From Gracilinanus agilis (taxonomy: Eukaryota), in the NCBI RefSeq assembly GCF_016433145.1, contig NC_058131.1:77073454-77137453 (forward strand): a DNA stretch of 64,000 bases, written 5' to 3'. Shown here piece by piece: positions 1-64,000 of the stretch (position 1 is the stretch's first letter; every line of letters begins with the position of its first letter). The notes below the pieces were generated by a model that worked only from the letters and a program-made list of their open reading frames with translations, did not search any database and was not told the origin of the DNA. Made by a program: the position numbers and the translations under genes.

Positions 1-376
1 CACGTATCGGTCCCATGCCATGGCTGCCAACACGTAGCTGCTCAAATTGCCTGCCATGTGGAAGAAGAAGACTTGGGTCAGGCAGGCTGTGTGACTGATG
101 GACTGGTGTCTAGTAAATAGAGAATAGAGCAATCTGGGGACTGTGGTAGAGGTAAAGCACAGGTCTCCCAAGGACAGGTTGACCAGGAAGATGTACATGG
201 GGGTATGGAGCTGTGGGTCTGAGCTGACCGCCATAAGAATCAACAGGTTTCCCAGAAAGGATGCCAGGTACACCACCAGGAAAAGTAGGAACAGAAAGTC
301 TTGATGGCTAGAGAAGGCCAAGTGGAAGAACTCAGAGACACCAGTCTGATTCCCCACAGTTATATTATTGGTGGAT
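1..376 (-). CDS. Class II olfactory receptor (family 1-like), N-terminal part (N-terminus to TM3); continues off the left edge; no in-frame ATG at the N-terminus
   Basis: Manual minus-strand translation: STNNITVGNQTGVSEFFHLAFSSHQDFLFLLFLVVYLASFLGNLLILMAVSSDPQLHTPMYIFLVNLSLGDLCFTSTTVPRLLYSLFTRHQSISHTACLTQVFFFHMAGNLSSYVLAAMAWDRYV. Contains the GN, LHTPMY and MAxDRY motifs. In-frame TAA at 384-382. Missed by the ORF track because it is edge-truncated. Confidence 0.9.
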
Positions 377-699
377 CTATGTTAGGAAAGGGAGAGAAAG
401 GGTGAGTGATGCTTCTGGTAACTCTTTCCAAAAATTAAATTCATCTACAAAAACCATTGAAGACATTCAAAATGTTGCTCCCCATCCTCCTAAGGTCATT
501 TCCAAAGAGGAGATCTGAAATTGTTTTTAGCTTAAAAAATAACATCACTGAAATAACTGTCCATCCTGTCTCAGCAACATTCTGTACTTGCTACTGGTCA
601 ATCTCTCTGCCTCTGAGAAGTCTAGCCCACAGTAATATTCCTCTTCTAGAATTATTGGTATACACATGTCAGAGCTGAAAGATACCTTAGATAACATTA

Positions 700-1110
700 G
701 AATCAAGAAGGGTCTTAGAACATAGAATGTTTATGTAGAGAATATAGAATGTTAGAGCTGGTAGAGATTTTAGAAGATAAGCTTTATAAAGCATTAATAT
801 TTGTTTATTTTGTTAAATATTTCCCAATTACATGTATTTATATTCTTTTAAAATTTGAGTTCTAAATTTACTCTGTTCCTCTTGCCCCAACCTTACCCCT
901 TGATAAGGAAGCAATATGATACTGATTATTCAGAACATAAGTTGTTAACACAGAGAATATGGACTATTAGAGCTGGGAGGAGCCTTAGAACATAGGATGT
1001 TACAATAGAGAACTGAGAAAATTAGAGGAAGGAGGGAACTTTGAATGTAGAATATCAAAATGGAGAAAATAGAATGTTAGAACTAGGAAGACAGAATGTA
1101 GGATGTTATA
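700..1110. repeat. Degenerate tandem repeat of TAGAA / GAATGTTAGAGCTGG-type units
   Basis: Recurring cttagaacatagaatgtt, gaatgttagagctgg and gaatgttagaactagg units. Confidence 0.5.
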
Positions 1111-1126
1111 ACTATATGGAACTTTT

Positions 1127-1321
1127 TTTTAAACCCTTAACTTCTGTCTTAGAATCAATACTGTGTGTTGGTTCCGAGGCAGAGATCTGGGAGGGCTAAG
1201 CAATAGGGGTTAAGTGATCTGCCCAGGAATAGCTAGGAAGTGTCTGAGGTCAAATTTGAACTCAGAACCTCCCATCTCCTGGCTTGATGCTCTATCCATT
1301 AGGCCACCTAGTTGTCGCCAC
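1127..1321 (-). mobile_element. SINE1_Mdo-type tRNA/CORE SINE with target-site duplication
   Basis: Reverse complement of the SINE body and tail (aaccctta...ttctgtcttagaatcaatactgtg); TSD atggaactttt at 1116-1126 and 1322-1332. Confidence 0.85.
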
Positions 1322-1774
1322 ATGGAACTTTTGAGATCATTTAGTCCAATGATGTAATTTTTACAGAGGAGGAACCTAAGGGGTAATAACTTGTGCAAGA
1401 TTAAGCAATTTGCTCCATGAGTGACTGGCAAAGCTGGAAATAGAACCCATTTTTTAAATGCTATCTTTGGTGCTCTTGCAACTATGCATAGTGGTTTCTC
1501 AGAGCACATTTAGATAGTTGAGGAGAGGCATCAGACAGGTGCTACCCTTGTGAGCCAAAGTCTGCCAAGTGAATGTATTTTCTGGGATCTGACCCTGAAT
1601 ATTGAGATACTCTCATTTCCAGGTGACAATCTTCAAGTCCTCTTAATCCCATCTCCACAACAGCTCTTGAAATCATTTGTTCTCTTGTCTTGGCTCCCAA
1701 GGCTATCTACCTTTGTTCAGTTCTCCATCACTGTTCATTGGACTACTATATTGTAATAGCTAGCATTTTTATGA

Positions 1775-2005
1775 GGCAGTAAGATGATGTAGTAGACTGA
1801 ATGCCCGAAGTGGTGTTAGAACCCAAAATCTGACCTCAGTCACTTAGTAGCTGTGTGTCCCATGGCAAGTCACTTAACCCTGTTTGCCTCAGTTTGCTCA
1901 TCTGTCAAATGAGTTGGAGAAGGAAATGGCAAACCACTCCATTGTCTTTGCCAAGAAAACCCCAAATGGAAGCATAAAGAGTTGGACATGATTGAACAAC
2001 AACAA
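1775..2005 (+). mobile_element. MAR1 CORE-SINE
   Basis: CORE sequence (gcaagtcacttaaccctgtttgcctcagttt) followed by the RTE-derived tail ggagaaggaaatggcaaaccactcc...gaacaacaacaa. Confidence 0.8.
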
Positions 2006-2595
2006 GCATTTATTTAGCATTTGAAGACTTGCCAAGTGCTTTTCCAAATATCTCATTTTCTCCTCACAACATCTCTGAGGCAGTACTATTATCTTTATTT
2101 TATAGATGTGGAAACTGGAACTGAGATACCTTAAGTGCCTTATCCTAATGTCTAAGGTAGGATTTGAACTCAAGCCTTCTTGTCTCCAAGTCCATCACTC
2201 TCTCCTCTGAGTCATCTAATTGCTTTTAAAATGCTCTTCTTATCTGCCTAATTGTTGATAAGCTTTTTTCCCTTCACCCCATCCTCCTTATAGTTGCCAA
2301 AATCATCTTTCTAAGGAACAAGTCAGATTTTCTAGCTTACAGTCCTTCAGTGGATCCCTATTGCCTCAAGATAACAGACAAAGTCTGGCATTGAAGCCTG
2401 CACTTTCCCTTTGCAGATCCATTTCATATTCTTCTTTACATGCTCTGTGCTCCAGGCAGATTATTCTGAATGGATTTTTGAGGTAACACAGGCTTTCCTC
2501 CATCCCAAGAAAGCTGCAAAATCTTTCCTTTACTTGAAGGCTCAGCTCAGGTACCTCCTACTCTGAAGGCTTCTCTGGTCTCACAAGTTATTAAT

Positions 2596-2810
2596 TCTCT
2601 GTCTCTGTCTCTGTCTCTGTTTTTCATCTTCTTTTTCTCCCTCTCCCACTTCCTCTCCCTCCCTCCCTCCCTCTTTTCCTCCTTCCCACATCTCTCTCTC
2701 TCTTCTTTTCTCTCTCCCTCTCTCCCTCTCTCTCTCTCCTCTTCTCTCCTCTCTCTGTCTCTCTCCCTCTTCTATTCTCTCTCTTCTCTTCTCTCCCCCT
2801 CTCTGTCTTG
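2596..2810. repeat. Polypyrimidine (TC/TCCC/TCTG) simple-repeat tract
   Basis: About 215 bp of almost pure C/T on the plus strand. Confidence 0.9.
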
Positions 2811-4170
2811 GACCTACCCAATCCACCCTTCACCCAAGTATCTCACAACTGAGATGCAGATGGATTCAAATCCCTGCCTTTTATATCTGAGCCCAACTGC
2901 CCTGGCTCCTGCCAGTCTCCTGCCAAGCTCAATCCATTCCACATTCTAAGCAGGTAACTGTCCATCATCTTGACTTCAACATGGCTATCAAATATTTTCT
3001 TAACAGGCTCCACAATACCTGCTTTAGCTGCCTTCTTGACTATTGGAACAAAATGTTCTCATCTGTCCATTGCACTGAGGGAAGTCTTCACATGCTTGGG
3101 ATAAACGTCCTCCTAACTCACAGATGGGTTTGAAGTTTGTTGGTTACCCCCAACCTGATTTAGACCATTTGCTTATAAAAGAAAAAAACTGGGAAGCAAC
3201 TTTCTGGGCTCAGATTGACATTTATTGTTAGATCAATAAATCACAACATCAGAGTCAGAGTCATGCCTTGGGTGGTCTAAGACCTTGAGGAAGCAGAATT
3301 TTTCATAATCTATGCAAAGTTTTTATAATCTATGCAAAAGAGTAACAAACTTACCCTAGAAAAGGGAGAGGTGACAGCTACTATTTTCATTTTCTGGAAT
3401 GTCTCCTTCAAGATCATCAGACTTTTTCTTATCTTGGAGCCAATTTCATCATCTTTGTTCTGTGTATGGTAACAAACAGGTGGCAGATGTCACTCTGTAG
3501 CTGAGATGTTAAAAATCTACAGACTTCAGGAATGTTTGGACACATTCCAGTTTGCTGGAGGAATGTGCACAACTCCTGATGTTTTTGTAAAGCACTTCAA
3601 GAAATTTTCCTTGTTATTTTACTCTTAAAATGATTACTAATTACTGATTCTTATACATAATTATTCAATCAATTAATAATGGATTATTCTATATTGTTTA
3701 TCACTAAAAATTGATTTATCTAATGTGATTACACATAAGATATATAACTTTGAGGAGACATTAAATAAATATAAACTCAATTTGTTTAAATTACTTTTTA
3801 TAGTTACCCTCTTTAGGCTACCTTTGGACCCATTCCAAAGAATGAAGTTAACTACTGAAATTCTTTAGTGCTCACAACGTAAAGATTGCCATATATTTGT
3901 TATTTAAAGTTCATTTTGGCATTATATAATAATTCCCTGGTGCATGTCTTGAGGTTTTCTGACTTAAATTGTCTGTTTCATCTTTTATTATTACCACCAT
4001 TCTTGCTTTTAAAAAAACCTTACATTTGTGCAAAACATTTTAAATCTGTCACTTAATTTTTAAAATATATGTGTGTATGTAAATTATTATGATAGGGGCT
4101 GGTGAAATATATTTTGGCCTTGCATATTTCTTGGGAATAAAAAGTAAATAGGAAAGACACAGCTTTGAAT

Positions 4171-4560
4171 TCAGTCTAGTACAGAACCAAAGCAATATTT
4201 AAGTAACATCACACCAAGGGTAATAATGGCTAAAACAATGAGTGCCCATTTGAAGGTGGTAGACATAATTCTAGTACCTGAAAGCCAGAAACAAACTAAG
4301 GAGCCAAGAAAACAGGTCCCACCATGAATGACATGAGGAAACATGAGTCTCATTTGCAATTTGGTGAGCTTTGCTGTAACCCCTTGGAGTAAGTAGACGT
4401 CTGAGATGTCACCAGGATAAATATGAACAACAGGACTGATTAGTGATGACAGTGACCTCCTTTGTGCAATATTGAGGAGGGTAAGAGCAAGTTGATTCTG
4501 AATAATCAATTCTGAGATAATAGTAACTCTGTAGCATTTTGTCTCGAGTCTTTGGGGAGT
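4171..4560 (-). pseudogene. env: Class I (gamma-type) retroviral env TM-subunit remnant
   Basis: With frameshifts: ELIIQNQLALTLLNIAQ (ISD-like) / GGHC / VITNQSCCSY (CX6CC) ... SWWDLFSWL / FKWALIVLAIITLGVMLLKYCF (membrane anchor). Confidence 0.65.
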
Positions 4561-4563
4561 CTT

Positions 4564-5206
4564 TGTGAGAATTTAACACTAACCTGAGCTCTTATTCTTT
4601 TTCTTGGTGCCCTAAATTCAGTCTTGGGTTTTAAAGGGGAAATTTTCATATTCATTTTGAATATACCAGGTTATCTGAGCTTGTTACCCTTCCATGAATG
4701 AAGAACAATGGGGCTTATTTGCATAAGGGGGATGCATGCACTTGGGAGGAAGCCAGAAGCTTCAGAGCACCTAGAAGACACCTCTTGTCCCAGGTGATTC
4801 CTGGCATTTGGGGACCTGCCCCTGATCCAGATTGAAGCTGTCTGCAAAATCAGAGGGACTCAGAAAAAGTGAGGTTGCTAAAAAAAGTAAGTTTGGGTCT
4901 GGAAAGGAAGGAAGCCTCTTTTGCCCAGAACTGTAGAGAGAGGAGGTGGCTAGGAGAGCATGCTAGCACACTGTGCCACTGGCTCCTTGACCCTGGGATC
5001 ACATAAGGGAAACTGTGCAGCAGACCCAGGGAAAGTGGTTAGGAGAATACAAGCTCAGGCAAGCACTGACTAGAGGAGGCTTACAAGGGGAACAACCAGC
5101 CATATGTGGTTTGTGCCTTTTCTTTCTCTGACCTGCTCTTTCAATTTATTTAATAATTATAAATTAAGATACAATCTCCAGAGAATTTTAATTCTAACAT
5201 TATACA
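4564..5206 (+). mobile_element. Solo LTR inserted antisense into the env remnant
   Basis: TGT...ACA termini; 5-bp flanks gtctt / gtttt (1 mismatch); LTR-like composition. Confidence 0.55.
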
Positions 5207-6792
5207 GTTTTTGCATAAGAGCAATGGAGCCAAGCATTATTTTCCTTCAATCTTAACAGTGGTAGGAGTTGTTAACAGTTTCTAGAATGATCCTTCCGAG
5301 GAGGGTTCTCCAGTGGAAATTTTTTATTTAGACTCTGTTACCAAGTTGAAAATCCATAAAGGGGGAAAAATCAAGAGATCCAAGATGTGTATTAATATTC
5401 ATTTTGTGTAGTTCCTTTAGCTTTTTCTGGAGGGATTTGATATGAGAGGAAACAAAGGTCTCTTCCCTAGTCGTACACTGAGGAGAAAGGTGATCAAACA
5501 TTTCATAAGATAATACTTCTCCCCTCTGTTTCTAATTCAAATAGAAGAGAGCCAAGGGCAAAATATCAGGTCATTTAAGTGGCTTTCAGCCTAAAGTGTC
5601 CCTGTCATGGTCATAAGTTCCCTGTTTATCTTCTCAACTTGTAAACAGAAGGAGCAAATATATATAGTGAAATAAAAAGCAAAGATAATACAATAGTGAT
5701 TATCAACATTAACTAACATCATGTCTCCTTGCATTTTAGTAGTCCACTTCCAGTATCAACAAATTTCATCTTTGATCTCAGATGTCTTATGTAGTTATTT
5801 GAGCTCCAAAAGCATCTCTTCTCAGACATCCCGGAATAGGTCTCCTCTTTAACAGATTAGTTGGGGTTTTTTTGCTTCCAAGTTACATGTACAAATTCTT
5901 TAGATGTTCCGTTAAAATATTTAACAAAGCAAATCTGATTACAAATCAGTATAGCTTTTCAAATATTAATTCTCCAATAATCAGTTGAAGTGGTGAAAAT
6001 CATCCAAAATCTTATGGCCTTCATTAACAATAAAACTTATGTTGCACTTAAAATTCAGAAAATGCTCCATTAGAATAATTTACATTTGACATACAGGATA
6101 GTTTTTGCTTTTTCAAAACTTTCTACTCCACTTAATTCTATTATCTTTAGGAAGACCAAATGCTATTAGGGATCTGATCACATATATAAAAATAGAAGTA
6201 ACATGTTTTCATTTAGTTTTTCCACTGCTAAGTTCAATGATTGTGTAAGTGGATTTATTTGTAAGAGGTTGACTCAATTCCATTTAAAACAATAACTTGG
6301 AGTGGGGGAAAGGTGCATTTAAATAATTTCCAGTTGCACATAGAGAACAGTGTAAGTTCTTAGCCACAATCAAATGAAGAAGATATTACACATTCTCATA
6401 CACACAAACAAATAGTTACATTCTCAAAGAATAAGATGTTTCAGAGGCTTAATCTATTATTTAATTAAGCATCAACAGTCAGGTGACAAGTTTCAAATAC
6501 CAGTTCACTTGGCTGTTTGGAATACAGAATGACTACATATTAGATTGAAAACTGACATTTTTTGTTTCTTTTTCATTATGACTCATATCTTCCATACACC
6601 ACTTGCTCTGAGTATAGAAATTTGCTATGGAAGGGAAAAAAAACTGGGATAGGATTATAACAGAATCAAAATTGGCCCTTTTAGAAATAAACCTCAAGGT
6701 CACAGAGTGATTTATTATTCATAATTTTATTTACTTTAATATATTTTAACAATATATATATTGTTAAAATATGTTAAATATATATAACTGTT

Positions 6793-6985
6793 GGGGGCAG
6801 CTGGATGGATTAAGAGCCAGGCTTAGAGTTGGGAGATACCGGTTCAAAATCCAGGCTCAGACATCACACTGAATGACTCTAGGCAAATCACTTAATTCCC
6901 AGTCTAGCCCTTACCATTCTTCTGCCTTAGAACCAATATACAGTATTGATTCTAAGAGAGACAGTAAAAGCTATAAAAATAAAGT
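6793..6985 (+). mobile_element. SINE1_Mdo-type SINE
   Basis: gggggcagctgg head; tctagcccttaccattcttctgccttagaaccaatatacagtattgattctaag tail. Confidence 0.75.
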
Positions 6986-7391
6986 GTTTTATGTCCTCTT
7001 TTCTCTATTTCCTTGATCTCGGTAATGGCCACAATGAGTTGGGAATGGCAAGTAGAGGCATACTAAAATAATGTGAAACTCAGTGTATGACAAAAAAATA
7101 GTTTAATTTCTCCAAATTTGTAAATATGCCTGTTTCAAAATAATGGGCATCTGTGTTAAAGGTTATACATTCTAAGTTAGGAGATTTAAACTGCTTTTGA
7201 AAATGATAAACCTTATTGGGTTTGGTAAATATCAGGCATACGGTATGTTTTCTGGTATAATTGAGAAGAAAATTTTACTGCTAAATATATTTTAACTGGA
7301 AGGATTTCTGAGTCATATTATATAGTGCACTATTATAATTTCATCTAAACTATTGCACAATTATGTCCCTAAAAGCCTGAGAATAGTATTT

Positions 7392-7577
7392 TTTTAATTT
7401 TAAACCCTTAACTTCTGTGTATTGACTTATAGGTGGAAGATTGGTAAGGGTAGGCAATGGGGGTCAAGTGACTTGCCCAGGGTTACACAGCTGGGAAGTG
7501 TCTGAGGCCGGATTTGAACCTAGGACCTCCCGTCTCTAGGCCTGGCTCTCAATCCACTGAGCTACCCTGCTGCCCCC
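7392..7577 (-). mobile_element. Young SINE1_Mdo-type SINE with 15-bp TSD
   Basis: Near-consensus body with CpGs retained; TSD ctgagaatagtattt at 7377-7391 and 7578-7592. Confidence 0.9.
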
Positions 7578-7619
7578 CTGAGAATAGTATTTTAAATATA
7601 CTTTATAAGTGAAGAAAAT

Positions 7620-8585
7620 TAAGTTCATTTAATTAATTAATTAATTAATTAATTAAGAATATTTTTCCAGGGTTACATAATTCATGTTCTTTCCCTCCCC
7701 TTCATCACCTCCCTGTTGTAGCCAACTAGCAATTCCACTGGGTTTTACATGTCTGATTGAACCAGACCTGTTTACATATTATTAATATTTGCATTAGGGT
7801 GATTAGAATCCCCAATCATATGTCCATCGACCCATGTGATCAAGCAGTTGTTTTTCTTCTGTGTTTCTACTCCCACAGTTCTTCCTCTGGATTTGGATAG
7901 TGTTCTTTCTCATAAGTCCCTCAGAATTGTTTTGGATAATTGTATTGCTGCTAGTAGAGAAATCCATTACATTAGATTGTGCCACAGTGTGTCTGTCTCT
8001 GTGTATAATGTTCTGGTTCTGCTCCTTTCACTCAGCATCAATTCCTGGAGTTCATTCCAGTTCACATGGAATTCCTCCAGTTCATTATTCCTTTTAGCAC
8101 AATCACCATCAGATATCACAATATGTTCAGCCATTCCCTAATCGAAGGGCATCCCTTCATTTCCCCATTTTTTTTGCCATCACAAAGAGCAAGGCTATAA
8201 ATATTTTTGTATAAGACTTTTCCCTTGTTTTCTCTTTGGGGTATAAATCCAATAGTGGTATGGCTGGATCAAAGGGTAGACAATCTTTTAAAGCACTTTG
8301 GACATAGTTCCAAATTGCCTTCCAGAATGGTTGGATCAATTCACAACTCCACCAGTAATGCATTAATACACCTATTTTGCCACATCCCCTCCAACATTTA
8401 CAACTTTCCTTTCCTGTCATATTGGCCAATCTGCTAGGTGTGAGGTGGTAGCTCAGGGTTGTTTTGACTTTCATTTCTCTTATTATAAGAGATTTAGAGC
8501 ACTTTTTCATTTTCTTATTGATAGTTTTGATTTCTTTATCTGAAATTGCTTATTCATGTGCCTTGACCATTTATCAATTGGGGAT
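7620..8585 (-). mobile_element. 5'-truncated L1 (ORF2 C-terminus plus 3' UTR)
   Basis: ORF-track fragments such as KTTLSYHLTPSRLA...FDPAIPLLDLYP...KIFIALLFVMAK; T-rich end at the left. Confidence 0.9.
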
Positions 8586-9659
8586 TTACATAGCATTTTG
8601 AGGTTTATGAAATGTTTTATAAACATCATTTCATTTTATCTTCATAACAACCCCAGGAGGTAAATTATATCATTCCCACTTTACAGACGAGGAAACAGAG
8701 GCAGACAAATTAATTAACCTGTCCAAGGTTGCACAACTTAGTAAAGGTCCGGAGCCAGATGCAAACATACGTTTTCCCAACCCCAAGTTTAACATACTAT
8801 CCACTGAACCACCTCTAAGCATTGTTATATTAGTAAATGAACCATCTTGACTAGTGATGGCCCCTTTTCATTTCAAAAAAACTTTCAATATTCCCTCAAA
8901 AATGATAAGGAAAATAAAAGTTTATTTTCAAAACTGGAAGTTTAACTATTTGCTACTTATTGCAATGGTGCAATAAGTTTTGTTTTGTAAAAAAGACAGA
9001 ATCAGCTATCTGCTTTATCAAAATGTGACTAGGAAGAGAAGACATAAGATTTGCCAAACTGACACTTAGGTTCCTAGAGTCTCACATCATCAAATGTTGT
9101 TGTCTGGTGAAACTCCTTTGGTTGGAGATTGGTCTGTTTCTTTACTGAATTTGATTCCTTTTCTCTTCCTTAAGTCTGAAGAACACTGATGAATTAACGG
9201 GTATGTCAAAGACAAAATTGAAAGAGCAACATTAATTAACACGAATTCTGGGAACCTGCGTTACTGTCAAGAGCTGAGGTCATGGGGTCCCAATCATTAG
9301 CAGAGAAAACTCAGTAAAAATCTCTCAGTAGTAATAATATTAAACCTCACTGAAGTTTAGCTGCATGGAACCCAAAAGACTCTACCTCCAGCCACTAATT
9401 CTCTTTGCTCTTCACTTCTGCAGGCTCCTACATTATAAATTCCTTTTCTATAAAGAAAATTTTAAAAGATTAAGTTTCCTCAATTTGGGAGATTTAAATG
9501 GGAAAGATACAAGTCTATTAAATCTCAAAAAAGAGGAACACGAATATGTTTTTTGAATGACATAATACTAGAATGAATCTGTTCCCTCCCTCTCCACCCA
9601 GCCTCTTCATCTGCAACATAAACTTGAAAAGATGTGAATTATCTAGAAAATGTAGGTAA

Positions 9660-10330
9660 GATGTGAATGGGTAGTTTTTAGATAAAGAAATCAAAGCCAT
9701 ATATAGGTATATGAAAAAATGTTCTAAGTCACTACTGATTGGAGGAATGCAAACCAAAATAATTCTGAGGTATCACCTCATCATACCCATCATATTGCCT
9801 AAAATGACAAAAGGGAGACAAATATTAGAAGGATGTAGAAAAATAGGGACACATACTGTTGGTAGAACTGTGAACTGATTCAACCATTTTGAAGGGTAAT
9901 TTAGAATTATATCCACAGTTTTAAACTCAGTATATCCAAAGACCCAGCAATAACATTTCTCTATGGTGGTAAAGAACTGGAAGTCAAAGGAATATCTATC
10001 AAATGGAAAATGACCAAACAAATTTTGCTTTATATTTATGATGGAGTACTACTGTGCCATAAGAAATTATGAGGATATTAATTTTTTAAAACTTGGAAAG
10101 AACTACATGAGATGATAAAGAGTGAAATGAGAGGTACCAAGAGAATAATATATTCAGCTACAGATTTAATATTAGAAGAATAACTCATGAATGTTTTCCT
10201 CCAAAGTGAACTGAAAAATGGAAACAAGAACTATATTACATATATATATTTATTTATTTGCCAGATGATGCTTTCTATAGTGTAGGGAGATAAAGGAGTC
10301 GAGCTACCTAGACATGAATTCTATTAATAA
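9660..10330 (+). mobile_element. Old L1 3' fragment (duplicated at ~30130-30800)
   Basis: aatgcaaaccaaaataattctgaggtatcacctc... (ORF2 C-terminal region) and a decayed 3' UTR. Confidence 0.6.
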
Positions 10331-10811
10331 AAGTAATCATATAAATATATATTTATATGTATATATATACTGATATTTTATAAGAAAAAGGTGAAGATTT
10401 AAATCAATCATTCATAGCTCAAAAATAATTATTATGATTTTGAACCATAAAATCATTCTCAGTGTAGGCTTTCTGATTTCCTTCTTAGTTTAACCTATAC
10501 TTAAGTATCAGCTCCTTCTGCAATATCTCCAACAAATCACCATTCAGCCTCAGCCTGAAAACCTGCAGTATGGAGAACTTAGTGCCTTCTGAGGCAGCAT
10601 TATCTTACTTTTGTCAGATCTAATTCTTAGAAAGTTTCTTCTCAGCTAAAATCTTGCCTCTATGTAAATTCTGCTCATTGCTTTGAGTTTTGTCCTCTGA
10701 GGTTAAGCCAGATGAGTCCTTCACTGTAGACCTTCAGATCATTGAAAACAGATACAACATTGGTTGAAAAATTTTCAAGTAGATTAAATATGGATTATGC
10801 AAATGCAATTT

Positions 10812-11005
10812 CTTTTTTAAACCTTTATTTTCCATCTTGGGATCAATATTGGTTCCAAGACAGAAAAGTGGTAAGGGCTAGGAAATTAGGATTAAAATCT
10901 CACCCAGGGTCACACAGCTAGAAAGGAGCTGAGACGAGTTTTGATTCCAGGACCTCCAATCTCCAGGCCTAGCCTCCAATCCACCAAGCCACATAGTTGC
11001 TCTGA
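10812..11005 (-). mobile_element. SINE1_Mdo-type SINE (paralogue at ~31455-31648)
   Basis: ggttccaagacagaaaagtggtaagggctagg...cccagggtcacacagcta. Confidence 0.7.
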
Positions 11006-11890
11006 ACATATTTCATCTAAAAATGAATCCCAAGATGGAACTGGTTTTCTTGACTATTCCTACACTACCTGATACATTTCAAATGAATTACTGTGTAAAC
11101 ACATATTCTACCTATTGTTCTTGTACCATTGATTTTAAGTTATTTTTTTAAATTTTTAAATGTATTTTCTTTTTTCATTACAAACATTTAAGAATTACTG
11201 CTACTTCTTGAGAAATTTTTTGTACCCAAATAAAACATATAATTAAAATTAATAATACAGTTAATTCAACTAAAAGTGCACATGGCATTTTATATCTGAA
11301 GCATCCTACCAGCTCTCAATTTAAACATTTTAAAAAATTTATTCTCTACTACTCCCAGCCCTACTACATTGGAAAAAAAGAAAAATGAATTTATTATAAT
11401 AAACGTACCTAGTCAAACAAAAAAATCCTTCAGTGGTTAATCTGTCATCTCTCTGTAAAGGATAGCATGTTTCATCATCATGATCAGTCCTATGGAATGA
11501 TGAATGGACATTGTATTAATCCTAGTTCTTAAAAATTTCAAAGTTTTTTGTTTTATAGTGTTATTGCATAAATTGTTCTCCTGATCCTTCTTTTTTTCTA
11601 GGTATTAGTTTATAAAAGTCCTCAAAATTGCACATATATTAATAGGAGTACAAATTGTCCTTCTAACTCTGCTGACTTCATTCTTTCTTTTGTAATGGAA
11701 AAAGAAGAACCAGAAGGCAAAGAAACATTGAGGAATTGCAGAATCATTTGTGATCTATTCATGTAATGTTGAACTACTATGCTGTAGGAAATGAGGAAAC
11801 TGATGATTTCAAAAGTCTATACAAATTTATATGAACTGATGCTATTGATTTTTTTAAATGCAAGAGCTAGACTTCAAAATTTCTCCCTAT

Positions 11891-12250
11891 TGTAATTAGT
11901 TTTTGCAAGAAGCCATCTTGGACAAACAGTTGCTAGTTGACAGTTCAGAGTTTAGAATTTCCAGATCTGGCATGAGCTGGCATGAGACTGGAAAAGACTG
12001 TTGGAGCAACCCCTATAAATAGTAGATCAACCTTAAATGAAGGAACTCAGTATTGAGTGATTGGTAGGTGGATAGGGTGGTAGGAAATCTCTCCAGCCAA
12101 TCTAAAAGCTGTACCATAAACTTGCAACAGTTGGTCCTATTTAGGGGCAGTTGCTCGGACCTGATAGTCTCATAGTTTGCTATCAACTATTATTTACCAT
12201 CATCAATCAAATCATTTATCAATAACATAAAGAAACCATCCCTGAAGATC
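11891..12250 (+). mobile_element. Possible LTR remnant (identical copy at +20645)
   Basis: TGTAAT start, TATAAATAG box, LTR-like composition; no TSD found. Confidence 0.3.
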
Positions 12251-12879
12251 AAGGATCATCTATAACCAGCCAAGTTCAAGTCTGTCATTTCTCACTGAAA
12301 GCTTGACCTAGGTCCCCAAGTCAACAACTGTATCAAGATTCCATTTGAGGCTTCCCCTCTGGGGAAGGCCAAAAGGCTTACCAACTAGTTTAGATCAATT
12401 AGTTCCATTTATCCTCAACCCTTTTTTCTAACTCAACTTCCCTCAGTCCTTTACCATCTTTAAGTTATTCCAGTTAAAGTTATTTAAAGTAGTTTACCTT
12501 AATATTCAAGATATGTCTACTAGTTTATTACTCCTGCTAGAAGAAGAATCTCACTGAGTGGCTTGTCAGTTTAACTGGTACTCTGATAGAGTCAGTTTTC
12601 ATAGGCAGATATCAACTCCTGCCCGTGACGAATCTCAAAGCTTCCAAAACCATCTACACAATTACAGTCAATTGTACTAAGAAGGTACTGAGTTATTTAA
12701 TATCAAGGATTTAGTTAGCTGATCCTGTCAGTTGAGAATCTAAGTGCCCACCTTACTGGCCTGTTGTAAAGAGGGACGCTGTCCAGCTGCTAATTTGCCA
12801 GAATAGCCTGTGCATATTTCCCCATCCTTACACTACTAAATGTGTTCTTTCTTGTGAAAAAGAACCCAAGGTTTTATTG

Positions 12880-13300
12880 TACTATACATTCAATATGAGT
12901 CAATAGTGTGATATAAAAGCCCCCAAAACTAATGATAGCTTAGGATGAATTAAAGGGGAAGGAGGTGCACTGCAAGAGATTGAATAGTTGTAGTTTACCT
13001 CTGACTCAGTCAGACCATTTCTGGAATATTGCTTTCTACTTTGGACACCATATTTAATAAATAAAAAAGATACATGTTGAGGCATTGCAAAGAGGTTGAA
13101 TAAGAATAGTGAGATGAGAGTTGAAGGAATTATGTGGAATTGGGTGTTGAAGAGAAGAGATAGAAGGATAAGAAGGGCATCATCATGGTCTTCAGGAATT
13201 GGAAGGCACAAAGGGATTAGACCTGATATTCTTGGACCCTACAAAACAACAGGGAGAAGTTTTAAAGAAGCCAATTAAGATTTGACATCAGATTGAAGGT
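12880..13300 (+). mobile_element. CR1/L3 LINE 3' fragment (identical copy at +20645)
   Basis: aatatgagtcaatagtgtgat...gtcagaccatttctggaatattg...ggacaccatattt resembles the CR1 RT end. Confidence 0.55.
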
Positions 13301-13687
13301 GGGAATGTTGTTAAGAGGATATTTGGTCAAGTATAGTTTAGGTTATAAGTACTCAGATGTCTTTTCTAGTTCTTAGATTCTGTGGGTCAGTGAAGAAGGC
13401 TCTAATTCTAATTTTTGACTTAGTTTGGGATGTTTGTTATGTCATCTCAAGTAACTCTTCTAGTGTCATGCCCTCTTGTAAGTTTGATCATCGTGGCATT
13501 TGTGACAATTCAAGTCACTGTTAAAAACGTTGAGTAGCACAGAGCTAAAGACAAAGCCCTGGGGCATTTCCTTAGAGACTTGTCTTCAGGTTTTCTTTAA
13601 CTCATTAAAAATGAATACTTTTCTAAGCAGACCAAGGCTAAAGTTGAAAAGAAGAGTCTGAGAGGATCAGGATAGAGAACCAATGGG

Positions 13688-14635
13688 TCAACATATCTGA
13701 GAGGCAAATATCTTGCCTCTGAAGAGACTCCTCAGGGCCACCTTCATGTCTTGATTTCTCAGGCTATAAATGAAAGGGTTTAGCATTGGAGTTACTACTG
13801 TGTATACCATGGAGGTCACAATGTCTTTGGTGGGGAAAGTAGATGAAGGGCAGAGATACACACTGAAGAGCGTACCATAAAACGTACAGACCACAGAGAG
13901 GTGAGAGCTACAAGTAGAGAAAGCTTTGCTCCTGCCACCCCCTGAGGATGGCATTCTGAGAATGGTGTAGACAATGCAGATATAAGAGACCAGAGTGCAT
14001 AGGAAAGGAACTGTCATAATTGGACCACCTACAACAAAAACCATTAACTCATTAATATGAGTGTCAGAGCAAGATACTTTCAACAGGGGACTGATGTCAC
14101 AAAAAAAGTGGGATATTTCCCCAAGCACACAGAAGGACAATTTTGCCATGAGTAAAGTGTGCAAGAGAGCATGGAGATTAGTGATCACCCAGCACACGCT
14201 CACCAGAACGACACACACCCGTGGGCTCATGGCCGTGCCATAATGGAGTGGGTGACAGATGGCCATGTAGCGATCATATGCCATCACCGCAAGCAGGAAA
14301 CTGTCCATATCCCCAAAGGAAAGAAAGAAATAGAGTTGTGTCAGGCACCCTGTGTAGGAGATGGTGTGATGCTGTGTATAAAGGTTGAATAACATCTTCA
14401 AGACTGTGCTGGAAGATAGACCAATGTCAGCAAAGGAGAGACTGGCCAGGAAGAAATACATGGGGGTGTGCAGGCGGGCTTCGGAGACAATGGCCAGGAA
14501 GATGAGTATATTCCCTGCCATGGTGACCAGGTACATGGACAGAAACAATCCAAAGAAGAGATGTTGGTGTTCTGGCCACTGGGAGAGCCCCCGGAGAAGA
14601 AACTCGGAGACGCTGGTCTGGTTTCCATGTCCCAT
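13688..14635 (-). CDS. Olfactory receptor, family 1, OR1N-like, intact 315 aa
   Basis: MGHGNQT sequon; LHTPMYFFL, MAYDRYMAICHPLHY, KAFSTCSSHL and PMLNPFIYSLRN motifs. GLSQWPEHQHLFFGLFLSMYLVTMAGN resembles recalled OR1N N-termini. Confidence 0.95.
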   Translation of the reverse strand: MGHGNQTSVSEFLLRGLSQWPEHQHLFFGLFLSMYLVTMAGNILIFLAIVSEARLHTPMYFFLASLSFADIGLSSSTVLKMLFNLYTQHHTISYTGCLTQLYFFLSFGDMDSFLLAVMAYDRYMAICHPLHYGTAMSPRVCVVLVSVCWVITNLHALLHTLLMAKLSFCVLGEISHFFCDISPLLKVSCSDTHINELMVFVVGGPIMTVPFLCTLVSYICIVYTILRMPSSGGGRSKAFSTCSSHLSVVCTFYGTLFSVYLCPSSTFPTKDIVTSMVYTVVTPMLNPFIYSLRNQDMKVALRSLFRGKIFASQIC

Positions 14636-15544
14636 GTCACTGACATGTTAAAGCATCACAAAATGAAAGACCTAAAGAAAATAAATGAGCATGCTTTAAA
14701 TATCTCACAGAGTGGAGTGGAGATAACTAGACTCAGAATCAATACACCTGCATGCCTTTCATTCCATCCTCTAAGCTTACTTGGGTTACCTTTCCTCTCT
14801 TCTTTTCATCTTTAATATCTACTCAAATACTATCTATTTTTTCTATACATATACACATAATTCCTTTACCCTTAAAAATGTTTTTGCTGCCACTTTTCTC
14901 AAGCTAATAGTCTATCTTTCTATTCCCCTTCATTGCTAACCTCCTTTTAAAAAAGCAGCATAGACTCAGGATTTACATTCATTTCTCTCTCCCATTCCTT
15001 AATAATATATCTAGTTTCCTCTGTAAGAAATACTATACTGAAGTCTGGATATCAACAGGATTTTCTTAATGGTCTGTTTTTGCATATATACATCTCTAAT
15101 TCTCAGAGGACAAGAGGAGAGAGTATTGTAAGTATATAAATAACTTTACTATGATTTTACAAAAGAAGAGAACAAGGATGCCCCTAAGTTTCATTGCAGT
15201 GGAGTACAAGAATAGGAGGCTTGGTGCAGAACAAAGCTGAGGCTTTTGCTGGAGAGAACAACAAGTTTGGAGTCAGGAAAATCTGAAACACTCTCTCAGT
15301 GATCCTCAGCTAGTCACTTTACCTGTATCTGCCTTATTTTCCTCAATTTTAAAAGGAGGATATTTATAAAAGCTACTTTCTAGAGTTATTGTGATGATTA
15401 AATGTGATCATACTTGCACTTAGCACAGTGTTTAGAATATAGTTATAGTTAATAAATACTTGTTTCCTTTATTTCTGCCTTTTTCTCCCTTAGAGCCCTT
15501 ACTGGCCTTCAGATATGCTTTAATCAGTGATAAAATCTTAACAG

Positions 15545-15750
15545 GAGGGGCAGCCATGTGGTTCAGTGGATAGGATGTTAGGTCTGGAAATGAGAGGCTC
15601 TGCATTGAAATGTGAACTCAAGACACTTCCTAATTTTGTGACTCTAGGCAAATCACTTAACCCTAACTGTCTAGCCCTTACCACATTTCTGTCTTACAAG
15701 TGATACTCAGACAAGATACTAAGACAGAGGTTATGATGATGTTTTTTTAA
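15545..15750 (+). mobile_element. SINE1_Mdo-type SINE (paralogue at ~36210-36415)
   Basis: ggggcagccatgtggttcagtggatagg head; tctagcccttaccacatttctgtc tail. Confidence 0.6.
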
Positions 15751-16201
15751 AAGCTCAGTATGTAGGGAATTGAGGAAAAAATTTAAAAATCAAACTTACA
15801 ATGAGTATACAATTTAGTTATGACTTTTCTGGAGTCTATTTTCTTGGAGAGTTCCCTGGTACACCCTCAGTTTAAACAATTTACTCAGTGTGACACAGCT
15901 AGTATGTGTCAAAGGCATGACTTGAATCCAATACTTCTTAACTATAACACCAGGCTACGATTCACTATGCTCCATATCCCTTTTTAATAATAGTAATAAT
16001 AATAATTAAGAACAAGAAGAACCAACATTTATATAGGCCTTACAAAAGCTCAGGCACTATGCTAAGTACTTTAAAACATGGTTTCAGCTATTTCTTAGAA
16101 CAGCTCTTTAAGGTAGATAGTATTGTTATTGCTATCTGATTTGTTAATTAATAATTAAATTAATAATATGTGTATAATTTTGGAATCCAAACTCATCATA
16201 G

Positions 16202-16204
<3 letters not shown>

Positions 16205-16240
<36 letters not shown>
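16205..16240. repeat. (TG)18 microsatellite; interrupted in copy 2 (~36815-36845)
   Basis: Direct reading. Confidence 0.95.
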
Positions 16241-16244
<4 letters not shown>

Positions 16245-19039
16245 TAATGGGTTTGTGTGTATAATTGAATAGTTTAGAGTTTGCAAAGACAAACAGAATC
16301 AGAGAAGGCAGAGAGCCTGTCTTGGGGTTATCCTATTCTAGAGTTAAGAAACCCTTGTTTTCTTGTCCTGCCTCAGTCACATACTGTCAGTGTGACTTGA
16401 AACATAACCCTTTACCTGACAGTGCCCCAGGTCACAATCTAAGACTATCGACTGTGGAGTACTTGCACATCTGCAATGGTAGGGGATGTCTCTTACCCAG
16501 AGTTCCCTACATGTATAAAATCACAGGTCTTGACAAAAAAAAAAGTTTTGTAAAGCACCTTGTAGTCATTATCTATCTGCCCTGATCTTCATAAAAAACC
16601 AGTGTGGGTAGATACCTTGGGAATTATTTTGCTCATTTTACAAATGAAGAGAATTGAGTGAAATAGATGATTTCCTCTTGTTTGCACAAGTAGTGAATAT
16701 GAGTAGAGGGAAATTGTACCCAAGTCTCCACTGAAGCCAACCCCCCAACTCTTTCCACCAGGCTCAGGTCTACCTCTAAGCCCTTGTTCAGGATAGTTGC
16801 TCTGCTTGTAGTGCTCTCTTCCTTCTCTCTTGGTATCCTCAGCCATCCTTCAAAGTGCAGCTCCCATTCTACCTTTTCCCAGAAGCCTTTCTTAGAAGCC
16901 CCCACTTACCTTCATCTCTGAGTACTGAGCATCTGTTGTTTGTGACACAGTATTGGTGCTTATTTTCTATGGTCTTGATGGTTGGCTGCTAAAGTAATAT
17001 GTGCTGGAGTTGGAGTGAAGGGGAACTGACTTCCCTGGAATACTGTCTTAGACATTCTTCAGACTAGTTCCTTATCTCAAACCCCAGTTGTCTGAATCAA
17101 GAGGAAGTATGGTGGTTGTTCTGCCCAAGATGGGTCAATTAAGAGTTAATGGGAAATCTAACAATGGGGAGATCTCTCTCATTTGGTGACTTTACTCTTT
17201 CCCACAGCTTCACATATCATTCCTAAGTCTCTGTTTCTAGTCCTGACTACTTTCCTGTACTCCTGAAAACTGGGCATCTGAGCTCAAATTTGAACCCAGG
17301 ACCTCTTGCTTGTTTCCAGGCCTGAGACACTATCCCCTGAGCCACCTAGCTGCCCTTCATGTTCAGGTTTTATCATTGATTAAAATGTATTTGATGGCTA
17401 CTAGGGCTTCCCTTCTTCAGAAAGGACACTAGCAATAAAAACAAGGAAGTAAAAGAGGCAAGTATTTATTAAGTATATATTCTAATATATTCTATATTCT
17501 AATATATTATTATGAAGAGATAATAATAATATATATTCAAATATATATGTATATATATATATATTCTAAACACTCCTGACCTCCCTAGATTTTCTAGTCA
17601 CTATGTACAAAAACAAGTTCATAACCAGTTGCTCCAAACCCATATCTTCTTTTGACATTGCTCCTTTTTTCAGTGGCAGCACCATTCACCTTGTCTTCCA
17701 CACTCAATCTTTGGGGCTTTCTTTAACTCTTTCTACTCTGTGTCATCTCATATCTAATCTGGTCAGTAATCCTGCCCATTTCACTTTTAATATCTCTAAC
17801 ACTGGCCTCTCCTTCCCCACTACATGATACAGATTATAGATTGCTTGACTTGGAGTCAGAGAAGACCTGAATTTAAATCTGGCCTGAGTGACCCTGGGGA
17901 AGTCACTTAACCTGTCTTGATATCCTCATTTATGAAATGGAGATAATAATAGTAACTACTTACTAGGATAAAATGACATAATATTTTTTAAATGCTTTGA
18001 AATCTTTTAAGTAATATACAAATGCCAGGAATTATTTTGTTATTACCATTATTATTATAAACTCAATTAATTAATATTAATCATATTAATTAATTTTATT
18101 AATTATTAATAATTAGTTAATAATTAATATAAACTCCATCCCTCTATAGGTTCTGTAATTTAGTCCTCTCATACCTTTGCTCCAGTTGTTTCTTATACCT
18201 GAAGCCCCTTTATCACATTTAACTGTTGAATTCCTTCCCAATCTCTGATTTTCATGGAAATGGAAAATTGTCCCTATTTGTTCAATCAGTAATATGTTGG
18301 ACTTCACATGCAGCTGACTTATATCCTTGTCATGTACTAATTTTTAGAGTATTTGTTTCACAGAGGTAACGTGATCTAGTGGATAAAGAGCTCAGCTTTC
18401 TGTCAGCCTTACATCTGTCACACTGATTGTGTGATTCTGGCAAGTCATTTGGTGTCTCAATGCCCCATCCCAAGCAACCAGGACCCCAAGTGTCAAAGCA
18501 GTTACAAACCTACATTGGTCATGGGAGTCTCTTTGCTGAGAGATTCCTCTGCCAGTTAAATCATAGCTTGAAAACAAATGAAAAACAAAAAATGAAACTC
18601 AAAAAGAAGTGAGGCTGAGAGAAAGATAGATATTTACCATCCATTACCTCCAGCTGTTCTGCTTATTTCAGATGCTGAGAAATTGTCACTGAGTGGACAA
18701 TTTCTTCTGGCACCTGTCCTCTGCTCCTGATGATAGGAATTCTAGGACTGGTCAGGGAATATCAGGGACCTTCTTTGCCTTGAAGAGAAGAGAAAATGTG
18801 TTTCACAGACTGTAGGTTTCTAGATTGGACAAGGGAAAGAAAGAAAATTCTTTGTCCTCAGTCTTGTCATTTAGAAGCATAAGTGTGGGGCCATGGAGCC
18901 CCACACAGAACCAGTGTGAATTAAGGATTAGGTAGCTGAGTCCTAAGTACCTTTCCCCAACTCTACCTCCCCTCCCCCTGCTCCCAGAAGATTGAAGCTC
19001 TTGCTTTCTTAACTGGCACTTTGATAGCCTTGGAAAATA

Positions 19040-19365
19040 CTCCCCAAAGATTCATTAGGGAAGATGCATAATTGTCTGACCATCTATGTCCCCCTCTCAC
19101 TCGCTAGATCTTTCCCTCCTGGAGCAGAGGGGAGGGTCCCCAGGATAGAACTCTGCATTGAGAGATCTAATGAAGTGTCCATGCTCCAGATGCCTCAGAG
19201 CAATTAGTTTGGGGTTCTTTTTTGTTATCTCCACAATATTTTAACACTTGAAGTAGGAGATAGTAGAAAGCAGTGTTCTCATTGTTAGACCCCTTGGGCT
19301 CTGAATAAAATCTATCTCCTGAACAGGAACCCAGTTTCCATTCCTGTTCTTGTCCAGGGGAATTT
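19040..19365 (-). promoter_or_regulatory. Candidate OR promoter with homeodomain and O/E(EBF)-like sites, ~4.5 kb upstream of the OR1N-like CDS
   Basis: TAATGA (minus 19057-19052; plus 19168-19173), TAATTG 19069-19074, TCCCCAGGA 19137-19145 and TCCAGGGGAA 19353-19362. The region is better conserved between the copies than most flanks. Confidence 0.35.
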
Positions 19366-19413
19366 TTAGCTTATTGCTTCCCTCTGTCCATCCCAGACCC
19401 TGTTTCACCATAT

Positions 19414-19576
19414 CCTAGAGATGGGAGGTCCTAGGTTCAAATCTGACCTCAGACACTTCCCAGCTGTGTGACCCTGGGCAAGTCACTTGACCCCCATTGC
19501 CTACCCTTACCACTCTTCTGCCTTGAAGTCAATACACAGTATTGACTCCAAGACATAAGGTGAGGGTTAAAAAAAA
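19414..19576 (+). mobile_element. 5'-truncated young SINE1_Mdo-type SINE, present only in copy 1
   Basis: Starts mid-element at cctagagatgggaggtcc; poly-A end; absent at 39887-40005. Confidence 0.85.
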
Positions 19577-20831
19577 TTAAATAGCCCCCGCTGTCAACAA
19601 GTTTCCATTCTGTCAAGGGAGACAAGTTCTATACCAATAGGTAAAAAAAAATAGTCAGACTAAGTTCCAGGTCAGGGTAAGGCATGGACACTAGCACCTT
19701 CACAGAATATGAAAAACCATATTACAATCATCAAAATTTCATAGGCACAGAATTCTGATTTTTAATCAAAATGTTAATCTTTTTGTTACCTTTAGTTATT
19801 ATATTATCTACTTTCCCAATATATTCTTCCCCCATCAACTATCCTCCCAGAGACACAACACTTCGAACAAGAATTTTAAAAATGGGAAAAAAGAATTGGT
19901 ATAAACGACCACCCACTCAAATTATAAACCTGGAGTCAGAAAGTGAGAGTGGAAGAAACAAAGTAGAACTTTGCCTTCCCTGCCTTCTACTTTCACTTTC
20001 CTATCCCTTTGGGTTGGAAGATGAACAGAGACACTCAGTGATCCCTCCTCTGGGGGCCACTGAAATGACCAGTGGGACATCCTTGCCAGTTGGGGGAGGG
20101 AGTCCAGGGTCTCTTTACTGGTCCAGGATTCCCTTCCAATGCACCAAACTGTGTGGATAAAAATGACCATCCACTCGATTTACAAACCTGGAGTCAGAAA
20201 GTAAGAGTAGAAGAAGCAACCTTTATTCTTTCTCATGAGAAAGGGCAAGCTGCCTCTTGGGGTAAATGCAATGTATGGGTGCAGATAAAAACATGACATA
20301 GGTTCCTAAGTTAGATGAACCCTTCCCTCCTTGTCTGATCCCTTTGTCTGGGAGCCAAGACTTACAATCTACTCCTGAAGTCTACCCCAATAAGAGAACA
20401 GCATGATACAGAGCATGAGCTTATCAAAAGCTCTTACTTGACAGGAGTAAGGTGAAGAGTGACTTCCTTAACTTTCAAAGGTAGGAATAGATAAAGAAGT
20501 AGAACAGCCTGATTATTTTCCTTATTGCTTGAGATATAACAGGACACCCGTTAAGTGAGATTAGGAGTCCCACAACTTCCCATCTCCCAAATTTCACAAG
20601 ATATTCTTGAGGTCTTATTCTATAAGCCTAAGCAGACTTTTCGTTTTTACACATTCAATTCCTGATGGGGGAAGTAGGATGGCCATCTTTCCTGAGAAGA
20701 ACACAATTTCTCTTTTATTTCTCACAATTCAGGCTGTCCTACCTCCTTATCTCTTCATACCTTTGAAAGTTAGGGATTCACTCTTAAATTTAACCCTCCC
20801 AAATAAGGGTTCTTGAAGAGCTCATGCTATG

Positions 20832-20834
<3 letters not shown>

Positions 20835-20866
<32 letters not shown>

Positions 20867-21054
20867 CCCTTATCTTCTGTCTTGGAATAAATACTATGTA
20901 TTGGTTCCAAGGCAGAAGAGTGGTAAGGGCTAGGCAATGGGAGTTAAGTGACTTGCCTAGGGTCACACAGCTAGGAAGTGTCTGAGGCCAAATTTGAACC
21001 CAGGACCTCACTCTGATCCTGACTCTCAATCCACTGAGCCACTTAGCTGCTCCC
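20835..21054 (-). mobile_element. SINE1_Mdo-type SINE with (TA)n tail and TSD
   Basis: TSD ctcatg(c/t)tatgtat at 20821 and ~21054. Confidence 0.85.
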
Positions 21055-21439
21055 TCATGTTATGTATCTTGCTGTTTTCCGATGGGGTAGACTTCAGGCC
21101 TAGCTTGTGAATTCTGGCCCCCAGACAAAGGATTTGGACAAGGGGGGTGGTCCTCAAGTTAGGAACCTGTATAATATTTATATCTGCCCCCAGCCATTGC
21201 ATTTGCCACAATAGGGCACTTGCTTCTTCTACTCTTCCTTTCTGACTTCAGGTTTGTAATTTCAGTGGGTGGTCATTTTTATTTCTCACAGACTCAATCA
21301 GAGAGAGAGGTAGAGAGAGAGAAACAGAGGACAAAAAGAGATAAGGAAGGGAATGAAATGAAAGGAGGGAGAGAGATAATAAAAATAGCATTAAGAACTC
21401 TGGAATTGTGGTGGATAGCAATGGCATAGCATGGGAGGA

Positions 21440-22460
21440 AATCTTTGGAGAAGACCAGAGCTGAAATTATTTTAAGCAATATAAACTTCAGAAACATAGT
21501 TACAGTTTTCAAAAAATTCATATAGCAGAATTTTATGAAGGAAAACTTGAAAATAACAAATATATCATTTTTATGAATGAAACATCTATAAAATGAAAGA
21601 TAAAGTCCAAATTAACTAGAAAACAAAACGGCAATTCCTTTTCTATAAGAAACAATCAAAATGTAAAGACAGGTATATAGTTAAAATAAACCCGGAATAA
21701 AATATATTAAGCTTTCAGTGCTTCCAAAAAAGTAGGAGTTGCACTCATTATTTCAGATAAGTAAATAATTAAAATATGCACTGTCAAAAGAGGTAAGCTA
21801 TATTATAGCTTAAAGACATGAATAATGAAAATTCAAATATTAAATATACATGCTCCAAATGGCATATAAGTATTTAAGCCAACAATTTTACAAGAAAACT
21901 TTGATGTTTATAAAATAATTATAAAAATTATAATATGATGTTTTTAAAGTATAAAATTTAGCACTTATCTTTCAAAACTAGGTAATATTTAATATGATTA
22001 ACAAGGAGAAAATTATAGTTCTGAATAGAATATTGGAAAAACTAGCATGAATATAACTGTAGTAATTGTCAAATGGAAATATTAAGGAATGCATTTATTT
22101 TTATAATCACATTTTACATTTTGTTGAATTTATCATCTTCCACAGTGCAAAAATCACAATTCTAAAAAGGAAAAATATTGAATAAATCCTTTTAGATAAT
22201 AATAATAAAAATAGTAAATAACAAAGGAAATATGAATAAAATACATTCCTAAAGATGAACTAAATAACAGCATCCAAAATAATGAATAGATCAAAGAACA
22301 AATAATAGATGTAATAGTTATATTAAACAAATGATATCAGAGTACATAAATATTCAGGATGTATCCAAAGTCAGCACAAAGAAATGTATATCTTTACAAA
22401 TATATGTTTAAAAAAAGAGGGAAAGATAATACTGGTAGATTATGTATTTCTTAGGTAAGA
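21440..22460 (+). mobile_element. Highly decayed L1 ORF2 endonuclease-region fragments
   Basis: A-rich; aaaagtaggagttgcactcattatttcagataa (KKAGVAILISDK-like) and taaatatacatgctccaaat (NIYAPN-like). Confidence 0.55.
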
Positions 22461-22759
22461 AGATTCTATGGCCTTATATTCCATCTGCCTCAAAGCAATG
22501 ATTTTCACCTCTACCAGCACAAGGCAACTTCTACCTCCTGATGCCAGCCCAGTCTCCCAAATAGGAGGTATAGAACCTTTGGTCCAAAGAGGCACAATCT
22601 TGGTGGAGAATGGAACTTCTTTTTCCTGCTGTGCATGTCAAGCTTCCACTTCTGTTGTGTCCTTTTCTTGTCTATTCTCCAGCCTTCATAGAGAAGAGGA
22701 ATATTGAAACAGGGCCATTCATTTGATCATATGAAAATGTGTCTCCTATCTTATACTGC

Positions 22760-23345
22760 ATTTATCTCCAGTCTGATCTCCAACCTCTTTTGGGAAGAAG
22801 AAGGGCATCTTCTACTTGATGATGAGCATTCTCATACTTGATCATACCCTTCATATCTCAATTATTCTGAACTGCTATAGGTCATCATCCACACTCCATT
22901 CCCCACCCTCCCACCACCTTTTTCCTATTTCCAAACCCCTTAAACTTCCCTCTTCAAAATTTGAACCAAATATTATCCACCTCTTCCACTGTGCCCCCTG
23001 GAACATCTGTTTCATTAGGCAACAAACTTTCTTTCATCTTATATCTTTTACATGCCTTTCATCTATTAACTGTTACTAAAACCTGACTCCTTCCAGATGG
23101 CACAACCCATTTGGCAATCCTTCCTAGTACTGACTGTATCTTCATTCATTCTCTTGGCTCACTGATTGAGATTGGGGAGTTGGAAAACTCCTTCCTCATT
23201 GCCACTTCCGGACTTTTCACCTATCTCCATTACTCAGTAACCTCCTTTACTTGGAGATTCATGCTAGTCACATATAGCAACCAATTAAAATTCTGGAAGC
23301 AGTTGTCTCTGAACCCCAACGTCACTCTCCTTCCTTCCTCAAATA
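22760..23345 (+). mobile_element. L2 LINE fragment (endonuclease region)
   Basis: ctaaaacctgactcc...ggggagttggaaaactccttcctcattgccacttcc...catgctagtcac, resembling marsupial L2. Confidence 0.55.
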
Positions 23346-23712
23346 GTTTGGTACATGGCTTATATTTTTTCTCTTACGAATAGCTGTAATAAAAATACTA
23401 TTTGTACCCTTAATGACTTGATGAAATAAGAAGAAATATTACAAGAAAGAGAAAAGAATGAAAAATGACCCTACAAAATGTGAGATATTTCCAAGCAAAA
23501 ATAAATGACCTAAAAAAGAGATTGAGGAGAAAACAATTTTTTAAATCACTGGACTATCTGAATAGAATCCAGAACATAAAAAGAGTCTTGACATCATATT
23601 TTAAGAAATATAAAGAGAAAACTGTCCAGATCTCTTAGAATCAAGGGACAGAATGAGAATAGAAGAATCCACCAATGACCTCCTGAAAAAAATCACCCAA
23701 ATGAAAATTCTT

Positions 23713-24429
23713 TTTTTTAATTAAATTAATTAATTTAGAATATTTTTCCATGGTTACATGATTCATGTTCTTTCTTTCCCCTCCTCCCAACCCTCTCTCA
23801 TAGCCAGCGTGCAATACCACTGGGTTTTACATGTATCATTGATCAAGACCTATTTCCATATTATTAATATTTGCATTAAGATGATTGTTTAGAATCTACA
23901 TCCCCGGTCATGTCCCCATCTGACAATATGATCAAGCAAAAGTTTTTCTTCTGTGTTTCTACTCCCACAGTTCTTTCTCTGGATGTGGATAGCTTTCTTT
24001 TTCATAAGTCCCTCAGAATTGTTTGGGATCGTTGCACTGCTGCTAGTAGAAAAGTCCATTACATGGGATTGTGCCATAGTTTATCAGTCTCTGTGTATAA
24101 AGTTCTTTTGGTTCTGCTCCTTTCACTCTACATCAATTCCTGGAGGTCATTCCAGTTCACATGAAATTCCTCCAGTTCATTATTCCTTTCAGCACAATAA
24201 TTTCCACCACCAATAGATACCACAATTTGTTCAGCCATTCCCCAACCAAAGGGCATCCCTTCATTTTCCAATTTTTTGCCACTACAAAGAGTTCAGCTAT
24301 AGATACTTTTGAACAGATCTTTTTTTTTGCGTTTCTTTAATTATAAGAGACTTAGAACACTTTTTCATGTGCTTATTGATAGTTTTGATTTCTTTATCAG
24401 AGAATTGCCTATTCATATCTTTTGCCCAT
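23713..24429 (-). mobile_element. 5'-truncated, internally deleted L1 with 16-bp TSD
   Basis: TSD ccaaatgaaaattctt at 23697-23712 and 24430-24445. Confidence 0.9.
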
Positions 24430-24464
24430 CCAAATGAAAATTCTTAAGAATAGTATAACCATTT

Positions 24465-26645
24465 TTTTGCAAATCAAAACAACTCTGAGGTATCACCTCA
24501 CACGTAGCAGGTTGTCTAATATGACAGCAAAGGAAAGTAATAAATGTTGGAGTGGATGTGGCAAAATTGGGACACTAAAGCATTGTTGGTGGAGTTGTAA
24601 ATTAATCCAACCATTCTGGATGGTAATTTGGAACTATGCCCAAAGGCTTTAAAAGATTGTCTGCCCTTTGATTTGGGTTTATACTCCAAAGAGATAATAG
24701 GAAAAAATATGTGTACAAAATATTTATAGCCACGCTATTTGTGGTGGCAAAAAAATTGGAAAATGAGGGAATGTCCTTCAATTGAAGAACGGCTGAACAA
24801 AATGTGGTATCCTTTGGTGATGGAATACTATTGTGCTCAAAGGAATAATGAACTGGAAGAATTCCCTGTGAACTGGAATGACCTGCAGGAATTGATGCAG
24901 AGTGAAAGGAGCAAAACCAGGAGAACATTGTACACAGAGACTGATACACTGTGGTACAATCCAACATAATGACATCTCTACTAGCAGCAGTGCAATGATT
25001 CAGAACAATTCTGAGGGACTTATGAGAAAGAACTCTATTCACATTAAGAGGAAGAACTGTGGGAGTAGAAACACAGAAGAAAAACAACTGCCTGAACACA
25101 TGGATTGATGGGGATATTATTGGGGATGCAGATGCTAAATGATCACCCTAGTGCAACTATCAATAATAAGGAAATAGGTCTTGATCAATGATACATATAA
25201 AACCCAGTGGAATTATGTGTTGGCTACAGTGAGGGAGGGTGGGAGTTTGGGGGAGAGGGAAAGAACATGAATCATGTAACCATGGAAAAATATTTGAAAA
25301 AAAAAGACTGCCTGCCCTTTGATCCAGCCATACCATTGTTGGGTTTATACCCCAAAGAGATAATAGGAAAAAATATGTGTACAAATATATAGCCACATTC
25401 TCTGTGGTGGCAAAAATTGGAAAATGAGGGGATGCCCTTTGATTGGGGAATGGCTGAACAAATTGTGGTATATGCTGGTGATGGAATACTATTGTGCTCA
25501 AAGGAATAATGAACTGGAAGAATTCCCTGTGAACTGGAATGACCTGCAGGAATTGATGCAGAGTGAAAGGAGCAGAACCAGGAGAACCTTAAACACAGAG
25601 ACAGATACACTGTGGTACAATCCAATGTAATGGACTTCTCTACTAGCAGCAATGCAATGATCCAGGACAATTCTGAGGGACTTATGAGAAAGAATACTAT
25701 CCACATCCAGAGAAAGAACTGTGGGAGTAGAAACACAGAAGAAAAACTTTTGCTTGATCATATGGTTTGATGGGGATATGATTGGGGATGCAGATGCTAA
25801 ATGATCACCCTAGTGCAACTATCAATAATAAGGAAATTGGTCTTGATCAATGATATATGTAAAACCCAGTGGAATTGCTCTTTGGCTCGGGGAAGGGGAA
25901 GAGAGAAGGAGAGGGAAAGAACATAAATCATGTAACTATGGAAAATATTCTAAATAAATAAAATTTTAAAAAATAATAATATTATAACCAATTTAAAAGA
26001 ATTCTTTCCCTTTGAACCAGCCATACCACTGCTGGGTTAGTACCTCAAAGAGATAATAGGGAAAATACTTGTACAAAAATATTTATAGTTGAGCTCTTTG
26101 TGATGGTAAAAAATTGGAAAATGAGGGGATGCCCTTTGATTGGGGAATGGCTGAACAAATTGTGGTATCTAGTGGTGATGGAATATTATTGTGCTAAAAG
26201 GAATAATGAACTAGATATATACCTCCTGGATACCTCCAGGAATTGAGGCAGAGTGAAAGAAGCAGAATCAGGAGAACATTGTACACAGAGACTGATACAA
26301 TATGGCACAATAGAATGTAACAGACTTTTCTACTTGCAGCAATGCTGTGGTCCAGGATAATCCAGGGGAATTTAGGAGAAAGAATACTATCCACATCCAG
26401 AGAAAGAACTATGGGAGCAGAAATGCAGAAGAAAAACCTATGATCAATCATGTGGGTTGGTAGGGATATAATTAGGATTCTGATGTTAAAAGATCACTCT
26501 ACTGCAAATATGCATAACATGGAAATAGTTTTGAACAATCATACATGTATAACCCAGTGGAATTGCTTGTCAGCTTTGGGAGTGGGGAGGGAAAAGGGGT
26601 AAGAAAAATCATGAATCATGTAACCATGGAAAATATTCTATAAAA
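24465..26645 (+). mobile_element. Three head-to-tail L1 3' fragments (A ~24465-25297, B ~25298-25975, C ~25995-26645)
   Basis: Repeated ORF2 C-terminus / 3' UTR / poly-A units (ORF-track 24739, 25424 and 26194 fragments). Confidence 0.85.
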
Positions 26646-27379
26646 AATGAATATTATAGTAAAACTCCAGAGCATCCAAATCAAAGTAAAAAAAATCCAG
26701 AAAGAAAGAATACAATGATTGAGGAACCATAGTAAGAATTGTGATTTTTTTTGCCATCTGCTACTATAAAAGAGTAGAGAATTTGGAATACAATATTCCA
26801 GAAGACAAAGGATATAGGCTTACAGTCAAGAATAAGTTACTCAGTAAAAATGAATATAATTCTGTAGAGGAAAAATGTGGATCTTTAATGAAATTCCTGA
26901 GGAAAAGACCAAAGATGTACAGAAACTTAAAATAAATTGAGGAACTACTGAACAAGTTATGGTAGATAAATATGACATGATACTATTGTGTTATAAGATA
27001 TGACGAAAGGAATTGTTTTGGAGAATTCTGAGAAGATTTACATAAACTGAATTAGAGTTAAGCCAATGGAATGAGGAGAAAATTTCACATGACAACCATA
27101 TGATAAAGACAAATAGCTATGAAAAAATTAGGATCTCTGATCATCCTAATGGCCAACCACAACTTCAGAGGACTAATAATGAAATATCCTACCTACCTAA
27201 TCACAGAGAGGTAATGGACTTAGAGTACAGAGTGAGACATATACATTTTTTTTTGGATATGATCAATGGACCAACTTTTGTTATCTATCGAACACCTCAA
27301 ACTTAACTATTTTTTCATTAAAAGAAATTATTTTCTCTTCCTCCCATTCCTCACCTGACAGAACTATGTATGAAAAAAG

Positions 27380-27920
27380 TTCATTACCAAACAAAGAATA
27401 TAGAGGATCACAGGAGATAAAATTAAAAGGATTTTGCACAAAAATATAATAAAGCTACAATTAAAAAGGAGACAATTAACTGGCAAAAAAAAAAACCTTT
27501 GCAGGAAGTTTTTCTGAAAAAGCTTTCATTGCAAGATATTTAAGGAAATGATTAAAATTTTAAGAGCCATTCCCTAACTGACAAATGATAAGGATATAAA
27601 TAGACAAGTTCCTGGGGAAGAAACACAAGCTAACTATAGCCATATTTAAAAATACTCCCAAACACTACTAATTAGAGAAATGTATATAAAGCAATTCTGA
27701 AATTCTATTTCACACAACATACTCAGAAATAAATTTTGTTGCAGTTGTGTGGAAATATGCATGTTGATGCACTATTGGTAGTCTTGTGAATAGCTACAAC
27801 TATTATAGAAAGCAATTTGTTATTGTATACAAAAGTTATTAAACAATATGGATTATTTGACCTATTATACCCCTTATAGGCCTATATTCATAAGAGATAA
27901 AAGAAGAGTTCTTTTATGTA
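27380..27920 (+). mobile_element. Old L1 ORF2 C-terminal fragment
   Basis: ctaattagagaaatg...gcaattctgaaattctatttcacac...gacctattataccccttataggcctata. Confidence 0.55.
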
Positions 27921-28012
27921 TAAAATATTTATAGCACATATTTATGAAAATGTATTAAATATAACACATGGCATATATATGCATATATAAAACAAAAAGA
28001 AATATATATATT

Positions 28013-28950
28013 TTTCATTTAATTAAATAATTTAGATTATTTTTCCATGGTTATGTGATTTATGTTCTTCACCTCCCTTCCTTCACCTCCCTCTTGTAGC
28101 CAACTAGCAATTCCACTGGGTTTTAAATGTGTCATTGATCAAGACCTCTTTTGCATTAGGGTGATTGTTTAGAGTCTATATCCCCAATCATATCCCCATC
28201 AAACCATATATGATCAAGCACTTGTTTTTCTTCTGTGTTTCTACTCCCACAGTTTTTCCTCTGGATGTGGATAGCATTCTTTTTCGTAAGTCCCTCAGAA
28301 TTGTTTTGGATCATTGCATTGCTGCTAGTAGAGAAATCCATTACATTGGATTGTGCCACAGTGTGTCCTTCTCTGTGTAAGGTTCTCCTTGTTCTGCTTT
28401 CGCTCTGCATCAATTCCTTGATGTATCCTGGAGGTATATATCTAGTTCATTATTCCTTTTAGCACAATAGTATTCCATCACCATCAGATATCACAATTTG
28501 TTCAGCCATTCCCCAATTGAAGGCCACCTCTTCATTTCCCAATTTTTTTTTGTCATCACAAAGAGTGAGGCTATAAATATTTTTGTATAAGTCATTTTCC
28601 TTGTTTTCTCTTTGGGGTATAAATCCAATAGTGGTATGGCTGGATCAAAGGGTAGGCAATCTTTTAAAGCCCTTTGGGCATAGTTTGAAATTGGTTGGAT
28701 CAATTCACAACTCCACCAGTAATGCATTAATGCACCTATTTTGCCCATCCCCTCTAACATTTATGACTTTCCTTTGCTGTCATATTGGCCAATCTGCTAG
28801 GTGTGAGGTGGTAGCTTAGAGTTGTTTTGATTTTCATTTCTCTTATTATAAGAGATTTAGAGCACTTTTTCATTTGCTTATTGATAGTTTTGATTTCTTT
28901 ATCTGAAAATTGCCTATTTATGTCTGTTGACCATTTATCAATTGGGGATT
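28013..28950 (-). mobile_element. L1 3' fragment, duplicate of 7620-8585
   Basis: Same 5' junction (ttatcaattgggga|tttaca) and shared diagnostic bases. Confidence 0.9.
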
Positions 28951-31900
28951 TACACAGCATTTTGAGGTTTATGAAATGTTTTATAAACATCATTTCATTT
29001 TATCTTCATAACAACCCCAGGAGGTAAATTATATCATTCCCATTTTACAGATGAGAAACAGAGGCAAACAAATTAGTTAACCTGTCTAAGGTTGTACAAC
29101 TTAGTAAAGGTCCAGAGCCAGATACAAACTTACTTTTTCCCAACTGCAAGTCTAACATACTATCCACTGAACCACCTCTAAGGATTGTTATAATTAGTAA
29201 AAAAAAACATCTTGACTAGTGATGGCCCCTTTTCATTTCAAAAATTTTTTTCAATATTCCCTCAAAAATGATAAGGAAAATAAAAATCTATTTTCAAAAC
29301 TGGAAGTTTAACTATTTGCTACTTATTGCAATGGTGCTGAAGTTTTGTAGAAAAACAGAATGAACTATCTGCTTTATCAAAATGTGACTGGGAAGATAAG
29401 ACATAAGATTTGTCAAACTGACACTTAGGTTCCTAGAGTCTTATGTCATCAAATGTCATTGTCTGGCGAAACTCCTTTGGTTGGAGATTGGTCTATTTCT
29501 TTACAGAATTTGATTCCTTTTCTCTTCCTTAAGTCTGAAGAACACTGCTGAATTAATGTGTGTCAATGACAAAAATGAAAGAGCAACATTAATTAACACG
29601 AATTCTGGGAACCTGCGTTACTGTCAAGAGCTGAGGTCATGGGGTCCCAATCATTAGCAGAGAAAACTCAGTAAAAATCTCTCAGTAGTAATAATATTAA
29701 ACCTCACTGAAGTTTAGCTGCATGGAACCCAAAAGACTCTACCTCCAGCCACTAATTCTCTTTGCTCTTCACATCTTCAGGCTCCTACATTATAAATTTC
29801 TTTTCTATAAAAGCAAGCTTAAATGATTAAGATTCCTCAGTTTGGGAGATTTAGATGGGAAAGATACGAGTCTGTTAAATCTCAAAAAAAGAGGAAGATG
29901 GATATGTTCATTGAATGATGTAATACTAGAATGAATACTAGAATGAACTCTCCCTCTTCACCCAGCTCTTTCACCTGCATCTTAAAGTTCAAAAGATGTG
30001 AGTTAAGAAAATATAGATCTTTCTAAATAATTTAAGATTTCGGTAGCAACATTCAAACAGCTTCTTATCTTTGTTATGTCATAAATTCTCTGGCACTGTT
30101 TCCTCATCTAGAAAATGGAGGTGAGGTGTGAATGGGTAGTTTTCAGATAAAGGTATCAAAGCCATTTGTAGGTATATGAAAAAATGCTCTAAGTCACTAG
30201 TGATTGGAGAAATGCAAACCAAAATAATTCTGAGGTATCACCTCATACCCATCATATTGCCTAAAATGACAAAAGGGGGACAAATATTAGAAGAATGTAA
30301 AAAGTATGGACATTAATATACTGTTGGTAGAACTGTGAACTGATTCAACCATTTTGAAGTGCAATTTAGAATTATATCCACAGTTTTAAACTCAGTATAC
30401 CCAAAGACCCAGCAATACCATTTCTCTATGGTGGTAAAGAGCTGGAAGTCAAGGGAATATCTATCAAATGGAAAATGACTAAACGAATTGTGCTTTATAT
30501 TTATGATGGAGTACTACTGTGCCATAAAAATTATAAGTATATTATTTTTTTAAAACTTGGAAAGAACTACATGAGATAATAAAGAGTGAAATGAGAGGTA
30601 CCAAGAGAATAATATATTCAGCTACAGATTTAATATTTGAAGAATAACTCATGAATGTTTTCCTCCAAAGTGAACTGAAAAATGGAAACAAGAAATACAT
30701 AATATATATGTATACACATACATATATATATCTTTGCTAGATGATGATTTCTATAGTGTAGGAGGGAGAAAGGAGTTGAGATACCCAGAAATGAATTCTA
30801 TTAATAAAAGTAATCATACACATATATATATACATACCCATATATATTAATATTTTATAAGAAAAAAGTAAAGATTTAAACCAATCATTCATAGCTCAAA
30901 AATAATTAATTTTATGATTTTGAACCATAAAATCATTCACAGTGTAAGTTTTCTGGTTTCCTTCCAAGTTTAACCTACACTTAAGTATCAGCTCCTTCTG
31001 CAATATCTCCAACAAATCACCATTCAGCCTCAGCCTGAAAACCTGCAGTAGGAAGAACTTACTGCCTTCTGAGGCAGCATTATCTTACTTTTGTCAGATA
31101 TAATTCTTAGAAAGTTTCTTCTCAGCTAAAATCTTGCCTCTATGTAAATTTTGCTCATTGCTTTGAGTATTGTCCTCTGAGGTTAAGCCAGATGAGTCCT
31201 TCACTGTAGACCTTCAGATCATTGAAGACAGATACAACATTGGTTGAAAAATTTTCAAGTACATTAAATATGGATTATGCAATTGTTTTTACTGATCCTC
31301 GTCTCCTACCACTTTGATTTCCTTTAATAGTTTTATCCTTCTCCTCTGGACAGAGTCTAACTTCTCAATAACCTTCCTAGAATGTTGCTATCAGAACCAG
31401 GTACTAATGATGCATTGTATTCTGCTCAAGGTAAAGTGTGCTGAATATATTGCTTTCTTTTTTAAACCTTTATTTTCCATTTTGGGATCAATATTGGTTC
31501 CAAGACAGAAGAGTGGTAAGGGCTAGCCAATTAGGATTAAGGTCTTACCCAGGGTCACACAGCTAGAAAGTAGCTAAGACAAGATTTGATTGCAGGACCT
31601 CCAATCTCCAGGCCTCGCCTCCAATCCACCAATCCACATAGCTGCCCTGAACATATTTCATCTCAAAATGAATCCCAAGATGGAACTGGTTTTCTTGACT
31701 ATTCCTACACTACCTGATACATTTCAAATGAATTACTGTGTAAACACATATTCTACCTATTGTTCTTGTACCATTGATTTTAAGTTATTTTTTTAAATTT
31801 TTAAATGTATTTTCTTTTTTCATTACAAACATTTAAGAATTACTGCTACTTCTTGAGAAATTTTTTGTACCCAAATAAAACATATAATTAAAATTAATAA

Positions 31901-34332
31901 TACAGTTAATTCAACTAAAAGTGCACATGGCATTTTATATCTGAAGCATCCTACCAGCTCTCAATTTAAACATTTTAAAAAATTTATTCTCTACTACTCC
32001 CAGCCCTACTACATTGGAAAAAAAGAAAAATGAATTTATTATAATAAACGTACCTAGTCAAACAAAAAAATCCTTCAGTGGTTAATCTGTCATCTCTCTG
32101 TAAAGGATAGCATGTTTCATCATCATGATCAGTCCTATGGAATGATGAATGGACATTGTATTAATCCTAGTTCTTAAAAATTTCAAAGTTTTTTGTTTTA
32201 TAGTGTTATTGCATAAATTGTTCTCCTGATCCTTCTTTTTTTCTAGGTATTAGTTTATAAAAGTCCTCAAAATTGCACATATATTAATAGGAGTACAAAT
32301 TGTCCTTCTAACTCTGCTGACTTCATTCTTTCTTTTGTAATGGAAAAAGAAGAACCAGAAGGCAAAGAAACATTGAGGAATTGCAGAATCATTTGTGATC
32401 TATTCATGTAATGTTGAACTACTATGCTGTAGGAAATGAGGAAACTGATGATTTCAAAAGTCTATACAAATTTATATGAACTGATGCTATTGATTTTTTT
32501 AAATGCAAGAGCTAGACTTCAAAATTTCTCCCTATTGTAATTAGTTTTTGCAAGAAGCCATCTTGGACAAACAGTTGCTAGTTGACAGTTCAGAGTTTAG
32601 AATTTCCAGATCTGGCATGAGCTGGCATGAGACTGGAAAAGACTGTTGGAGCAACCCCTATAAATAGTAGATCAACCTTAAATGAAGGAACTCAGTATTG
32701 AGTGATTGGTAGGTGGATAGGGTGGTAGGAAATCTCTCCAGCCAATCTAAAAGCTGTACCATAAACTTGCAACAGTTGGTCCTATTTAGGGGCAGTTGCT
32801 CGGACCTGATAGTCTCATAGTTTGCTATCAACTATTATTTACCATCATCAATCAAATCATTTATCAATAACATAAAGAAACCATCCCTGAAGATCAAGGA
32901 TCATCTATAACCAGCCAAGTTCAAGTCTGTCATTTCTCACTGAAAGCTTGACCTAGGTCCCCAAGTCAACAACTGTATCAAGATTCCATTTGAGGCTTCC
33001 CCTCTGGGGAAGGCCAAAAGGCTTACCAACTAGTTTAGATCAATTAGTTCCATTTATCCTCAACCCTTTTTTCTAACTCAACTTCCCTCAGTCCTTTACC
33101 ATCTTTAAGTTATTCCAGTTAAAGTTATTTAAAGTAGTTTACCTTAATATTCAAGATATGTCTACTAGTTTATTACTCCTGCTAGAAGAAGAATCTCACT
33201 GAGTGGCTTGTCAGTTTAACTGGTACTCTGATAGAGTCAGTTTTCATAGGCAGATATCAACTCCTGCCCGTGACGAATCTCAAAGCTTCCAAAACCATCT
33301 ACACAATTACAGTCAATTGTACTAAGAAGGTACTGAGTTATTTAATATCAAGGATTTAGTTAGCTGATCCTGTCAGTTGAGAATCTAAGTGCCCACCTTA
33401 CTGGCCTGTTGTAAAGAGGGACGCTGTCCAGCTGCTAATTTGCCAGAATAGCCTGTGCATATTTCCCCATCCTTACACTACTAAATGTGTTCTTTCTTGT
33501 GAAAAAGAACCCAAGGTTTTATTGTACTATACATTCAATATGAGTCAATAGTGTGATATAAAAGCCCCCAAAACTAATGATAGCTTAGGATGAATTAAAG
33601 GGGAAGGAGGTGCACTGCAAGAGATTGAATAGTTGTAGTTTACCTCTGACTCAGTCAGACCATTTCTGGAATATTGCTTTCTACTTTGGACACCATATTT
33701 AATAAATAAAAAAGATACATGTTGAGGCATTGCAAAGAGGTTGAATAAGAATAGTGAGATGAGAGTTGAAGGAATTATGTGGAATTGGGTGTTGAAGAGA
33801 AGAGATAGAAGGATAAGAAGGGCATCATCATGGTCTTCAGGAATTGGAAGGCACAAAGGGATTAGACCTGATATTCTTGGACCCTACAAAACAACAGGGA
33901 GAAGTTTTAAAGAAGCCAATTAAGATTTGACATCAGATTGAAGGTGGGAATGTTGTTAAGAGGATATTTGGTCAAGTATAGTTTAGGTTATAAGTACTCA
34001 GATGTCTTTTCTAGTTCTTAGATTCTGTGGGTCAGTGAAGAAGGCTCTAATTCTAATTTTTGACTTAGTTTGGGATGTTTGTTATGTCATCTCAAGTAAC
34101 TCTTCTAGTGTCATGCCCTCTTGTAAGTTTGATCATCGTGGCATTTGTGACAATTCAAGTCACTGTTAAAAACGTTGAGTAGCACAGAGCTAAAGACAAA
34201 GCCCTGGGGCATTTCCTTAGAGACTTGTCTTCAGGTTTTCTTTAACTCATTAAAAATGAATACTTTTCTAAGCAGACCAAGGCTAAAGTTGAAAAGAAGA
34301 GTCTGAGAGGATCAGGATAGAGAACCAATGGG

Positions 34333-35280
34333 TCAACATATCTGAGAGGCAAATATCTTGCCTCTGAAGAGACTCCTCAGGGCCACCTTCATGTCTTGAT
34401 TTCTCAGGCTATAAATGAAAGGGTTTAGCATTGGAGTTACTACTGTGTATACCATGGAGGTCACAATGTCTTTGGTGGGGAAAGTAGATGAAGGGCAGAG
34501 ATACACACTGAAGAGCGTACCATAAAACGTACAGACCACAGAGAGGTGAGAGCTACAAGTAGAGAAAGCTTTGCTCCTGCCACCCCCTGAGGATGGCATT
34601 CTGAGAATGGTGTAGACAATGCAGATATAAGAGACCAGAGTGCATAGGAAAGGAACTGTCATAATTGGACCACCTACAACAAAAACCATTAACTCATTAA
34701 TATGAGTGTCAGAGCAAGATACTTTCAACAGGGGACTGATGTCACAAAAAAAGTGGGATATTTCCCCAAGCACACAGAAGGACAATTTTGCCATGAGTAA
34801 AGTGTGCAAGAGAGCATGGAGATTAGTGATCACCCAGCACACGCTCACCAGAACGACACACACCCGTGGGCTCATGGCCGTGCCATAATGGAGTGGGTGA
34901 CAGATGGCCATGTAGCGATCATATGCCATCACCGCAAGCAGGAAACTGTCCATATCCCCAAAGGAAAGAAAGAAATAGAGTTGTGTCAGGCACCCTGTGT
35001 AGGAGATGGTGTGATGCTGTGTATAAAGGTTGAATAACATCTTCAAGACTGTGCTGGAAGATAGACCAATGTCAGCAAAGGAGAGACTGGCCAGGAAGAA
35101 ATACATGGGGGTGTGCAGGCGGGCTTCGGAGACAATGGCCAGGAAGATGAGTATATTCCCTGCCATGGTGACCAGGTACATGGACAGAAACAATCCAAAG
35201 AAGAGATGTTGGTGTTCTGGCCACTGGGAGAGCCCCCGGAGAAGAAACTCGGAGACGCTGGTCTGGTTTCCATGTCCCAT
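34333..35280 (-). CDS. Olfactory receptor, OR1N-like, intact 315 aa, identical to 13688-14635
   Basis: Identical translation in the ORF track; no nucleotide difference seen by eye. Confidence 0.93.
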   Translation of the reverse strand: MGHGNQTSVSEFLLRGLSQWPEHQHLFFGLFLSMYLVTMAGNILIFLAIVSEARLHTPMYFFLASLSFADIGLSSSTVLKMLFNLYTQHHTISYTGCLTQLYFFLSFGDMDSFLLAVMAYDRYMAICHPLHYGTAMSPRVCVVLVSVCWVITNLHALLHTLLMAKLSFCVLGEISHFFCDISPLLKVSCSDTHINELMVFVVGGPIMTVPFLCTLVSYICIVYTILRMPSSGGGRSKAFSTCSSHLSVVCTFYGTLFSVYLCPSSTFPTKDIVTSMVYTVVTPMLNPFIYSLRNQDMKVALRSLFRGKIFASQIC

Positions 35281-38200
35281 GTCACTGACATGTTAAAGCA
35301 TCACAAAATGAAAGACCTAAAGAAAATAAATGAGCATGCTTTAAATATCTCACAGAGTGGAGTGGAGATAACTAGACTCAGAATCAATACACCTGCATGC
35401 CTTTCATTCCATCCTCTAAGCTTATTTGGGTGACCTTTCCTCTCTTCTTTTCATCTTTAATCTCTACTCAAATACTATCTATTTTTTCTATACATATACT
35501 CATAATTCCTTTACCCTTAAAATGTTTTTGCTGCCACTTTTCTCAAGCCAAGAGTCTATCTTTCTATTCCCCTTCATTGCTAACCTCCTTTTAAAAAAGC
35601 AGCATAGACTCAGGATTTACATTCATTTCTCTCTCCCATCCCTTAATAAAATATCTAGATTCCTCTGCAAGAAATACTATACTAAAGTCTGGATATCAAC
35701 AGGATTTTCTTAATGGTCTGTTTTTGCATATATACATCTCTAATTCTCAGAGGACAAGAGGAGAGAGTATTGTAAGAATATAAATAACTTTACTATGATT
35801 TTACAAAAGAAGAGAACAAGGATGCCCCAAAGTATCATTGCAATGGAGTACAAGGATAGGAGGCTTGGTGCAGAACAAGGCTGAGTCTCTTGCTGGAGAG
35901 AACAACAAGTTTGGAGTCAGGAAAATCTGAAACACTCTCTCAGTGACTCTCAGCTAGTGACTTGACCTGTATCTGCCTTATTTTCCTCAATTGTAAAATG
36001 AGGATATTTATAGAAGCTACTTTCTAGAGTTATTGTGATGATTAAATGTGATCATACTTGCACTTAGCACAGTGTTTAGAATATAGTTATAGTTAATAAA
36101 TACTTGTTTCCTTTATTTCTGCCTTTTTCTCCCTTAGAGCCCTTTCTGAAGAGGAAAAGCCCTACTGGCCTTCAGATATGCTTTAATCAGTGATAAAATC
36201 TTAACAGGAGGGGCAGCCATGTGGTTCAGTGGATAGGATGTTAGGTCTGGAAATGAGAGGCTCTGCATTGAAATGTGAACTCAAGGCACTTCTTAATTTT
36301 GTGACTTTAGGCAAGTCACTTAACTTTAACTGTCTAGCCCTTACCACATTTCTGTCTTACAAGTGATACTCAGACAGATAGTAAGACAGTTGGTTAGGAT
36401 GATATTGTTTTTTTTTTAAACTTAGCATGTAGGGAATTGAGGAAAAAATTTAAAAATCAAACATAAAATGAGGATACAGTTTAGTTATGACTTTTCTGGA
36501 GTCTATTTTCTTGGAGAGTTCCATGGAACACCCTCAGTTTAAACAATTTTCTCAGTGTGACACAGCTAGTATGTGTCAAAGGCATGCCCCTTTTTAATAA
36601 TAGAAATAATAATAATTAAGAACAAGAAGAACCAACATTTATATAAGCCTTACAAAAGCTCAAGCACTGTGCTAAGTACTTTAAAACATGATTTCAGCTA
36701 TTTCTTAAAATAGCTCTTTAAGGTATATACTATTGTTATTGCTATCTTATTTGTTAATTAATAATTAAATTAATAATATGTGTATAATTTTGGAATCCAA
36801 CCTCCTCACAGGTTGTGTGTGTGTCTGTGTGTGTATGTGTGTGTGTAGTAGGTTTGTGTGTATACTTGAATATTTTAGAGTTTGTAAAGAGAAACAGAAT
36901 CAGAGAAGGCAGAGAGCCTGTCTTGGGGATATCCTATCCTAGAGTTATGAAACCCTTGTTTTCTTGTCCTGCCTCAGTCACATACTGTCAGTGTGACTTG
37001 AAACATCACCCTTTACCTGACAGTGCCCCAGGTCACATGCTAAGACTATCGACTGTGGAGTACTTGCACATCTGCAATGGTAGAGGATGTCTCTTACCCA
37101 GAGTTCCCTACATGTATAAAATCACAGGTCTTGACAAAAAAAAAGTTTTGTAAAGCACCTTGTAGTCATTATCTATCTGCCCTGATCTTCACAATAAACC
37201 AGTGTGGGTAGATACCTTGGGAATTATTTTGCTCCTTTTACAAATGAAAAGAATTGAGTGAAATAGATGATTTCCTCATGGTTGCAGAAGAAGTGAATAT
37301 CAGTAGAGGGGAATCATACCGAAGTCTCCACTGAAGCCAAGCCCCCAACTCTTTCCACCAGTCTCTGGTCTACCTCTAAGCCCTTGTTCAGTCTAGTTGC
37401 TCTGTTTGTAGTGCTCTCTTCCTTCTCTCTGGGTATCCTCAGCCATCCTTCAAAGTGCAGCTCCCATTCTATCTTCTCCCAGAAGCCTTTCTTAGAAGCC
37501 CCCACTTACCTTCATCTCTGAGTACTGAGCATCTGTTGTTTGTGACACAATATTGGTGCTTACTTTCTATGGCCTTGATGGTTGGCTGCTAAAGTAATAT
37601 GTTCTGGAGTTGGAGTCAAGGGGAACTGACTTTCCTGGAATCCTGTCTTAGACATTCTTCAGACTAGTTCCTTACCTCAAACCCCAGTTGTCTGAATCAA
37701 GGGGAAGTATACTGGTTGTTCTGCCCAAGGTGGGCCAATTAAGAGTTAATGGAAATCTAACAATGGGGAGATCTCTCTCATTTGGTGACTATACTCTTTC
37801 CAACAGCTTCACATATCATTCCTAAGTCTCTGTTTCTAGTCCTGACTACTTTCCTGTACTCCTGAAAACTGGGCATCTGAGCTCAAATTTAAACTCAGGA
37901 CCTCTTGCTTGTTTCCAGGCCCAGGACACTATCCACTGAGCCACCTAGCTGCCCTTCATGTTAAGGTTTTATCATTGATTAAAATGTATATGATGGCTAC
38001 TAGGGCTTCCCTTCTTCAGAAAGGACACTAGTGATAAAAAGAAGGAAGTAAAGGAAGCAAGTATTTATTAAGTATATATATTCTAATATATTCTATATTC
38101 TAATATATATTATGTAGTGATAATAATATGTTCTAATATATATATATATATTCTAAACACTCCTGACTTCCCTAGATTTTCTAGTCACCATGTACAAAAA

Positions 38201-40867
38201 CAAGTTCATAACCAGTTGCTCCAAACCCATATCTTTGGAGGTTTCTTTAACTCTTTCTACTCTGTGTCATCTCATATCTAATCTGGTCAGTAATCCTGCC
38301 CATATCACTTTTAACGTCTCTAACATTGGCCTCTCCTTCCCTGCTAAATGATACAGGTTATAGATTGCTTGACCTGGAGTAAGAAAAGACCTGACTTTAA
38401 ATCTGACCTGAGTGACCCTGGGCAAGTCACTGAACCTTTGTCTGTCTCAATTTCCTCATTTATGAAATGGAGATAATAATTGTAACTACTTACCAGCATA
38501 AAATGACATAATATTTTTTAAATTCTTTGAAAACTTTTAAGTACTATACAAATGCAAGGAATTGTTTTTATTATTACCATTACTATTATTATAAACTCAT
38601 TTACTGTCCATCCCTCTATAGGATCTGTAATTTATTCCTCTCACACCTTTGCTCCAGTTGTTTCTTATACCTGAAGCTCCTTTATCACATTTCACTGTTG
38701 AATTCCTTCCCAGTCTCTGATTTTCATAGAAATGGAAAATTGTCCCTATTTGTTCAATCAGTAATATGTTGGACTTCACATGCAGCTGACTTATATCCTT
38801 GTCATGTACTAATTTTTAGAGTATTTGTTTCACAGAGGTAACGTGATCTAGTGGATAAAGAGCCCAGCTTTCTGTCAGCCTTACATCTGTCTCACACTGA
38901 CTGTGTGTTTCTGGCAAGTCATTTGGTGTATCAATGCCCCATCCCAAGCAACCAGGACCCCAAGTGTCAAAGCAGTTACAAACTTACATTGGTCATGGGA
39001 GTCTCTTTGCTGAGAGATTCCTCTGCCAGTTAAATCACAGGTTGAAAACAAATGAAAAACCAAAAATGAAATCCAAAAGAAATGAGGCTGAGAGAAAGAT
39101 AGATATTTACCATCCATTACCTCCAGCTGTTCTGCTCATTTCAGATGCTGAGAAATTGTCACTGAGTGGACAATTTCTTCTGGCACCTGTCCTCTGCTCC
39201 TGATGATAGGAATTCTGGGGCTGGTCAGGGAATATCAGGGACCTTCTTTGCCTTGAAGAGAAGAGAAAATGTGTTTCACAGACTGTAGGTCTCTAGATTG
39301 GACAAGGGAAAGAAAGAAAATTCTTTGTCCTCAGTCTTGTCATTTAGAAGCATAAGTGTGGGGCCATGGAGCCCCACACAGAACTAGTGTGAATTAAGGA
39401 TTAGGTAGCTGAGTCCTAAGTACCTTTCCCCAACTCTACTTCCCCTCCCCCTGCTCCCAGAAGATTGAAGCTCTTGCTTTCTTAACTGGCACTTTGATAG
39501 CCTTGGAAAATACTCCCCAAAGATTCATTAGGGAAGATGCATAATTGTCTGACCATCTATGTCCTCCTCTCACCCCCCAGATCTTTCCCTCCTGGAGCAG
39601 AGGGGAGGGTCCCCAGGATAGAACTCTGCATTGAGGGATCTAACAAATTGTCCATGCTCCAAGTGCCTCAGAGCAATTAGTTTGGGGTTCTTTTTTGGTA
39701 TTTCCACAATCCTTTAATACTTGAAGTAGGAGATAGTAGAAAGCAGTGTTCTCATTGTTGGACCCATTGGGCTCTGAATGAAATCTATCTCCTGAACACG
39801 ATCCCTATCTCCATTCCTGTTCTTGTCCAGGGGAATTTTTAGCTTATTGCTTCCCTCTGTCCATCCCAGACCCTGTTTCACCATATCCTACCCTTGGACC
39901 TGAAACTAGAGGGTAATCAAACACTTAATCAGTCAATTAATAAGCATTTATTTAACACATTTTACGTCCCAAGACTATACTAGACACAGGGATAAGAAAG
40001 ATTAAAAATTAAATATCCCCTGCTGTCAACAAGTTTCCATTCTGTCAAGGGAGACAAGTTCCATACCAATAGGTACAAAAAAATAGTCAGACTAAATTCC
40101 AGGTCAGGGTGAAGCATGGACACTAGCACGTTCACAGAATATGAAAAACCATATTACAATCATCAAAATTTCATAGGCACAGAATTCTAATTTTTAATTA
40201 AAATGTTAATCTTTTTGTTACCTTTAGTTACTATATTACCTACTTTCACAATGTATTCTTCCCCCATCAACTATCCTCCCAGATACACAACACTTTGAAC
40301 AAGAATTTTAAAAATGGGAAAAAAGAATTTGCAAAAACTTTTTTCTCTGAAATTTGATGTTCTTTGCAGTCTATCACATCCATATTACATAGTATTAAGT
40401 TCTCTGAAGACAAGTTCCTCTGTCCCTACTTAACCTTGATTTGGGCATGATAGTGACTTAAAACTTTACTAGCCCCAGTGTACTAGAATGTTGTTAAGCT
40501 TTTGCAACCGGTATAGCTATTGTGAAGTTGAGGCTCTCTGCATGCCATGCTGAAACTTTTTAGTTCTTCAGTAAAGCATGATTCAATTTCTACACATACA
40601 CACAGTAGATATATATGTATGTATGTATGTATGTATATGTGGATATATTAATCCTATACATGCAACATATATACACAACACACATATATACATGGTTATA
40701 GTATTCATACTTATATGCATATGTGTCCTTAGGCACATACATATACATAAATACATATAGATTAAATGGAAATAGAGATGGTATATTGATTTACAAATAC
40801 ATCATTTCAATTAAACCTTAATGATATATACCATATATCTCCAAAGCTTCTCCTATCTCCTTCAAGT

Positions 40868-41090
40868 TGAAAAAAGTTAATATTGGGAATGGGAATAATA
40901 ATAAACTGGGAAATAACCACACCTCACAAGGGACAGGCAGACTGAGTGTCAGACTCTAATTGACTGAAGATCTCAAATCCACACAACTTTCTTCTTCTTC
41001 TTCTTCTTCTTCTTCTTCTTCTTCTTCTTCTTCTTCTTCTTCTTCTTCTTCTTCATTATTAATAATATCCACATTTCATTATCTATACCA
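40868..41090 (-). mobile_element. Truncated 3' LTR (R/U5 part) with a (GAA)n tract
   Basis: Minus strand ends ...cccattcccaatattaacttttttCA at 40868. The same U5-like end precedes CA-GT-TGG in the inverted cassette at 46605-46641. (CTT)n at ~40990-41054. Confidence 0.55.
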
Positions 41091-42216
41091 TGTGCTAATT
41101 TCATATGAGAACAATGATACCACAAATCTCTACCTAAAACTTTTACAGAAAATGGTGAAACTAATACAACTGCATAAGAACCTAACCAATTTTGTTCTGT
41201 TGCTGATGTTTTGTCAAAATTTTTCACATACATCATATCACCTGGTTGAAAATTATGAAGATAATAATCCAATTGACCAGATTGAATTAATACTCCCATA
41301 TCATGTAATTCTCTTAGCCTCTTCTGTAAAGTACTCAAATATGAAGCAATTTGGCAATCACCTCCTAAGAGTGATGCATAAACAGCCTTCCATATTTTCG
41401 CTTGTAGTGGAGCATGTCCATAGAGCATCTCATATGATGATATATGTAGATCTGTTCTTGGTCTCGTATGTAGGTAAAACAAAGCTATGGGAAGAATCTC
41501 TGCTCATTTGAGATGAGTTTAAGCACAGAGTTTCTCATCCATAGTCTTGAGTTCCCTATTCATATGCTCCACTTGACCTGAACTTTGTGGGTGATAAGGA
41601 ACATGATATTTAGGTGTTATTCCTAGATTCTCATAGATTCTTCTAAGGATATCCTGAGTGAAATAAGACCCCTTATCCTAATCTATGATTAATGGTACAC
41701 TGAATCTAGGCACAATTTCCTTGAATAATACTTTCACCACAAAGCTTGCTGTGTTGGTATTTGATGGAAACACTTCAGGCCATTTAGTTAGTCTATCAAC
41801 TATCACAAGACAATGTATTTTCCAGCTTTAGGCATGCAGATATAATCAATTTATAAACTCTCCAATGGACAATATTCTAAAGGCCTACCACCTAAACCTT
41901 TCTTTCTGAATGAACTTTGATTGAACTTTTGGCAGACTGAACAACTAATACAGATCTTATTTGCAACAGTACTTATTCCAGGAGCAACCCATTGTCTCTT
42001 GATGGAATACACAACAGCTTGTGTACCAAAATGACCTTTTGTGTAAATGGCTTGACACAAATAGGTATACAAGTCTTTTGGTAACAATGGTCTTCCTGTA
42101 TCAGTATTCCATGTCCCATTTTCTTTCCTAGCTCTAAATTTATCCTTCCACTTCTGGATATCTGAGTCTACATAAGCTTTTTCTAGATCATTAGAATTAA
42201 TAGATGTTAAATTCAT
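40973..42216 (-). pseudogene. ERV integrase (disrupted)
   Basis: ORFs 41851-42216 (HFG...CSVC zinc-finger region) and 40973-41482 (core end and GPY/F-like WLGSYAVVLV). Confidence 0.85.
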
Positions 42217-44004
42217 TATATAAATTGGAGCATTCTGGGCAGCATACTACGCAGTGATATCAGCCCTATGATTTCCTTTAGAGACTGAATCTCTACCATG
42301 AGTATGACTGACAATGAATTACTGTCAGCTGTTTTGGCTTCTGGATTGCTTCTAACAACTATTATTCCTGCATGAGCTATTGGTTTTCCTGATGCAGTAG
42401 TAAAACCTTGTTGTTTCCATAGCTTTCCTGTTGTATGGCAAACAGAAAATGCATACAGAGAGTCAGTGTAAATATTTACACTTTTACCTTCAGCTAGAAG
42501 ACAGGATTGCTTCAATGCCAATAATTCTGCACCCTGAACATTAAGATTACTAGGTAATGAGCCGTACTGCAGTGTCTTTAAATTCTGTGACAACTGCAGC
42601 TCCAGTACATCTTATTCCATTACATAAATATGATGGATCATCTGTGAATAATACCAAGTTTGGATTTTTGAGTGGAGTGTCTTTTAAATCCATCCTAGGC
42701 ATATCCACAAGATCTACTACCTCAATACATTCATGCAATGGCTCACTGTTCTTAGGCAAATCAGGAAGAAGAGTAGCTGGATTGAGTATGCTACATCTCT
42801 TCAGCTGGATGCTCTCACTACCTAAGAGAATAATTTCATACTTAGATATTCGTTGGTCTGAATATGATTGAGTACAAAACTTCCTCATTAGTGCTTCTAT
42901 CTGATGTGAACAATAAACTGTCAATGGACATCCCAGAACCAGATCAGCTGACTTCTGGACTAACACAGTCACTGCTGCTACCCTCCTTAGACAGGGTACT
43001 GTCCCCACAACTATTGGATCAAGTTGACAACTGTAGTATCCAATTTGACAATAACTCTGTCCTAAAGTTTGAGTCAACACACCAGAAGCTATACCTTTTG
43101 TTTTATTGACAGATAGCTGAAAAGGTTTCTCATAGTCTGGAATTCCTAATGCAGGTGCAGATAGAATGGCTTCTTTGAGTCTATTTAAGGCTACATGATG
43201 TTCAGGCTTTAGTTTCAGATGTTCCGGTTCTGTATTCCTGGTCAGATCTGTCAAGCATTTAGTGATCTCACTATACACAGGAATCCATTGTCTACAGAAA
43301 CCAGTAGTTCCAAGAATAGATCTAAGTTGTTTTTTAGTTCTAGGTGAATTCAGTTTCTGAATGTCAGCTATTCTCTTTTGTGTGATACTTCTGGAACCCT
43401 CTGACAACAAAGATCCAAGATATTGCACATGAGGCAAAACCTATTGTAATTTTTCCTTGGAGATTTTATGCCCTCGTTTGTATAACTTAATGAAAAGAAT
43501 CTTGTTGTCTCTAAGACACACCTTTGCATTTGGGGATGCTAACTCCACCAAGGACGGTCCCAAGCCCGGCTGAAAAAGGAGGAGGGTTGGGCGCGAGGCT
43601 AGCAACCTCACCCCGTAAAAATCTCACTTGCTACAGAAACTGCAACCTCATTAAACCAACAAGACCAACAATCATCTAGTCTGGAAGATTGCTCTCCAAC
43701 AGAGTCCACGAGGCGTGCTGGCAAAAGCCAACAAACTCCAGGTCTTTGTTAACAGATGCCTACGTCAAATCTTGAACATCAGATGACCTGAAAAGATCTC
43801 CAATACCAGAATCTGGGAAAGAACAATTCAGTATCCCATCAGTCAGGATGCTATGAAAAAAAAATATGGAACCCACCAGGGAGGAGGAAAGTCGGAAGGC
43901 CAAAACAGACCTGGCAAAGATATGCCCAGTTGGGGGAAGTTGCCCAGAACAGAGTCCTTTGGCGTGAGATGGTTGCAGCCCTATGCTCCTCTGGGAGTCA
44001 ATAG

Positions 44005-44051
<47 letters not shown>

Positions 44052-44454
44052 GAATATCATCCACAAAATGCACCAATTTACTCTCTTTAAATTTAATCGT
44101 TTTTAGATCTCTATGTAGAATTTGAAAGAACTGGCTAGGTGAGTCTGTATACCCCTCTGGAGGACGAGTCCATATCCCATGAGTTTTCTCCCAAGGGAAA
44201 GCAAAGATCTTTTGAGAGTCCTCATGAATTGGTATAGAGAAAAACGCAGAGCATAAATCTACCATGGTGAAATATCTAGCCTGACTTGGAATGGAAGAAA
44301 TTATAGCAGCTGGACATGGCACAACTGGATGAGTCTTGATGACATAATCATTTACCACTCTTAGATCTTGAATAAATTGGCAAACAGGTTGGCCATTTTC
44401 ATCAAGTTTTGGCTTCTTTATAGGCAAAATTGGTGTATTAAACTCAGAAAACAT
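42216..44454 (-). pseudogene. ERV reverse transcriptase and RNase H (disrupted, interrupted by the RTE insert)
   Basis: ORFs 43981-44454, 42550-43437 and 42216-42593. Confidence 0.9.
43543..44049 (+). mobile_element. Internally deleted RTE-clade retroposon with (TAA)n tail
   Basis: RTE-like 5' UTR (ggtcccaagcccgg...gctagcaacctcaccccgtaaaa) joined to RT C-terminal pieces (ANKLQVFVNRCLRQILNI; NPPGRRKVGRPKQTW; AQNRVLWREMVAALCS), then a TAA-repeat tail. Confidence 0.8.
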
Positions 44455-44618
44455 GGTATTATTATCCCTTGTTGGATTAAGGACTCAATAATTGAGCATA
44501 TACCATCTATTGCTTCCTTAGTCAAGGAATATTGAGGCACACAAGGAACTGGTCCTTCCTTTGTCCTCACCCTGACTGGAGTAGCTGATTTTAGCAACCC
44601 AACATCTGTGGATGATTT

Positions 44619-45060
44619 TTACCACAAATCCTTGACCTCAGGTATTGGATAGATAGTACCCAAGTCATCCTCTGTACTGTTAGAATCTAAGAAAAGCAAT
44701 GGAAAGGCCTTCAAAGATTCCTCTGGGGGATGTAAAGAAATATCATCAGATTCAGTACATTGGATAGTAGCCCATAATTTACATAAAAGATCCCTCCCTA
44801 AAAGATTCATTGGAAATTCTGGAACACACAGAAATGCATGTTCTACAGAAAGGGATCCTAGGGTTACCATTTTTGGTTGCAATTTAGCTACTTTCTGAGT
44901 TATGCCTGTAGCACCAATTACATCCATTGTACCAATAGCTCTACAATTTTCAGGAAAACTTTTCAAAACTTATTTACTCACTCCTGTGTCAACAAGAAGA
45001 TCTTAAATCTGGTCTCCAATAGTTACAGACACATATGGTTCTGTGCTATTGGGAGGTTGA
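44619..45060 (-). pseudogene. ERV aspartic protease (disrupted)
   Basis: EPYVSVTIGDQI*DLLVDTG (DTG at ~44991-44983) ... FPMNLLGRDLLCKL. Confidence 0.85.
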
Positions 45061-45789
45061 AAAGTTTCCAACACAGCAGCTAAAACAGTAACATCAGAAC
45101 AAAGCTCAGCCATTTCCTGTCTATCCAAGTTAACATCATCTTGAATTACAGAATTTTCCCAGGATTTTGCACCTTCGGTCCTTTTCACCTCTATTCTGGT
45201 ATCACTGTTCTTATTTACAATCGATTTATCCTTAATTAAATCACAATTTCCATTATTCTTCTTAATTACACAATTACTAGAACTTCCAACACCATTTATA
45301 ACACTATTTTTCTTTTTCTCAAATTATTTACACCACTAATTAAATTATTACCAACAGCAAGTAAATCATTATCAATCTTAGTCAAATTATTACAAATGCT
45401 AGTTAAATTACTACTATCAGTGGGTAAATTACCATTAACATTAAATAAATTACCACTACCATTCATAACACCATTTAATTTAGTTAATTTAGCGCTGATA
45501 TGACTTAAAGTATCATTAATTCCCTTTAAATTACCATTTACATTGATTACATTGATTACCATTTACATTGATTATCATTGATTCCATTCAAATAAACATT
45601 AACACTGATCAACTCATCACCATTATTAATTAAATCCTTATTATCACCAATTAAATCATTATTAACACCAAGTTCACCATTACCATTATCCACAATCACA
45701 TTATCATTATCTTTAACACATATAATTTCATCAACATTCACTTTATTCCCATTTCCTTGATTAATTACTTCTGAATTTTGGGCACACCT

Positions 45790-46950
45790 TCATAATGAAG
45801 TTGTCCCTCCATTCTGGTTACCATGATTCATATTCCCTGTCACAACGTGGCTGTACTCTAGCCTTTATATAATTCTGTGTCATTGCCATATTGGGAGCTT
45901 GAATGCCCTGGCAATGGGCATTTGGACATTGAAAACTATTTTGTTGACCAATACCATAATTATTACTGTTATTACCGTACCAGTTATTCCCCCTATTGTT
46001 GTTATTGTTGTAGCCATAATTTCTGTTGTTTCTCTGCCTGTCAAATTGACCCTTAAGCCTACATTCCTTCACAAAATGCCCAACACAATTGCATAAAAAA
46101 AACATCTTTTAGGCTCTTGATATCTGTTATTATCATTATTGCTAATCCTAAAGGTTGTATTTCTCTTGTCAGATGGTTGTATTCCCCTCAGTGCTGCTAC
46201 AGCCTTGATTTCACCCATCTCCTCTTTTTCCCTGTTATTTGCATCTTTTAATTGCTTACAAAAACTTTATATCACCATATCTTTGTCTTCAGAGGATCTA
46301 TCCTTCTCCTGGGCATATACATAAGTAGCTTTCTGTTTTAATTGGTCTAAGGAAAGCAATTCCCAATCTGGGCAATAGTCTAGAAAAAAATTCCTGACAC
46401 TACGGACTGAATTCTGTACAAAAATCCTTTTGATATGCTCTACTATACTCTCTTCCTGGGTGTTGAGCCCTAAGTGTGATTCTTTGGACTTAATTACTCT
46501 GTCAAGGAAAGAAGCTGGTATTTCTTGACCAGTCTGCCTTGTTTTCTCAAATTTGCTCCACGCATTGGGAAGACAAGAGTGTTTTTCCATAGCCTTAAGA
46601 ATAGATTATTCCCATTCCCAATATTATATGTTTTCAGTTGGCACCAGTAACAGAGGGAAGCTAAATCAGATAGACAGGAAGTTAACTCTGAAGGTTGGAT
46701 ACACACTGGAAGTCAGAGGGAAGTGAACATTATGTGAGGGGTGATAGCCATTGGCTGTGGACTGAAAGTTCCAAGGAATTGGTGAACCACTCAAAGCTGA
46801 TATACTCCTTGGTTATACTCATTCATAAATTTCAAAATTTAAATCCATTTCTTGCCAATTTTCTGGCCATGGGGTCAATCCTTGGGTTGTTTTTGTTTCC
46901 CCAATAAACTTATCCCAGTCTGTCTTAGACAACACTTTTCCCAAAATAAA
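45790..46950 (-). pseudogene. gag: ERV gag (CA, coiled segment, NC; MA missing), ending at TGA 45792-45790
   Basis: DWDKFIGETKTTQGLTPWPENWQ...ESILKAMEKHSCLPNAWSKFE; homologous to the 62790-63622 gag remnant. Confidence 0.85.
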
Positions 46951-46963
46951 TAGATTTAGCTTC

Positions 46964-46981
46964 CCTCTGTTAATGGTGCCA
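46964..46981 (-). promoter_or_regulatory. Putative primer-binding site (TGGCACCATTAACAGAGG), loosely tRNA-Lys-like
   Basis: Follows TTTTCA-GT, the standard LTR-end/PBS arrangement; a second copy lies at 46639 on the plus strand. Confidence 0.55.
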
Positions 46982-47219
46982 ACTGAAAAAGAATAGCCTA
47001 ATAGTTTAACTAACTAGATTTCTAACTAAGTTGGTCTCTAACTAAACTATGAGGAGCTGAAGAGGGGTTCTCACAGTACAGGTTCAGAGATGCTCCAAGC
47101 TGGTCAAAGACATTACAGGACAAGTTCAAAAGCAACCAGTTAATTCAAAGCAGACTCCAGGGAGTAAGGAAGATTGATCTGCTGTCCACCAACAGATAAC
47201 CCAGTCCTTTCCTCAACCT

Positions 47220-48720
47220 AGGCCACAATGTTTCCTTGAAGAATACTCTTCTCAGCAGTATCCCACACTGACAGCTCCTTGGGAAGTTGGCAAAATCTGG
47301 ATCACACAGCCACAACACCTCCTTTCCTCCAGCTTGGTCAAACTCCTACACCTTTTCAAAATCCTGGCTTCATTCCATTATAGAACTCTTAGGTCTTTAG
47401 AGTCAATCTAGAAGCCTGGGTGCTAATGTTTAATTTCCCCATTACAAAGTCACATCTAAAATATACTTTTTACATCAAGCCTTTCTGAATCTCTCTTAAT
47501 GCTAGTGCTTTTCTTCTACTATCTCCAATTTATATTATATATAGTTTGTTTATATATAAGTGCTTGTCATCTAGAATGAAGACCAAAAAACAGCCATGGA
47601 ATTTGGTAATTAACATATTATTGCCAACTTTGGAGAGTTGAATGCTCCTTTTAGACTGTGAATTCTTTGAGAGCAGTGATCCTTTTTTCTTTCTTTCTTC
47701 CCCAAACACACTTATGTATCCTCCATCCATAAAAAAAATACAATACTTGTTAACCATCATCTTAAATCTCTTCTCCCAGTTGTGGCTAACTTTCTTGAGA
47801 AATTTGTGTAAACTATGTGCTTCCACTTCCTCTCCTCTCATTTTCTTCTAACCCTTTGCAATCTGGCTTCCAATCTCATCATTCAACTCTCCAAAGTTGG
47901 TAATAATATGTTAATTGCCAAATCTCATGGTTGTTTCTCGGTCTTCATTCTTCTTGCCTTCCAACACCACTTGAAAGTGAATCACTTTCCCTTCCCCGAT
48001 ACTCTATTCTTTTCTGTACCCCTTTCCTTTGACTCCCCTCTTACCTGCATGAATGCTCCTCAGTTTCCTATGCTGATTCTTTACCTATGTCATTCTTACT
48101 AACCACAAGTTCACCAAGACTCTGCCCTGAGCCCTCTTCTCTTTTTCCTCTATACTATATTACCTGATCATCTTATCATCTTCTACAGGTTTTAATTCTT
48201 AACAAATTATTCTTATATTTATATATTTGACCCAAGTATCTCTTTTGAAGTCTAGTCCTATACCATCAACTACCTGTTGGTCATTCTGAAGTGGATGTCC
48301 AATAGACATATAGAGCTCAATGTGTCCAAAACAGAGGCCATTAGCTTTCTCTTCCCAAACTTCACAAATTTCTCCATTATTGTTAAGAATAGCACTGTTT
48401 GTCCAGTGAATTAGGCTCACAACCTTGGTGTCTTTCTCAACTCTTGACTCATTTCCTGCAGATATCTATTTTTTTTGTAAATCTTGTCTTTTTTCAACTT
48501 CACAATATCCATTTAATAAATCCCTTTCTTTCCATTCAAACACCATTATCTTATGATATCCCTTAATTTTCTCTCAACTGAATTATTGTGATAGACTTCT
48601 AATTGGCTTCACTGCTTCACAATTCTCTCTACTAGAATCAAATCTCTGCTTAGCAGCTTAAATAATTTTTCTAAAGAGGAGATGTGACCATGGCACCCGT
48701 CTTACTCAATAAATCCTGGT
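47220..48720 (+). mobile_element. L2 LINE fragments (RT region and rearranged 3' pieces)
   Basis: ctaaccctttgcaatctggcttcc...ctctccaaagttggtaataat...gccaaatc; gaagtggatgtcc...agctcaatgtgtccaaaacag. Confidence 0.65.
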
Positions 48721-49549
48721 GGTTTGTGTTGTGGGGGTCTTGGCTCCATAACTTAGCTTAGAAATAAAAAGAGAAATGTATTAAGTCATGTTGAAGTGAC
48801 TGGGAGGACAGCATAGATGGAAAAAACTGCCTCCTCCAAGGGATCAATTCTGGGATTTTTATACTATTAACTTGGAAATACCACAAAACTACTAAAGTAG
48901 TGAGCAAAAACTAATTCTTTAATCAGGAAAGAGATAAGTGCAATAATCCACCACTATCATAGAGCCAGGAGCCAAGATATTACACAGAGTGTGAACCCTG
49001 GGGCTCTGGGGACAGTGTCTCTGGGAGGATCAACAAGCTGGAAGATATTATAAAGAATGACAGAATTTGAGGGTCTTTTATGCCCTCTGGGGAACTTGGT
49101 ACAGCAAACATACATTGACAGGCTGCAAGCAGGCTTCAATATGGACCTTCTGACTCCAGATATAGCACTTGTTTACTGGGAATTAGTATTTCTATGGATC
49201 TGACAACTTTGTTTTATGGAACCCCCAAATTTACCTTTGTCTCTTAAGGAACTTGCCTTCAGGGAACTCCCAAACTGACCCTTGTCTTAGACTGAACAAT
49301 GGTAGATAAGAGATAAAAGAAGAAGAGGTCTTTTACGTATAAAAATATTTATAGCATATTTATAAAAATGTATTAAATCTAATACATGGCAAATACATAT
49401 GTATATGCATATATATAAAACAAAAAGAAATGTATATCTTCGTATATTTTTTTTGTGGTGGCAAAAAATAGTATGTATCCTTAAAATGGGTTTTTCTTTC
49501 TTCATTCTCTCCTACCTTTTATCTATAGTTCATACCTCTGTTAGTGTTT

Positions 49550-49960
49550 CTGGTGTAATGAATAAAAGGGGCTGATCCTAGTAATAATACTAGATGGAGC
49601 TAGCTTTGGAGAGGATGGTAACCAAGTTCCTGGTTAGCAGAGAGATAAGTGAAACTCTCTCTGCTAGACACCAGGCTCCTTTAAGATATCTAATCTCCAG
49701 CCCCTATCCTGATGAGGAAGTGACTTCCTATTGGTCAGTATAGTAATTTGACAGGAAGTGAGTATGGGACTTCCTGTCCAACAGCAATAGAGTTTATCCC
49801 TGCTGTAGCTGTTCAGAACTTTTCCTGTAGGCTGACTCTGCTTGGCCTTACATGGGTAGGCAATAACCACAAAGTTCTCAGATTACGGCTAAGAGGTTTA
49901 TTGATAACAGGAGTATAGGATATAAAGTAGTGGAAAGTGGGCTAGGAAGTACTGAGAATT
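49550..49960. mobile_element. LTR-like fragment(s)
   Basis: TG starts, ggaagtga motifs, a reverse-strand AATAAA (ggtttattg); boundaries uncertain. Confidence 0.35.
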
Positions 49961-51490
49961 AAGAGTGAAAGATTTATCTGACTCAAGATGCTATTAGGTC
50001 TTGTCTGGATGCTCTTCTGCTGACCCAGGGCTTGATAATAAAATAAAATTAATCTTTGATTAAAGGTTGGTCTGCTGTGCCAGTAGTAATAAATGGTTTG
50101 TTCTGCAGAATTGGTTTGACCCTATACCAAGCCTAACAAGAACCCACGTTCCCACTCCCACCACCAGGTCCCAGGGGGTATGGGGCAAATGATAGGTGAG
50201 GGGAGAAGTAAAGTAGCCAGGGTATGCCAAGCTTACTTATACCCTGGCCCCAACTGCCATGTGGCACCTGCCACCTGTCTCATGGCATGTTCCTCATTCT
50301 AACCAGGGCAAACTTCCAGCTTGCCCCATACACAATATGGCAGTATGTATTCCCATATTACACTGGCCATGTCTTTCCTGTGCTCAAAACCATACAAAGG
50401 CTTCCACTTTTCCATCAGTAAAGTTCTTTTTATGTTTGCTCTTTAAGATTTCCACAATCTTGTACTCCTGTGCCTCTATAGAAAGACTTGTAAGATCATA
50501 GAATTTAGAACTATCAAAATCCTTTCCTGATTCCCCCAACTACAATTGACATTCCTACCCTCACTGATCCCATTCACCTTGTTTCTATTTTGCGTATACC
50601 TATAAACATACATTTTGTCACTCCCAATAGAATGTAACTTCTGTTGACCTTGTTTTATGGAATTCCCAAATTTATCTTTTTTCCTAGGGAACTTACCTTT
50701 AGAGAAGTCCCAGATTGATCCTTGTCTTAGAGTGAATGGTGGACCATTAAGCATCCATTAAGAACCTTGAATAGGAGTAATAGAGATATCATTTTAGAAA
50801 AATATAGATTTTAGTTAGCAGAGAGCAAACTTGATTGGCAAGGGAATTTAGAACCTTGAGAGTGGATATATTAACACAGTGACAGTTTGAACCTGTCTCT
50901 GAGGAGCTGGGGTCTTATGGTGTATTTAGTGAGACATACCATCTCTGAAGCTATTTCCCTGGATCTTGGATTAAGTAACATCTTCTATCAAGCATCCCAG
51001 TGAAGTAAAAAGGTAGAGAAGTGGATTTGTCTTTTGTGGTGGACACAAAGACCATCCCAAATCTCTCTCTTCACATTTGGATAAATTTGCTGTGTTTCCT
51101 GCCTCCTGTACCAGCTTTGAAGACATCATGACTGGACATCTTTGTGAGATCCCCTGTTCCTAGCAAGACCTTGCTGTTAGCAGTCTGCTGATAGATTTTA
51201 GCCAGTAGAGTAGTTTAATCCATTCCTATACCCCTGGGTGGAGATGCATAGGTCCTAGAGTTAGTTTACCATATCCTCTTCATTCCCCATCTCACTTAAT
51301 CATTAAATAGTTCAGTTATCACAATCCTGCCTTATATGTCCTTACCCAGATACCTAGGTAGACACCTGTTTTATTCTGTTATCTATTAACTCTTATGGGG
51401 AAAAACAAGGGAGTTAACTTAAATATTATATGTGGGTTCAGAAGGGTGAGTAGGAAACAGGAATGGACAATAGGTGGGACTTCAAACAAG

Positions 51491-52147
51491 TTAGGGAAAC
51501 TGGTTTTAGCTGTTAAGGGAAATGACTGATGACAGAAGTGACAGTTAGGCGCTAACTGTCACCCTGCCCCACCTAGACAAGGAGTCTGTGAAAACCAGCA
51601 AGCAAATGACGAGAAAGTTTGTAACAAATTTAATTAAAGGAACTATGGTCTAAAGGATGGGAATAGGGGTTTCTATACTTCCAGACTATGGGCAAACCAC
51701 AGGGTCAGGGGAAGGACTTATCTACACTGAACTGAGAACTAAAGCAAAACAAGGCACAAAGAATAGCAGTACTGAAGCGGGTATCCTCACAGCAGAGTCC
51801 TGACACACTCAGTGATGTTGCAGCTTTTCCAGGATAGTGATCCTGTATTCCTTCAGGTGGGTAAATCTGGGAGCTAATCCAGCTCAAGTTAACCTACAAC
51901 TCAGGATTAATAGTCTCTACCAAAAATCTCCCACAAGTAGATGACAGTCTTCCTTCTGGATATCAGGAAATCTGGGTGCAAACTCCACTTCCTCTGAAGT
52001 CTCCCAGGATCAGTTACAGCTTGTCCCAACCACCATGGAGTACGTCTCAGAGCGAGAGGCCACACTTCCTGCTTCCCCATTCCATTTAGAATTCTCCAGC
52101 CCTGCTTGCTAGGTCTCCTAAATAATAATTTAGTAATCTTTCTCACA
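51491..52147 (-). mobile_element. Solo LTR (approximate left boundary)
   Basis: Minus strand starts TGTGAGAAAG at 52147; LTR-like content; TSD not found. Confidence 0.5.
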
Positions 52148-53035
52148 ACATAACTCGGCTATCTCCAGCTAAGTGTTTTTACCTGTGTTTATTCATTTAC
52201 CCTTTCCAGTTCCCTTTAGTCAGTTTACTCCCTAGCTGACATTCCACTTTTCCCCACTTATTTATTCGATTACTTATTTCAATACTCAAACCTTAAGTAC
52301 CCTTTTTGTCTTCTTAGCCTCTCTTGGACTACTCCCTGGTACCCTAGCCTCAGCCTTCAGCCTCTTTCCTGAGCCTCTTTGTAAGTAGTCAGTATGTGTT
52401 TCCTTTCCTTCATTCCCCAGAGTGCATATAAGACCCAAGTTCTTCAGCTCATTGGAAAATCCCCGTTCAAGGTACATTTTCCTGGAGACTGTTCCCAGAG
52501 TCCCAGAGCTGGTCTTTGTGTGGTATCTTGCTCATGGCTGTGTGGTAGCTGATAGAACATTGTCTTCCTTGTCCTTGATTAAAGACTCATTCCTTCTAAC
52601 TACTTTGGTGGTTCTGTGTTTTTCAAGCTTGACACTCCCTTGAGGGCAGAGTTTTTTTTTTAAATGTCTTTTCTTGTATCCTTGGATCCAACCACAGCAT
52701 CTGTTTTTACTTAATTACTTAATAAATGTTTGATGAATTATGGAGTAAATTTTTAAGAAACTGAAGTTGAATAAATGAATGAATGATCCAAACCTGGATA
52801 GAATTTGTTCCTAAGAGTTTTGATTTCTTAAAATCTTGTTTCAATATATCTCTTTTACCGCAGTTATGTGTTAGACAAGAGGGAAAGTAATTGTAAAACA
52901 ATAATTTTTTTTCCGCAAGAGGCCTAAGAGGTTGGACCCTTGATGGAATGAAAGGTATTGGCAACAAGAATTAGGTGAACCAAGCACTGGACCTTTGAAA
53001 GAGAGGACAAGAAGCAATAAGGAAGCCAACTACAG

Positions 53036-53866
53036 TGTGAGAACTATTTTAGGGTGGGAAAAAACAGTAACTAAATGGGGAAGGGCAATGGCAACTGACA
53101 ACTGACAACTGACATGGAAGGAGTTTGATACACAAAGGGACATAAACCCCACTGGGAAAAAGGAAACAAACAACACTTGTGGTGAATGAGAAACAGTTTG
53201 GGAGAAATAACAATAACTGAAACTTTCACAACAGCCTGGGATAATTAACTTTCTGTGGATCCTTGATGGTGGAAGAGAGGATGACAAGGAAGTTAAACAA
53301 AGTTAAGTTTATTGGTTTGGTAAGATGGGAATTGGAGGGAGAGGTGTGTCTAAGCTCTAAGGGAACCAAATGCCAGAGAATGGTGGCAGTTGGGTTGGTT
53401 TGTCCTAAGCTAACCTAATAGACAGCCAGCAACTGGCTCAGCTGAGTGGGACAGGGATTTGGTAATCTCACATAAAGGTTCTTGATGATTTTTCAGCTGA
53501 TGTTTAGACTCAGGACTCCTTCTGGTCTCAGCAAGATAATCCACAAGGGCTAGGGAGCATAGGACTTCCTGGAGCTATTCACCAACTACAGGAGAGATCC
53601 TAACTCTAACTAGATCTTCCTCTTTATCTTGATTGCAGATCCACCTCCTCTATAGAGATCCCACATAATCCAAAGGCTAGTTGTACAGCAGCTCCCAGCT
53701 TCTCACCTCTCCTTCAAAGCAGGAAAACTACCAACAACTCAGTCTCTCTGAACCAAAAAAACCCCTTTTACATTCTGGGCTTAGAATGTTCTCAGTCAGT
53801 CAAGCTGGTCTGTCTTTTCCTACTCACTACATATGCCTATCTATCAATTATAAATTGCCTATAACA
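53036..53866 (-). mobile_element. LTR preceded by a polypurine-tract-like sequence
   Basis: TG...CA ends; minus strand reads AAAGGGGAAC-TGTTATAGG at 53876-53858; AATAAAC on minus at ~53310. Confidence 0.5.
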
Positions 53867-56759
53867 GTTCCCCTTTGTACAAAGCCAAAAGGTGGAGGGC
53901 CAGTATATGCTGCTCTGAAATCTTAGGCCCCAAAAGAGAATGTCATGGAGTGTCTGGTGTTTTCATGTTCTCTATAATGAGCTCTCTGTGGAGATGAGAG
54001 CATGGCAATCTGGAACTCTGGAGAGTGAAGAGAAAACATTACCCCTTGAGAATAAGAGAAGGAACTACAGAGCTCCTCAATCTCCATCTGTTTCCAAAGC
54101 TGATTCCCAGTGCTCTTCTGGGCCCTTAAATACTCCCACCCTGCCTTTTGGCAGAGCACTCTGGCATGTAGGTAGGGAAGGTGTCTCTGTTTTCTCTCAT
54201 CCCCTCTATTTCTACTTTAATTCTAACCTCTAATCATTGAAAAGCTTAAGGTTTGGGGACAATCTTTTGAAACAGATTTCCCTATATGGATTTGAGTCAA
54301 GGAAGGGATCTCTTTCTGAATGCTTATGGAACGTCAGCAAGTTCTTTCCTAAGGTGAGTGAAGTTTAGGTGGCTGAGACTGGAAGGGTAAGTGGGGGAAT
54401 CCGAATGTCTGGAAATTTTTTGCAAAGGTGAATTAGATTTGGGTGTATCCTACAAAGAGGGCAATGTAGGGGATAGGGTGAGAATGACAAGCCCTATTTA
54501 GAGATGAGAGAGGTTGGAATGACCCTCACTTTGCTTAAAATGAGTGTGGAGAGATGTGAGGTGAGGATCTGGGAGGCATAACTATAGGGCTGAAGTAGTG
54601 TATTAGGACCAGGAACATCCTATAGGAGGAACAAAAGACCCCGTGATCTCAATAAATGGCATTTTTCCTACCCCTCATTTCAGAAGCAGATACACACTAA
54701 ACTCTGTTGAGTTATTCAAGATATATCTTTAGGCAGGAGTGAGAAGATACTTCTCTGTTCAATGTGGACTTAATGGCTTAGTCTTCTCTCTCCCATTAAT
54801 TCAATTAAATTCAAAAACATTTATTAAGCCTCTACTCTTTATAATGTACTATAATAAATGCTAGAAAAGACACGAGGATAGAGAAGTCACATGTTTGCTT
54901 TTATGGAAACAACATTCTTGTAGAGGTACACACATATTTAGAAACTAAAATAAATCAGTTGTCTTTGATTTTATCATTGGGGATACCAAAAGCTGTTGTA
55001 ACTCTACCATTTAGTAAATCGTCCAAGAGTTTCAGAACTGAAAAATTCACCACCTGACTGTCCTTGTCCTGAGCCTCTCACAATTTAGCTAGGCTGGACC
55101 TCTTATAATTGTAAAGATTACTATGTAAGGCCCAAGGCTCCAGTTCATAGTAATTCTGACCTTGAAATAATAGTTATGAAACACATTATCCTAGTGATAA
55201 TGCCCCAAGTCAAAAAGAAATATTTCTTTAACCATGAGGTCGGTATCCTAGTCCTGCACTAGGAAAGGGCAACTTTCTCCTTTGTTGTGCCCAGTACTGT
55301 CCCTTACTCTCATGACCCTAAAGAAAGATCATATAAGGACAGATTTGACCACAGGTATTTATGAGAGATAATATTAGATCAATAAGATGTAGTTTTTAAT
55401 AAAATAAAAATATAATTAGGAATGGATACCAACAGAGCCCCTTCATAATAAGACAGGGGAGAAGAGTGAGAAACACCAGTTCTTTAGTTCCTCTGTGTCT
55501 TTTTTTCCACTTAGCTTTCTTGTTGCTAGAGGAAGCACCTGTGATTTAAAAACAAACAAACAAACAAACAAACAACAACAACAAAAACCCTAGTCTTCTA
55601 TCTAGCTACTTATACGTTTTAGTGTCATCTTTCCTGGTCTCCCATTAAATCTGCCAAAATGCTACCTTTCTGATGATGCATTAGGGAAAAGCATCATTGG
55701 CTCCCTTCACTCCTTGTACAGAATTCCTGGAAGTCTCACCCATCCGCCAATCTGGTCATGGTCTTGGGTTGAATTTCCTCTCTTTCCACAATGAGAAGAG
55801 ATGTGAGTCCTAAAGTTTTTAGAGACTTAGTCCTCCCTGTTGTATGCCAGTCTTCACCAGAATGGCTCTTACACTCGGAAAAGAGAAATATACCTAGAAC
55901 CCATACTTGAAGCCCTTTGAGCTTGACAACCTATTAGCATTTTAATTCTGCTAGCATAACCTTTGCACAACAATGAGGCATATCAGTAAGTTTTAAAATC
56001 AAGACTCATATGCACAAAAACTGTAATCTGTGAAGATTAAGAGGTCTAAATTAGATGAATTCATTATAGGTCAAGGGATGAAGGAAGGTTTCTTTCTGCA
56101 ACTGGCTTTTGATTGGGAATTTAAATGATGAGCAGGAAATTTAAAAGAATTAGAATAATATTTTATGGATAAGGAATTGTGTGAGCAGAGGCATGAGTGG
56201 AAAAGTTCAGTGTATGTGTATGCTTCTGTGAATCCATGGAAGGAAATGATTTAAGTGTGGAAAGATGAGATGGAATCAGAGGGTACAAAGGCTTAACTGT
56301 TGAACAAAAGGACCTCAAATCTATAGTAGGGAACCATGAAAGGATTTGGAGCATGGGAAAAAAATGACAATCTCAATACAGAGAAAATTATTTGGACAAC
56401 ATGAAAGATGAATTGGAGCTCTTGAAGAACTTAGGTTGACTGGGGGGTTGAATCTCCTTTGGAAGTAGCCACCTACAGCAGTGGGGAAAGAAAGAAAAAA
56501 GTCTGTAGGTAGTCATTTAACGATGTATTCCTTAAATAAAATGTATTTAAAAAGGAAAAAAATTCATTAGATAGACATTCATTAAAAGGCAACTTCAATT
56601 ATAGACTAAACTCATATCTTACACAACTCAGATTATGAATGAACATGTTATCTATCTTCTTACTCATGTAGGAAATGAGTGGGTTTTTAATTAATTCTGT
56701 TAATAAATAGAAATACTAACAATATGAATCACAATGAACTTGTTAATTGGTCAATAAAG

Positions 56760-57660
56760 AATAAATATTTATTCAGTATCTTCTATGTTCTAGGCACTGT
56801 GCTATGTGCTGGGAATATAGGAAGAGACAAAAGACAGTCCCTGCCTGAAAGGTGCTTATACTCTAATGGAGGAGACATCATGAAAACAAATATACTCAAA
56901 TCAAGTTATTTGGAAGACAAGTAGGACATAACAGAAGGAAAGCACTAAAATTAAGAAGGGTTGGGAAAGGCTTCCAGTAAAAGATGGAATTTTAGTTGAG
57001 ACTTAAAGGAAGTCAGGTAGGTCACAAAAAAAAAACAAAACAAAACAGAGGATGGAGAGAATTCCAGGCATATGGGATAACCAGAGAAAATGCCTAGATA
57101 TGAGATGTAGTGCTTTATTTGTGGGATAGCCAGAAGGCCAGTGCCACTTGATCAAAGAGTATCTGTTGGAAAGTGAGGTATAAGAAAACAGGAAAGTTAA
57201 GAGGGGGCTAAGTTACAAAAAAACTTTAAATGCCAAATATTGGATTTTCTATTTAATCCTAGAGGCAATATGGAACCATTGGAGTTTATTGAATGGAGGG
57301 TGGGGTGGTGTTAATGTTCTTTGACCTGCACTTTAGGAAAATCGTTTTAATGCCTGAATAAGGGGTGAATTGGAATTGGGAGAGACATGAGGCAGGCAGA
57401 CCCTAGTGGTCTATTATAATAGTTCAGTCATGAAGTGAAAATGACTTGGACCAGAGCAGTGGTAGTGTCTGAGAAGAGAAGGAGGTATATACAAGAAATG
57501 TTGTTAAGATGAAATCGAAACATTTTGGCAATAGATTGGTTTGGGGAGTATGAGAGGGTAAGATAGTGGGGAATCCAGGATGCCTCTTAGGTTGCAAGTC
57601 TAAGAAAATGGGAGGAAAAATGTTTTTATCTAGAGAAACAGGGATGGTAGGAGAAAGGGA
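56760..57660 (-). mobile_element. L2 LINE 3' end
   Basis: tatttattcagtatcttctatgttctaggcactgtgcta...agacagtccctgcc...gaagggttgggaaaggcttcc. Confidence 0.7.
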
Positions 57661-58114
57661 GGGTTAAGGAGAAAAGATGAGTTCATAATTTAGCATCTAA
57701 TTTTACTTTAAGTTTGATCTTATTAATGATTATCATGATATGTTAATATTTATGATGCTGTTTATTAAAATTTTACTATATTCTGAGTTTTAGAGTAAGA
57801 GCAGAAGAGGAATATAGTAGTTGCTTATATTCTAATAAGGGGAGACAGAATACACAGGGGAATGGTGGCTATGAAAGGGTGTTTTGATCTGGAAAGTCAC
57901 AGGAAATGGTTGAAGTAATTGTGTATACTATTTTCCTGATTCTGCTTGCTTTGCATCAGTTGGTGTCTTTCTTTAATTCTCTGTATTCATTATATTTATA
58001 ATTTCTTATAGTATAGTAACATTCCATTGCATTCATAGAACATGAGTTGTTTGTCCCTTCCCCAATCAGTTGACATTTTCTTGTTTCCACTTTTTTCTAT
58101 TGCAAAATGAATTG

Positions 58115-58123
<9 letters not shown>

Positions 58124-58174
<51 letters not shown>
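58124..58174. repeat. (TG)n microsatellite within an old minus-strand L1 fragment (~57960-58200)
   Basis: Direct reading. Confidence 0.9.
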
Positions 58175-58177
<3 letters not shown>

Positions 58178-59171
58178 ACTTTCCATTTAAACTTTGATCT
58201 CCTTGTTTAATATTTTGGACATAACACATATTTATATATACATATATGTAAATACACATACAAATTCATTCAACTATTTATATGCATATATTTATATGTA
58301 ATAAACATAGTACTTAATGTTTATTTTCTATTTGAGATTCTAACCAGCCCTACAAAGAGAGTAGTGAAAGTCTTAATGTGATTTTACAACCTCAGATATT
58401 AAATGACTCCCCCAGGGTCACTTAGCTAGCAAGTGGCTGTCTTAAAATTCAGACTTTAGTCTTCTGATAACAAAAAGTGTTTTTCTCATAAATCACAGTG
58501 AAGTTTTATTTTTTATCACAACGTGTCTCAGGGGAATTGAGAGAAGATGATTTTTTTTCCTTACTTCAGATAGGGAATCTTGGTACCCCAGAGAATTTGA
58601 AGATACTCATTCAAATGAAAACTAGAACCACAGAGAGAATAAAGAAATAAAGAAAATCTTCAGGAAAGGAGGCTGAGGTATAGCTGACAGTGTTTGCACT
58701 TCCTACCCAGATATTTTTTTATAGGATAACTATTTTAGAGGTGGATAGTGGATGGTCAAAATCAGCAAATATATTCCAGAAACAACAGGAAGCTTATAAT
58801 TTGAGCACACTTTTGGAAATAAAATGGTGAATGGGTAACCATTCCAGGGAGAAGCAGGAGTAAAGGGCATTGTGTGAGGCTATCCAGGAGAAATAAATAA
58901 GTAAAACCTTTCCACCCATTATTATTTAACAAAATGTATTTTATATATGACTTGATTATATATCAGTGCCCTTTGGGGATTGCATATTTATTCTAATGAT
59001 GCTGCCATATATAGCTGAGAAGTCTTTCAAATTGCCTCTTCAAATTGGATAAATGAAAGCTGGGGAGCATCTTTCTGAAAAGTCTTAAAGAAGTTAAATA
59101 TACAGCCTTTTGGTTAGATTAGCTGTGGAACTTTCTCAGTCCATCTCTGCATCTCCCCAATCTAGGTACAG

Positions 59172-60111
59172 AATCATCAACAACATAACAGTAAGAAATC
59201 AGACCAGCTCCTCTGAGTTCCTCCTCCTGGCCTTCTCTACTCACCAAGAACTATTGTTCCCATTGTTCCTGACCCTATATCTGACAACCCTTCTGGGGAA
59301 CCTCCTAATCCTCATTGCTGTTGGCTCAGACCCACACCTCCATACGCCCATGTTTGTACTCCTGGTCAACCTGTCCCTGGCAGATCTGTGCTTCACCTCC
59401 ACTACAGTGCCCAGGCTCCTCCATGCCTTGCTCACAGGGGATCAGACCATTACCCATTCAGCCTGCCTCTCCCAAGTCTTCTTTTTCCTGATGGCAGGCA
59501 ACGTGGACAGCTATGTATTAGCTGCCATGGCATGGGACCGCTATGTAGCCATATGCAGACCATTGCACTATGCTAATGTGGTGACCCTGCCTCGATGTAT
59601 GGTGCTTCTGGGAGCTATGTGGGTGGGCACAGCCCTCCATTCTTTGCTCCACACAGTCCTCATTGCTCGCCTCACCTTCTGCAGTCATCGTGCTCTCCCA
59701 TATTTCTACTGTGATGTCCATCCTTTACTACATCTTGCCTGCTCTGACACCTCTCTCAACTACCTGGTAGCTGTATTTGAGGGTGGCCTTGTCATCATCA
59801 TGCCTGCTGTTTGCATTATGGTCTCTTATGGCTTTATTGTAGCTGCTGTGTGTAAGATTCGAGCCCCTGGAGGTTTCCAGAAGGCATTTTCCACGTGTGG
59901 ATCCCATCTAACTGTAGTTTTGCTTTTCTATGGAACTGTACTGGGTGTCTACCTGCAGCCCCCAAGCCAAGGTGAGGGCCAAAAGGAAGGCCGAAATCTT
60001 GTAACAACAGTTATGTTTTCTGTGGTGGCTCCAACCCTAAACCCCTACATCTATAGTCTGCAGAACAGAGAAATCAAAGCAGCCCTGGTAAAAGTGTTTA
60101 TGGGGAATTAG
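59172..60111 (+). CDS. Class II olfactory receptor (family 1-like), intact 7TM frame without an N-terminal ATG; probable second coding exon
   Basis: IINNITVRNQTSSSEF...LHTPMF...MAWDRYVAICRPLHY...KAFSTCGSHL...PTLNPYIYSLQN. In-frame TAA at 59095-59097; the ORF track starts at a TTG (59110). Confidence 0.88.
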
Positions 60112-61939
60112 GGTTAGGATCTTAGTAAGCAAATGGACAGTGTAGGATCCCTACTGGGGCTAGCTTTCCCTTTCTTTCTCCTCATCTATTCCTTTACTCA
60201 GGGATCAGATAACAATAGACTTACACACATATTTACACATACTCAGGTCAGGCATTTTTATGCAGTGAAAGCAATTTTATGTCAGGCTCAGGGACATTAA
60301 GGGAGAAACAGTATCTAGGAATATAATTGCAGGTTCTCAGCATAGTAACAGAATTCAGCTACTGCTGGCATCACTAAAAGATCTGTTAGTTTATGTTTAA
60401 CCTTGAATTTTATCCCCATCTTGGCTTCAGTTCTCCTCTCTAAGAAGGTTATCTCATCTTCATATTTGTTTTGACCTAAGACTGAGGTGACCTTGCAGAG
60501 GCATGAACTGTATCATCTTTCTTGAAGCAGAAAGGACGATGGCAGATTTCCACCTGATACGAACCATTTTAATCATTAAAACAGTTCCCTGTGACCCAGT
60601 AAACATTTTCATCCTGAACTGCAACTTGATTAAGGTTTGATGTTTAGATTTTGTTGATACTTCATAAGACTTGGTGCCTTCACAATTATCTATCCTACTT
60701 CATTTTTCAATAATAAGCCAATAGTATGCCTAGATAAAGATTCAGGCTGGGGATCTTCATGCAACATAAACTACTTTATGATAACTTCAGAGAACTGACT
60801 CCTAAAGGTTCTCAAAAAGAGAAAAATTGAACACATGATCTCTTTCATTAATCCCATGTTCTCTCTTCCTACTTCTGCTATCCTATGTGGAATAGTTTCA
60901 TAGCGATTAAATGGCTAAGCCAATCTGTAATCTAAAATGTTTCACTGGGTGTTAAGAATTCTGGAAGAAGAGAGGTTGAAAAGACATCATATGCTAAATT
61001 GTCCAATTTTGATCCTTGATGACATCAATCATTGCCTCTAAAACATACTCAACCCACACTTGAAGACCTCCACAAAAGGGGGACTCATTACTGAAAATGC
61101 TTTTCTCTTTTAGATAATTTTGGATAATTCTAAAAATATTTGGTAAATTAATGAGAGAACAATGAATGAATGAATATGTAATTTCATATCTAGGACTAAC
61201 AGGAACTCCACAGCATTATTATCAAGATAACCATAATCCTTCAGCAAAGGAAGAATAAGACAAAGAAGCTTGGATTCTATGGGACTAGGCAATGATAGAT
61301 TTGTACAAAACTAAACAGAGACAGGAAGTCTCACTCAAGGTGAAAGTAAAAAAATTTTAGAGTTGGAAGGGAATTTAGAGATCTCATAGTATGTTACCCT
61401 TTCATTTTACTTATGAGGGTACTTAGGTCCAAGTTGGCTATGAGACTGATCTAAGATCACACAGCTAGTTAATATCATACTTGGGGCTTAAAATCAGATT
61501 TACTAGTAACTAAGTCTCTGTTCAGTATATATATATATATATTATTATTATTATTATTATTAATGGATAATAAATATCCATATCTTTCCAGAAGCAAGAT
61601 AAAAAACATGAAATCAGTCAATTTTTCTTCCTCAAGAAAGGAAATGGTATATAAACAGGAAATTGGAGGGGAAATTTAGGGACTGAGGATGATTAAGGTG
61701 AAAAGAGCCAAGCAGTTCTTAAAATCTCATAAGCTAATGGACCAGGTTTACAGAGAGGTCTTTTTCTTTCTTCTCTTTGTGAGGAAAGGAGGATCTTCCT
61801 TTTCTCTTTCTTGATAAGGGTGAGTTAAAAAATAGTGACTCTTGAATGGTGCAGACATTCTTAGACTGAATGACTCACTCTCCCTTCTCAAGTAATCAAG
61901 GACATGAAAATGGTTTCAATGGACTAAAACTTTTTCTCC

Positions 61940-62670
61940 AAAAGTAGGGTTAGGCCATTCTGGAGGGCAATTTGGAATTATGCCCAAAGGTCTATAAAAC
62001 AATGCATATGCTTGAATCCAGTAATACCACCTCTAGGTTTGTATCCTGGAGTGATTTTAAAAAAAGAGAGGAAAGGACATATTTGTATATTAATATTTAT
62101 AACTACACTTTTTGTGGTGGCAAAGAATTGGAAATTAAAGAGATGTCCATGAACTGGGAAATGGAGGAACAAATTATGGTATATGACGGTAATAGAATAC
62201 TATTGAGCTACAAAAATGATGAGCAGGGGATTTCAGAAAGAGCTGGAAATACCTTCATGGACTTATGCAGAGTTAAATAAGCAGAATCAGGAAAACATTG
62301 TACACACTAACAGTAATATTGCGGAATGATCAACTATAATAGAATTAGTTATTATCAGCAATACCACGACCCAGGATAGTTCTGAGGGAATTCTTACAAA
62401 GAATGCAATGTACCTCCAGTGAAAGAACTGTTGGAGTCAGAATGCAGATGAAAGCATATGATTTACAATTGTTTATTAGGGTTTATATTTTGGGGTTTTG
62501 GTGTTATAAGATTACTCATAAAAAATGAACAACATGGAAATGTTTTGCATGATAATGCACTTGTAACCCAGATCACATTGCCAGCCAGCATCAGGAAGGG
62601 GAAGGTAAGGGTGGGAGGGAGATAAGTTCCATCACAAAACTTGGGGAAATGTGTGGAAATTTATTACATG
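61940..62670 (+). mobile_element. 5'-truncated older L1 3' fragment
   Basis: gcaatttggaattatgcccaaagg...gatccagtaataccacctctagg-like; ttttgtggtggcaaagaattggaaa; 3' UTR. Confidence 0.8.
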
Positions 62671-62671
62671 T

Positions 62672-64000
62672 TGTAAGTGGAATCTTGCACAGAGGGAGAT
62701 GGAATGTTGCAGAGAGAAACTTGAAGGACAAGAGAGGCAGTTGGAAGGGAAAGACTTCTGGGAAAGGAACTGTAACAGGGAAAAAGACCAATTTATTCAG
62801 GAGACTAGATCAAATCCCAATCTAATATCTTGGCCAGAACAATGGCAAGACTTAGAATTATCTAACAACCAGAACCTATCATATTTAAGAAGGGCAAAGG
62901 AAGATCTAATCTAGGCAATGAAACTATTCTCAGAGTGCCCTGATACTTGGGGACATTTTGAAAAGTTAAAACAAGAACTTGGAGAGCATTCATCTCGATA
63001 GGGTAGTTGAGTCAACCAAAAATATCTTAGTATTTCAGGACGTTAGTGAACAAAATCTCCAACACATCAGTCATCAGGAGACAATTTGTTAAGGGGAGCA
63101 GCCTACTCATAAAGAACTACTTTAGTTTACATTGCCCAGAGTGGGAAACATTTGATCTGGAAGATTTAAGGCACACATATATATATATATATGTCACAAA
63201 GAAAAGTTTAAATGAAAAGGATGAGATAATAAAGGAGCTTAAAGAACAACTTAAAGAAGCAAATAGCACAATTAAACAAAAAGAGATTGATGAAATTATA
63301 AACTTAGCTACTTTGCAAGCATTCAAATCCAAGAGAGATTTCCAACAAAACAGGCAGAGAAGCAATTTGTCCAAGTGTTTTTTATGTGGCAACAGGGACA
63401 CATAGTTCGTAATTACAATATAAAAGCACAATTAGACTTGGAAAAATAACAACAACACAACATACAACAACAACAAACAAACTCACACAGTGTTGCAATC
63501 ACAATGGTACAAGTTCCATGCAAGTTCCTAACTTAAACACTATGCAGAAATACAACTGGCAGGGTGAAAAGACAAAATTTTTGTCAGTAGTTTCAGGAGC
63601 AGCAAGAAATTCTCAGCTATGAAACTATATACTAGATCTAGCAGAAATAAACAATGATGGGAATGGAAATGGGAAAAATGAGATGGAGGAAAATTTCATT
63701 GAAATAGAATTAGTGGGTTCAAAAAGAAAACACAAAACTAAAGAATAGGAGGATGAAGAAATTCAAATGCAAGCTGATGTGGAGGAAATCAGGTGTAATG
63801 TTTTGGGAACAGTGGGAAAATATACAAAGAAAGAAGGGAATGGAGATATTGGTACAAACTCTAGAGCACAAACAGCAAACTTGCAAGTAAACAATGATTT
63901 AGAAAGCAAAGCATACAAAGGAATAGTTTCTGGTAACAGTGAATTGCAACATTTCTCAGCACAAAACAGAAGTAACATAGCAGAAGGGAAAAACTAAATT
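62672..64000 (+). mobile_element. Second class I ERV remnant: possible LTR piece, gag CA-NC and post-gag spacer; runs off the right edge
   Basis: FIQETRSNPNLISWPEQWQ...TWGHFEKLKQ...HCPEWETFDLEDLR...CFLCGNR, homologous to the 45790-46950 gag. Confidence 0.8.

What the first reader, a model, noticed from the sequence alone, without database searches (positions are those of the whole stretch)
59095..59200. Intact OR with no start codon: canonical Met is ATA and a phase-2 splice acceptor sits 4 codons upstream
Seen: the 7TM frame is open to 60111, but there is no ATG between the in-frame TAA (59095-59097) and HTPM after TM1. The residue four before the NQT sequon, where Met sits in MGHGNQT, is ATA (Ile). 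A pyrimidine tract (ctttctcagtccatctctgcatctccccaa) is followed by tctAG (59164-65) and tacAG|A (59170-71), both phase 2. The OR at 1-376 has AG|A and ATA at exactly the same codon positions (cat AGA tcc acc aat aat ATA act gtg ggg aat cag vs tac AGA atc atc aac aac ATA aca gta aga aat cag), although the proteins are only ~73% identical (85/117 by hand). Known: most mammalian OR CDSs are single-exon, but curated human and mouse ORs with the CDS split over two exons exist. Inference: this is a marsupial OR lineage that lost its own ATG before duplicating and stayed under selection by taking its start from an upstream exon, gaining a second N-glycosylation sequon (N-I-T). ATG-based annotation would mislabel such genes as pseudogenes.
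Basis: partly seen in the sequence, partly recalled or inferred. Interest (0 to 1): 0.78.

Follow-up and report, generated by a model that had tools for sequence, protein, structure and literature searches.

The report
Two-exon marsupial olfactory receptor gene
This intact smell-receptor gene has no start codon in its main exon because the start very probably sits on a small conserved exon 4.8 kb upstream, a known but rarely annotated gene layout that standard pipelines misread as a pseudogene or truncated protein.

Summary
The olfactory receptor (OR) frame 59098-60111 (+) is open and matches Pfam 7tm_4. It has no ATG before TM1, and ATA sits four codons before N-Q-T. A pyrimidine tract precedes two phase-2 AGs (59164-65, 59170-71).

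I found the missing exon. Window 54286-54353 reads ATG plus 21 codons plus 2 nt, followed by AAG|GTGAGT. Spliced to 59172, it gives a 335-aa OR across a 4,818-nt intron.

A homologous exon of 65-71 nt, open and in phase 2 with a GTGAGT donor, lies 1.8-10.7 kb upstream of 11 of 12 subfamily genes. These come from the window's species and seven other marsupials, in three paralogue clades. Each of the 11 splices in silico to a complete 335-339 aa ORF.

Two relatives regained an ATG in the main exon (Sarcophilus MGNQT, Petaurus MENQT). In both, the upstream exon has decayed, with stops and a lost donor; Sarcophilus also has a frameshift and a lost acceptor.

The coding exon has dN/dS of 0.14-0.36, and the window's own branch is constrained (p=0.003).

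There are three gaps:
- No RNA data were available.
- The upstream peptide is only weakly constrained (pN/pS about 0.8).
- The upstream exon of the paralogue at 1-376 was not found.

This is a new marsupial case of the split-CDS ORs described in human and mouse (Barnes 2020). It was absent from all 30 public models inspected.

The parts
53975..53980 (+). TAATGA, a homeodomain-type site in the conserved block upstream of exon 1 (putative promoter element)
   Evidence: Invariant TAATGA in 8 aligned loci. Its role is inferred from the known architecture of OR promoters and was not tested.
54042..54051 (+). CCCCTTGAGA, an O/E(EBF)-like site (putative promoter element)
   Evidence: CCCTTGAGA is nearly invariant in 8 aligned loci. 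Inferred.
54126..54132 (+). TTAAATA, a TATA-like motif. If used, the transcription start would lie near 54160.
   Evidence: Conserved CCTTAAATA in the alignment. Inferred; no transcription-start data.
54286..54353 (+). Coding part of exon 1: ATG plus 21 codons plus 2 nt (MDLSQGRDLFLNAYGTSASSFL, then AG). It ends at the donor AAG|GTGAGT.
   Evidence: The ATG, open frame, length of 2 mod 3 and donor are conserved in orthologues (Gracilinanus, Antechinus) and paralogues.
54354..59171 (+). Intron of 4,818 nt, phase 2 (4,812 nt if the AG at 59164-65 is used)
   Evidence: Spliced ORF computed. The size lies within the range reported for split ORs (550-22,628 bp; PMC7055050).
59095..59097 (+). In-frame TAA. 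It closes the frame upstream, so no same-exon upstream ATG can serve.
59131..59163 (+). Polypyrimidine tract of the 3' splice site
   Evidence: conserved across loci
59164..59165 (+). Alternative acceptor AG, also phase 2. It would add two residues (R-Y-R instead of R).
   Evidence: Present in most relatives but absent in Antechinus and in the 1-376 gene. Gives a 337-aa ORF. The NCBI model for Dromiciops uses this AG.
59170..59171 (+). Acceptor AG (tacAG|A). This is the AG conserved in every split copy.
   Evidence: Mutated to AC only in Sarcophilus P0002, which has its own ATG.
59172..60111 (+). Exon 2 coding part: the last base of an Arg codon, then IINNITVRNQT, then the 7TM core, then the stop at 60109-60111
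   Evidence: 7tm_4 E 2.4e-54. 89% identical to Gracilinanus P0001. dN/dS 0.14-0.36.
1..376 (-). N-terminal 125 codons of a clade-C paralogue with the same AG|A and N-I-T arrangement. The rest runs off the window.
   Evidence: No homologue of exon 1 was found for it in the window.

Best explanation
The locus is a functional class-II, OR1-like olfactory receptor gene whose coding sequence is split over two exons.

Transcription probably starts in a conserved promoter-like block near 54000-54200. Exon 1 carries the start codon at 54286 and 22 2/3 codons. It is spliced from the donor at 54353|54354 (AAG|GTGAGT), across a 4.8-kb phase-2 intron, to the acceptor at 59171|59172. Alternatively it joins the tandem AG six bases upstream.

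The mRNA encodes a 335-aa receptor (337 aa with the alternative AG). Its extracellular N-terminus is about 27 residues longer than in ordinary ORs and carries two N-glycosylation sequons (N-I-T and N-Q-T).

The arrangement is ancestral to a marsupial OR subfamily of three paralogue clades. In some lineages a start codon has since arisen two codons before N-Q-T, where many copies, including two of three clade-B copies, read GTG, one G-to-A step from ATG. After that change the upstream exon is free to decay.

What is shown: the sequence anatomy, the conservation of the exon, its phase and its splice sites, and purifying selection on the receptor. What is inferred: the splicing itself, the transcription start, the promoter elements and translation from 54286.
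For: Anatomy:
- The spliced CDS is 1,008 nt, in frame, and encodes 335 aa.
- The donor matches the full consensus AAG|GTGAGT.
- The acceptor has a 30-nt pyrimidine tract.

Orthology:
- The upstream regions of Gracilinanus (L001) and Antechinus (L002) are collinear with window 53900-61000.
- The block 53905-54543 is the longest and best-scoring conserved block upstream of the coding exon against Antechinus (73% over 664 nt, E 8e-98).

Conservation of exon 1:
- The ATG, open frame and GTGAGT donor are kept in 11 copies: clade A (MDWSQGR...), clade B (MNQSW...) and clade C (MD.SW...).
- Copy lengths are 68 nt in ten, 71 in one and 65 in one, so intact copies carry only in-frame indels.
- Between-clade identity is 58% in the exon and 31% in the intron just after the donor.
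- A rough random-substitution model gives about 0.002 for seven clade-A copies all staying intact.

Splicing in silico:
- Every one of the 11 genes splices to a complete 335-339 aa ORF through the homologous AG|A.

Natural control:
- Sarcophilus P0002 has its own ATG. Its exon 1 has TGA at codon 3 and a 5-nt deletion, its donor is GT to TT, and its acceptor is AG to AC.
- Petaurus P0004 has its own ATG. Its exon 1 has TAG at the same codon and its donor is GT to CT.

Selection on exon 2:
- dN/dS is 0.36 against Gracilinanus and 0.14-0.27 against the others.
- On the window's own branch there are 20 synonymous and 23 non-synonymous changes, p=0.003 against the neutral expectation.
- The N-x-T sequon between the acceptor and N-Q-T is kept in 11 of 12 genes.

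Precedent:
- 13 human and 41 mouse ORs have this structure, with more than 90% of the introns in the N-terminal domain or TM1 (PMC7055050).
Against: - There is no transcript evidence. The only runs that hold the locus are contigs of a relative about 93-94% identical. They are collinear with genomic DNA across the acceptor, so they are DNA or unspliced.
- The exon-1 peptide is weakly constrained. pN/pS is 0.7-0.8 and substitutions show no codon-position bias (98:76:84). Part of its conservation could therefore be at the nucleotide level, as a 5' UTR or regulatory element.
- The ATG has T at position -3, a weak Kozak context, although +4 is G.
- Two AGs lie 6 nt apart, so the exact junction is undetermined.
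- An unseen intermediate exon cannot be excluded.
- Koala P0006 and Macrotis P0020 have both their own ATG and an intact exon 1, so the complementarity is not absolute.
- The window's second no-ATG gene (1-376) has no detectable exon 1 in 64 kb.
Confidence: 0.8

Rival explanations
1. The gene is a pseudogene, or is becoming one. It lost its start codon and its open frame is a leftover. The upstream block would be only a conserved promoter and 5' UTR exon.
For: There is no ATG in the main exon. No RNA evidence exists. The exon-1 peptide evolves almost neutrally, with pN/pS about 0.8. The neighbouring no-ATG gene at 1-376 lacks a detectable exon 1.
Against: The no-ATG state is shared with Gracilinanus, Antechinus, Macrotis, Dromiciops and Sarcophilus genes. 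All of these have intact ORFs of about 312 codons and dN/dS of 0.14-0.36, and the window's own branch is constrained. A frame without a start would not stay open across the divergence of American and Australian marsupials. Exon 1 keeps its ATG, frame and donor in 11 copies, and it decays where a new ATG made it redundant.
Confidence: 0.06
2. The receptor is functional but translation does not start at 54286. It might start at a near-cognate codon in exon 2 (for example the in-frame TTG at 59110 or a CTG), or at an ATG on another, unidentified upstream exon. Exon 1 would then be a 5' UTR exon with a conserved uORF-like frame.
For: Exon 1 shows weak amino-acid constraint and a weak -3 Kozak base. 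NCBI models in relatives use other upstream exons (P0001, P0010, P0018).
Against: The NCBI first exons are not conserved. The Gracilinanus one lies in a 2.4-kb lineage-specific insertion, and each species uses a different one. The region upstream of the acceptor is splice-site-like and carries stops in the window (TAA at 59095, with a second in-frame TAA six bases upstream). Phase compatibility between exon 1 and exon 2 is kept in 11 genes, through in-frame indels only, which a mere UTR exon would not require.
Confidence: 0.1
3. The missing ATG is an assembly or sequencing error, or a private mutation of the sequenced individual.
For: No positive evidence.
Against: The same ATA and AG|A are present in independent assemblies of Gracilinanus and Antechinus. 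Contigs from runs of a close relative keep the AG (changes only at 59169 and 59173).
Confidence: 0.01

Closest known systems
Split-CDS olfactory receptor genes of human and mouse (Barnes et al. 2020, BMC Genomics 21:196, PMC7055050). Class 1 comprises loci formerly called pseudogenes because they lack an initiation ATG, e.g. Olfr1174-ps/1175-ps/1177-ps and OR5D3P. Cases with long first-exon contributions include Olfr239/Olfr55 (28 aa) and OR2V1 (24 aa).
   Same: The start codon is on an upstream exon and the intron interrupts the extracellular N-terminal domain. The intron is a few kb long (theirs range from 550 to 22,628 bp). The Met and the junction are conserved in orthologues and paralogues. 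The receptor exon is under purifying selection, and the genes were previously mislabelled.
   Different: This is a marsupial OR1-like subfamily that is not in their list. The split is shared by three paralogue clades and by American and Australian marsupials, so it is one old event followed by expansion, with at least two later reversions through ATG gain. Their cases rest on RNA-seq junctions; this one rests on comparative sequence only.
Ordinary mammalian OR genes: single coding exon plus one or more 5' UTR exons
   Same: Same overall layout: a small first exon behind a promoter with homeodomain and O/E-like sites, a multi-kb intron, and a large exon holding the 7TM core. The neighbouring ORs at 13688-14635 and 34333-35280 are of this type (MGHGNQT...).
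   Different: Here the first exon is coding and the intron is phase 2 inside the CDS. The main exon has no start.
[quoted passage not shown] 2014, seen only as a reference in PMC10869828)
   Same: These are OR genes with introns in the CDS.
   Different: I did not read the paper. They are different OR groups and are unlikely to be homologous events. This is a lead only.

Membership tests
Vertebrate olfactory receptor (Pfam 7tm_4, class II, OR1-like) | Match to the OR-specific 7TM profile above the curated cut-off | tested here: met
   PF13853 scores 185.5 bits against a cut-off of 27, E 2.4e-54, covering profile positions 2-278 of 280.
Vertebrate olfactory receptor (Pfam 7tm_4, class II, OR1-like) | OR signature motifs: MAYDRY-type after TM3, KAFSTCxSH before TM6, PxLNPxIYSLRN in TM7, and an N-terminal NxT sequon | tested here: met
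   MAWDRYVAICRPL, KAFSTCGSHL, PTLNPYIYSLQN and NQT are all present in the translation. The motif definitions come from established knowledge.
Vertebrate olfactory receptor (Pfam 7tm_4, class II, OR1-like) | Expression in olfactory sensory neurons and response to odorants | not testable with these tools
   No RNA run holds the locus.
Split-CDS OR gene (sensu Barnes et al. 2020) | Intact full-length ORF only when an upstream exon is joined; initiation Met on that exon | tested here: met
   54286-54353 joined to 59172-60111 gives 1,008 nt and 335 aa with no stop. There is no ATG in exon 2 before TM1.
Split-CDS OR gene (sensu Barnes et al. 2020) | Initiation Met and splice junction conserved in orthologues, or in the closest paralogues | tested here: met
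   The ATG, GTGAGT donor, phase and AG|A acceptor are conserved in Gracilinanus and Antechinus orthologues and in 8 further paralogues.
Split-CDS OR gene (sensu Barnes et al. 2020) | Transcript (RNA-seq) support for the exon-exon junction | tested here: inconclusive
   The look-up of sequencing runs returned no run on record as RNA. The four runs laid are genomic-like contigs of a relative and show no junction at this intron.
Split-CDS OR gene (sensu Barnes et al. 2020) | Intron located in the N-terminal domain or TM1 (true of more than 90% of known cases) | tested here: met
   The intron falls after residue 22, nine residues before the N-Q-T sequon.
OR pseudogene | Disrupted frame or relaxed constraint (dN/dS near 1) | tested here: not met
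   No stop or frameshift in 312 codons. dN/dS is 0.14-0.36, and the window's own branch gives p=0.003 against neutrality.

The most novel reading that the evidence does not exclude
A whole marsupial OR subfamily has carried a coding first exon since before American and Australian marsupials diverged. It spans three paralogue clades, with dozens of genes across species. That would make it one of the oldest and largest families of split-CDS ORs. On this reading the 23-residue N-terminal extension and its extra glycosylation sequon are a functional add-on, for example for receptor trafficking or surface expression, and not merely a vehicle for a start codon. Lineages then switch back and forth between split and single-exon forms by a one-step GTG-to-ATG change, with some genes (koala, bilby) making both isoforms.
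Probability: 0.25. Interest if true: 0.6.

Novelty: new member of a known kind. Interest (0 to 1): 0.5.

Why it matters
Counts of functional OR genes, and of OR pseudogenes, in marsupials rest on single-exon, ATG-to-stop searches. This subfamily shows those counts are biased.

None of the 30 public models I inspected uses the conserved first exon. Of the models for genes without their own ATG, 8 start at internal Mets and 5 carry invented N-termini; the rest are open-ended fragments.

The case extends the human and mouse discovery of split ORs to marsupials. It gives a dated example, older than the didelphid-australidelphian divergence. It also offers a natural experiment: regaining an ATG is followed by decay of the upstream exon and its splice sites. 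That is evidence from evolution alone that the split form is the one in use.

In practice, it supplies exact junctions to look for in marsupial olfactory transcriptomes, and a rule for re-annotating these genes.

Tried and rejected
1. RNA evidence. The four best runs are contigs of a relative about 93-94% identical and look genomic, since they cover intron and repeats and are collinear across the acceptor. They give nothing for or against splicing.

2. A same-exon upstream ATG, as in the NCBI models P0007 and P0013. I rejected this for the window gene because of the TAA at 59095 and a second in-frame TAA six bases upstream. The 'MSLN.Q' resemblance among models lies in the splice-site region and is not conserved.

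3. The NCBI first exons of P0001, P0010 and P0018. These are not conserved: the Gracilinanus one sits in a 2.4-kb insertion absent from the window.

4. Exon 1 of the 1-376 paralogue. I tried blastn, tblastn with the exon-1 peptides, and nhmmer profiles of clade A, B and C exons over the whole window on both strands. I also ran a mechanical scan for ATG-open-phase-2-GTRAG exons.
   - The candidates at 11762-11700 and 2965-2847 are not homologous, and the first has no donor.
   - The block conserved with Sarcophilus and Macrotis at 8001-8582 looks like an interspersed repeat (my reading: a LINE-1 fragment), not an exon.

5. Look-up of P0023, a protein 95% identical to the paralogue and possibly its orthologue in a close relative. 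It is not on record.

6. Searching protein databases for the spliced product. This was not possible, because the tools take only unspliced references and I did not type the sequence.

7. Literature. I found no paper on split ORs in marsupials in the held library.

8. Whether eutherian or monotreme relatives (OR1F12-like) share the exon. This was not tested because the look-ups were exhausted.
Full report
**Observation**

The window carries an OR-like frame on the + strand, open from the in-frame TAA at 59095-59097 to the stop at 60109-60111.
- It matches Pfam 7tm_4 at E 2.4e-54 over 277 of 280 profile positions.
- It has the OR motifs MAWDRY, KAFSTCGSHL and PTLNPYIYSLQN.
- No ATG occurs in any frame between 59098 and 59350. 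The first Met is in HTPM, after TM1.
- ATA (59185-87) sits four codons before N-Q-T and creates a second sequon, N-I-T.
- A 30-nt pyrimidine tract is followed by AG at 59164-65 and AG at 59170-71. Each leaves one base to finish a codon, so both are phase 2.
- The partial OR at 1-376 (-) shows the same AG|A and ATA at the same codon positions. It is 73% identical over 123 aa.

**Relatives**

The closest proteins are marsupial ORs named 1361-like, 1f45-like or 1F12P-like. They include Gracilinanus (89%), a partial Monodelphis entry (95%), Sarcophilus and Sminthopsis (86%), and koala, Petaurus, wallaby, Antechinus, bilby and Dromiciops (75-83%).

Their annotated N-termini fall into several groups.
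- 14 of the 30 models begin M-G/E-N-Q-T, a Met two codons before the sequon. Eleven of these are from diprotodonts (koala, Petaurus, wallaby); the rest are from Sarcophilus, Sminthopsis and the bilby (Macrotis).
- Models for genes without their own ATG have mutually unrelated N-terminal extensions (P0001, P0007, P0010, P0013, P0018).
- Others start at internal Mets and so lose TM1 (P0011, P0026, P0030, P0041, P0049, P0085, P0089, P0095).
- Three more are open-ended fragments (P0021, P0023, P0024).

This is what annotation software produces when a gene has no visible start.

**Finding the first exon**

I fetched the genomic loci of these proteins. The Gracilinanus contig (L001) and the Antechinus locus (L002) are collinear with window 53900-61000, so they are positional orthologues.

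The first exon that NCBI predicted for Gracilinanus lies in a 2.4-kb insertion absent from the window. The longest and best-scoring conserved block upstream against Antechinus is window 53905-54543 (73% over 664 nt, E 8e-98).

Inside that block, all three species have an ATG, an open frame and an invariant CTAAG|GTGAGT.
- In the window this is 54286-54353: ATG plus 21 codons plus 2 nt.
- In Antechinus it is also 68 nt.
- In Gracilinanus it is 71 nt, through an in-frame 3-nt insertion.

The exon therefore ends in phase 2, which is what the acceptor AG|A requires. Joined to 59172-60111, the CDS is 1,008 nt and encodes 335 aa, beginning MDLSQGRDLFLNAYGTSASSFL-R-IINNITVRNQT. The intron is 4,818 nt. 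Barnes et al. report a mean of 3.4-3.8 kb and a range of 550-22,628 bp for split ORs.

**Breadth of conservation**

Profile searches with nhmmer found homologous exons upstream of the other subfamily genes. They fall into three sequence types that match the three paralogue clades of the receptor tree.

| Clade | Exon-1 peptide | Genes |
|---|---|---|
| A | MDWSQGRS.PLK.YGKS.S.LL | window, Gracilinanus, Antechinus, two bilby genes, koala |
| B | MNQSW...L.LEVNGR..SLLQ | Sarcophilus, Dromiciops, bilby |
| C | MD.SW..SI.LK.YGR.ET..Q | Sarcophilus, bilby |

- For 11 of 12 genes, a script that joins the exon to the homologous AG returns a complete ORF of 335-339 aa. Donors are always GTGAGT, acceptors are YAG|A, and introns are 1.8-10.7 kb.
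- Intact copies differ in length only by multiples of three (65, 68 or 71 nt).
- Between clades the exon is 58% identical, while the intron just downstream of the donor is at background (31%).
- A crude model that scatters the observed number of substitutions at random gives about 0.002 for all seven intact clade-A copies keeping ATG, frame and GT. That model ignores shared ancestry and is only indicative.

**A natural control**

Sarcophilus P0002 has its own start (ACT ATG GGA AAT CAG). Its exon-1 homologue shows several lesions:
- TGA at codon 3;
- a 5-nt deletion;
- the donor changed from GT to TT;
- the acceptor AG changed to AC.

Petaurus P0004 (MENQT) has TAG at the same codon, a different mutation, and its donor is changed from GT to CT.

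Two further exon-1 copies whose downstream genes lie outside the fetched loci are also multiply disabled. Koala L007b has ATG to GTG plus a stop. Bilby L004b has ATG to AAG, a 2-nt deletion and a stop.

So copies are either fully intact or carry several lesions, and the decayed copies whose gene is known sit in front of genes that no longer need them.

The pattern is not absolute. Koala P0006 and bilby P0020 have both their own ATG and an intact exon 1 with an in-frame junction. They may be recent gains or may make two isoforms, as Barnes et al. describe for their second class.

The new ATG sits where many copies read GTA or GTG. In clade B, two of three copies read GTG and the bilby copy reads ATG, so there one transition suffices. 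The gain has occurred at least twice, once in clade A of Australian marsupials and once in clade B of the bilby.

**Selection**

Nei-Gojobori dN/dS of exon 2 is 0.36 against Gracilinanus and 0.14-0.27 against ten other genes, all with intact frames.

I assigned window-Gracilinanus differences by parsimony, using six Australian sequences as outgroup. This places 20 synonymous and 23 non-synonymous changes on the window's own branch. Against a neutral expectation of about 74% non-synonymous, p = 0.003. This gene has therefore been under purifying selection since that split.

The N-x-T sequon between the acceptor and N-Q-T is kept in 11 of 12 genes. This region would be untranslated if initiation were further downstream.

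Exon 1 itself is only weakly constrained as protein:
- pN/pS is 0.81 within clades and 0.73 between them;
- substitutions show no third-position excess.

What is conserved is chiefly the ATG, the open frame, the length and the donor.

**Promoter (inference)**

In eight aligned loci, the 300 nt upstream of the ATG contain three conserved motifs:
- an invariant TAATGA (window 53975-80);
- a near-invariant CCCTTGAGA (54042-51), which resembles an O/E (EBF) site;
- a TTAAATA (54126-32).

Homeodomain plus O/E sites close to the transcription start are the established signature of OR promoters. This fits exon 1 being the first exon, with a start near 54160. It was not tested.

**What could not be shown**

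There are no transcript data. The run search returned no RNA run. The four runs laid are contigs 90-95% identical to the window, with depth over intronic repeats, and pieces collinear with the genome across the acceptor (X2 at 59134-59303, X4 at 59107-59763). They show only that a close relative keeps the AG.

Which of the two AGs is used is open. The one at 59170-71 is the only AG present in every split copy. The one at 59164-65 is used in the NCBI Dromiciops model. Either keeps the frame.

An additional small exon between the two cannot be excluded, though the conserved phase match argues against it.

The 1-376 paralogue belongs to clade C. No exon-1 homologue was found for it anywhere in the window on either strand. 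A block shared with its Australian relatives at 8001-8582 looks like an interspersed repeat, which I read as a LINE-1 fragment. A segmental duplication (7641-19417 against 28019-39890) lies upstream of it. Its status is therefore unresolved.

**Comparison with what is known**

Barnes et al. 2020 (PMC7055050) curated 13 human and 41 mouse ORs with the CDS split over two exons.
- Most have the intron in the N-terminal domain.
- Many were previously labelled pseudogenes for lack of a start.
- They are conserved across mammals and expressed like intact ORs.

This locus meets their criteria, including conservation of the Met and the junction, except for RNA support. Their list holds no obvious member of this subfamily, and their paper does not mention marsupials. 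I found no paper on split ORs in marsupials in the held library.

The finding is thus a new member, and apparently a large and old family, of a known kind of gene structure.

**Verdict**

I put the probability at about 0.8 that the gene is a functional two-exon OR starting at 54286. The remainder is split between an unknown start (0.1), a pseudogene (0.06) and other explanations.

Interest is moderate. It is not surprising in kind, but it is a clean, datable case with a built-in evolutionary control, and it has direct consequences for counts of marsupial OR genes.

Noticed in passing
window 7641-19417 and 28019-39890: Segmental duplication of about 11.8 kb, offset about 20.5 kb, 88-98% identical. 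Each copy carries an identical 315-aa single-exon OR (13688-14635 and 34333-35280, minus strand, MGHGNQT...). That OR is only 47% identical to the split gene. The duplication is either recent or an assembly artefact.
   Followed up: partly
window 40960-44454: Retrovirus-like pol reading frames on the minus strand (295-aa and 157-aa pieces that look like reverse transcriptase, by eye), next to a long poly-Ser/poly-Lys low-complexity run at about 40990-41100. It appears to be a decayed endogenous retroelement. I observed it only.
   Followed up: no
window 8001-8582 (minus strand): Fragment that aligns with repeats upstream of the clade-C ORs in Sarcophilus and Macrotis; I read it as a LINE-1 piece. 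It mimics a conserved upstream block but is a repeat.
   Followed up: yes
window 56750-57550: Very high contig depth (up to about 1,800) in the laid runs, with many short joints. This marks a high-copy interspersed repeat inside the intron.
   Followed up: no
L001 (Gracilinanus JADWME010000050.1) 9-533 vs 12160-12668, and 1494-2889 vs 13629-15024: The two ends of this 15.2-kb contig repeat each other with a period of about 12.1 kb. This is either a tandem duplication or an assembly artefact around the OR.
   Followed up: no
L003 1666-2330: Sarcophilus carries a fragmented, frame-shifted clade-A OR pseudogene 8 kb upstream of P0002.
   Followed up: no
L007 177-244 and L009 8096-8163: Koala P0006 and bilby P0020 have both a start codon in the main exon and an intact, in-frame upstream exon. 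They are candidates for making two N-terminal isoforms.
   Followed up: partly
L006 18685-18749; L007 19929-19996; L004 about 19965-20030: Further exon-1 copies whose downstream genes lie beyond the fetched loci. The Dromiciops copy is intact (65 nt). The koala and bilby copies have lost the ATG and carry stops.
   Followed up: partly
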